Notes under the pieces: generated by a model
Told to the model about the DNA's origin: nothing
The model's database searches: none
What the model saw: only the letters and a program-made list of their open reading frames with translations
Part shown: positions 1 through 64,000 of the stretch, piece after piece
Layout of the letters: the number at the start of each line of letters is the position of its first letter
Position numbering within the stretch: the stretch's first letter is position 1
NCBI GenBank assembly: GCA_032718475.1
Contig: JAUCBJ010006610.1
Span: 64,932-128,931 of the forward strand
Reading direction: 5' to 3'
Origin: Nemertoderma westbladi
Taxonomy: Eukaryota; Animalia; Xenacoelomorpha
Length of the DNA stretch: 64,000 bases
Translations under genes and position numbers: made by a program

Positions 1-3000
1 ACTCTTACCTTGTCCATGTATCCTGAGCTGCGCCACTGGGAATTCTCTTATGCCTCTCGATGGTTGTGAGACCTTCCATGAGAATTGTTTATCCAGAAGG
101 GATAGTTGGGCTTCCTCTCCGTCGGTAGTCGCCTCATGGGTAAGGGCATGGTATACTGTCGTAGTTGTAACATAACCTCTTATCCCAAGTTACATTACGT
201 CTATCTCTGAGGTCCTTCTTTAGGAATTCCTCACACTTACTAAGGTGATGGGGTCCTTCACATGACACACAAGTTGGGTTAATATTAGTTACCTTAGGTT
301 CTACATTGTTCTGCACTCGGGTTTTTTCTTCAGGTTTCTTACCTAGAATCCTTTTAGGTGACGTTGGATGAGTCTTATGCTGTTCTCACTTTCCATCCTT
401 GTGCCAATCTTTGGATTTTCCTACATCTTTTCTCTTACCTGTGTAGTAGACGTCGGTACTATTTGGTCCACTGTCCTCATTGTAGGAGATTTGACTCTCA
501 TACTCGGTGTAGCATACAGGCATGACTTTTCTCCTAGCTACTGGTTTCTCAATTGTCTTGGTTTTGGGAGTTTTCTCTCTAGACTGTTTTATCAGGTGTA
601 ATCTTACCTCTCCAGTCAGGAAAGACATAGGTCCGCCATTGTAGGATCTCTCTTATGTTGATCCTCCAAGTAAAGCTCCTTTTTGTCCCAACGAGTATCC
701 CCTCTGCCCTTAGGTCATGCCACTACAGCTTCTACCACCATAGAACTTTGGTACTGATGAGATTTACCTAACCATTCCAACTGTCTACATATCTCCTGAA
801 CCTCATCGGAAAACTCTATAATTCCATTGCTAGGGAATTTTCTGGGCGACACTAATTTTGCATACAAGTATCTAGCTATGTTAGTCCTATTTCCATACCT
901 GATATTTAGTTACCTGATCCCATACTTGTCTTAGACCGTCAGGATGTCCAATGAACTTTAATGCCATCAATTTGGGAGGACCTTCCAAACACTCGATGAG
1001 GAATCTTAACTTCTCTCCATTTGATAGGACAGAGTTTTATATATTGTATTTATAATATTCATTAAAAGGCAACCACTTCATCTCATCTCCGTTAAACTTG
1101 ACGACTTCGCCAACCTTCATGGCTTGTGGGGCCTCGGGTCTCGCCATCTGACGCATAAAGTTCTCCTGAGCCATCGTATTATTCAATATCGAATTATCCC
1201 AATATGTATTTCTTGGATTATTATCAGGCACATATGAGATATTATTATAAGTTGGTCTATTAATATTATCAATATTATTGGCATGATCTGGTATAGGAGT
1301 TTCCACTTCACTAGCCGTATAGATGCGCTATGCTCTACACCTTTCGCATATGATTCACACCTAAGCGGTTGAAATACAGTTACCAGGGGTGGTGGTATAC
1401 CCTTTTTTATGTTTACTAATTTATCGCTTTCTAGTTGCCGTACTTCTTGCAACTCTATTTTATTCTCTCGTACTGTTCCCTTTTATGATCCAACAGTACC
1501 CTCCAAATCTCTGAGCTGTGCAGCTGATTTGGCCTTAGGATGGGCCATCTGCCGTAGCAGTTCCCCCATCTCCCTACGTCTCTCCTCCATCCACTCGACC
1601 GCTGGAGTGGGAGTTGCCAACAGAGTGGCAGTGGGATGGCACATCGGGTAATGGGAGACAGCCCTAGTCCAAACGACTTGCGTTCTCTTTGGGGGTTTTC
1701 AGCCGACAATACAGGGATTTGGCTACTGGTTAAGGGAGTATTTTTACTTTCTAAAGGGAATCTAGGATCATATCCGAGCAGTAGAGGAGTCTCCTTTAAT
1801 GGAGTAGACTTAACAACAGGCCTACTTATTTCAGGCTCATCTAAAATAGTAGGAAGCCTATTCGATTCGTCTACCTGCGTTATTGATTGGCCAGATATTA
1901 AGTCTGTATTCGCCAATGCTCTCCTCACAGGGGGAGGCAAGTCAGGTAATTTGCATTCTATGGGAGCTCATCTACGCCCATTGGAATGGGATTTGTAACT
2001 CCGACATTCTGATCCAGTTGTAGTCCCTTCATCGGAGGATGTAGAAAATCTGTGTCTCTTGGAAGTTAAACGACTTCTAATTTGCGCTTGAACCGTTTCT
2101 CTTTGCTTTTGTATCAGTTCTTGTCTCGTTTGGATAGTGTCAAACTCTAGTTGAGCCAATGCTTCAGATGCAGCCTTAGCAGCTGCTCTTTTTGTTTCTT
2201 CTTCTACTTCCTTTCTCTTTGCTGCTTCAGCATGTACTTTAGCTGCATCAGCTTCTCGCTGAGCTTCCTCTTCTATCAGTCTCCTTTTCACTGCTCTAGA
2301 TCTTTCTTGTTCGATAAAAGTTGCTTTGTCTGCTTTATCCTGTTCAGCAGCCTGCATCTCCGCTCCTATTGCGTCCAGTATGTTACCGGCTGCTTCACTG
2401 CTAGGATGCAGTCCAGCTAGACGTCTTCTTAGCTCCCGATCTCCTATTAATTGCTGGTAGTCTGACAAATAAATGTCAATAGCATTTTTCTTAGGCTGCC
2501 CTTCAAGCTCTACTTCCCCTTATCCATTTGAAAGAACTGTGTCAGTGGATTCCCCATACACGAGTTGATCAGCCAACTGGTTTTTCCACATGGCAATTCC
2601 CTGAACCTTATCATTGATTCGTTGAAACCATACTCGCACCGCTACCTGCAGGGAGGTATCTTGCCTTCTCTTATAGGCTTCTTGGAATGCTCACAAAATT
2701 AATCTAATCCTTAAGATCCGCTCCTGCACTTGGAACAAGAGTAGTCCTTACACTTGAGGTTCCAACTGTCCTCGGAATAGTTGTGTTTCCAGTCGTCCCA
2801 TGGAGTTAAAGAATCCCTGCACGTAACCGGATGCTGACCTCTTCCACACCGCAGGGTCTCGGGTCTCCCGATTTACTCATAGCTGATATAAGTCCTCCCA
2901 TGGAACTTCGGAGAAGTTTAAGGGAATTCCGGGTCTGGGAAAGTTCCAATGCTACTCAACTAAGGATTCCAATTCTTCCCGCAAATATCCGGCGTAACTC

Positions 3001-3441
3001 TCCTTAGTCAGTCTTCTAATTCCTTACCCAATCCGCTAAATGCTCTTCCAAAGCTGGAAGAAATTGGGTGAGCATACCTCCAGGGAAAAAGAAGAGGGGG
3101 TTGGCATCAGCTACCTCTGCTATTCTTTGATCAGCCGCTGTAGGTGTCAGTTCTTCTGTACTAGAGTGGTTATCGCTGGATCGTTCAGGGGTTGCTGGTG
3201 GTTCATTCTGACGTGCTTGATCTGCTGCCGCAGCTTGAACTCGTTTCACTTGGGCCCTAGTGCCTATAATAGACCTATGGTGCTTCACTAACCTAGGTTC
3301 CGACACAACTACTGTAGGGATAGCCTTTCTTATAGTAGGTGGAGACTTAGACTTCGGTCGGGTCCTTTCTACACTTTGATCGGGGTCACAGATTGTCTGT
3401 TCTAATATGCTATCCAACAGGGTGTATTTTGAATCAGACAT
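1..3441 (-). pseudogene. gag: Fragmented BEL/Pao gag through the start of the protease region
   Basis: Collinear ORF pieces 3016-3441, 1968-2468, 1455-1940, 1037-1306, 386-628, 134-316 with stops and frameshifts; zinc knuckle CVSCEGPHHLSKC; bases 1-100 read SWKVSQPSRGIREFPVAQLRIHG, matching SWKAPTSNIGIREFPVVQVRVHG. Confidence 0.9.
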
Positions 3442-4846
3442 TATGAGATGTTTCCTTACTGAATGCCTATTACTATATAACAGTCAAGTTGGTTTAACAA
3501 ATCAGTATCAACTGTCAGTCTTACAGTGATAACGTATTGCTACCCAGACAATAATCAGACAACAATGTATAAAATACTGGTATACAATATAGTATATATA
3601 ACAGTATTACAGAAAACTGATATCACTCCTGAGTACTGGTATATGCGTATAGCCTAAATTATTAAGTATATAATAAACATACTGTTAGTACCGGTATGTT
3701 CAAGAATTAAGCAATAAGTGATCTTGATCTGTCAGTTATAGGAATTAGTTTCCGTTTACTTAGCGCTGATGTCAGCATATTTGGTTGAGACTTAGTTGGA
3801 TCTAACAGGCCTACGGGTTTTAAATCTGATGAAATAAAGTTTAAATTGAGGTAGATATATATATATATATGTATATATATATATGTACCGGGTTTAATTA
3901 ATATTTATCCAGAAGTTCAGAGGGTTATGAACCACAGTCAATTATTGTTATAAAGCACAATGAATTATTGTTCTTACTCGGTCACAGTAAGCATGGTAAA
4001 CACTCCTTAGGGAGAGTTTATAGACACTAATTAATAATAAGTTCTACTGACTAAGTTACTTATCACTACAAATTACTCAAATACGTACGGCGGGTTGAGA
4101 TTACACAATCTCTAAATAAACAATAAACAAAAATACAATTTTAAGGGTAAATTTAACAAGAATTTTACTGTCCAGAACTTGAATTTCTGGTTCTTACAGG
4201 GGTAATACGGAATTTTGAAACCAATATAGTAGCATTCAATAGTTCGGGTTGTCTAGATAAGGAGATGCCACCATCTGACAGTGTATAGTCTACACTATAA
4301 ACAAACGTACCCAGAGTGTCCTATACCTAGAAGTTAATTTTCGTAGTCTACGCTAACAGACCTATTAACCACTTTACAACTCAAATATACTGCATATACA
4401 CAAAATTAAATTTCAGGAAAGTGTTGTACTCTAAACCCTAGTTAGATATGAAGTACGCAGTTAAACAAACTTGAACAGCTAAAAGAACCACAGCATCTGC
4501 CGGGTGACCGGAGTACAATATCACCAGTCTGTCCTAAGCCAAGCAGTCCTGAAATAGGGATCTAGGACACTTCCCCCCGGACACTTCCCCCCCCGGACAC
4601 TTCCCCCCCGGACACTTCCCCCCCGGACACTTCCCCCCCGCCCAAGTAGGACACTTCCCCCCCGGACACTTGCCCCCCGGACACTTCCCACCCAGTTAAA
4701 GTGTTAAAATTAATCTGGGTGCATCAAAGCAATAAACAAAAGTTAAAGATGGTTACAGGACAAGTTATATCTAGATTCAAAATTATAAAATAAACGTTTT
4801 GTTTGTTTTTCTTTTAATTCCTTTAATTATTTTAATTTCTTTTAAT

Positions 4847-4980
4847 TGGGGGCTGCCGCCCCCAAACCCCCGCTTCTGTTGTTGGGGGCTACCGCCCCCA
4901 CACCCCCGCTTCTTTTCTTGGGGGCTGCCGCCCCCAAACCCCCGCTTCTTTTCTTGGGGGTTATCGCCCCCAGACCCCGG
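4847..4980. repeat. GC-rich ~36-bp tandem repeat (GGGGGCTGCCGCCCCCAAACCCCCGCTTC), about 4 copies
   Basis: Directly visible; each unit contains a GGGGGC/GCCCCC hairpin. Confidence 0.8.
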
Positions 4981-5112
4981 TATTTCCCTGAGTGCCCGTG
5001 GTGAAAGACTTAAGACCACTTTGAAATATTTAATTCATGTTTGTATCATCAGATAATAAATTGACTAAGCCTAAAGTAGGAGCTGTATTGAATGTTAACC
5101 AATTTAATATAT

Positions 5113-6350
5113 AAATAGATAAGATAAGATAATTCTTTTATTCACAAATACTTCTAAGCCTTATTAGGGCTACGAAGGCAGTATACGCAATACATATGTA
5201 GTACACGATACTGATAATTTAGGTGAATAAGCGTCTATAATCAAACAGCTGTCTTAGACAGACTGACTTACCTACGGTAGACCGCCTCGCCCTACATAAA
5301 GTATTAAAGGATTTTAATATACAGTAGATATTGCACAGAAAACATATTAATTTACCCATGCCTACTGTATGCTATACACAACACATACAGCGCATATACA
5401 TACAGACAGCACATACACACACACATACATACAGTATTCTAATATACACACATATACAATAAAGGTACTACTACACAGAGCCGGGCTGCTATATATATTA
5501 TTGAAATCACAAAAAGGTATAACAAATACTATTCAATTAACAAAAAGAATTAAAGATCTATGTAATTTCCTCCCTGTTATACCTAGTTAATAAGTGTTTG
5601 TGTAGTTTAAATTTGTATGTTTGGAATTTTTTTATTTTGCGTATTGAAATAGGCAGGGCATTCCATTGTTTTATCAGGTATGTACTAATATTGTAGTGGC
5701 CCTGTGTACTTGTTGTGCGTGGAAGTTTCAGATTGTATGTTCTAGAATTTAATTGCGTATTGTTACGTTTTAAATACGGTAGCTCTAGGAGTTTGAATGG
5801 TTTGCTTAAGTTATATATGTATCTAAATAAGAAAATTAGGCCGAAGAAGCTCCTATATTGAGAAAGTGTAGGTATTTTTGCCCTTTCTCGAAGTTCTGTC
5901 CCAGTAGAATCCCTTATTTTTTTACCAAAAATTGTTCTCAAAGCCATATTTTGTATTTTTTCGTATTTGTATAATAACTTTTTGTAACCATGTCGATTGT
6001 GGAGTGAGGTTAATAACATACAGCAGTAGTGGTGATGTGGCAAGACAAGCGATTTATATATATTGATTTTAGTTGAATTGGGTAGTTGGCCTTTTATTTT
6101 TCGAATACAAGACAGTGCAATTGCCATTTTTTGAAGAGATTTTTCGATTTGTTCTTTCCAATTAAGGTATTTATTTATTAATACACCCAGATATTTTACT
6201 GTAGTGCTTTGTTCTATGGGAGGTGCATTGTCAATATTTAGTTTAATGTTATTAGTCTGTTCGTTGGGTTTTCGAGGTGATAGTAGTAAGTATTCTGTTT
6301 TTTCTGGGTTTAATTTCATCCTATTAGTGTTATAAATTGTCGACATTTTA
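5113..6350 (-). mobile_element. 5'-truncated CR1/L2-group LINE (RT C-terminus plus 3' UTR), nested in the DNA transposon
   Basis: ORF 5558-6346 with MKLNPEKTEYL, VKYLGVLIN, IYKSLVLPHHHYC, WNALP; minus-strand AATAAA plus (TTATC)n tail near 5113-5145. Confidence 0.85.
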
Positions 6351-7746
6351 TTGATATTTACACTTAATAAATGGGTTGCTACATGTGGATATTCATAAAT
6401 TACTACAATATTATATAATTCAACAAAATCCTATTAAAAATATTGCAAGTAACCAGGAAATTTAATATGTAGTGTGTATAATATCTATATAGTATGTATA
6501 GTAGTAATATGTATATCAATATGTAATGCTGAACACAGAATACAGGTCGAAGCATGTCGATTTTACCCTGGAGAGGTATAATTTTGATTGCAACAATAAT
6601 ATTCATCCCCATCTGCTACAATTTGAAGAAGTCTATTACATAATAATACCTATAATTAAAACAATTAATTATTATAATTCTATAGTTAATAAAAACAGGT
6701 TATCATTCCGGGGATGGAATTTATAGGTCATCTAATATAATTAATTGTTTAAAGATTAGCAAACAATACGATGTAATTGCATTGATAAAACCCATGAATA
6801 AAACTTGGATATAAAATGTAAAATCGGGATGCAAAAGATCACTTTCTGAGCTACGAAAGGAAAATTGGATACAACTTATCTGGATACAAGCGGTCCGTTT
6901 ACCTTACAAAATGAAAAATACGAATGTGCGAAGTTAAGAACAGTCGGGGGGGAAGTGTCCGCGGGGGGGGAAGTGTCTGGGGGGGAAGTGTCCGGGGGGG
7001 AAGTGTCCTACTTGAGCGGGGGGGAACTGTCCGGGGGGAAGTGTCCGAACACCCTGAAATAGTACTGGGGTTAATTTAACTATTACGGTATGTACAACTT
7101 AGCAGAATTATTGCAGAAATATGTATACTTAGGGACATGAAGGTTGCAAATTACTTGCATAAACTCTGAATAATAAGTATTACGCTACCTTTACAGATTA
7201 CCAAAAACAAAACACAAACCGAAATGCTGACAGACCACCATCAAATCTAAAATAAACCACAGTAGATGAAGTTTCCAAAATCATTAGTTAGTACACTTTC
7301 CAAACTAAATGATACAACTTATTTTTAATGGGGGGTTTACCTTACAGCTATGGATGCCCCCACTACCTAACTCGTGCTCTATCGGATCAATAACCTACAA
7401 TACTGTAATCTACTTCAAATCCAACAATAATCAGGCAACAACTCAGCCTATGGATTACCTTTACAACTTGAGCAGGATTAGACACCTTCTGCTCAATATT
7501 ACACTTAAAGACAAACAAAGTTGACAGAAACAAGTAAAATCTCAATAAAAAACACCATTAACTACTAAGACCTACTGATATACAATTATCACAATAGAAT
7601 TAATACTGATGTACAATAGCGGACCGGTACCGCTAGGCCTACGGGTTACCGGTCGACCGGTAAAGTACAGGTTTTATTGCCTACGGAACAATAATAATAA
7701 AAAATATGTTACTGTTTAGAGGAATTATAGGTTACAAGTAAATCAT

Positions 7747-10181
7747 TGTGTGCGCTTTTAGAACTTTAACAGTTTGACCTGTTAATTTAAGTGTCTTATG
7801 ATGTCTGACAGCCCGTACAAATATGACCACAGCCGAAGCCAGTCTAGAGCGGCATATGACCCACTGGAGGTGGGAGAATGGATTCGATGGCAGAGAGAAC
7901 CGTATGCTACTTTGTATTATTCAATTGATCTCTACTATATAATCTCCAAAAACTATGTTTATTTTCAGTGAAATACCAACATTTCCTTTCAGGTGCTACG
8001 CTTTAAATACCACGCAGAGATATGACTTATACTAATTACAACGGATGGACATGAGACTGCGCAGTGTTTACATTCTTAAGGATTGTATAATTATTCGCTC
8101 GCATTCACACAACTGACAATATTACTGAAATACGCTAATTTGCCGACTATCACCAATTTTACTCGCATATAAGGATAAGTCATCATGACTCATGTACATT
8201 GGGGACTATGAAACAGCATCAACTCATACAAACCACTGTTATTTGAACTTTGCAATTGTGAATAGTAAACCCCTCTGCTTACCTCAATGATCATGAAAAC
8301 CAAGAGATCTACCGGTTATTCATAAGTATTCTCCAACCATTAACATTAATCAATATGTAACAAATCGCAGTATTATAACAATATAAACAATATAAATTAC
8401 GCGGTGTGCGGCATTTAATCATCACAAGTCCCTAAAAGGTGCCACCCTGCTCCATAGCGCGGGAAATTCAAATGATTGAAAGACATGTTATTTGTACTGG
8501 AAAGGGTGGCAGATCAGATCTGCCACCTATATATTGGCGGTAAATTCAAATCTGTTTTAACATTGAATACATGAATAGAGTAAGACCAATCTTCCAATGT
8601 AATTCATTGAATCAGAATAAATTATTTATTATCGGTTTAACTCACTCATCCGTTAATGTTGTTGATTTATCTATTCTGGGACTTCGAGCAGTACGTGAAC
8701 AACTAAACCAGCACGCTAACTACCGGTAGTCTGGGGCTTCGAGCACCACGTGAACAACTAAACTGGCTGGTTACCTAGTCTGGGACTTCGAGCAGCACGT
8801 GAACAACTAAACCAGCACGTTAACTAGTCTGGGACTTCGAGCAGCACGTGTACAACTAAGCTGCCTGGTTAACAAGTCTGGGACTTCGAGCAGCACGTAA
8901 ACAACTAAAGCTGACTGGTTAACTAGTCTGGGACAGATATAGCAGTATAAGCAGAAGCATTATACACCTATTGTTATTACAGTAGGCCTACCTGCGATAT
9001 ATTTTACTATCAGTTCCCTGCTATATTGTTATAATTATATTGTTCTGATGTAATTATAACTGATACAAGCAAATAACAAATGTTCTTTACATTTTACTGA
9101 TAGAAGTTAAGCCAAATACCTCGATCCACCCCCTTCTCAATTTGCGAGTTTGCTCGAAGTCCCAGACTAGTTAACCAGTCAGCTTAGTTGTTCACGTGCT
9201 ACTGGAAGTCCCAGACTATAGTTAACCAGTCAGCTTAGTTGCTCACGTGCTGCTCGAAGCCCCAAACTAGTTAACGTGCTGGTTTAGTTTTAGTTGTTCA
9301 CGTGCTGCTCGAAGTCCCAGACTAGGTATCCAGCCAGTTTATTTGTTCACGTGCTGCTCTATGCCCCAGACTAGTTAACGTCAGGTTTAGTTGTTCACGT
9401 GCTGCTCGATGTCCCAGACTACCAGAATAGATAAAACAACAACAATAACGGATGAGTGAGTTAAACCGATAAGAAATAATTTATTCTGATTCAATGAATT
9501 ACATTTAGTCTTACTCTATTCATGTATTCAATGTTAAAACAGATTTGAATTAACCGCCAAAATATAGGTAGCAGATCTGATCTGCCACCCTTTCCAGTAC
9601 AAAATTACATGTCTTTCAATCATTTGAATTTCCCGCGCTATGGAGCAGGGTGGCACCTTTTAGGGACTTGTTTTAATCATCAGTCAGATGTCAGAAAGTC
9701 AGGAATGGACGAGAGATAATTTACTGTGCTGTGTAATTCCCTGACACTCTAGCCTCATAATCTTTTGGGCAAAGTCAGAAAATGAATAAACACTCACACT
9801 GAAGGGCTGCAAGAATATTCTTGCCTCAAGTAGTCCACAAAGGATGAATCAAATCGAACGCCATAGAATGTATGGAACGCAATCAGGGACCAGTTACCAT
9901 GCCATCAACTCGTAACCAATGGATCCGGTAATTCAGGCTATGGTGACTAACAAAGAAGAATGTAAACAAAGGGAATATTATCCAATGAGTGGTGATTTCG
10001 TAATCTGTGCATCAGAGTTTCTGTGGGAATGTACGGGAAAGTGTTGTACTTAGAATAAACGCTGGAGGGAGTAAGTTTACATTAGTTCATAAAATACAAA
10101 GTTCTTGAGAGTTTTTCAAGGGTTTAGGGTAACCAGCGCATTGTGTAAGATGGGGACATTTTGGCCGCAAAAGCTTTAACA
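7747..10181 (-). repeat. 5' LTR of the degenerate BEL element (~1.18 kb after removing the 8424-9671 insertion)
   Basis: Starts TGTGTGCGCTTTT (cf. TGTACGCGCTTTT) and ends CCGCAAAAGCTTTAACA (cf. CCGCAAAAGCTTTTACA). Confidence 0.8.
8424..9671. mobile_element. Foldback/MULE-like MITE with ~500-bp inverted arms
   Basis: Termini ACAAGTCCCTAAAAGGTGCCACC / GGTGGCACCTTTTAGGGACTTGT; 10-bp duplication TTTAATCATC at 8414-8423 and 9672-9681; internal ~50-bp repeats CTGGGACTTCGAGCAGCACGTGAACAACTAA in both arms. Confidence 0.88.
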
Positions 10182-10703
10182 TATTGTAATTTTGGTGCTC
10201 TTTTAGTGTCTATTATAAAATAAACAATGAAGATTTTATTCTAATTTCGCTTTCGATTACTAATAATTAATTAGACTAACCAAAAAAGCAAAATATGGTT
10301 TAATGGTTTTACCAATTAAATTAAATTATTGAATAAGGGTGATGTATTTTGAGTTCATGTTCCCAGTGTTTTCGATCTTGTGCGAGATTTCGCAGTGATT
10401 TGACAGGGTGGCGGGGGTTGGGTGGTTTGACGTGGGCAGCGCTGCAACAGTACATACGGTGACAGTTATCGTCCATCTCATTTACAGTAACACAGGCCCT
10501 TCATCACCTTACTAGCGCAAGATACTGCGGTGAAGGTCCGCAATAGGAGTTCAAGAATCATCCTGTGCAATTAATTATATTGCAATACGCCTATAAATCT
10601 TGTCTTACCTATTGAAAAAATAAACATATTGATTATTGATGTAGAAGGGTAGTCCTACAGTACTATGTATAGGGTAATTTAACTTTCTGCTGTTTATTTT
10701 TAG

Positions 10704-10765
10704 GCCCAATTGGTCCACCCGGTCCGCCAGGAATTCGTGGTAACGATGGGAAACACGGATATCCT
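10704..10765 (+). CDS. Collagen triple-helix exon (GPIGPPGPPGIRGNDGKHGYP)
   Basis: TTTTTAG acceptor, GTAAGT donor, perfect Gly-X-Y; starts phase 1, ends phase 0. Confidence 0.85.
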
Positions 10766-10804
10766 GTAAGTATTTGTTACCCTGTAAGTATTTGTCAACC
10801 CGTC

Positions 10805-11490
10805 TCTATCTCTAATATCTATTTTTTCTCAATGTATTTGTTGTATTTCTCCTCTAAAACATTGAGAAAAAAATTGCAATAAATTTTTTTCGCAATGTTT
10901 TTTTTCTTAATGTTTTTTTCTCAATGTTTTCGTCTTGAAGTCTGAGTTTGGCTTGTCTTTACATTATAGGCCTATCACAATGAACCTAATAATACCAGTA
11001 TAGTGCATTGCCCAGACTCCATGTGCACTTTCAAAATGCTGAAATTTAGTATTTGAAATATGCATGGTAAGCCTATAGCGTACCGTACGCTCGTACGCAC
11101 AGTGTATAATGTTGCTGACTGGTCTGCCGGTTACACGGACAGTTTATCGACCTATTATTAATGGTGTACAATCTGATACTATACACTGTGCGTACGGTAC
11201 GCTATAGGCCTACCATGCATATTTAAAATACTAAATTTCAGCATTTTGAAAGTGCACATGGAGTCTGGGTAATGCACTATACTGGTATTATTAGGTTCAT
11301 TGTGATAGGCCTATAATGTAAAGACAAGCCAAACTCAGACTTCAAGACGAAAACATTGAGAAAAAAAACATTGAGAAAAAAACATTGAGAAAAAAAACAT
11401 TGCGAAAAAAATTTATTGCAATTTTTTTATCAATGTTTTAGAGGTGAAATAAAACAAATACATTGAGAAAAAATAGATATTAGAGATAGA
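10805..11490. mobile_element. ~690-bp foldback palindrome (MITE-like)
   Basis: 10805-~11110 is the near-perfect reverse complement of ~11180-11490; no clear target duplication. Confidence 0.8.
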
Positions 11491-11569
11491 TATTAATACA
11501 AAATACTATAGTATTATGGTATTGACGCGAATGCCAATAATGGATCGCGGCATAGTTTCTTAATGTTAT

Positions 11570-11703
11570 AATTTTCGTTGGGCGCAGCTTAACAAATTCG
11601 GCAATGACGTCCAGGTGGGATCGAACTGGTGACCTCCGGGTTGGAAGTCTGACGCCCTAACCATTCAGCTAGCGGCTCAGGTAAAAGATGGACCTGGCAA
11701 TAC
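11570..11703 (-). mobile_element. tRNA-derived SINE-like repeat
   Basis: Minus strand has A box TAGCTGAATGG and B box GTTCGATCC; inverted homologue at 13755-13895. Confidence 0.65.
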
Positions 11704-12035
11704 TAGCTGATACCTTGTATGTCCGCAATTTACCTCATCATGGCCTCCCAACTGTCAATACCATCATATGCTGCCACAGTGCTCAACCCTACTGTACTTG
11801 GCCGTCTTTTACCACTCGCTACAATGAAAGGATTGCGATTGTGTGTGTATATTAATCATGAACCATCCCATCTCTATGGCACAATTACACCCATAGCGAA
11901 ATGCGATCGGTATTTTTGTAATTATTATTGATTATTGATATATTGGTGAATGAATCATGGTTTTATATTTATAATAATTCGCGTTGGGCACAGATGATTG
12001 TAGATGAATGGTATTGGCAGTTGTGTGGGAGCCCA

Positions 12036-13719
12036 TGTGGGAAAATGGCGGAAGTCTGTCAATAAACAATCCTTGTATTTAATCTCTTCAATATCAACAA
12101 GATAAATCACCAAAACCCTGAAACCTCTAATTCCGACTACCGGTACACCAGTACCCAGGTCCACTATCCCTCCAATCCCTCACTCTCCACCAGGCCTACC
12201 TCCCCTCTCCCCGACCCTCCTCCTCAGGGGCGAGCCATCCATTCCACCACACAATTCCACCATACAACATAGAACACCACAATAACATAGAACACCACAA
12301 CCCTCCCTGGAATTGTGTTTGGCTACAAGAAATACATCCACAACTCATTTACGTGAATCCATAATAACTGGGTGGTTTTATAACACGTCCACTCTTTGTT
12401 ACCACTTGTGAATCATTATCACTACTCGAGGACTCATTCGCGACATCTGTTGTAACAGTAGATACTTCAGGCTGAGTGCAAGATATCTGACTGTTACTTA
12501 TGTTTGGTAAAACTAAGTCACCTAATTCTAACTCTCCATTCAAAGTGACTGCCTCGACGACCCTAGTTCCCGCTGGTGGATCACTACCACGAGTACTACC
12601 GTGATGCAACACATTACCACTTCCTACTGCCTCTTTGATGGCGTCGACATTCACCACCTTTGCTCTACGATTAGGTGAATCATGTGAAATCTCATAATTC
12701 GACGGCCCCAGCACAGCACTAACTCTCCACCCCTCCATCCATGGTGTATCCTTCTTACCAAGCCTCATACCCTTATGCCAATATACACGAGTACCGACTT
12801 CAAACTGTCGTACATTTTCGTTGTTAGGCACGTAATCAAGTTTCGACAGTTTTTGCTCTACATAATCAGTTATCTTTGCACCCTCAACTAACTGACGACC
12901 AATCCAAGTGTTACAACTGTAACCATTCATAGAACCGCAATTTACCTGTTGACCCTCCCAGCCACAAAACGCTCTCATTGGGGAAATACCCGTGGTGGTG
13001 GTTGGACGGTTCCTGTAAGCATGAAGGGCCCACTTAATCTTTGTTTCCAAAGAATCGTCAGATTCATCACTGATAATTTTACGTAATATTGTCAAAATGG
13101 TTCCATGACAACGTTCTACAGCCCCTTGACTTCGGGGATTACCTACTGCGCCATGTCTTGCTTTAACTTTAAAAACTTTCCAGATACTCTCAATAATTCC
13201 ATTGACAAACTCACTCCCTTTATCACTCCTTACGACTTCAGGCGGTCCCCATAAAAGGCATTTGTCTAAAAACACATCAGCAACATCACCAGCTTTCATT
13301 GATTTCAGCATCTCTACTTCTATCCACTTAGTCAAAAAATCGACCATTACTAAAATATTCCGATTATCAGCTTTGAGAGTGTCTACGTAAACAACTTGCC
13401 AGGGCTTATCTGCAATGACTGTACGGTCTGAATCTGACATTTCGCGGTGATAGCTTGTGGGAGAATGGCGGAAGTCTGTCAATAAACAATCCTTGTATTT
13501 AATCTCTTCAATATCAACAAGATAAATCACCAAAACCCTGAAACCTCTAATTCCGACTACCGGTACACCAGTACCCAGATCCACTATCCCTCCAATCCCT
13601 CACTCTCCATCAGGCCTACCTCCCCTCTCCCCGACCCTCCTCCTCAGGGGCGAGCCATCCATTCCACCACACAATTCCACCATACAACATAGAACACCAC
13701 AATAACATAGAACACCACA
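12036..13719 (-). mobile_element. Internally deleted Gypsy-type LTR element retaining only integrase
   Basis: 264-bp TG...CA LTRs at 12036-12299 and 13456-13719 (3 mismatches seen); 4-bp duplication CCCA; purine tract AGGGAGGG before the 3' LTR. Confidence 0.9.
12349..13440 (-). CDS. Retroviral-type integrase core and C-terminus
   Basis: PWQVVYVD, VDFLTKW, VRSDKGSEF, PRSQGAVER: D-D-35-E triad intact; C-terminal VTKSGRVIKPP motif typical of Gypsy integrases. Confidence 0.85.
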   Translation of the reverse strand: MSDSDRTVIADKPWQVVYVDTLKADNRNILVMVDFLTKWIEVEMLKSMKAGDVADVFLDKCLLWGPPEVVRSDKGSEFVNGIIESIWKVFKVKARHGAVGNPRSQGAVERCHGTILTILRKIISDESDDSLETKIKWALHAYRNRPTTTTGISPMRAFCGWEGQQVNCGSMNGYSCNTWIGRQLVEGAKITDYVEQKLSKLDYVPNNENVRQFEVGTRVYWHKGMRLGKKDTPWMEGWRVSAVLGPSNYEISHDSPNRRAKVVNVDAIKEAVGSGNVLHHGSTRGSDPPAGTRVVEAVTLNGELELGDLVLPNISNSQISCTQPEVSTVTTDVANESSSSDNDSQVVTKSGRVIKPPSYYGFT

Positions 13720-13754
13720 CCCATGAGGATGTAAGATGAGATGAGATATCATGT

Positions 13755-13895
13755 GTATTTCCAGGTCTACCTTTTACCTGATAGAAAGGTTAGAGTGTCA
13801 GTCTTCTAACCCGGAGATTAGCAGTTCGATCCCACCTGGGCGTCATTGTCAAATTTGTTGCTAAGCTATGCCCAACGAAAAAAAAATTATAATAT
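13755..13895 (+). mobile_element. tRNA-derived SINE-like repeat, inverted relative to 11570-11703
   Basis: B box GTTCGATCCC and shared flanks CCAGGTC..CTTTTACCTGA and CCCAACGAAAA. Confidence 0.6.
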
Positions 13896-14250
13896 TAACA
13901 CTAAAGGGCAATTGTGATAAATGTGTGTATGTGGGGGGGGGGGGGGGGGGGGGGGATGTATGTTTTTAGTTAGTGATTTGGTGTACCGGTACATGATGTG
14001 AATATAATATAGTGTGTCAGTTCCTATGAACAGACACACAACCTACAGATTGCTTTAGATTTTTCCATAGGGAGAGGGTATCTATCCTTAATCCTTTACA
14101 TTATAGAGTCATGATAAATATATAATAATAAATTCATAATGATTTTGCTGATAATATAGATCAGAGATCCGACAACATATAGAATACAGTGAAAATTTGC
14201 ACCTCGTACTGTATAATTCTGTGAATACATCGACCTGCTACCCAGTGTGG

Positions 14251-15327
14251 TTACAAAAGATGTTTAGAAAGGTCGCCCATAACGGGTGTCCCATGGTTGT
14301 ATCCGAGTTGGACTAAATCCACGAAGTCGCTACATTCCGAGTATAGTTTATCAGAAGCGGCAATACTCATGATGGACTTCCACTTAGTGGCCACATCATT
14401 CCCTACCATCGACGTCGCCCAACTTGGAGACTTTTGTACCCTTTTTGTCTTGCCTTTTGGTTCCTTACAGAGGGAATCTTCAGCAATGTACCCAGAGACC
14501 ACCATATCTTCGGATATCCCTGTGAATCGATTAATGACGGTGTAGGTGTCTCTCGGGCGCAAACAAAACTCCTCCAAACGTACAAACTCGACATTGCCTG
14601 CGAGACTGGTATCTCCCTTAAACTCTTCAACCATTCCACCCAACCACTCGCAATAAGACAATGTAACTTCGATGACGGATTCGAGACCGGCTATATCTAC
14701 CAGACCTATCTGGTATCCTGGTTCATTGAAACTATCCTCCACATTGGACACGGCATAAGCACGAGGGTCCCTCACAACAACAATCACTTTGAAATTATCC
14801 TCTTGAATGAGTGGAACAACATCTTTCAGTGACAGTAGCGCAGTTGTCATGGTTACAATGATATCGTGTTGTTTACAAACTCTGTTCGATTCCTCATCAT
14901 ATCCTTCTAGTATACAGTTGCATTGCTGGACTTCTGTGTCATTCGAATTATGACCGCATACATTATTGTCCACCAGTCGTTGTGTAAGACAACCGTTCCC
15001 TATAGGGTTGCCCACTCCTTGGCTTGGCCAATCGCAATTGTGTATGGATCGTATAGTCTCTACCCGTGATTGGCTATCATAAGATGGATAAACAGGATTT
15101 TCAATATAGAAGACATCTGGGTGCTGATTGAATACTTGAGAAAATCTTGAAGCTTCCCCCAGGTGACGGGAAAGGATGAGCACATTAGTATTACCAGGAG
15201 GTGATTGTAAGAATATCCATTTAATTTTTGGTATGTTTGAGATATGACCCTGTTTGTATATGTATCCCAAAGATATTATTAAACAAACACTAATTAACAA
15301 CAGATAATATTTATTTAAACACGCCAT
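14251..15327 (-). CDS. Intronless Golgi carbohydrate sulfotransferase-like protein (Gal/GlcNAc-6-O-sulfotransferase, CHST1/3/4-like family)
   Basis: 358 aa; N-terminal type II membrane anchor; VLILS...QVFNQHPDVFYIENP and KVIVVVRDPRAYAVS (3'-PB motif), VRLEEF, final LGY. Confidence 0.8.
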   Translation of the reverse strand: MACLNKYYLLLISVCLIISLGYIYKQGHISNIPKIKWIFLQSPPGNTNVLILSRHLGEASRFSQVFNQHPDVFYIENPVYPSYDSQSRVETIRSIHNCDWPSQGVGNPIGNGCLTQRLVDNNVCGHNSNDTEVQQCNCILEGYDEESNRVCKQHDIIVTMTTALLSLKDVVPLIQEDNFKVIVVVRDPRAYAVSNVEDSFNEPGYQIGLVDIAGLESVIEVTLSYCEWLGGMVEEFKGDTSLAGNVEFVRLEEFCLRPRDTYTVINRFTGISEDMVVSGYIAEDSLCKEPKGKTKRVQKSPSWATSMVGNDVATKWKSIMSIAASDKLYSECSDFVDLVQLGYNHGTPVMGDLSKHLL

Positions 15328-17775
15328 GGATGCTTATTGATAACTTTCTGCTAATCCGTATCTCATATCACTTAATGCATATAAAAATTAATTTCAATAC
15401 CTCCACCTTCAAAATAGGCCTACTGTTTAAGTGTACATAGCTGAAATTCTATCTGACTAATAGGTAAGTTATTCATTAATGTATGGAATAATTGACAACG
15501 GCAAGGCACTTACAGAAGCCAAACATGACGTGTGTTGCATAGGTTAAGGAAAACAAGATCAGCTAAAGATGTGGTCGAAGCTGCATCACTGCCTTGACTC
15601 GATAAAACTCGACCAATGAGTCATATCTACTCTAAGTAAATTATTCCGTGAACTTGAAACAAGAAACACCGGAAGTAACCGGAAGACTCCTCTCTCTCTT
15701 GCTTGGCTGTTGTTATCTGTAAGGCAGCGGAGGGCGCCACACTAACTCACTAACACACTAACTGTAGTAGGTTAGTTATGTAGACTTCTACTACCGAGGC
15801 CCTTGGATTTGCAGATATGATTAAGACCTCGAAATGCAAGAGGAGGATATATTCTCTGCTTTAAATAAACAATGGTAGTGAGGTCTTATTGTTGTTAAAG
15901 CCCAACACCACTCTGCAGACATGACGGTAACTAATGATCGTTGAACTAATCGGCCTGTTCGTGATGTTGTTCTGTGGCAGACGGGTGGCGTGAGAAACGT
16001 GGCGGTCTGCCATTGACATTGCTTACAGTGGTTTTGTAGTTTTGTTAAAACAGATGAATTTGGTTTCTATATTAAACCGCCTCTGGAATATATTTATGAT
16101 TTGTAAATCTAATGTAACTATAGTATATTACATATTATATAATACTTAATATATAATACTTAATATAATAATATATAATAATATTTTATATTTTATGAGA
16201 ATGTTTTCTTGAAAATTTATGCTGCACGTTTTTCACCCAAGGTTTTTATATTATTTTTAAAGTATTATTTTAAAAATTTTATTTTTATTATTATTAAATT
16301 ATCATTTAATTTCAATTAAATTAAACTTTGGAGTTAAAAATTAGTAAATATATATAGCATGGGGTACTGTATACTAACTTGTAACAGGTTTGTATTATAT
16401 TACATTATTATACTGCCATGTTTGGTAAGAATCGAATTTAATTTGATGGAAAGCTTACATTAGTGCAATTGCTGCATAACATTAATGACATGCATCCAAG
16501 GCGCAAAATAACTTCTCTAATAGGGATAATCATGTGATAGCCTAGTTACTATACTAATTACCATATTATTTAGCACATGTTTATTCAACTGGCAGCAGTA
16601 AACGGTTCTGATAAAAAAAATAATGACGTGTGGCGCTAACAAACCAAAACCTTCAATTCCGCCTTTCTCAATAATTTCATTTTGTGGTCAAATAATATGT
16701 GTGAAATTATAAATATAAAAATTCAAACATATAAAAATGTAATGTTTTATTATGAGTGGAAGTGTTTGTGAGTAACTGCGGGTATGCAAAAGTGAAAATT
16801 AATAAAAGTCTTTAGATTCCTTGAAGATTGAACTCAAGATCACCTCAACAGTTCAAATACGAAACACACAGGAGGCAACCCAAAGATTCTTCTCTATCTC
16901 GGCTGTTACCTATAAGGCAAGGATGGCGCCACACTAACTATCCAACCCTTTTCATTATTCCCCCAGCACAAACCAGTTTCCCATTGCACCCGCCCTCCCT
17001 CCTGGCCTGTGTGTCTTTCCAACAGTTTGCCCCTAAAGTATTTTTCTTGCTTAGGCTGTCACATTGCGAAATTTCTACATCGTTTACTCAGAATTTGAAA
17101 CAACGCCGCCTTACATATAATATATATAGTGAAAGCAGTTCATGAGCTGCATCCCCCCGACACTGTTAAAGCTATAAGCTTTAAATTAAGCTATAACCTT
17201 TATTACGAGAACTGTATATCGATATCCGGACGTTTTTCTATAGATTAATAACTTTATTATTTACGTACCAATGAGCGAAGAATGTACGTTTAAAACAATT
17301 AATTAATAATATGACGTCAGAAAAGTCGAATTCATTTCGCTGCTGATCCACTGTTTCTGCTACCGGGAATGTATCGATACTCCATAATAATTATGTATAA
17401 CGATGTTCGGAGACAACGGTAATGAAGTTAGTGGGGCTAATTTGTTGCCACAGACGACACACACGCAAACATACCATATACCTTCTTCTCTGAACTGAAG
17501 TGGAATCGGTTATGATGAATATTATATCACGAATTAATTCGTTGATTCGTCATCAATAGTTTAATAATTAATCCTATAAGCTTGAAGTAGTCGAATTTTG
17601 AATATGCGTGATTTTAATTTCGATAGCTTTGGATAAGTTTACAAAAAATACATGAATCATATGCCGAAGAGTGTTACTCAGAATTCGGCAAAAACCCACG
17701 TTCTTAATGGACAATGGACATTCTTAAAACCTATTTCGCTAAGAATTTCAGTTCAGTAAATATTTTATTTTTCAG

Positions 17776-17830
17776 GGTCCTGTGGGTCTAAAAGGTGAAC
17801 GAGGTATGCTTGGTGCTAAAGGACTAAGAG
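17776..17830 (+). CDS. Collagen exon (GPVGLKGERGMLGAKGLR-G)
   Basis: TTTTCAG acceptor, GTTTGT donor; phase 0 to phase 1, compatible with both neighbours. Confidence 0.85.
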
Positions 17831-17947
17831 GTTTGTTACCTTATAATTGGCAGTTGTTGTTGGTTTAATATCTCTAATCTTATGTCGATGATTTTCAGAA
17901 AGTGGAATGTGATTTTTACTTTAAAAGCGCGAAATCGCTAAAATTAA

Positions 17948-18019
17948 CCGGAAAGTGGGATTGAACTCGGTACCTAGAGATTCCAAGTCCAACGCTCTTC
18001 CAATTTCACCACTGCGCCG
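17948..18019 (-). pseudogene. tRNA-like pseudogene or SINE head
   Basis: Minus strand GGCGCAGTGGTGAAATTGG...GAGTTCAATCCC with A/B boxes but poorly paired stems. Confidence 0.5.
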
Positions 18020-18696
18020 TAGCCTAATAAAAAGCTAACTGGAAATTAACAACAACACAAACAACAACAACAACACCAACAATAACAATAACAACAACGG
18101 ATGGTGTTGTTTTTACAATTTTTTTTAAATTAACCACTTTTAAGTCGTATGCGGTATTTCTCATCCAAATTTATTAATTACAGAAACAATCAATAAAAAG
18201 TTACTTAATTCTGCGGTTGTCGGATTAACTTTTGAAACCATAATCTCTTAACCTCACGCGTTTAGCTAAGAATGGTAGATTTTTGAAATTGACGCTTTTT
18301 GAGAAATTGACGTCGAAATTTTATTGTTTACGTATCCTTTGCGCGAGATTATGTTTTTGAAAATTTCCATAAACCCTTTGAACTTCATTGTTATTGTAGT
18401 TGTTCGACAAACCTTTCCAGTTTACAAAGTCTAACACATGTTACAATAAGATATGTCCCTTCAAACTTTCCAGTTTAAATCTTTTCATTGGCAATATTTG
18501 ACACACTGAAAATTTTCATAAAAAAGTCGATTGAATTTACCGAATTCCAATGCCCCCCCTAATTATAAAATTTATAAAGAAATAAAGTTGCCGGTAATCT
18601 TACAATATGACCTTGTAGCATCACCTTCATTCTGTTAGTGGTTTATTTTTCAACACCATCTACTTACGATCATATAACCTCCGATTGTTATTGCAG

Positions 18697-18788
18697 GGCT
18701 TGTTGGACTCAGAGGGGAGAAAGGGGATAAATACCCGGATGATAAGTTGGTTACAATAAGGGGCGAAAAAGGTGACAGAGGATCAACG
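18697..18788 (+). CDS. Collagen exon with Gly-X-Y interruption (GLVGLRGEKGDKYPDDKLVTIRGEKGDRGST)
   Basis: TTGCAG acceptor, GTTAGC donor; phase 1 to phase 0. Confidence 0.82.
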
Positions 18789-18867
18789 GTTAGCTGTAAA
18801 TATATTAATATCAATAAAACAGATGAGAATAATTACAAATATTTTTGGGGTTTTTATATAATAACGA

Positions 18868-19500
18868 ACCTGTCTTCACACCATAAGGCCGCCAAAGCAC
18901 AAGATTATGTACAGGCTGGACCTCGCGGGGAAAGCAATGTCCTGCAAAGCGGAGGCGGTCCCGTTAACCTATCAAGCTCGGGAAAACTAATGAAACACCT
19001 CCAATATTGTATAGAGTCTGATTGGATAGGTGTTCATTGTACTTGACGCAATGAACCCGGCGAGGAGTACTGGAACTACTGCTTCTCTAAATAATCGGAC
19101 CTTGAGGTTCGTTCCATTTTATTCTATGGGATTTCCAAATCCCAGGACAAACTATTTAACGCTGCCCATGCTTTCCCCTTACCTATCCTAAGTAGCATCA
19201 TGATCCCAAGTAGCAGAAGTCGTCCACGTGCGCAAACAAGCCGTCCTTAGAGCTTATGCCCTTACGATCAGACATTTTTTGAGGGCTGTCGAGGTTCATT
19301 GTCATAATTTTTTAGGAGTTTACAAAAATACCAACACTAGAAGCAACCTGGTCCAATGAGCAGAGGAGCTCTTGGGCTCCTCTGATTCTGACAGTACCCC
19401 TAAGACATCTGCACTGTCTAAATCAGTAAGGTACTTTGCTGGATTTCTTCTACTGTACTTCTTGTACCAGTAGGGAGTGTTACCATCACCCATAACATTT
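18868..19500 (-). mobile_element. Decayed RTE-clade LINE fragment
   Basis: Minus strand reads GKGKAWAALN and other blocks homologous to 28277-28550 and 47478-47977. Confidence 0.75.
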
Positions 19501-19524
19501 CACTAATTGCACTAATTGCACTAA

Positions 19525-22500
19525 TTGTGCCGCATCTCCCTACCTGAGGGAGTTTTTAAAATACTTCGGTTGTACAATTACTTTGTTTGAGACCGCAAAC
19601 AAGCAACCTGTGCATGTATGTTAATTGAGACTAAAAACAAGCAACATGTGTACATTAATTGAAACCACAAACAAGCAATTTGTGTACATTAATGGAGACC
19701 ACAAACAAGCAACATGTGTACATTAATTGAAACCACAAACAAGCAATTTATGTACATTAATTGAGACCACAAACACGCAATGTGTAAGACCACACACAAG
19801 CAGCGTGTGTACTTTAATTGAGACCACACACAAGCAATGTGTAAGAACACACACAGGCAACGTGTGTACTTTAATTGAGACCACACACAAGCAATGTGTA
19901 AGAACACACACAAGCAACATGTGTATGGTAATTGAAACCATAAACAAGCAACATGTGTACGGTAATTGAAACCATAAACAAGCAACATGTGTACGTTAAT
20001 TGAGACCACACACAAGCAATGTGTAATAACACACACAGGCAACGTGTGTACTTTAATTGAGACCACACACAAGCAATGTGTAAGAACACACACAAGCAAC
20101 ATGTGTATGGTAATTGAAACCATAAACAAGCAACATGTGTACGGTAATTGAAACCATAAACAAGCAACATGTGTACGTTAATTGAGACCACACACAAGCA
20201 ATGTGTAATAACACACACAGGCAACGTGTGTACTTTAATTGAGACCACACACAAGCAATGTGTAAGAACACACACAAGCAACATGTGTACGGTAATGGAA
20301 ACCATAAACAAGCAACATGTGTACGGTAATTGAAACCATAAACAAGCAACATGTGTACGTTAATTGAGACCACACACAAGCAATGTGTAAGAACACACAC
20401 AAGCAACATGTGTACTGTAATTGAAACCATAAACAAGCAACATGTGTACGTTAATTGAGACCACACACAAGCAATGTGTAATAACACACACAGGCAACGT
20501 GTGTACTTTAATTGAGACCACACACAAGCAATGTGTAAGAACACACACAAGCAACATGTGTATGGTAATTGAAACCATAAACAAGCAACATGTGTACGGT
20601 AATTGAAACCATAAACAAGCAACATGTGTACGTTAATTGAGACCACACACAAGCAATGTGTAAGAACACACACAAGCAACATGTGTATGGTAATTGAAAC
20701 CATAAACAAGCAACATGTGTACGTTAATTGAGACCACACACAAGCAATGTGTAAGAACACACACAAGCAACATGTGTACGGTAATGGAAACCATAAACAA
20801 GCAACATGTGTACGGTAATTGAAACCATAAACAAGCAACATGTGTACGTTAATTGAGACCACACACAAGCAATGTGTAAGAACACACACAAGCAACATGT
20901 GTACGGTAATGGAAACCATAAACAAGCAACATGTGTACGGTAATTGAAACCATAAACAAGCAACATGTGTACGTTAATTGAGACCACACACAAGCAATGT
21001 GTAAGAACACACACAAGCAACATGTGTATGGTAATTGAAACCATAAACAAGCAACATGTGTACGTTAATTGAGACCACACACAAGCAATGTGTAAGAACA
21101 CACACAAGCAACATGTGTACGGTAATGGAAACCATAAACAAGCAACATGTGTACGGTAATTGAAACCATAAACAAGCAACATGTGTACGTTAATTGAGAC
21201 CACACACAAGCAATGTGTAAGAACACACACAAGCAACATGTGTACTGTAATTGAAACCATAAACAAGCAACATGTGTACGTTAATTGAGACCACAAACAA
21301 GCAATGTGTAAGACCACACACAAGCAATTTGTAAGACCACACACAAGCAGCGTGTGTACTTTAATTGAGACCACACACAAGCAATGTGTAAGACCACACA
21401 CAAGCAATGTGTAAGACCACACACAGGCAACGTGTGTACTTTAATTGAGACCACAAACAAGCAATGTGTAAGACCACACACAAGCAATTTGTAAGACCAC
21501 ACACAAGCAGCGTGTGTACTTTAATTGAGACCACACACAAGCAATGTGTAAGAACACACACAAGCAACATGTGTATGGTAATTGAAACCATAAACAAGCA
21601 ACATGTGTACGGTAATTGAAACCATAAACAAGCAACATGTGTACGTTAATTGAGACCACACACAAGCAATGTGTAATAACACACACAGGCAACGTGTGTA
21701 CTTTAATTGAGACCACACACAAGCAATGTGTAAGAACACACACAAGCAACATGTGTATGGTAATTGAAACCATAAACAAGCAACATGTGTACGGTAATTG
21801 AAACCATAAACAAGCAACATGTGTACGTTAATTGAGACCACACACAAGCAATGTGTAATAACACACACAGGCAACGTGTGTACTTTAATTGAGACCACAC
21901 ACAAGCAATGTGTAAGAACACACACAAGCAACATGTGTATGGTAATTGAAACCATAAACAAGCAACATGTGTACGGTAATTGAAACCATAAACAAGCAAC
22001 ATGTGTACGTTAATTGAGACCACACACAAGCAATGTGTAAGAACACACACAAGCAACATGTGTACGGTAATTGAAACCATAAACAAGCAACATGTGTACG
22101 GTAATTGAGACCATAAACAAGCAACATGTGTACGTTAATTGAGACCACACACAAGCAATGTGTAAGAACACACACAAGCAACATGTGTACGGTAATGGAA
22201 ACCATAAACAAGCAACATGTGTACGTTAATTGAGACCACACACAAGCAATGTGTAAGAACACACACAAGCAACATGTGTACGGTAATTGAAACCATAAAC
22301 AAGCAACATGTGTACGGTAATTGAGACCATAAACAAGCAACATGTGTACTGTATTTGAGACCACACACAGGCAATGTGTGTACGTTAATTGAGACCACAA
22401 ATCAGCAAAAATGTGTTCATTAATTGAGACCAAAAAGAAGCAGCGTGTGTACTTTAATTGAGACGACACACAAGCAATGTGTAACACCACAAACAAGCAA

Positions 22501-25410
22501 CTTGTGTACGGTAATTGAAACCATAAACAAGCAACATGTGTACGTTAATTGAGACAACAAACAAGCAATGTGTGTACGTTAATTGAGACAACAAACAAGC
22601 AATGTGTAACACCACAAACAAGCAACTTGTGTACGGTAATTGAAACCATAAACAAGCAACATGTGTACGTTAATTGAGACAACAAACAAGCAATGTGTAA
22701 CACCACAAACAAGCAACTTGTGTACGGTAATTGAAACCATAAACAAGCAACATGTGTACGGTAATTGAGACCACAAACAAGCAATGTGTAAGAACACAAA
22801 CAAGCAATGTGTAAGACCACAAACAAGCAACTTGTGTACGGTAATTGAAACCATAAACAAGCAACATGTGTACGTTAATTGAGACCATAAACAAGCAACA
22901 TGTGTACGTTAATTGAGACCACACACAAGCAATGTGTAATAACACACACAGGCAACGTGTGTACTTTAATTGAGACCACACACAAGCAATGTGTAAGAAC
23001 ACACACAAGCAATGTGTAAGACCACAATCAGGCAACGTGTGTATGGTAATTGAAACCATAAACAAGCAACATGTGTACGTTAATTGAGACAACAAACAAG
23101 CAATGTGTAACACCACAAACAAGCAACTTGTGTACGGTAATTGAAACCATAAACAAGCAACATGTGTACGGTAATTGAGACCACAAACAAGCAACATGTG
23201 TACGTTAATTGAGACAACAAACAAGCAATGTGTAACACCACAAACAAGCAACTTGTGTACGGTAATTGAAACCATAAACAAGCAACATGTGTACGGTAAT
23301 TGAGACAACAAACAAGCAATGTGTAACACCACAAACAAGCAACTTGTGTACGGTAATTGAAACCATAAACAAGCAACATGTGTACGTTAATTGAGACAAC
23401 AAACAAGCAATGTGTAACACCACAAACAAGCAACTTGTGTACGGTAATTGAAACCATAAACAAGCAACATGTGTACGGTAATTGAGACCACAAACAAGCA
23501 ATGTGTAACACCACAAACAAGCAATGTGTAACACCACAAACAAGCAATGTGTAACACCACAAACAAGCAATGTGTAAGACCACAATCAGGCAACGTGTGT
23601 ATGGTAATTGAAACCATAAACAAGCAACATGTGTACGTTAATTGAGACCACACACAAGCAATGTGTAAGAACACACACAAGCAGCATGTGTACGGTAATT
23701 GAAACCATAAACAAGCAACATGTGTACGGTAATTGAGACCACAAACAAGCAACATGTGTAAGACCACAAACAAGCAATGTGTAAGACCACAATCAGGCAA
23801 CGTGTGTATGGTAATTGAAACCATAAACAAGCAACATGTGTACGTTAATTGAGACCACACACAAGCAATGTGTAAGAACACACACAAGCAACATGTGTAC
23901 GGTAATTGAAACCATAAACAAGCAACATGTGTACGTTAATTGAGACAACAAACAAGCAATGTGTAACACCACAAACAAGCAACTTGTGTACGGTAATTGA
24001 AACCATAAACAAGCAACATGTGTACGGTAATTGAGACAACAAACAAGCAATGTGTAACACCACAAACAAGCAACTTGTGTACGGTAATTGAAACCATAAA
24101 CAAGCAACATGTGTACGGTAATTGAGACAACAAACAAGCAATGTGTAACACCACAAACAAGCAACTTGTGTACGGTAATTGAAACCATAAACAAGCAACA
24201 TGTGTACGGTAATTGAGACAACAAACAAGCAATGTGTAACACCACAAACAAGCAACTTGTGTACGGTAATTGAAACCATAAACAAGCAACATGTGTACGT
24301 TAATTGAGACAACAAACAAGCAATGTGTAACACCACAAACAAGCAACTTGTGTACGGTAATTGAAACCATAAACAAGCAACATGTGTACGGTAATTGAGA
24401 CCACAAACAAGCAATGTGTAACACCACAAACAAGCAATGTGTAACACCACAAACAAGCAATGTGTAACACCACAAACAAGCAATGTGTAAGACCACAATC
24501 AGGCAACGTGTGTATGGTAATTGAAACCATAAACAAGCAACATGTGTACGTTAATTGAGACAACAAACAAGCAATGTGTAACACCACAAACAAGCAACAT
24601 GTGTACGGTAATTGAGACCACAAACAAGCAATGTGTAACACCACAAACAAGCAATGTGTAACACCACAAACAAGCAATGTGTAACACCACAAACAAGCAA
24701 TGTGTAAGACCACAATCAGGCAACGTGTGTATGGTAATTGAAACCATAAACAAGCAACATGTGTACGTTAATTGAGACAACAAACAAGTAATGTGTAAGA
24801 CCACAAACATGTATTGTGTGTACGTTAATAGGGACCATAAACAAGCAACATGTGTACGGTAATTGAGACAACAAACAAGCAATGTGTAACACCACAAACA
24901 AGCAACTTGTGTACGGTAATTGAAACCATAAACAAGCAACATGTGTACGGTAATTGAGACAACAAACAAGCAATGTGTAACACCACAAACAAGCAACTTG
25001 TGTACGGTAATTGAAACCATAAACAAGCAACATGTGTACGTTAATTGAGACAACAAACAAGCAATGTGTAACACCACAAACAAGCAACTTGTGTACGGTA
25101 ATTGAAACCATAAACAAGCAACATGTGTACGGTAATTGAGACCACAAACAAGCAATGTGTAACACCACAAACAAGCAATGTGTAACACCACAAACAAGCA
25201 ATGTGTAACACCACAAACAAGCAATGTGTAAGACCACAATCAGGCAACGTGTGTATGGTAATTGAAACCATAAACAAGCAACATGTGTACGGTAATTGAA
25301 ACCATAAACAAGCAACATGTGTACGTTAATTGAGACAACAAACAAGTAATGTGTAAGACCACAAACATGTATTGTGTGTACGTTAATAGGGACCAAAAAC
25401 AAGCGTGCTT
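19525..25410. repeat. ~5.9-kb complex satellite built from related 34-bp and 23-bp modules
   Basis: Recurring GTGTACGGTAATTGAAACCATAAACAAGCAACAT and GTGTAAGACCACACACAAGCAAT variants in higher-order blocks; lies in a collagen intron. Confidence 0.95.
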
Positions 25411-25859
25411 ATGTGTTGTTTTGTGATCCTTACCAATTAGGGCGGCATGGATTATCACCATATAATGTTTATATTTACTGGAAGGATACAGATGTTTTAT
25501 GTTGTATATTGACTTCATAAGTTTAATTTATTAGAACAATGACAACTATTTTCTTTAATTGCGGTACTGACAGGCTATCTCTTACCATAACCGCAGGTGA
25601 TGATGTATAGTCCGGATAATTAAGAAGCTCTTGGCTTCTTTCCTGTCTCAATTTTTCCTCAGATTTTTGTGGACATGAAGAAAAACAAAACTGGCATTTA
25701 GCTCCCTGATTGGCTATAGCTACTATATCATGGATAGGCCTTTCCCAAGCAGCCTTTAATCAGTCTAATGTAATTCAATGAAGAAGCACCCTTCCCGTGT
25801 CTTAGCAACAACACCTGAGGTAATATGTTAGCTTGCTTGATAGGCAGACTGATGGTAGG

Positions 25860-26082
25860 AGTTCATTCATTCCCCCCTTATCAAAGCGCCAGCTTTTATT
25901 ATCATTACCCCAGCAAAGCCAGGTTCCCATTATACCGCTGGGTTGGCGTAGGCACTAATGTCTAAAGTGTCTTGCCTGGGGACACAACAGTGCGAAAGTT
26001 CTACAGCCTGTAGTCGGATTCGAACGTGCGCCACCAAACACTATCGTGTAAGCAGTTCAGGCGCCGTATCCACTCGGACACT
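25860..26082 (-). mobile_element. tRNA-headed SINE with CORE/Meta-like central block
   Basis: Minus strand GTGTCCGAGTGG...GTTCGAATCC followed by GTTGTGTCCCCAGGCAAGACACTTTA. Confidence 0.65.
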
Positions 26083-26599
26083 GATTTATATTACAAGTAA
26101 TCATATTTGTAATAGTAGCACCGTCTGAAACTGTATTAATTGTATAATATTGTTCAGAAAATATTTTGAGTGTAACTTGAACGAAGACGTGGACAGTCGC
26201 GCTGAAGTTAGAGAGCTTCTTTCGCGGTGCGCTGGCGGTGCATAGCACCGCCAGCTAGTGAAAAAATATAAAATAAAATTTAATTAGCAATATGCCTTCA
26301 GTGAATATTATTAACTTACTAAAGGGAAGGCGACCAATCAGTAGGTTGAGTGGATCATTCACTGCCTTGCATTGAGTTGAGCGATAGTGTGATTGATTTA
26401 CCTGTGGATCACATTCAAACGCATAGACATCAGGGCTTCTTTGCTCGGTGTAATAAATCTGAAATTAAATTTAATTATAATGCGCAACATAACAACTTGC
26501 TGTTAATACGAAGGGCGTTCTGAAATCATAACATTTTTCAACATATTTAATATTCAATCCATCATTTTTAACAAAATCATAATTTATTCATTTATTTAG

Positions 26600-26704
26600 G
26601 GTATGAGGGGATACTCCGGAGTTGTAGGGAATAAAGGAGAACCTGGTCGCGATGGTGTCGTGGAGATGGGAAGATTAAGACGGGCTATTACTTATGTCAC
26701 CGGC
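26600..26704 (+). CDS. Collagen exon running into non-collagenous sequence (GMRGYSGVVGNKGEPGRDGVVEMGRLRRAITYVTG)
   Basis: TTTATTTAG acceptor, GTAAGT donor, 105 bp, phase 0 start matches the previous exon. Confidence 0.82.
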
Positions 26705-27754
26705 GTAAGTTTAAGATTATAAACAATTATATTGACACAATGGAATCATTTTACTAATCTACCAAGGTAATTATTGGAAGTGAAACTGAATAATGTTTTA
26801 AAGTGTTGAAGAGCACTGAGTCAGTAGCATGTAAATTCGTCATTAAAATACACAATAGTCCATCTCTGAGATAAGATTACACTATTATGGGAGATTTTAT
26901 ATAGATTTATGTTGATTAATGGAAAGAGTTTTTTTTATTGTACATACAAGAATTAATTTACGATAAATTATTAAATTATTATTATTATTTTTATTTATTT
27001 AATTATTTACGATTAAATTGCTTATACTAAATAATAATAATATTTATTATATTATGTAAATATATTAATAATTAAATTAGAAATATAATTAAATTATCAT
27101 AATTAATATTAAATTTACGATTAGTTTGAGAACAATAAAAAATTGCTGGAAAATAGAAAACATTTGTTTCAGCCAACAAATCTTTTTTTTGGGCTCGGGA
27201 AAAATTCCCATCTCTGACTAAGTAATAAGGGTTTAAAGTTTGGCAAGTGAAGTCTGGTCGGCATGATTCTTTTCAGTAATATTATTTTAAAGTAAATAGT
27301 TATAGGTTAGCTAGTTAGGATTATTAAATACAAACTACAAAAAATAACACCGACATAATTGGGAAATAGTAACACCACAATAGATGTTAGTTATAACTAA
27401 TACGCCATGTCAAAATATGTATAATGGCGTTTTTAAAACCTGTCTATATAAGATGAGGGCGTTCTGCGGGATATAATGGCGTTTGGTAAACATGTTATCT
27501 TAATGCCAAAACTGGCGTTAAGGGTATTGTAGACCAAAAATTCGTCATAAATGGCGCTTGTCTATCATTTCATACTCAATTGTTCACATATTTATTGTTG
27601 GCACATTGTAAACATGCAGCCATAACAACGATAACGCAAAACTGAACCATATACAGTATATGAACCATATAACCATACATTACGCTGGGCGTACTGAAAC
27701 CATTTTACATATACCCTGGCGATATGTACGTACAGTATACTTTTAATGGTTATA

Positions 27755-28276
27755 TTGAAAAATATCGAGACATGAAAAATATCGAGAGTAAAAATAACGC
27801 GAGTAAAAATATCGAGTGTTGAAAAATATCGATAATATCGAGAGTTCAAAAAATATCGAGAGTAAAAATATCGAGAGTAAAAATATCGAGAGTAAAAATA
27901 TCGAGAGTAAAAATATCGAGAGTAAAAATATCGAGAGTAAAAATATCGAGAGTAAAAATATCGAGTGTTGAAAAATATCGAGAGTAAAAATATCGAGTGT
28001 TGAAAAATATCGAGAGTAAAAATATCGAGAGTAAAAATATCGAGTGTTGAAAATTATCGAGAGTAAAAATATTGAGAGTAAAAATATCGAGAGTAAAAAT
28101 ATCGAGTGTTGAAAAATATCGAGAGTAAAAATATCGAGTGTTGAAAAATATCGAGAGTAAAAATATTGAGTGTTGAAAAATATCGAGAGTAAAAATATCG
28201 AGTGTTGAAAAATATCGAGAGTAAAAATATCGAGAGTAAAAATATCGAGAGTAAAAATATCGAGAGTAAAAATATC
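27755..28276. repeat. 15/17-bp minisatellite (GAGAGTAAAAATATC / GAGTGTTGAAAAATATC)
   Basis: About 30 directly visible copies. Confidence 0.95.
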
Positions 28277-28550
28277 GATGACTTAGGAGTACTCTCAGAA
28301 TCACCAGAGGGAGCCCAACGGCTCCTCAGCTCATTAGAACATGCTGCTTCTAGTGTTGGTCTTTATATTAACTCCAGAAAGACCAAAATTTTGACAGTTA
28401 ACTTTGAAAGTCCTCAGAAAGTCTCTGATCGGATGAGCATAAGCTCAAAAGATGGTATGCTTGAGCATGTGGATGACTTCTGTTACCTGGGATCATGGTT
28501 CCGGAAGTCAGGTGAGGACCTTCGAATACGTAAGGGAAAGGCATGGGCAG
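28277..28550 (+). mobile_element. 5'-truncated RTE LINE, left part (target of the BEL insertion)
   Basis: DDLGVLSES...GLYINSRKTK...VDDFCYLGSW...RIRKGKAWA; continues in frame at 47478 as ALNRLSRIWKS. Confidence 0.9.
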
Positions 28551-29752
28551 TGTACGCGCTTTTGAAGACCTTTAGCAGTTTAACCTGCCAAAATTTATAT
28601 GTCTTTTGGTTTATAAATAGACTTTAGTAAATGACAAGTATTTAATACCAATAAACACAACATTAGCCGAAGCCAGCCTAGTGCGCGTCCATTCACCCGC
28701 TGGATATACCCGGGAGACTGGATTCGGATGGGGCTTAGATTTTATTATTGCAGTGTAAGCTTACTGTATTATTCGATTGATCGTTAATAAATAATTTCTG
28801 ACGAGTATTATTCACTTTCGGGAAATATTAACAGTTCCTTTAGGACGTGGCGCTCTATCTAGGTAAACAGAGATATGACTTATACTAAACACAACTGTAA
28901 GACTGTAAGGCTTATGACTCACGTATGAGGCGCATTCTTTAGGAAATGCTTAGTTATCAGCCACAATCATGCACACTACCGGTACCACACAATACTGCAC
29001 ACTAATCTGCCGACCGTCAATGAATTTTATCATACATAAAGAGAACAGCAATTGACTCATGTAGTGCCTATCAAATAGCATTAAATTCACTACAAACCAC
29101 GATAATATAAGTCGCAATCGCTATATGTAACCTGTCTCTCTAACCTGTAGTGTATCAAGAAAATTGGGAAATTTGGGTTATTTATCGATGTTCTCCAAAT
29201 AATAATATTCAACCAACTGATACAAATAATGACAACAGTAAAAAGCATTAAGACGGTAGGTTAAGATTATAACAATATAAGATTGTACCGCTGCGCTACT
29301 GCGCTGATAAGACTGATAACAGTTATACGCTCTATAATCTAAGCCTACTAATGTTTCTTTTAAAGTCTGAAACAAATTGACTCCAGAGCCGGTGTTCTTG
29401 GCCTAGATAGAAACAACAAAACTATAACACAGAAAACTATAAGACTGAACACTCCTAGCACGATCTGTAGAATATCTCCACATCGACAGTAAAAATCGCT
29501 CTGATTGGCTGTTAAGCTGAAACAAAGAACCATGTGTCCAACGGCCATTTCCATGCCAGCAACCAGCTGTTAGATGTCGTAATCTGAATCATCAAGGCTA
29601 CACTGTGCTAGAGGATTTGACGCATTGCGGGTTTTGTATCTTGCCATGTCCTCCAAAGCACACATAGAGAAAAACAACTTTTATGTCCATTAAAACACCC
29701 ACACGGTATTTTGCGGGCAAGGGGACTGATTATATCCGCAAAAGCTTTTACA
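28551..29752 (-). repeat. 3' LTR (1202 bp)
   Basis: Matches 46284-47472 except about 6 substitutions and one 13-bp indel by eye; AATAAA on minus strand near 28741. Confidence 0.97.
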
Positions 29753-29830
29753 CCGCTCCCAGAAAATGGGATTCAAGTCTATAAATATACAAAAATCACA
29801 GTTTCTAATATACGTAAATACTCTAAACAG

Positions 29831-31606
29831 TTAGTCTTTCTTGCGCGGACGGCATTTACGCAGTTTTTTAAAGCTGGCCAGAGTCCTTTTCTCTTTGGGG
29901 CGAGCCACTTTACAAGGAGGGCTATAACTCCTGGGTGAAGGGTGCAATATGATTGCATCACAGGGTGTAGGATTATGGTCGGTGTATCCGCCAGTCGAAG
30001 TGCCGGGCTGATTGACATCAACGTCGGGGGAGAGGGGTCTAACGGCCTTGAGAGCGCGTTTTAGGACGGCCGCTCTTACGGGTCCTTTACGAGTGGTCTG
30101 AACGAGAGCCGTGGGTGGACCATAGGCAGTCAGAAACTTCCTGGGTTTAATGGTTCTTTCCAACTCGCGTTCGCGGGCTCGGTATTCGTAAGGCCGTCGA
30201 TATACTTCCTGTAACTCGGGGTGTGAGTTAACAAATAAGTCTCCATAGTCCGGATCCTGACGGATAAAATTGATCAGGTTATATGAATGAAGGTCGCTAG
30301 GATTAACACTCCTGAGAAATTTGCGTACGAACTTGGTTGAAATACATTCTCCGACGCGCTTTAGTAGTTCGTAACTCGATATGCGTGATTTCTGTTCGAC
30401 AGAAGCGAATAGGTAAGGATGGAACGCATAAACTCCTTCGTAAGCGCGTCCAGGATAATAGCGATGGCGCGAATCACAATGTAAATCAGCGTTCGCTTCC
30501 CAAGCTCTGATGTAAGGTAGTGTGATTATTTCATCTACGCTTTCCAAATCGTGATTAAAAGGGCAATCGAAACTGGCGTGTCCCTTTAGTTGACAATGGT
30601 GACATTGAGTCATAAATTGAGGGCAAACCGCAAAAATATGCAAGTTATTGAGTCTGCAATATGCGCAATAAATTTCCATCGCCGGTTGTTCGTGGAAATA
30701 GGAACAGCGGACGTTTGTGTCCATGGGCGTATCATGGTCTCTCGATGCGCACAACCGACAACGTTGCCGAGAAACATAGTTGGCATGGCGATAATCGTAC
30801 GCAGTGAGACACTGTGGACCTTGATACCATTCTAGGATGTAATCGTTGTCGCTGTTCCGGGGCGCGATAGGCTGAATCTCCTCAGATTCTAGGCATATTG
30901 GTTCGTCTTCCCAGTGCATAGCTGAGGTGGGCGTGTCTGTCTCTTCAAGTGGACCTATTGTCTGAATTTCCACGACCGAATAACCTGTGGGGATTCGAGG
31001 TCTTTGTATAACAGAGGAGTGCAAGTTCGATATACAAATCTCTTTGAAAATGGCAAATCCAGCGCTATCTAACTTCTCTGCAGCTGAGTTTCTTAGGCTG
31101 AGCTTGGTCAAAGCGCGGTCTTTAAATTGGCTATCCACGTTGCGGAACGGGGTTAAAAATCGCCGGAAACATTCGAAGCGGATGAATTTATTATGTTCAT
31201 CTAGCTTAGTGAGTTTGGTCCCAAGTATTAATGGATGGGCGCGTATAGTACGACTGCACACATCGGCTAGCCAACCGGAAAGTGCGGTGTTTTCAAAGAT
31301 CGTGTAGATAGCTAAGGAGGGACGGAGTGGAACACTCATGAAGCTATACACGGCGCCAGTTGCGGTCAATGGTCCATCAAAGTATAATCGAGAATAATGG
31401 TCTCCGTATACTTGTTGATAGTTGATGGGATTTCCGACTTTGAAATTCCATCCGTATTCCTGAAAGGCAAGATGTCCGATGGAAGTTCGTTGCACCTTTG
31501 TAATGTTGCTAGACGTATTAGCATACATGGTGCGGAAGAAACCTCGACCTTCTGCCCAGGGAGCAATCAGCTGAGTATCAACGAAAGGGTATGGAATGTT
31601 CTCCAT
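29831..31606 (-). CDS. Retrotransposon-borne 591-aa protein with three CCHC-type zinc fingers and a basic C-terminus; function unknown
   Basis: Uninterrupted ORF between pol and PPT; CRLCASRDH-x9-C, CAYCRLNNLHIFAVC, CHHCQLKGHASFDC; tail KRTLASFKKLRKCRPRKKD. Confidence 0.8.
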   Translation of the reverse strand: MENIPYPFVDTQLIAPWAEGRGFFRTMYANTSSNITKVQRTSIGHLAFQEYGWNFKVGNPINYQQVYGDHYSRLYFDGPLTATGAVYSFMSVPLRPSLAIYTIFENTALSGWLADVCSRTIRAHPLILGTKLTKLDEHNKFIRFECFRRFLTPFRNVDSQFKDRALTKLSLRNSAAEKLDSAGFAIFKEICISNLHSSVIQRPRIPTGYSVVEIQTIGPLEETDTPTSAMHWEDEPICLESEEIQPIAPRNSDNDYILEWYQGPQCLTAYDYRHANYVSRQRCRLCASRDHDTPMDTNVRCSYFHEQPAMEIYCAYCRLNNLHIFAVCPQFMTQCHHCQLKGHASFDCPFNHDLESVDEIITLPYIRAWEANADLHCDSRHRYYPGRAYEGVYAFHPYLFASVEQKSRISSYELLKRVGECISTKFVRKFLRSVNPSDLHSYNLINFIRQDPDYGDLFVNSHPELQEVYRRPYEYRARERELERTIKPRKFLTAYGPPTALVQTTRKGPVRAAVLKRALKAVRPLSPDVDVNQPGTSTGGYTDHNPTPCDAIILHPSPRSYSPPCKVARPKEKRTLASFKKLRKCRPRKKD

Positions 31607-32498
31607 ATTCCCGTCGTATGCCTAATATGTCTTCCATTGATGGTAGTGGTAGAGAGCAGGGGAAGACCTATGTCGTATTCAGAAATATTCAGAAATACGA
31701 TCTCAGTTCTCAGTTGGAGGATTCAAACGTTCGAAGACTATCTCCAAATGAATTTATCCCTAGTGCGAGGAGGTAAACACCAGTTCAAGGATATGTTTGT
31801 CTCAGTTGTTCTACATAAGATTTATAACTCCAATCATTGAGGGAGGTGAACAACCAGATTTATGACACATAATGGTACCAGTTGTTCACAAACTATCCGC
31901 GTGTCCTTTCAGTCCTTGTTTGTATCACGGTTGTGGACTTAAGGAAATTATTGACGGTTGATTTTCTAATCAACAACGAGAGGGTGGAAGTTGATATCAT
32001 AAATATCAACAGAATGTGACATGGACAAGAGGTGCGGACACCAATATGAGCATCCAGATTAACAGTAAGGGATGGGAGGTTTAGTAAGAGGCGGTATGAT
32101 CAATACCACGATACGGCAATGATTGGTCGATCGTCTCCCAAAGCTCCGAGCGCGTTGGGAAGAGAAGGTGGGACGAAGTATGTTGTATTTTCAATAGCGA
32201 TGTATAGAGGGATAAAGGGAGTAAAGAGGAGGGAGGATATATGGTAGTATCCATAAGATACCACAATGGACATGTTTCTGTCACATCATCATTCATTCTT
32301 GCCCTTTAATTGTGACACTGATCACAATAATTACAGGAAAACGATGAAGGAAGAGAAAATTACAGCCTCCCGAAGGAGACCGCCCGCGAGCACCCGTGCC
32401 CCGGGGAAAAACTATTCACATCATGGACCCTGGACATTAACCCATGTCTCTTCTCCAGTGTTCTCCTCTATTTGTCTTTACAAGCTTTCTTCCACATT

Positions 32499-32876
32499 CT
32501 ATCTTTCGAGTTGTTTTCGAATAGAATTCTCGTGTTCCATTCTCGGTTCATCATGCCGACTCCGCTGGGTATGATATTTAAATAGAACCTTTTCCCTTTT
32601 GGTGTCTACATCGTCCATATCATGTAAATCGATAGGATGGCCGGTAGTTAGGAAGTCCATATACGTACCATTACGATTCGTATAGCGAGCGGTGAATTTT
32701 CGATAGTCCAATTCACGCGTAAGTCGCTCTTGGGACATCGGCGGTTCGATATAACGACCATCGTCCTCCGTAATGGTTGGATCGGCTTCACCGCGTATTA
32801 AGCTATCCACAAATGCTTGTAAAGGTAGAGTATATCGCTCCCTAATACCAAGATCATCTTCTATCAACTCCGTCAT
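32499..32876 (-). CDS. Putative 125-aa accessory ORF of the BEL element
   Basis: ATG-initiated, element-sense, charged globular-looking composition; no family recognised. Confidence 0.45.
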   Translation of the reverse strand: MTELIEDDLGIRERYTLPLQAFVDSLIRGEADPTITEDDGRYIEPPMSQERLTRELDYRKFTARYTNRNGTYMDFLTTGHPIDLHDMDDVDTKREKVLFKYHTQRSRHDEPRMEHENSIRKQLER

Positions 32877-34334
32877 ATCTGCTATCTGAGTTTATTAATA
32901 TCAAAATGAGTTTATGTTTAGGCTAGCGGGCGTCGCTGCCTACCTCTCGTTGCCCCCGGACAGTGGGATTCTCAGCGCCGATGTACCGTCGTCGCGGTGT
33001 TTACGCCAACATGTAGCAACAGCACGACAACGATAACCGGCACAAGTCACTCCACTGTCCGTCCCAAAGGCTTGGATCCACTCTAGGTTCTTTCTATAGG
33101 AGAGTTGGGTTACTTTCACAATTGCGACTAGCTACTGTAAACATACTTTAGCAGTAACATTCACCTATAAATGCATAAATTCCACACAACTGTCACCAAT
33201 TGTACACATACAGGCCATTTGTCCGTTAGTCAGTGCCTTCCAGAATGTCACGTTATTACTGTGTATCCTTGGATACTAACAGTGTGCTATGTATTCTCTA
33301 TGCTATGCAATGGGACAAGCTTTCTATTGTTCTTTTAACTTGCTTCTAATTCTAGCGTGGGTGTTGCTATGGTGACATTATGGAAAGCTAGCGGTAGAAT
33401 TAGGGTAATTCTCATGCATACAGATCTGGAATGCTATTTAATAGTAATTCTTTAATTGTCAATATCCTCTCTATGCATGATTTTATTAATTTTTATCGGC
33501 TATTGACTATATGTTGGAGATTCTCGCACTCTAATATACTCAAGAGGATGAATCTCCGCTCCCATGATCTATTAATTAATGGAATTTTGGGAATGTTATA
33601 AATTGCACAAAATGACAATTTATGAAATTCATTTAAAATATGAATTTAAATTTATTCCCGTGAATTTTATTATTTGATGTTAAAATTGACACAATTTTTA
33701 TTCCAGAGCATGTCTGGGGACTTTAACCACTGATTCTAGAATTTGTCTTTCAAGTATATCGGTGGGTGCCGCGATATCTTAATCGACTAGAATTACAGAT
33801 GGTCAAAAGGTTTAACAGATTTATTTGCGTTTTACGCTACTGTTATAGGGACATCACGCTACTATATGTATTATTATATATGGTATGAGAGCAATATCGC
33901 ACGAAGCAATGTCAGTGTGAAGAGGCAAGTCGTTTTCAAGGTCTACCCAGAGCTTGGTTTAGCCGAGACACGAGGATCTGAACTTTGCATTCCTAATACT
34001 CTGCCTACCAATAATACTTGAATATAGTAGTGGCTTTATTGTACTTTAATAAGTACGGACATTTCATCTTACTGTAGTCACGTATTTATAATATGATACG
34101 GACAGTAAGGAAAGAGAAAAAATTATTTCTCGCCGTCACACTAAATATATATTATATATATGTAATTACGTAATAAACACTAATATATTGCACTAATCTA
34201 CCAAATAATCTAAAATAACCTTCTACTAAATAAAATTGAATAAAAACGATTATAATAAAGTACATAATAATGTTCACATATAAAATATAATAAAATAGAT
34301 AAAATAATATAGTCATGCACCCACTCCAGACGTA

Positions 34335-37070
34335 TCACGTTGGGGAGTCCCTAGATGTTTGAGGAATTAGGGAGGTGGTCGTGGGAAGAGTGTCTTGCCT
34401 TCCATAGTTTCCGGAGAGTTCTCTGTCTCTTTCCAGTAAACATAAACGACCAACTGGGCGGTTGAGTTGTTGCGTCTCAAAGATTATGCCTGGCTTCTTG
34501 AAGTTACGCCGCATGACGACGAGTTCTACCGAGCGTACTAAACCATCATCCGAGATGTGAGTCTCGATGATACGACCTGTCTGCCACCGTTTACGTGGGA
34601 GGTCTGAATCTACAATAAGCACCATATCTCCGGCGCTGACGTTTTCTTGCTGCGCAAACCACTTAGTTCGAAGTTGTAGCGTGGGCAGATAATGTTTCTC
34701 GAAATGGTCAGCGAAACGACGGGATAGCAACTGCATAAGTTGCCAAGTTCGACGGCAGTATTCGTCTCCGTCGGTAATCTCCGATCGTGGGAGCATGGCT
34801 TAAGGTTTATTCAGTAGGAAGTGCGCGGGTGTTAGCGCTTCCAGGGAATCGGGACTCGATGAGACTGGCATAAGCGGTCTCTCGTTGAGATAGGCAGCTA
34901 TTTCCTCCATTAACGTCCGCAAAAGTTCGTCGGTGAGATACGCGCGGCATGGCACTATAAAGTGAAATGCGGTTTTGACACTTCTAATTAATCTCTCCCA
35001 ACTTCCTCCCCACCAAGGGGCGTCGGCGGCGTTGAAGGTCCAGCTAGACGCTGTTATCCTTAGCTGATCGTCCACCTGTCTTTGGTTCCAGTCCTTCACG
35101 TAAGCCTGGATTTCGTTGTTGGCACCAATGAAGTTCGTTCCCTTATCCGATCTCATGGTATTACTAGTCCCGAAGCGAGCGATCTGTCGGCGTAAACTTA
35201 AGACGAAGCTGTTGGTAGATAGATCGTTCACCATTATCGAGATGGATGGCTCTACAAGTCATGCATACGAAGATGACACACCATCTCTTGACTATAGTCC
35301 TAGCACGATATACTTCAATAGGGCCAAATAAATCTACACCAGTATTAGTAAAAGGTGGTTCATAGAAGCTTACTCGTTCCCTAGGTAATTCTGCCTCTCG
35401 CTGTGTTAAAGGCCTACTGAATGCTTTCCTACAGGGTATGCAGTTCCTAAGAACTTGGTTCAGAGCTCTACGGGGTTTATAAAAATAATAGCGAGTTCGG
35501 ATTTCGCTAAGAACTCGTTCTCTACCAGCATGATAAAGTTTGCTGTGAACATCTACAATCATCTTGATTTGTACTTCAAGATTTCTAATGAGTATGGGGA
35601 ATTTAGTGTCAAAGGATAATGGCGCATTGGTGAGCCTTCCTCCAACACGTATTAACCCATCTATCATTGTGCTAGAGAAGCGATCCCTTAAGCGCATCTG
35701 CGGATTTCTCAACAACAGGAAATACTTATCGGAATCTTCATAGCATTGCAGGAGTCTCAGTATCTGCTTATTGGTTTCTTCGTGCTCCTGGTAACTGATT
35801 TTCTCCTTTAGAAACCGGTCAGATGTCTTATATTTGGGTAAATTTTTAATAACATGAACTTGCGCAGATGTCAATGGAGCGGTATCACTAATTGTCTTCG
35901 TCCTGGAGTAGTGATGATGAAAACATCGCCTTAAATATATGACGGCTTTACAGAGCCGATTCCAGGAACTGTAGTGAAGCATTGCTCTCTGCAGCAGGGG
36001 TGAGATTCCTTGCGAGACGTCTGGTATTCCAGATTTCCAATCTCTGTCTCTAATTTCCATGACAGACTTATTTGTGGCGAGGGATTGTGGATCCGAAGCA
36101 TCGTTTCCGGAAGTATGTAATACAGATAGATCGATCGTCGGTTTAAATAACTTCGATTTACTCGCCCGGGTTTTAGGTTTGACTTTCTCCGCTCCCTTGG
36201 CTTGTCTAATCTCCGCCGTAGTAAGGTGAGGAGGCCATTCATCCTCTTCCTTACTCAGGAAGTCGGGTCCACCCAACCAGTCTGGAGTATCTATCAGTTC
36301 CTGTGGGGTTGCTCCCCTGGAGGCGATATCAGCTGGATTAATCGTACCAGGGCAATGTCTCCATTGATCTATCTTTGTGCGACTAAGAATAATAGCTACC
36401 CTGTTAGTAACAAAAACGCTGAACTGACAGACTTCATTGGTTATATACTCCAACACGAGTAAAGCGTCGGTCCAATAAACAGTTTTCTCCAGCGGATAGT
36501 CGATTTGTTCTGTTACGTTCCGGCCGATGGCTGTAGCGTATAAAGCCGCTTTTAACTCCGCTCGAGGAACCTTTAACTTGTTGTTAATCAATGCCTTAGA
36601 GGTAACCAAGGCGACTTTGATTCCATCCGGAGTTTCGACTCGCAGATATGCTACTATACCTATTCCCATGTCGCTGGCGTCTCCAAACACATGGAGTTGA
36701 TAGGAATATGTAGGAAGAACATGACCAAAATATGCACGGGAAATTACAAAGCTCTCGATGGCAGGTAGAGAATCTTCCCATTTCATCCACTTCTTTAACA
36801 GTTCTCCCTTAAGTGGATCGTCCCAGGAGTGGTTTTCAAGCCACATTTGTTGTACTAAACTCCGAGCAATCAATATAACTGGGCTAATAAATCCCAATGG
36901 GTCGAAATAAGTGCTCAGGATACTTAAACAAATCTGTTTGGTCCGAACTGGATTATCTCGCTGTTTTAGCTGAAAAAACAGGATATCTCTTTCAGTGTCC
37001 CACTTCAAGCCAAGCGTCTTGGTTTCTGGAAGATATTCCTTTATTAAGTCTAGGTCGTTCGTTCTTCTAT
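34335..37070 (-). pseudogene. pol: BEL/Pao pol 3' half: RNase H and integrase, disrupted
   Basis: YFDPLGF, LHVFGDAS, YWTD, HCPGTINPADIASRG, H-H-C-C, GVDLFGP, RSDKGTNF, APWWGGSWER, LTPAHFL; frameshift near 35236, in-frame TAA at 34800-34802. Confidence 0.92.
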
Positions 37071-38635
37071 TCGTTCTCTCATTATTTAAATACTGTTATC
37101 ATTAAGTTACAGTCAGCCAGTTAGAGCCCTATTAACTACTTATTTGCGTTGTTGAGAGCTTTAACCATTAAAACTCTTTTTTAAATATTTTAAGATTTTA
37201 ATTTAATTCGCCTTAACTTAAATAAATAAATATTTTTAATAATAATAAAAATACTACGGTACTTTAAAATGGAATTTGTTCTGTTATATTAGGTGTATTA
37301 TGTATTTTTGTGTACTATGTATTTTTTTTTTTTTTTTATTATATGATGAATATGATTGATACTAGGTGAATACTGAATAATACCACGGTATTTTGATTAG
37401 AGAGATTAATACTAGGGTATTTTGATACGGTATTTTGATTAGAGGTGAACACTAGACAATACTACGGTATTTTGATTTTGATTAGAGAGATTAATACTAG
37501 GCTATTTTGATACGGTATTTTGATTAGATGTGAACACTAGACAATACTACGGTATTTTGATTAGTGGTAAATATAATTAATGCTACAGTATTTTGAATAG
37601 AGGTGAACACTAGACAATACTACGGTATTTTGATTAGTGGTGAATATAATTAATGCTACAGTTTTTTGAATAGAGGTGAACACTAGACAATACTACGGTA
37701 TTTTGATTAGTGGTGAATATAATTAATGCTACAGTATTTTGAATAGAGGTGAACACTAGACAATACTACGGTATTTTGATTAGTGGTGAATATAATTAAT
37801 GCTACAGTATTTTGAATAGAGGTGAACACTAGACAATACTACGGTATTTTGATTAGTGGTGAATATAATTAATGCTACAGTATTTTGAATAGAGGTGAAC
37901 ACTAGACAATACTACGGTATTTTGATTAGTGGTGAATATAATTAATGCTACAGTATTTTGAATAGAGGTGAACACTAGACAATACTACGGTATTTTGATT
38001 AGTGGTGAATATAATTAATGCTACAGTATTTTGAATAGAGGTGAACACTAGACAATACTACGGTATTTTGATTAGTGGTGAATATAATTAATGCTACAGT
38101 ATTTTGAATAGATGTGAACATTAAATAATACTACGTCGTGGTTGTCTAACATCATATAATTATGTATTTTGATTAGACAGAGGTGAATATGATTACCACA
38201 GTATTTTGCTTAGAGATGAATATAAGTAATACTACAGTATTTTGTTTAGAGGTGAACATGATTAATACTGTACTACAGTATATTGAATAGTGATCAATAC
38301 TACGGCGATTAATACCAAATACCAGTATATTTCAACCGTATGTTATTATTTCGTCCAATTAATTTGCATATTACTGTATTATGACACTGTATATATTTTC
38401 ATGTTTTATTTTATCCATATGTAATTTTAAACGATTTTAAATTTAAGCTGCATAAATCATTTTAAGAGGGGACCTGCATGGAAACGAGTTCTATGAACTC
38501 ATGCAGTTATCCCCGTCAGAACATTTTATTAGATAACCTTTAACATATAAATGTATATTATGTATATGTTCTTATGTATATGTATTTCTGTGTATTTCAT
38601 GCGTTTCTGACAATAAACAACTTCAACTTCAACTT
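37071..38635 (+). mobile_element. 1.56-kb insertion in pol: non-coding 3' end of a non-LTR element carrying a 73-bp tandem array
   Basis: Interrupts IPVEDR / NDLDL..LPETKTLGLKW; about 8 copies of a 73-bp unit at ~37548-38130; ends AATAAACAACTTCAACTTCAACTT; imperfect duplication TTCG(T/G)TCTTCTA at both junctions. Confidence 0.75.
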
Positions 38636-41600
38636 CGGTCTTCTACCGGTATCGCTTCCAGAAACTCACGGGAGTTGCTGGTGAATTTCGTCAGTCGAAA
38701 TCCACCTCTTTTCAAACACTCTACCGTTCCTTTCGCGACATCAATGGCTTCTTCTACTGATGGAAGGGACTTTAAATTGTCGTCCATGTATATATCGCGC
38801 TTGATGTTATCTATCACCTCTTTGGAGAAGGCGTCTCGGTTGTCATTCGCAGTGGTCCGCACCACGGAGCAGGCGTTGGAAGGGCTTGATATGATCCCAA
38901 AAGCCTGGATGGTCATCCAGTACTCTACCGGTTTCTGGTTGAGATCTCCTTCAGGCCACCACAGAAATCTTAGGCTGTCTCTATCTCTATCCAGCGCCTT
39001 GACTTGTAAGAACATTCCTTCTATATCGGAGGCGAACGCGATGGAATATTGTCTTAATCTTAAAAGTATTCCCAACAAAGATTGGAGTAAGTTGGGTCCT
39101 GGTAACAACTCGGAATTGAGGGATTGGCCCATATATAGAGCGGAGCCATCGAATACAACTCGTACTTCATGGGGTTTACCGGGTTTGGGAACGTAATGAT
39201 GTGTTAAGTAATACGTTCTCTCAGTTACTGGTGTTCCTTCCGGTACTCGCTCCGCGTATCCTTTTGTAATAAATTTCTTCAACTTAGTTTGGTACATTTC
39301 TTTAGCTGAAGCATTAGCCGTAAGGCATCGATGTAATTGAGTGATTCTTTTCTCTGCCAAGGGTCTGTTATTTATAAATCTAGGTTCCTGTTTTCGAAAT
39401 GGTAGGCCGATTTCATATCTACCTTGATCTTTTAAAAAACGTGTAGTTGTTTCCTGGATTTGCTTGGCTCTTTCTTCTTCTATCGATAGGGCCTTATCGT
39501 ATGAATTGGGCTCTACCAATTCTTGAGTAAAGAATCGTATGGCGAGTTCGTCCCGAGTTCTAGCGTTGTAGCGCTCTATCTCATCATTTAGTTCGTCATT
39601 GTAATCAATGGGTCCCGATGGGCGAATCAGTTGACATAGGTTCACCTGGTTTTTCCAAGTTTTGTTTTCTGTAATTAGGTCGATTGTGTCTTCTTCATCG
39701 AAGAGTTGGTAGATGTCGTCATTATCTGAGGAGTATGGTGTTCCCTCAGTTAGTTCGTCCACCTCACTGCTCTCCACTTCCCAATCATTTACTTGGTATA
39801 TTCTTTCTTGTGGTAGTCTCTCTTTGAGAGTTCTGCGGGAAGGGCCAGTAAAGTACCAACCTACTCTAGTTCTTACCGCATAGGTTTGTAGTGGCTGCGG
39901 TTGAGCAGGCCATTTCTCCAATGTCTCGAGCGCCTCATGCGCGTTTTGGCCGATGAGTATTTGTACTCCAGGATAATCTGTCTGGAATCGAGGTATCTTA
40001 AGCTGTTGGATGCTCTCGTCCTCGTCCCAGTTATAAGGTTCTACTTGGGTAGTAGCGAAGTTCTTTATAGCCACCATTTTTACTGACCTTATACTTTGTG
40101 CTCCTGATTTATCCTGGGGGGTGGACAACGCACCTACATAGTAATCTGCCATTATGGTAGATTTCCAAACCTGCATAATTCCGGACATATTCAACTTAGT
40201 TTGGAATTTGGGTTGTCCAGCAAAGATATCTTCGGCTAGTTCTTGATCGATGAATGTTCCTGTGCTGCCGGAGTCAAGGAGGGCGTTCACTATGTAACTT
40301 TTGTTAGGACCGTGAACTCTTACCTGCACTACAGGAAATTCTCTGATTCCTATGTTGGAAGTTGGAGCTTTCCAAGATGGTTGTCTGTCAAAGGTAGTTG
40401 GGGGGAACTCATTGTCGGTGTCCTTTTCATAAGTAAGTGCTCGATACACCGCGGTATTTATTAGGTAACAGGATTCGTTGGCGTCGGAGAATTCGTCAGT
40501 ATAGAATCCTTCCATCTCAGACTCTTGATCAGTGTCATTTACATCACTGAATTGGACATGTAGTTCGGGCTCACTTACCTGACTCGGGTTGTTTCGTTCG
40601 AACTCACTGTGTAACAAGATGTGATGTTTCGCGCCGCACTTTGCACACTTTACGTCTGAGTAACAGGTTCGCCGTTGGTGTCCTGATCTGAGGCAATTAT
40701 AGCATAACTGCTTATCCCACATGACTTCACGTCTGTCTACAAGGGATTTCTTTAGGAATTCAGCACACGCACTCAAACGGTGGGGCCTGTCGCACAGCGC
40801 ACAGTTTGGTTTGATGTTACTCACTTTACCCTGGGTAACTTGATGCACTCTCGTTCTTTCTTCGGGCTTTCTTCGGTGCATTCTGTTAGGAGACTGAGGA
40901 GGAGTCTTGGCAACCTGTTCTCTCCTATCGTTGGTTCGAGCCTTGTATTTACTTACGTCTTTGGAGGTTTTGTTAACGTAGTAAAATTTGTCAGTGTCTT
41001 TTCCGCTGTCCTCTTCTTGAGAAGCTTGGCTTTCGCCATCGTCAGTGTAACACACTGGTGTTACTCTTCTCCTAGAAACGGGTTTCTCACTTACCTTATT
41101 TTCCGATGTTTTCTCTCTGGACTGCTTTATGAGTTGTAGTTTTACTTCACCATCTAAGAAGGACATGAGATCAGCCATGGTAGGGCCTCGTTGTTGCTGC
41201 TCATTCATATACAACACTTTCTTATCCCAGCGTGTACATACTCCACCCATGACCATGGAACTCTGATATTCATGAGACTTACCTAACCAGTCCAATTGTC
41301 TACAGATCTCTTGAATCTCATCGGAAAACTCTATAATCCCGCTACTAAGGAAGTTTCGGGGGGCTACTAATTTTGCATACAAATACTTAATTATGTTATC
41401 CTTGTTACCATACCTGATGTTTAATGTGTCCCAAACTTGTCTTAATCCATCTGGATGTCCAATAAACTTTAACGCCATTAACTTGGGAGGTCCTTCCAAG
41501 CACTTGATGAGGAATCTAAGTTTCTCTCCGTTAGATAGTACAGAGTTCTGTATGCTATCTTTGTAATATTCATTGAAAGGTAACCATTTCATCTCATCTC

Positions 41601-43932
41601 TATTGAATTTGACGATCTCTCCCACTTTGACCGCTTGGCGGGCTTCTGTTCTAGCCATCTGACGCGTGAAGCTTTCTTGGGCCATCGTGTTATTTAATAT
41701 CGAATTATCGGTATATGAATTTCTCGGATTATTATCAGGTCTATATGGAATATCATTAACAACAGGTTTATAATCACCCTTAATAGGGTTTGCTATAGGA
41801 GTTTCTACTTCACTAGCAGTATAGATGCGTGTAGGCTCCACACCTTGCGCATGTAATACTTCAGACCTAACAGGTTGACACAATGTTACTGGGGGTATTG
41901 GTATACCCCTTTGTATATTGACTAATTTGTCGCGTTCTAGCGCGATGCTTTGCTGCACTTCTTGCAATTCTGCCCTACTTTCCCTTACTGTTCCCTTAAG
42001 TTGGTGGACAGTCTCCTGCATCTGTCCGAGCAGGAGATTCATCCCTCGCCGTCCCTCCTCTACCCACTCGACCGCCGAAGCGGGAGTCGCCAACATTGTA
42101 GCGGGCCGATGCGGGACGACGGGAGACAAATCTTTGATTTCTCTCTCAGCTTCCAGGACCTGGATATTCTCATGGACTGTTCTACCGGGTACAGGCAGTG
42201 TAGTACTGTGTAAAGGGAATTTAGAGTTAAGCTCTGGAAGTACAGGGGTCTCTAGCACAGGAGTGGCTTTGGGAACGACAGGCCTAATTATTTCAGGCTC
42301 ATCAACTATTGTAGGGAGTCTTTTGACCTGAATAATTTGGTCTGTGGGTTCTGTACTACCTAAGTCTGTGCTAGCTAGTTGTCTTCTAACCGCTGGGGGC
42401 AAATCAGGCAATTTGTGACGGTGAGATGTTTTTCTACGCCTGCTTAGACAAGATCTATTTCCTCCGCCTTCAGGATCGGTGGTCTCGCCTTCCTCCAATG
42501 ATGTGTATCCCTGGCGTTTGGGAGTAGATCGTCTCATCATCTGCATTTGACTAGCAGTTAACTGTTTATTTATGTTGTCTTGCGTCTCTTGCAGATTTTC
42601 CAACTCCAGTTGGGTAGTCTCCTCAGACGCTCTCCATTCTGCTTCTGCCACTGCCTTTGCTGCCTTTCTTTCTGCTTCTGCTTCTGCCGCCGCTGCCTTT
42701 GCTGCCTTTCTTTCTGCTTCTACTTCTGCCATTGCCGCTGTTACTGCTGCTGCCTTTCGGTCCTCTATCCGTTTTTTCTTTACTTATTCTTCTTGGACTC
42801 TAGCGAGGCGGAGTTTTTCATCAAATTTAGCTTGGTTTGCAGCTAACATTTCCGCATCGATTGAGTCCAACACAAGCTTGGCTCCTTCACTATTGGGGCG
42901 AAGTCCAGCCAGTCGTCTCCTCAACTCTTCATCACCTAAGAAGCGTTGATAGTCTGACAGATAGATGTCGATGGCGTCTCGCGTTCGCGGTCTCTCTGCT
43001 GTCCCTTCGCTTTCCACTTGAGAAAGGGTGGCATCGGTTGGTTCCTCATAGGTTGGTCTCTCAGCCAGCTGGGATTTCCACTGGGCCGTTTCTTGTACTT
43101 TGAGACCTACCCGCTGGAACCAAGTCTTGACAGCAACCTGCGGCGACGTGTCCTGTCTTCTTTTGGAAGTTTCCTCAAAGGCTGATAGGATTAGTCTAAT
43201 GCGTAGGGTTCTTTCGCGTACTTGATATAGCAGCTCTTCCTGCTCTTGAGGTCCTTGGGGTTGTCGAAACAGTTGTTCTTCTAATCGCTCTAAGGAGCCG
43301 AAGAATCCCTGCACATATCCTGCTGCTGACCTCTTCCAAACAGCTGGATCCATCGTATCTTTAGTCACTCCCATCCTGTGTATGTCTTCCCAAGTAGCTT
43401 CGGACAAATCTAACGGGAGTCCGGGTCCGGGAAAGTTCCATTGTGACTCGACAATAGACATCAATTCTTCCCTGGCGTATCCCGCATAACTATCTTGGGT
43501 CGCTCGCTTACTTCTCGCCCAATCGACTTGGTGTTCCTCCACCGCAATCAATATAGTAGTTAGTACTGCGGCAGGAAGGGTGAGAAGGGGATCCGAGTAG
43601 GCCGTAGCCGCCATCTTCACTCCGCGTTCGGGGGTCAGCTCTACGGTATCCAAACTACTGGAGCTATCGGGTTGCTGGGAACGAGTTTCTTGACTAGGAT
43701 GTTGCTGCTGTTGGACAGCTGCTTCTTGGTTCCGTTTGACCTGGGCCCGAGTGCCGATGATAGACCTACGGTGTTGGATTAGCCTAGGGTCTGATACTAC
43801 TACTAGAGGGATGACCTTTCTTTCAGTAGGAGGTGAGCTGAACCCCTTTCTTAATTGCTCCACACTCCTATCTGTGTCACAGATGGTTGTATCGATTAGA
43901 CTGTCTGACAGGTTTTGCTGGGTGTCAGACAT
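38636..43932 (-). pseudogene. gag-pol: BEL/Pao gag-protease-RT reading frame with one premature stop
   Basis: ORFs 42784-43932 and 38629-42732 are in the same frame, separated by one TAA; three zinc knuckles, ALLDSGS protease, RVVFDGSA, SDIEGMFLQV, FGIISSP, YMDD. Confidence 0.95.
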
Positions 43933-45979
43933 GTTTATCTATACAGTTGAATGCTTACTGCTATAGTTACAGTTAAAGCAAGTCTAGTAATTCAGTATGA
44001 CCGTTGGCCTAGTACCGGTAATTTATTACAGTATATTAGAATACCGGTATACACTTATAATATATATAAGTATTGTAAACTAGGTTTGTCTCAGAATACC
44101 GGTATATAATTTTAACACAAATATATATAAATATACAATAGGCCTATCGTGAATACCGGTATACAGCCTACACTTATAGTATATAAGTATAATTCTGGAC
44201 TAGAATTAATTACAGAATACCGGTATAATTTCAGCCTAAATTTATAGAAATAAAGATAATAGGCCTATCGTAAATACCGGTATATCAATTATTTAAATAA
44301 TTGAATTTCTGAATTTTAAAGGTTACTTAGTTACTTTAACTTACTTTATTACCGTTATTTAAGCAGTAGTCCAACTGATATTGAGACCTAGTTGTTGTAT
44401 GGCAGGCCTACTATTTATAAATCGTTTGAGTTGATTTATAATATATATATACCCGTTTAAAATGGGTTTTGTCAATATTTGAAATAAATGTTATTATTTC
44501 TGGGGGAGTCACTACACAGAAGCAGTGCGCTCTCAGTGAAGTGCTACTTATTGGACACTAAAACAGATAATTCTAATTTACCTAAGTTACTTAATACTAC
44601 AAATTACGTACGATACGGGTGAGATTAATTCTCTAATTAAAACACAACAAAATATTACGTATGAAATTTTAGGGTAATTTTACAGGGAAACTACAAACCA
44701 GTCTAACAAAGGGTTAGAACTTCTGGTTATTACAACAGACAGGATACTACGGTATTTGAAAATAATAAGTAGTAGTAAATATGTTGCGCTGTCCAGATAG
44801 GAAAATACCACCGTCTGACGACCTATAGCCGTATCGCTATAGGTACTACGTTATGTATCACGGAGTGTTCCTACCTAGAAGTTAATTACCGCGGACTACC
44901 AGATCCAACGTGCCTATTAACCACTTTACAACACAATACACTGCCTACACACTAATTACTTTCGGAAAGCACTGTACACCAAACCCTAAATTAGGTACAA
45001 GTACTTATTAAAAACAGATAACTAGCAGTTAAATATACTTGAACAGTTAAAAGAACCACGGCATCTGCTGGAGTGACCGGAGCACAAAGTCACCAGTCTT
45101 TACCTACGCCAAGCAGCCCGTGTAGTACCGGGGTTAATTTAACTATAACGGTATGTGTAACAAGCACAATTACTGTAGGAATAAACTTGGGGACATGAAT
45201 GTTGCGAATAATCGCATAAACTCTGAATAATAAATATTACGCTACCCGTACAGAATACTCAAACAAAATACAAACCAAACGCTGGCAGACTACCATCAAG
45301 CCTAAATAAACTACAGTATGTGCAGATTCCGAAATGGTTAGTTAGTATGCGTTCTAACACGGTAGTACGACTTATTCTTTAGGAGGGGATTGACCTTACA
45401 GCTCTGGCTGCCCCAACTTACTAACTGGCACTTTATCAGACAAACTCTACACACGCAGCAATCTCTTCAGACCTAATAATAGCTAGACAACAATCCAGCC
45501 TACAAAATATCTGAGTAATAACTATTACGGTACCTGAACAGACCACACAAACAAACATAGGCTAAAACGCTGGCAGACTACTATCGAGCCTAAATAAACT
45601 ACAGTATATGCAGATTCCAAAATGGTTAGTTAGTATGCGTTCTAACACGGTAGTACGACTTATTCTTTAGGAGGGGGTTGACCTTACAGCTCTGGCTGCC
45701 CCAACTTACTAACTGGCACTTTATCGGACATACACTCTACATGCACTGCAATCCGTTCAGACCTAACAACAGTCAGAACAACAGTCCAGCCTACAAATTA
45801 TCTGTACAATCTGAGCAGGGTTACACGCCTTCTGCTCAATATTAACTTACACGTAAATAAAACTGACAGAAATAAGTAAACTATACAAAAGAATGACGGG
45901 TGATCAATCCCTATTCTCCTGACAGCCTACAATATACAATAGATCTCAATCGAAATAATACTAATGTACTTATACTGGA

Positions 45980-46225
45980 AGTACCGGTTAGGACAGTTGG
46001 GCCTACAGACCTACAGCAGTACCGGTTCAGGCAGTTAGGCCTACGGACCTACAGCAGTACCGGTTCAGGCAGTTAGGCCTACGGACCTACAGCAGTACCG
46101 ATTCTGGCAGTTGGGCCTACGGACCTACAGCAGTACCGATTCTGGCAGTTGGGCCTACGGACCTACAGCAGTACCGGTTCAAGCAGTTGGGCCTACGGAC
46201 CTACAGCAGTACCGGTTCAGGTTTA
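45980..46225. repeat. 38-bp tandem repeat in the BEL 5' leader, about 6 copies
   Basis: GGCAGTTGGGCCTACGGACCTACAGCAGTACCGGTTCA repeated. Confidence 0.9.
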
Positions 46226-46283
46226 CCGGTCGACCGGTACTTTCAACTTTATTGCTTACTGCAATAAAGAGTATAACTGTTAT

Positions 46284-47472
46284 TGTACGCGCTTTTGAAG
46301 ACCTTTAGCAGTTTAACCCGCCAAAATTTATATGTCTTTTGGTTTATAAATAGACTTTAGTAAATGACAAGTATTTAATACCAATAAACACAACATTAGC
46401 CGAAGCCAGCCTAGTGCGCATCCATTCACCCGCTGGATATACCCGGGAGACTGGATTCGGATGGGGCTTAGATTTTATTATTGCAGTGTAAGCTTACTGT
46501 ATTATTCGATTGATCGTTAATAAATAATTTCTGACGAGTATTATTCACTTTCGGGAAATATTAACAGTTCCTTTAGGACGTGGCGCTCTATCTAGGTAAA
46601 CAGAGATATGACTTATACTAAACACAACTGTAAGACTGTAAGGCTTATGACTCACGTATGAGGCGCATTCTTTAGGAAATGCTTAGTTATCAGCCACAAT
46701 CATGCACACTACCGGTACCACACAATACTGCACACTAATCTGCCGACCGTCAATGAATTTTATCATACATAAAGAGAACAGCAATTGACTCATGTAGTGC
46801 CTATCAAATAGCATTAAATTCACTACAAACCACGATAATATAAGTCGCAATCGCTATATGTAACCTGTCTCTATAACCTGTAGTGTATCAAGAAAATTGG
46901 GAAATTTGGGTTATTTATCGATGTTCTCCAAATAATAATATTCAACCAACTGATACAAATAATGACAACAGTAAAAAGCATTAAGACGGTAGGTTAAGAT
47001 TATAACAATATAAGATTGTACCGCTGCGCTACTGCGCTGATATTATACGCTCTATAATCTAAGCCTACTAATGTTTCTTCTAAAGTCTGAAACAAATTGA
47101 CTCCAGAGCCGGTGTTCTTGGCCTAGATAGAAACAACAAAACTATAACACAGAAAACTATAAGACTGAACACTCCTAGCACGATCTGTAGAATATCTCCA
47201 CATCGACAGTAAAAATCGCTCTGATTGGCTGTTAAGCTGAAACAAAGAACCATGTGTCCAACGGCCGTTTCCATGCCAGCAACCAGCTGTTAGATGTCGT
47301 AATCTGAATCATCAAGGCTACACTGTGCTAGAGGATTTGACGCATTGCGGGTTTTGTATCTTGCCATGTCCTCCAAAGCACACATAGAGAAAAACAACTT
47401 TTATGTCCGTTAAAACACCCACACGGTATTTTGCGGGCAAGGGGACTGATTATATCCGCAAAAGCTTTTACA
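46284..47472 (-). repeat. 5' LTR (1189 bp)
   Basis: Near-identical to 28551-29752; lacks AGACTGATAACAG after 47042. Confidence 0.97.
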
Positions 47473-47977
47473 GGCAGCCTTGAATAGGCTTTCCAGGATT
47501 TGGAAGTCACCAAGAATTAATCGGACACTTAAGGTCCGATTATTTAGAGCAGCAGTAGTTCCAGTACTCCTCTATGGGAGTCCATGCTGGGCTCTAACTG
47601 CTGAGGACACCAAATCTCTGGATGGCACATTCACAAGAATGCTACACTGGGTTCATTGTGTCAAGTACAATGCACATATCTCCAACCAGACACTATATAA
47701 CATTGGAGATGTCTCATTGGTTCCCCCAAGCTTGACACTAGAACAAAATCGCCTCTGCTTTGCAGGACATTGCTTTCGCCGTGAGGACCAGCCAGTGCAT
47801 AATCTTGTACTTTGGCAGCCTCATGGAGTGAATAAGCATGGTGGACAGCCCATGACTTTCTTGAGACGCATCTTAAAGGACACTGGCCTTGAAGATGCGG
47901 ATGATCTAGCAAATGTCATGGGTGATAGGGAGTTGTGGCGGTGCAATTTTGTCGATAAGCCAGCACAGCATTCTTAA
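47473..47977 (+). mobile_element. RTE LINE, right part (ORF C-terminus)
   Basis: LKVRLFRAAVVPVLLYGSPCWALT, RLCFAGHCFR, LVLWQP, DRELWR are typical RTE C-terminal motifs. Confidence 0.9.
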
Positions 47978-48059
47978 AAATGCAGCTGCAATGCAGCATG
48001 CCGATCCTAGTAGTATCCCATATTGTTAGCATTGGTAGGCCCTATGAGTATCCCTTTGG

Positions 48060-49291
48060 ATTCCCAAAACGGACATCTTGAGGATTCTCTTACAAAACTG
48101 AACATTGTATCAGGATTTTGAGAAGCAGGAGTAGTTATTTATCACCCGAATGCAATAGATAAGACTCAATTAATTTCATCTGGCATTATTAGTAGTGAAA
48201 GTGTTGACCTGAGACCCGATTATTGCCATTTTCCTGAGTCAAACGTTGCTACTTCCACTTCCACCCATGATGACTTCAGATCTGTTGGCCTTCAGCAGTC
48301 AAACATTACTACCTCAACCTATAATGACTTCAGATCAGTTAGCCCAGACCTAGTAGATAAAGACGACAGTGATAGCATTAACACTCTCCCAAGTGGTAGT
48401 GATGGTGGAGATAGCAATGAATGTGAGCTGGAAAATATTGGGCACAGAGAGTCAGCTTAATATGGATAGCAATTCCACTCATCCAAGTGGTAATGAAAGT
48501 GGCGATACCGATATATGTGAGCTGTAAAATCTCTTGGGCACAGAGAATCCTCTTCATAGTTTTCAAGTGATAAACACAACAGGTTGAGTCATCTTCACAA
48601 TTGCATCTGGATCTCGAGTGCATCTAACACCACAACTCAGACCATCTTCACACAATCACATCATGGACCTTCTGTGCACGAACACCCATTATTGGTTCAC
48701 TACAATTTCTTCCCTAGAGAATATGCAGATATATTTACCCTGGCTATTCTCTATGTACCACCAGGTAGAAAGCATCCTCGAGAGTAAAGACGAAAGCCCA
48801 TGTATTAACTTCCGATGAAGTGGTAAGTAATCTCAAAGTAATAGAAAAAAAAGAAAAATAGAAAAGAAGAAGGCTGCTGCTGAACAGAGAAAGAAGAATG
48901 ATCAAATTAGGAAAGCACAGAAAGCTGATATGGTTGAAACAGAGGAAGAGGAAGCAACAGAAGCAAATGATCCACGGCAGTATTACTTTTTTTTTTTGGG
49001 TTATTGGGCCGAGGCCCATATGATACTGAAATATCATATAGTAAAATGTGAATTAAGAAAAAAGCCAATGACTTTCGTGATAATTAAATTCTAATAATTC
49101 CAGTGATTATATATTTGATGTTTGTTATCTATGTGAAACTGATAACTGATGGTCTGGATAACAGTGCTGCCTGCACCTGGGCTGGATGCAAATGTTGTTT
49201 TCACTGGGTCTGTGAGGATTGTGTTCCAGTGACATTTGAAATTGGTGTAGATGATTACTTCTGCGATATTTCTACTGGTATTGAAGATTAG
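48060..49291 (+). mobile_element. Decayed pogo/DDE_1-like transposase 3' region with PHD-like finger
   Basis: KTKAHVLTSDEVV followed by a K/E/R-rich stretch, then WAGCKCCFHWVCEDC...YFCD; many stops. Confidence 0.5.
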
Positions 49292-49653
49292 GTGGTTTTA
49301 ATCAATATAAATCACATAAAAACTAAATATAAACTGTGTTAAGCAAGCAGTTAATACACTCTTAATACTCATGGGTTAATTTGAATGCAAAATCAACTGC
49401 CTTTAACATGCTTGGAAGGGTGAATCATAGAGCGTTCTAAATGACAATATAGGTATTGGTTCTTTCCAAATATACAATGAAAGGATTAATTGAATACCCC
49501 TTTCGATGTATTTATCCATCATTTCCACGACCTGATGATCCTGGTCAGACAGATCCAATACTACCATTACAAATGACAGGTTTGCATTCAGCAGTACTTG
49601 TACTTCCGCATCCCACCTACGACCATTGCGACATAGTCGAGTAGGTAGATCCA

Positions 49654-50660
49654 TTAACCCTATTAAACCCGGGGGGGGGGGGGGGGTCAATATGACCCCC
49701 CCCCCGTGGTTTTTTTATTATAATTCTGAAACAAAGGCAGTTGGGAATCTGAAATTTTATGACTTTTCCTAAAAATCTATTGTCTTCCTAGTAGTGAAAA
49801 CCGTTTTCAAAAATATTGGGTACTTTTCGAGATATAGCACCATTTTTTAACACTACTTTTGGCACTTTTTTTGAGACGTTTTTTGAAAATTACATTTCAT
49901 TAAATATGAAATGTAACATCTTTATTTTTGATTTACACCGGTTTTTTGGTGTTAGAAATTGGATGGAATTCATGTAAATTGATTTAGAAATTTCAAACTT
50001 GTTTTTTTCGGTGGGTGCCAAATTTTGGTGCCAGCACCAAATTTTGAAATATGTCAATTTTGTAAATTGATTGTTTGAAACTTGTTTTTTACGCAATTGA
50101 GGTTTTTTGGGGTTGTAGATTCGATAAAATATATACGAGTTGCACCAAGCGTATCAAACTTGTATTTTTCGGTGCTGTGTGCAAATTTTGGTGCTAGCAC
50201 GAAATTTTGAAAATCCATTCAATAGATAAAATTGCTTGTGACAATTTATTTCTTGAGTTTTAGAGGTTTATGGCTGTTCTGAATTTAATGGAATATATAA
50301 TTATCGAACTAGACATCTCAAATTTGTATTTTTCGGATGTGGGTGCAAAATGTGGTGCTAGCACCAAATTTTGAAAACCATCAAATAAATAAATTGATTG
50401 TGTCACCTTGTTTCTTGCGTTATACGGGTTTGTGATGGTTCTGAATTCAATGGAATCAGCAAAAATTTCATAAGAGTTCTCAAACTTGTATTTTCGCCGG
50501 TGGGTGAGAATTGTTGTGCCAGCACCAAATTTTGGAAAATATGCAAATTGATCAGTAGATAGTATCACCTTGTTTCTTGCGTTATACGGGTTTATGAGGG
50601 TCCTAAATCCGATGGAATCAATAAAAACAGCACTGGACATCGCAAACTTGTACTTTTTGG
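49654..50660. mobile_element. Probable piggyBac-like non-autonomous element end with ~180-bp internal repeats
   Basis: TTAA followed by CCCT and a GGGGGGTCAATATGACCCCCC hairpin; repeated GGTGCTAGCACCAAATTTTGAAA blocks; other terminus not found. Confidence 0.45.
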
Positions 50661-53275
50661 TGATGGGCCAGGGAGACGGAAAGCGCATTGACGGAGTCAT
50701 TCTCATCCTCATTCTCATTTGGGACACCACCATCGTGGACTCACTCACGCCCAGCCACCTCATCCAAAGTACGGTGTTGATGAGGCCGAATCCCTAAAGA
50801 TCCGGAAGTACCAGGACCAGATTGACCAGGGGTACTCCTATCATGTTGCTTACGAGGCCCTTGGTTGACCCGGCTCTGAGACCTGGGACGGCAGCTTTCC
50901 TAAAGGAAACAGGAACTCGTCTCACACCACCACTCAGGAGCCTCGATCCCTCCAACACGGCCTCCATATTTGCGACTATGGACCCTCCCCTTTCTTACAG
51001 CCTCTACGAGATTCTATACCCCCCCCCCCCCCCCCCCGCCATGAATGGATATCATCTCCATTTGTACTTTTTATTAATTTATTTATTAACTAAATGTAAG
51101 ACATATTAGACTCTTTTCTTTTTCTTATTTTTTTTAATTAAAAACTCAGAACTTATTTAATTTTAATATTTTAACTTGTTTTTTATTTACTTTTACTCTG
51201 TATTATTCCTCATGTCCGACATTTTAACCCAATTTTACTGAGTTCCGTTTCATTTTTTTAGATAGCCCCTTTCAGATAACTCGCAACAAACGTTTATTAA
51301 GTACATTTTTTAAATAATACATAATTAATTACTTATATTCTGGTGCAGAATTATAATTTAATTAATTGAATTACTTTATCATCCTAAATAATGACATGTT
51401 GGTCTGATTCGAAAAGTTTCTGCATATGTATTCTAATTGATCCCTTCAAAGATTTAGCTAAGCTGAATTAATAACACCAGACCATAAGATAAGCAGATAC
51501 TAAGAGCGACAATAAATTCTGGTGATACACCAGAAAGATAGTTATAAGATAGTTATGCGATAATGCATCGCATATATGATATGAAACTGTATAACGGTAA
51601 ATTGCAGAAACTCTCCAAGGCCATGAACTAAAGAATAACGAAGATTTTCGCACAAATCTATTAGTAATTAGCGGCCAATTGTCAAAACCACAATGAACTT
51701 CATCAATTATTCAATCTACTGTCAGTGGACTTCCCAATACAATTTGCATTGAGCAGGATGCCATATTGTTTGGGAAAGCCTAAAAAGGCTATTATATTAA
51801 TTGGGAAGCCTAAAGGTGTGGGATAGTATTTGGATAAAATGGTTAGATGCCTTTAGTTATCTAAAGGCATCTAACCATTTTATGCAAATACATTATTTGG
51901 AGTGTAGCAAGATAGCCTTTGTCCACCGTAAGGTCGAACATTGGACCATAAAATGGGGTTTGCATTTTATCTCGCTGTATAATTTACTTCCCACATGAAG
52001 CTGAAGTCTCCTATAATTTTAACATAAATATCTCCACACGACTTTTTCCCTTTTCCGCATTTCATTTCATTTCTAAAATGTCGTGTTATTGTTATAAACA
52101 AACGGGTTGATAATTCAAAGTGATCCTCCGAAGCTCTTTGCATAGGATCTTATCCGCAAATATCAGCCAACGCAACTATGAGATAGTGTAAGGCAAATCT
52201 TCACTTACTCCGATTCTGATACAGTTTTTCATCCAGTTTTCAGTTTTTTTTTATTATTAAATTTTTTCATTATTTCATTTTTTTTCATTCAGTTTTTAAT
52301 TTAATACTGTCCAGTACTTTGTTCTGTGCAGTTGCTTCCAGATAGATCCGAACATAACTATTAATCTCTTATTCTGAGTACGAATATAATGTTATGGGAG
52401 GGATTCAATTCATTGAGGGAACTAGGCAAGTATTAATAAGATGGCTGTGGTCATAACATATACAGTAAAACGGCAGAGCCGTTTATTAAGTAGTGCAAAA
52501 TAAATGGGTACCGGTAATGGGTGATAAATGGGAACCAAAGGAAACTTCGGAAACAGATTGGGGGGGGGGGGGGGGGGGGCGTAATGTGCAAGATCACCCC
52601 CATGATGAGATGGTGGTGAACAAGCACTGGAACAAGCACAAGAACAAGAACTGGTAAATGGATCACAGCACAATCAGTAAGTCCTAGGTGATGATGATGG
52701 TCAAAAACCGTTCGACATCCACAGTAGATAATTGCCAAATGAACATAATTAATATTGGGTAACATATGCCTGGAAACTGCACAGAAACAACATGGAAATT
52801 TATCACGGTCCTACCTACGTGTTGACCTACCAATAGATACACATTTACTGGCCATGTGCTGCCCCAATATTGGTTGTTTTTTTTCCCCTGTCATTCTATG
52901 TTCTCTTGGCCCTATGCTAGCTTCTCCCCTGATGTGTTGGTAACCAACTCTCAGCTAGCATCACATTCCTCGGTATGCAATATTATATTGGATATTGGAT
53001 ACCTGTGGGTGATTCGTAAATCACCCTGTTCCCCATTCTACTGGCAGGTGGCGTGCATCGGATGGATCCGCTAACAAATGTTGCTGATCACACACAATAT
53101 GGAAACTCACACATGGTGAGTTTCCATCTTTAAGAGGTAATGGGATGATGTCATCTAATGGTATGGATTCGTCTTCAAGAAAATTCACTAACTTGATGGA
53201 TTGAAATGGCTGATATGAAGTGAGCTTTTCTCGGCTCGGTTACTTATGGAGGTTTAGCCGTGCGCAAAGGGCCAC

Positions 53276-53361
53276 AAGATCTACATCCCTGTACTGCATG
53301 TACACTGTACATGCAGTACAGGGATGTAGATCTTATAGACCTGTACATTGTACAGGTCTAT
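53276..53361. repeat. Two abutting perfect palindromes (29-bp and 13-bp arms)
   Basis: 53276-53334 and 53335-53361, each centred on TGTACA-N-TGTACA. Confidence 0.9.
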
Positions 53362-54794
53362 GAGGTCCATGTCCATGGATCAGATTAGCGTATTGCATCA
53401 GAGTAAGAGTCGATGGAGAAATAACAGGGCCTATATTTGGAAACCCATTCAGGGCGGGTTACTTTGAGCAACATCACTGTATAAATGGGGAGGGTTCGAT
53501 TGAATAGTACGTGCTCCCTGTTGCAGGTGCTTGAAAAGTTCGATTTTAGCAGTAATGGTTTCCCGATGGGCATCTGTCATTTCTTGCCTCGAGGTTGCGA
53601 TATCAGTTAAAGCCACAGTGTACTCGCTGCATAATGAGTCGTGAATAGAGATAAATTAAAGCAGCGGTGTACTTGCTGCGAGATCAGATAAAGCAGCAGT
53701 GTACTCAGGTGATGAGTTGTGAATAGAGATCATCGCCAACAGGGCATCAATTAATTGCTTTTCATTATTTGCCGATACAGATTTATTCTGTTCCGAATAC
53801 AGTTCCGAATATGTTCCATATCTCGGTGTAAATCTCCTCTAAATTGGCCATATAATCAGATCATACCAGTATCAGTAATTTAATACATAAGATTAACTCA
53901 AACAGCAGAAATTTCTTTGTCACACACCAAATTTCTCAAGAAATTTCTTAGTTATATATGTTTGTTATATCATTTATTTTTCTTCGCTAAAGGGACATAG
54001 CATCGACAATGTTAAAAAAATAGTACCTAATGCACAAAATGTAGGTTTCGATCATTGACTTTAAGTCTGTTAGAGAGACTTCGAGTAAATGGATCCATAA
54101 GCTATAAATCAATACAATGTTACAAATATAATCCACATAGGACTTATAGCAATGATGTTAAAACAAGTTACAAGGACCAGGCAGTATTTTAAATAAGTGG
54201 GAAAAGCCTAGACACCACGTAGCAAATACTAATCATTAAAAATTGTATATATTGCACTGTACTGAATTATTTTTCTTTGATCATCTCAAAATACAATATG
54301 GTAATGGAATACATTTTTTTATTACAGTGTAAGTCTTTAAAAATTAATAGGCCCAAAATATGAATAACATCTTTAAAAATTTCCTACGGGGTAGGTTTTT
54401 CTTGGTGGTGATTTTATTTTCAGTCTAATTTTTCATGATAGATGTTATTGTCTCTTACACTGTCTGCCCTTTAATATATAACCGACACCTGCACTAACAA
54501 ACGGACAGTTTGAATGTCTTCTATCGTGAAAAATCACATCGGATATGAAATCACCAACTCCCAGGAAAACCACAACAGCAAAAATGTTGCAAAGCATTGT
54601 TCTTTCTTATTCATAGATATGCTTAGTGGCAGTTAAGATGGTGAAGGTTCACCATCGCTTCCTTAGAATCGATTAGACCCCATCAAGTCCGATTGACTGG
54701 GCTCATCACTGAAACCAAACCCCTGCCAAGAATGACGACCTCACCTGAGGTACAGGAGTTTAGAATGGAGTAGTAGGATTATGTGGTTTATCAA

Positions 54795-55591
54795 GGCCAG
54801 GTCACACATAAGTTTTCAACTGTCAACATACAACTAAAAGATAGAACATATTGTAGCCTATGGGGACGTTCACACTAAACAGTCAACTTTCAACTTTTAA
54901 AATGCACTAGTCCTATGTTCTATCTTACTTGAAAGTTGAAAGCTGGCATTTCCAGCATTGGCAGCCAATCAGAAGTAGGTAATGTTTATAAATTATAGCA
55001 GCTACTAGCACATAACATTTATGTTATATACTTTACCTTTAAAGTTAGGTAGAAGTAGTTTTGCGTAGCCCGATATAGACTTCCTCTACTTGCCATCTCT
55101 CTCATATATGCGGTTCTATAGATGAGAGTAATTCATCAAAGGATGAAATTAACATGCTCGTGACGTATATGTTATTAAAAAAATTCCTTTACTTCTTTTA
55201 TAACATCTGCCCGCGAATCTTGATAAAGTTTTCCAATAACGCCGTACGACAACCTCTTTTGATTGATCAGGTAAACACAATATCGGCGTTTATTTCGCCG
55301 CCTATGTAAGGCATAATTATACTAATATTACGTCATCGATTTAGATATCATTATTAAAAATTATGACTTTAGATAAAATGAAAAAACACTTATATTACAG
55401 AAAACAATACAGATGTGATAACTGCCAGCTGAATATTGTTCAACCCTTTATATCTGGTCTAAGCAATATTATACAATAATTTTTATGAGCTGAAAGTTGA
55501 ATGTTTATGTGTGAACTGGGACTTAGTTATTTGAAAGCTGATAGTTGAATGTTGAAAGTTGAATGTTGAAAGCGCATGTGTGACCCGGGCC
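54795..55591. mobile_element. Harbinger-like MITE
   Basis: Termini GGCCAGGTCACACAT / ATGTGTGACCCGGGCC next to TTA; subterminal TTCAAC/GTTGAA repeats. Confidence 0.55.
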
Positions 55592-58500
55592 TTAAGAATA
55601 TTACAAATGAAAGATTATTGCGACTGAACTAACAAAATTTAACATAAAAAATTTCAGAAAATAATATAGGAAATATATAGAAAATTTGCAATTTCAACCC
55701 ATTTTGGAGTAGTTCACTTTTTTCTCTCTTTTTACCTTTTTGGAGTGACCAAAACGGTATGTTTGACCAGCATTGGTCGTCACCGCGATGTCGCCATGAC
55801 GTGTATCTGTGCACCGAGACTAAACAGTGCACCGTGCTTAAATACTGCTCGATTGTACATCTAAGACCATAGAGCACAAACTACAAAGCATTATTTAACA
55901 ACTAAATAAAGAAATACTTTTAATAATTTGTTGGTTTTAAGACACCACTATTATTTGAATATTATTCACTTAATTAAACATAAACACTTATTACTGTAGG
56001 TGGAGATAATGCCGATGTCCTTTCCTTATCCATGTTGCTGAGTTTTAGAGTCAGCGGCTTTTGCGTCTCATCAGTATCCATGAACGATTCATCCTCGCGG
56101 CGATATACCTTACTGCGGGTAAAGTGCGTTTGTTGGGCCACCAAAGCTCGTTGTCTAAAAAAAAGTTATATGAAGGTAGAAATTTGTTTTAAGCAAATGT
56201 ATTATTGTTTGTTGTCGTTTTTTTTTTGCTGAATTGTAGGTGTGTAACAATTTTTAAAATAATCCTTAATGACAATCGGACCAGTTAATGGTTTGTCTCC
56301 AACTTGCCGTCGCAAATACTGTGGGTATTTCTTGCAACCAATATAACGTGATTTCCTGTTAATCTTGCTCTCTATTATCATCAATGGAGTGATAAAAAAT
56401 AATAAACGTAACTCTAAACTAAACGACTAAACGTTGTTTTATTTATACTTTTAATTTTGTTTATGTTTTTATCTCCCTGGGGGGAATCTAGGGCCTAATA
56501 TTTAAAAATTGCATTTTTATCCCTTTTGCTCTGTAAGGGAACTCCTCCAGTAAACGTCACTGAAGGGATATCTTTCGTCATAGGGGTGAGAATTTCGAAA
56601 TACCCTTATCCGATCCTTAAGTGCTTCCCTAGTAGAATATCTACTTCCCTTCACACTAGACTTCCGGTTTTGTTCAGGGAACCTGCCGTCGGACAACCCA
56701 TGGCCGGTAAAGGATATGTAGTAGACACTGAAACAGTGTCATAAATAAGAAGGTTCAGTTTGACTTGCAATATATTGATAACTACATACTAGAACAATAA
56801 CTACTATTCTCACCAGTAGAAGGTGCTTGCACTTACGGTGCAAATAACACCAATAATATACAATAATAAAGTACTGATTATCATTAGGAAGAGGTGACAT
56901 TTAATGTAGAAATGCACATAAGAATAAACTATATATCAAAACCACAACATTAAATACGTCACAATATTGGCAATAATCAGCACTAAACATCTGACCGATC
57001 TAATATTAACACCTTCACCTTTTACGCCCAAAATGTCCGTTATCTCTCTCAGCTGTGAGTAATGTTGGCAAACCCCCCTATCCAATAATAACCCCTTTCA
57101 CCCACACAAACCAACCGGATACATTGTTCTTTCGGTATTGTAATTCCTACAGTATTTATTGCACCATTGTTTGGTCTTATCAGTATTTAAACGTATCTAA
57201 ACTGGGCTTGGCCATCACGCCTCACTTCATAGCTTTTAATCATACCACGGTATGATTCATTCTGTTAGTCAATGTCACATCCCCTGTTATTACCCCCCTA
57301 ATTATATCCTTTATTGGTTTGGTATTATTCACTAACATGCTCCTCTTTTTATATATTTAATAAATGTATTATATTGATATTTCGGACCACTTCCATATCT
57401 TCCTGCAAAGTAAAGTCATTAATAGTTACTAGTGTCGTGTCCTATTATACCCAGTGTCCTATTATCCCTTATATCAATATCATGTCAAAGCCTTATTGGT
57501 TGGTTATACCGCGTATTGGAAGGGACAGATTTCGCACAGACGAAAAATACGGATAATTTTTAATTTAGAGCGATGTCACTTTTAGTCATAAATAATAATT
57601 ACTAGATAGCAAACTTGAACTTCGCTGTTTAGGCATAGGCCTACATATAAAAAAAAAGATTCGCTATTATGTCTAAAGTTAAAGCCGATATACACATAAA
57701 ACCAGAATAACCTACACAATTATTGCTAAAATTCATTCATCTGAAAACATTTCAACGGTGACGTGTAAGTAGATGTGTGAGTAGAATAGATTCGTTTTGA
57801 CTGAAAATGACTAAAAAGAGATAACTAAAGCCCCGTTCACATCCAACAGTGGGTGAGCGGTAAAGTAGTCTGGCGGTATTGTAAGCCAGCGGTTCACTAC
57901 CCGGAGCCCGTTCATTTATTTTTTATTTATTCACATAATATATTTTAATGGACAAACTATGATTTGGAACTCAACCTAACTTTTTTAATTTTATATATCT
58001 ACCGAGAGACCAGCTACAAAGTACTAAACCAGCCCTTACTTTCCATATATATACATATATACTGGAAAAAAAAACAATAAACAAAACACAATAGAATAGA
58101 ATAGGTTACAGTTTTAGTATTTACTTTATACAATAAATATATAAAATAAGGCAATTACCTAAATATATAAATAGAGGTAACTCTTCCTCAATGTGATAAG
58201 CTTATTAATTTGCCTGATTAATAATAAGTCATCCGTAATTAAGCAGATCCGTTGATAATACAGCTTCGTGCCAACAGCCTATATGGCCTCCTCTCCTCTC
58301 TATCAGATGGACAGGATATTCAATTAAGTCACACTCAAATGGACGTCCTACATACACATACAGACAGACGGTGATGGGTGGAAGAGCAAGCTGTCACATA
58401 TATTGTTTATTTTACTCAGGTTTCTGTCTTCTACCTATCTGGAGATATAAATATAATAACTTCCTTTTTGGGAGTTGCTGTTCCAACATACGAAAATGAC

Positions 58501-58889
58501 AAACAATGAATAATACCGAGTAATATATATATATATATAATAAAAAATATATACCATCAAGTAATAATATATAGTAATACACAATGAGTATACCGGTACA
58601 ATACAAGTAAGAACAGATGACAATTCTGATAAGATAATTGCTGTCATTTGGTCACTTCCCAGGTTCTAATGTTGTTATACCACCAGTGAGCCTAAGTTGG
58701 TACCAAGCAGCTCTAACTTAGGGAAGATTTACAGTACAGTGCATATTACATTACTGGTATTAGCATATTATATTACAGTATATCAAGGAAGAGACACAAC
58801 AAGTGACTTTTCACCTGCTTAAGGGATAATCGCCAACTCAATGCAGTAACAAACAAGTGGTATGTTTGTGATAGAAAATAAGGAAAAGC

Positions 58890-59220
58890 GAAAGTAAGGG
58901 GAAGGCATGGGCAGCATAGAATGAGCTTTCCAGGATTTGGAAGTCACATAGAATACATCGGAAACTTAAGGTCCGATTATTTAGAGCGGCAGTAGTTCCA
59001 TGTCCATGCTGCATGTGAGTCCATGCTGGGCTTTAACTGCTAAGGTTAAAGTGACGTGACACTAGAACAAAGCTGCCTCTGCTTTGCAGGATATTGCTTT
59101 TGCTTTGAGGACCAGCCTTGCACTATCTCATGCTTTGGCAGCCCCATGTAGAAAATAAGCATAGTGAACAGCGCATGACTTTCGTGAGACGCCTCCTAAA
59201 GGACACTGGCCTCGAAGTTA
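58890..59220 (+). mobile_element. Decayed RTE LINE fragment
   Basis: Homologous to 28525-28550 joined to 47478-47895, uninterrupted at GGCATGGGCAGC. Confidence 0.8.
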
Positions 59221-61879
59221 GCTCTAAATGATAATGGGTCGGCACAGATGAAATAAGGCTGGAGATATATCCGCCTATGCATCTGTATCCGTAGTATTTT
59301 CTCTGCGAGCAGTTCGATTTAGACATTTTACATTTAAATTTGCATTGGTTATTATCTGAATTTCTAAACAGTTGTAATGCAATGATGATGGTTAATGATG
59401 GTGGTTGATGATGGTTAATGATGGTGGTTGATGATGGTTAATCAAAACTTTTTCTACATGAAATGAGATTCAGGACATTACGTTACAGTGGCATGTTTAA
59501 GTTATATTTTTAGGATTATTCAGCTGTTATTTGGGTCAAAATTTTTCCTCGGAGGGTGATGAATCTCATTCAGTCCAGAGTACCATCCCCCCCCCCCCCC
59601 ATCCATGGGATAGGCAATGTCTATAAATGTACTATTGAATTTCTGAGATAGGGAGGGGGGGGGAGGGGGGGGGGGGGACTGGACGCAAATCCCACCTTGG
59701 CGATTTTATATCCCGCCTCCATGTTAAATTCTCAATTTAGGGAAAGGAGCAGGTTACAGTGGCACATTATTTTAACCAAAACAATAAACTAAACACAATA
59801 GAACAGGTTGTAGTTTTATTTTTGAGAGTAATAACTGTTATTTGCGTCCAATTTCCCCTGGAAATGGACGAATTTTTATTGCGTCCGGCCCCCCCCCCCC
59901 CCTCCCCCTATCTGGATTTTCTAGATAAGGAGGAGTCTTGACGTAATACAAATGGAAAAATGAAAATCCATCCCAGCGAAAATCGACGCAAATAAAAGCT
60001 GATTGATTACTTACACAAATTCAAATTTAATCTGTACTATTGACTTCGGTTTATTGTTTTGATTAGAATATATATGGAATATCGTCCTACTGTACTGTCA
60101 CCTGCACCTTTCCCTTAATTGAAAATTTAACTTTGCGACAAGATATTAATTCGTCGTGTTGTCGATGTAAAGGTCCAGATGGGGAATAAAGACAATTATT
60201 TTACTGAGAAATCATGTCCGGAATCTTGTATAAGGAAACATGAATCGTGTTAGGATTCCGGCTGAATATCAATTTTGCATTAATGATTTTTAATAAAAGT
60301 TGGAGTAATTTACCGAAATAGACCTATAGAAAACAAAATTATTACATTGACTTTTAAAGAATAGACATCAAAACCTATGGCAAAAATAACAACCAACAAC
60401 CACAATATACACAAAGGGGAAGTAATAATTACTGAAACTATAATAGATAAAATTCATCAGGTAAAAATTATATGACCAGAATTAGAGACACGAAACCACA
60501 CATTTTCTAATAAGAAGACGGGCTCCAACTGAAACAATTGTGTATACGAACAATATGAGAAAACTAATCGGCTCCATAATGCAATAATATCTAGAATACC
60601 CAAACACATTACTGCTTTTATCATAAATGTGCTACCATAGTACTTATTTTTATTCCTATACAAGGATAAATGACACATGTAAAAGGAATGGTAATTAATT
60701 ATTCGGTAGAAATAAATATTAAATATATCTACTGTAAACCATCATGTATAATAAATTAATTTTCAGGACAGCCCCCATTGCCTTTTTCCTTCACAGCGCA
60801 GCGCCATCTTGCTTGCAGGGGATTATCAATGGATCTAATCTCCAGTTCGCTATTATCGAGAGATCTTTTTCCCTCTCAAATCGGTTAATTATTCCGCTAT
60901 TTTATTCACTTACAATTAGGATAATCTTTACATTCTATCTTTATCTATTTCCCCAATCCCCCCAATTAGACTGTTATGAAGATCTTCTTGGTCTCCAAAA
61001 TAGACACATGTCTCCATATTGCCTCTTTATATTAAACATAAATTATATATAATTCTTTAAAAATCTCGTTATACCGGATTTACCATTTGTTTATGTAATA
61101 AGTAAGAATGTTTTTGACAGGGATTTACAGTCATCTATCTACTTACCATTGTTATAAAGGCTTATGTACAATGTACATGTACAACATGTTCAATTACTGT
61201 GTATACAATAATTGAAGAATTTTCTGTCTGCATCTTTTTTTGCAAGATGGCTGGAAGGAGCCCGGGGGGAGGAATCCTAGCCAAGACTATTACAAATACA
61301 AATGAACTATGTTAGTCAGCAGCATGTAAACTAAACAATTGTCTAAACTGTAAGGCGTGACCTCGGATAGCTGACTTTTGTGGCTCATCCCACATAATGA
61401 TCCAATCCATCAATAATAATCCAACATAATCCCACAAAAAATGGCACTTTGCTACCACTAACAAAAATATAATATGAAGCAAATAATTTCATTATCAAGA
61501 TATAAGATACGATTACCGAATATTTATAAAAAATGCCCATGATGCACAACCAGATAAATAACAACGAATAGAGCCAAATAACAAATTTAGTTTCCTTCTA
61601 AATGTATTACCCCGTCAGCTGAATTTCTCTTCCCAGTGAATTATATGGGAATATCTATAAGGTTACTACTGCTATGTTAGGTGGTAGGCCATCTGATTGA
61701 ATTATAAGCACATGGTTGTTCAAATGTTAGGTTTATAATGACATTTAGGGGCTGGGATTGTAAGACTCTCAGACTGTATGCAAAGCTGTTCAATAGGGAG
61801 GGAACCATCTACACCACGTTTGTATATGGGAGGTCTTCTTATAGCTAGCTTGCTGACTTAGTTAATTAATAGGGCTGCC

Positions 61880-62220
61880 TTTGATGTATTCTAATTGGTC
61901 AGGACCGCCCAATAATACTCCTAAAGCCAACATCTCTATGTATTCCTTTGTCACAGCTGTCAATGAATGTCTAAATACAATTAATTTCGCGGCAAAGTAA
62001 TGTCTAAAAAACGAAATATATCGAATACCACACATAGAATCGATCTGAAACTTTGTAACGCGATTATCAACCACCAAAGCAATGTACTTGCAAAATTTAA
62101 TTAAAAACGCCAAGCAGGAAGTGCCTGAACCGGGATTATGATCAGTGAGTGAGTCAGTGCGTCAAGTCAGTCAGTGTTATATGACCTGAGATTTTTACAG
62201 CTGTCGAGCGGACTCCTAAA
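61880..62220. mobile_element. Helentron/DINE-like non-autonomous repeat
   Basis: (CAGT)n-type microsatellite near 62143-62177, AAAGTTTCAGATCGAT core on the minus strand and short terminal hairpin-like sequence. Confidence 0.45.
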
Positions 62221-62229
62221 TATTGTGAA

Positions 62230-63012
62230 TTTGGATTGATAGATAACTGTAATTTAGTTTACCCATTAATGGTTTCTATCATAGAAACAACTGTTGGAAA
62301 GAATAAGGAACGAATTGATCATGTTCTGCAACCACTTGGTCTTGTGGAAATAAGAAATTATAGTTAATTGAAGGTCTAACTCCTACAAATATTAGTTTAT
62401 CCAGGATCATTCAACAGCAAATAGCTTATTGCCCATCAATCCACAAACCGCTTAATTATAATTATTACCCCACTGACTAATGGCTGTAGCTTAATTTCAA
62501 AATTGCACTTGTACTTCAAACAGTGAACCCGATGATACTTTCTTTTTTAACGGCATTAAAAATTGGAACGCTCTGCCTAATGAAATTAAAAACCTAAATA
62601 ATCAACATTCTTTTAAATCTGCAGTTAAATCTCATCTCCGTGTGCAATGTAAAAATAGGTACAATAGTCCTACAGTAAGTTATTAGTTTATTAATTATTT
62701 ACTATTTATACTGTAATTACGTTTTATAATAAATTGTTCTGTACATTACATCTTTATCGTTGAGTCGGGCATTGTCACGCTCTCGGTAAAGTTGTACATG
62801 TACATAGTGTAATTACGTTTTATATTGGTTTTAGGTTAGCGTAGTGTAATATTGTATTTGTAACCAAGTAACATAAAGGACCCCCTTGGAAATAAGCTGC
62901 AAAGCTTTAGGGGTAATCCTATATGTTATGTTGGACAATACCTTTATACTGGTACATTGGTTGGTGTATTTGTTATTGTTTTTACATAATGTATAAATAA
63001 ATCTATATCTAA
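62230..63012 (+). mobile_element. CR1/L2-group LINE 3' end
   Basis: TFFFNGIKNWNALPNEIKNLNNQHSFKSAVKSHL at ~62536-62640, 3' stem-loop 62877-62920, AATAAA plus ATCT-type tail. Confidence 0.7.
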
Positions 63013-64000
63013 CCCCTTGTCAATATCTTTATGTATTAAGGGATAGTTCTAAATTAGGAAAACACTAGTAAAACGGTAAAACACTAGGAAAACATAAGAA
63101 AAGTACTGTAAAACACCCGGAAAACAGTGAAAATATTGATCAGCAGGAAATTTAACACATGTACTTCTCTGAATTGACAATCCTAAATGTACTCCTCGCA
63201 TAGCACCCCTTAAGTAATCACCGTAAAACATAGGGAAAACACTATAAAAACACTATAAACCTTCCGGAAAACAGTGAAAAAATTGATCAGCATTAAATTT
63301 TACCTATATGCTGCAAGAAAATAAATTGAAAGAGTCTAATACTGCCCAGAAAGCTTGTTGCCAGGCAACCAAAGAACTGTAACCAATCAGCATACGGTGC
63401 AGTATCAGTACAGCAGTACTATCCTTGTTTTACCGGTCAGTCGGTAGAGGCGCAAAGTACCAGTATTGCTGTATTCTGGTAGGCCTATTACCTGATTACA
63501 GATTACAGTATTAGTGCTGTAGTGCAGTAGTGTATTCCAGTATTCAGATATTGCAGTTATTGTTAGGGTTTATAGTTAAAGCTGTAAATATTTCGATATT
63601 TAGTAGCTGAGTAGTACCGGTAAGCATTACAGTATTAAGACAGCTGGCAACCTGGTTACAGAGATAGTGCCATAGCCATGGGACATTACAGCATTACATT
63701 ACATATTACAGCATTACACTACTGCACTACAGCACTAATACTGTAATCAGGTAATAGGCCTACCAGAATGCAGCAATACTGGTACTTTGCGCCTCTACCG
63801 ACTGACCGGTAAAACAACGATAGTACTGCTGTACTGATACTGCACCGTATGCTGATTGGTTACAGTTCTTTGGTTGCCTGGCAACAAGCTTTCTGGGCAG
63901 TATTAGACTCTTTCAATTTATTTTTTTGCAGCATATAGGTAAAATTTAATGCTGATCAATTTTTTCACTGTTTTCCGGAAGGTTTATAGTGTTTTTATAG
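63013..64000. mobile_element. Large foldback element running off the right edge
   Basis: 63242-~63534 is the near-perfect reverse complement of ~63715-64000. Confidence 0.85.

Follow-up and report, generated by a model that had tools for sequence, protein, structure and literature searches.

How does a BEL/Pao retrotransposon start reverse transcription when no tRNA primer site follows its 5' LTR? The ICTV describes the Belpaoviridae as tRNA-primed elements whose replication is poorly understood (PMC8742986), with genomes that measure 4.2-10 kb and a primer site of 18 nt that fits tRNA-Arg or tRNA-Gly (PMC8742986). A locus of Nemertoderma westbladi raises this question. We analysed a window of 64,000 nt (contig JAUCBJ010006610.1, positions 64,932-128,931), and all coordinates, including those of a preliminary description of the same DNA, are window positions. 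Stranded features of the two elements discussed, E1 and E2, lie on the minus strand.

E1 (28551-47472) is an LTR retrotransposon of 18.9 kb with a broken coding region, delimited by its LTR pair, Pfam domains and target-site duplication. The 5' LTR (46284-47472, 1189 bp) and the 3' LTR (28551-29752, 1202 bp) both run from TG to CA, and the latter holds the intact self-complementary segment described below. They are 98.4% identical by self-BLAST and differ by six substitutions and a 13-nt gap in the 5' LTR at 47042/47043. The element is flanked by the 5-bp duplication GGCAG (28546-28550 and 47473-47477), and a polypurine tract (29753-29760) adjoins the 3' LTR. The gag-protease-RT frame (38629-43938) is split by a stop at 42784-42786, and the RNase H-integrase region (34335-37095) carries a frameshift near 35250; the 1.5 kb with tandem repeats that separate RT from this region include a 73-bp tandem array at 37356-38290. 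E1 is about twice as long as the upper size given by the ICTV. Its leader is 2.3 kb long and includes a 38-bp tandem array at 45942-46245, about 380 codons precede the recognisable gag, and 2.7 kb separate the integrase from an extra frame upstream of the 3' LTR (29831-31621). This frame of 596 codons has Cys/His knuckle-like motifs; it gave no significant Pfam match (zf-CCHC_3, E 0.49) and was not recognised as an envelope gene. Long satellite arrays lie outside the element, at 19584-25404 (23/34/57-bp units) and 27755-28280 (15/17-bp units).

The assignment of E1 to BEL/Pao, made in the preliminary description, was upheld by the Pfam domains of its frames (DUF1759, Peptidase_A17, Integrase_H2C2 and DUF5641) and by its colinearity in tblastn with the full-length relative P0001. 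The best RT relatives, coral and amphioxus proteins among them, are 43-46% identical, and the same Pfam set recurs in RT relatives that match most of the query with identities of up to 46%. The domain order is that of BEL/Pao, namely gag, protease, RT, RNase H and integrase, and the two TG..CA LTRs, the target-site duplication and the polypurine tract all agree with the BEL/Pao criteria. The 18-nt site for tRNA-Arg or tRNA-Gly that the ICTV lists among its criteria is absent from E1, and E1 is classed as BEL/Pao by protein homology. It sits on a long unresolved branch in quick RT trees, and two scans of viral contigs returned no relative.

At the primer-binding-site position of E1 (46271-46283, +1 after the LTR) there is no TGG, and none was found over the leader's first 200 nt, in agreement with the preliminary description. 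The complementarity of this site to the element's own LTR is real, and the exact 13-nt complement reported earlier was confirmed: the first 13 leader bases, counted from the first base past the terminal CA, are the exact complement of positions 425-437 of the 3' LTR (29316-29328), the candidate self-primer. Beyond one C-U mismatch the pairing resumes for six further pairs, one of them G-U (29330-29335), which brings the duplex to -20.6 kcal/mol. Across the window there are exactly two occurrences of the 13-mer, 29316-29328 (+) and 46271-46283 (-), with no further site at up to one mismatch. When the E1 LTR was shuffled with dinucleotides preserved and offsets 0-4 allowed, none of 3000 shuffles reached 13 nt, the maximum being 12. 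A window-wide shuffle reached the 13-mer in 6/100 cases, but this test is ill-suited since the pattern was drawn from the window itself. Under the Tf1-type rule, which asks for at least 10 nt complementary to the own LTR beginning 0-5 nt past it, the E1 3' LTR has 13 bp at offset 0.

In the predicted fold the pairs of this duplex have probabilities of 0.87-1.0. A hairpin with a 6-nt loop is predicted in U5, 20 nt before the LTR end (46304-46325), and a 9-bp hairpin immediately past the primer site (46247-46269) competes with the 6-bp extension. A partial two-strand fold predicted the central duplex and local hairpins for E1, and not the two flanking LTR-leader duplexes of the Tf1 'pretzel'. 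There was no Rfam match at 45900-47500, and ARAGORN found zero tRNAs within the window. The distance from the E1 segment to the LTR end is 765 nt, as against 44-216 nt in 16 relatives.

A second element allows the covariation of the two sites to be followed. E2, at the left end of the window, is related to E1, with blocks that are 65-79% identical. Its 5' LTR (7747-10181) is followed by a primer-binding-site position that likewise has no TGG (7737-7746), and the LTR segment complementary to that site (9716-9725) lies at the place homologous to the E1 segment. The two primer sites differ at 7/10 bases, and E2 pairs with its own LTR over 10 bases with nine Watson-Crick pairs and one G-U. Compared with the E1 duplex, six positions have changed on both sides and one has become G-U, so that site and LTR covary, with the reservation that a single indel, instead of independent events, may account for some of these changes. 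The own duplexes reach -20.6 (E1) and -11.1 (E2) kcal/mol, and the crossed ones -7.9 and -4.5 kcal/mol. A match of 10 was reached by 1/3000 E2 shuffles in a 50-nt window at offset 0 and by 6/300 with the position free, so that E2 alone is modest evidence; pair probabilities in its predicted duplex are 0.66-1.0. A U5 hairpin is predicted in E2 as well (7766-7785), and in both elements it stands about 20 nt before the LTR end with different stem letters and the pairing kept, while its loop covaries with primer-site bases 2-5.

The 5' LTR of E2 is split by a foldback element (8424-9671) with long inverted arms and internal 49-bp repeats; it sits 44 nt past the E2 segment and is flanked by a duplication of about 11 bp. 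An inverted-repeat insertion occupies part of the E2 leader (4546-7060), and a second foldback element (10805-11490) adjoins the LTR start. A small LTR element (12036-13722, minus strand) has 268-bp LTRs that are 98.5% alike and an integrase frame only; it too has no TGG after its 5' LTR, and an internal deletion is possible.

As relatives, 96 loci were drawn from an RT alignment (80 from metagenomes and 16 from genome bins) and every one was screened for LTRs. In 22 of the 96 a repeat ended within the contig, further ends came from BLAST between loci, and 19 representatives with defined LTR ends were kept. The 77 loci left out had undefined LTR ends, were near-copies of kept loci, or had unclear repeats; repeats that were not clear LTR ends occurred in L021, L060, L064 and L085. 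Both contiguous matches and splice junctions were tested. TGG stands in the first 12 nt in only one of the 19 relatives (L011).

Pairing of at least 10 nt with the own LTR was found in 16/19 relatives and in 5/402 unrelated cross-pairs; the offset had been widened post hoc from 0-2 to 0-4 and the acceptor rule relaxed by one pyrimidine, and the cross-pair control used this final rule. The count of pairing relatives overstates the number of independent cases, since L087/L090 and L004/L009/L052 are close kin. With E1 and E2 included, 17/21 elements reach 10 Watson-Crick pairs, E2 having seven in this count. In 13 of the 19 the match of 10-15 nt exists only once a canonical GT..AG junction is joined, and in three (L030, L037 and L088) it is contiguous over 10-11 nt; L073 is a 17th pairing relative, at offset 5, and L082 gave no resolved pairing. 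In each of the 17 resolved relatives the first pair falls 0-5 nt from the LTR end. Introns inside the LTR, with a canonical donor and a canonical acceptor, were recorded in L001, L004, L009, L020, L032, L041, L047, L052, L062, L072, L073, L084, L087 and L090, and taking out each of these 14 introns yields a complement of 10-15 bases to the primer site. The upstream exon of the spliced relatives contributes only 3-9 of the paired bases, no TATA word stands at a constant distance, and a poly(A) signal follows the primer in 14/16 relatives. Among the contiguous relatives, the duplex is predicted to fold in L030 and L037 and not in L088. A single clade of the four contiguous types was rejected (p-AU 1.3e-5), in a test whose group was set by primer type, though a first tree had been seen. 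The LTRs of L047 and L032 seem to end in TA rather than CA. Sixteen contigs filed under bacterial genome bins (L081-L096) encode BEL/Pao relatives, and they are most likely contamination from host animals.

Copies of the family in host sequencing runs bear on the same segment. In DNA runs of one organism label the E1 stretch has very high summed contig depth, a quantity that is not copy number. In X1, which may be the source sample, the depth is 1,181 at 29304-29307, 4,303 at 29308-29311, 63,948 at 29312-29315 and 118,037 at 29316-29319, with a peak of 343,052 in the region 29280-29380. The step recurs in X3 and X4, where loose ends lie at 29312-29315. Because the depth drops at the segment, the block shared by the family appears to stop at the predicted 3' end of the primer; it comprises the segment together with about 45 nt on its upstream side, and the cliff itself may stem from short indel-rich repeats directly past the segment. 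In one X3 contig (depth 8226) primer-site bases 1-11 are retained and the sequence diverges beyond them. Of the variant rows for the stretch the best-supported were considered, with 425 substitution rows and 144 indel rows beyond them, and an absence of rows at the primer site is given no weight. No RNA run was listed among those containing the stretch, and X5, which may be an RNA run, contributed no contig to the segment; neither result is informative about expression.

In the 5' LTR of the E1 copy in this window, the 13-nt gap removes the bases corresponding to positions 431-443 of the 3' LTR and with them the 3' half of the segment. The remaining duplex has -11.0 kcal/mol, and because of the gap this LTR falls short of the 10-bp minimum for a self-primer. 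As this LTR is the one that would supply the primer in cis, a primer from another copy would be needed. Of the seven differences between the E1 LTRs, three coincide with candidate functional sites in the 5' LTR, namely the segment gap at 47042/47043, a TATA-like word at 47080 and the U5 hairpin stem at 46319. We speculate that the gap, being confined to the 5' LTR, arose during plus-strand strong-stop synthesis, which templates the 5' LTR only, or after integration. The gap was not among nine indel rows, and there were zero substitution rows, for contigs on 29280-29380, which are about 60 nt long and so give weak evidence.

The transcript start is the weak point of the proposal. The preliminary description had pointed to a TATA-like word ahead of the segment (29357-29364), and this did not hold up: the word reads TTTAAAAG in the E1 3' LTR and TTTAGAAG in the 5' LTR, and TTTAAAAG has no counterpart in E2. 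Instead, TATA-like words common to E1 and E2 sit 37-50 nt downstream of the segment, in a 15-nt block (29266-29280, LTR 473-487) that is identical in E2 (8372-8386) and could be a competing promoter. A motif scan of E2 returned no TATA-like word upstream of its segment. If the 15-nt block were the sole promoter, the segment would lie in U3. In the available text on Tf2, a downstream start yields a non-replicating mRNA and an upstream start the self-priming RNA (PMC5341516). Since Tf2 uses both, two starts are possible in E1 and a downstream TATA is compatible with an upstream start. A candidate poly(A) signal, AATAAA, stands 570 nt past the segment (28741-28746), and an ATTAAA at 28641-28646.

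Taking these analyses together, the primer site of the E1 family pairs with its own LTR, and a Tf1-like self-primer at the RNA's 5' end is likely to replace the host tRNA. If variants in which the segment lies in U3 or the primer acts in trans are included, self-priming becomes highly probable. Judged from the sequences, self-priming as a putative family trait is well supported by the covariation in E2, by the pairing in 16/19 relatives and by the conservation that ends at the 3' end of the segment. This part of the preliminary proposal was supported, whereas its placing of the segment at the start of the transcript found no support in motif scans. In the likely Tf1-like course, a transcript whose start lies upstream of LTR position 425 would bring 425-437 into a duplex with the 13 bases past the LTR, and, as happens in Tf1, the RNase H of the element would cleave behind position 437. 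Synthesis would then continue from the released 3' end, beginning at the terminal CA and running through U5 and R, and strand transfer would proceed through R, by analogy to Tf1.

Other readings of the pairing have to be weighed against this one. The segment might lie in U3, in which case the primer would still be the element's own RNA and not a Tf1-like 5' end. The identical TATA-like block downstream of the segment in E1 and E2, with none upstream in E2, speaks for such a position, as do the spliced relatives with their few paired bases in the upstream exon and their TATA words at no constant distance; the gap in the 5' LTR would then be harmless. We nevertheless consider it unlikely, as a cut at the 3' U3 copy would presumably strip R from the molecule and require a second RNA, the available account of Tf2 pairs a downstream start with an upstream self-priming one (PMC5341516), and the block conserved in the family extends about 45 nt upstream of the segment. 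Slightly less likely still is that the pairing serves as a structural switch or end-to-end clamp and that the true primer is a tRNA fragment, piRNA or other small RNA. Half-tRNA primers are reported for Ty1/copia in the available text of PMC6317226, and the covariation of the U5 loop with primer-site bases 2-5 hints at alternative folds. Primer sites differ among families, however, and the LTR of each family tracks its own site; a host primer cannot follow such changes, which argues against tRNA fragments. Moreover, the complement of CCA is absent, and the onset of pairing 0-5 nt from the LTR end in 17/17 resolved relatives is the register that a primer needs.

A primer built by splicing within E1 itself (donor at LTR position 433, acceptor at 1168, 12 pairs at offset 1) is very improbable. 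The junction formally exists, 14 relatives are of the spliced type, and the E2 bases past the same AG covary with the E2 primer site. Against this, the donor agrees with U1 at 3/9 positions as compared with 5-7 in the best-scoring donors of relatives, and it fails the strict rule; at the donor E2 has AT, which is paired if the match is read as contiguous; the AG forms part of the covarying hairpin stem; and no poly(A) signal lies downstream of the acceptor, as opposed to the 14/16 relatives with a signal past the primer. On these four grounds a splice-built E1 primer was largely rejected and the contiguous reading preferred. Chance, helped by low GC and a near-palindromic 11-mer, is scarcely credible as the source of the E1 match. 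It is true that the first 11 bases are a near-palindrome and that one unrelated primer site matches the long AT-rich E1 LTR over 11 nt by chance, but no shuffle came to 13 nt, E2 covaries though it is not palindromic, and the relatives far exceed the cross-pairs (16/19 against 5/402).

A wider reading, which we put forward tentatively, at somewhat short of even chances, is that a wide branch of marine-invertebrate BEL/Pao elements has swapped tRNA priming for two interconvertible forms of self-priming. In the spliced form, removal of an LTR intron would assemble the primer, so that only spliced RNA would pair and the unspliced 3' copy would be protected. The contiguous form, that of E1 and E2, would have arisen more than once. 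Under the same reading the E1 gap would have come about when plus-strand synthesis slipped at the point of pairing between the primer, not yet detached, and the cDNA copied from it.

If self-priming is true, BEL/Pao would be the third self-priming LTR superfamily beside gypsy and copia, independence from host tRNA would have evolved again, in animals, and annotation that requires a tRNA site would overlook a large share of BEL/Pao diversity. The spliced form in relatives would make the onset of reverse transcription depend on host splicing. The family of E1 is present in high copy and its predicted cut site, LTR 437/438, is sharp, which makes the proposal directly testable.

The preliminary description knew of no account of self-priming in BEL/Pao, and we too found no publication on it in the literature listings and open texts covered; Repbase Reports, GyDB or subscription journals may contain one. 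In the accessible text of two BEL/Pao surveys there are zero matches for primer, PBS, tRNA or intron (PMC3118150) and for PBS, tRNA or priming (PMC554778). The accessible portion of PMC8220671 has at most a generic mention of a primer site and none of BEL/Pao self-priming, and such a mention is likewise absent from the accessible portions of PMC5443660 and PMC3601003, the single self-priming passage of the latter standing outside this statement. The likely mechanism is a known one, in a superfamily for which we found no published report.

The known systems resemble E1 in different respects. The Belpaoviridae share with it the same domains in the same order, the TG..CA LTRs, the polypurine tract and the target-site duplication, but have a tRNA-Arg or tRNA-Gly site and 4.2-10 kb (PMC8742986), whereas E1 has no such site and 18.9 kb. 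The survey of plant elements by Neumann et al. (2019), in its available text, gives self-priming for Tf1/sushi, Tcn1 and TAR only (PMC6317226). There, Tcn1 (gypsy) and TAR/Houba/Osr-1 (copia) are predicted self-primers under the same rule of at least 10 bp, 0-5 nt past the LTR (PMC6317226); the E1 3' LTR and E2, the latter with one G-U, conform to it, and the gapped E1 5' LTR does not. These elements belong to superfamilies other than the BEL/Pao of E1. The closest precedents, as far as the available texts go, are Tf1, Tf2 and Tj1 (PMC4600332, PMC5341516, bioRxiv 10.1101/2022.12.06.519325), in which, as in E1, the tRNA site is absent and the sequence after the 5' LTR is complementary to the element's own LTR. 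This Tf1/sushi group consists of Ty3/gypsy chromoviruses, while E1 is BEL/Pao by its Pao-type domains and homologues. E1 also differs from the group in that 765 nt separate its segment from the LTR end and the flanking 'pretzel' duplexes are not predicted, and in that for most of its relatives the match comes together at a splice junction.
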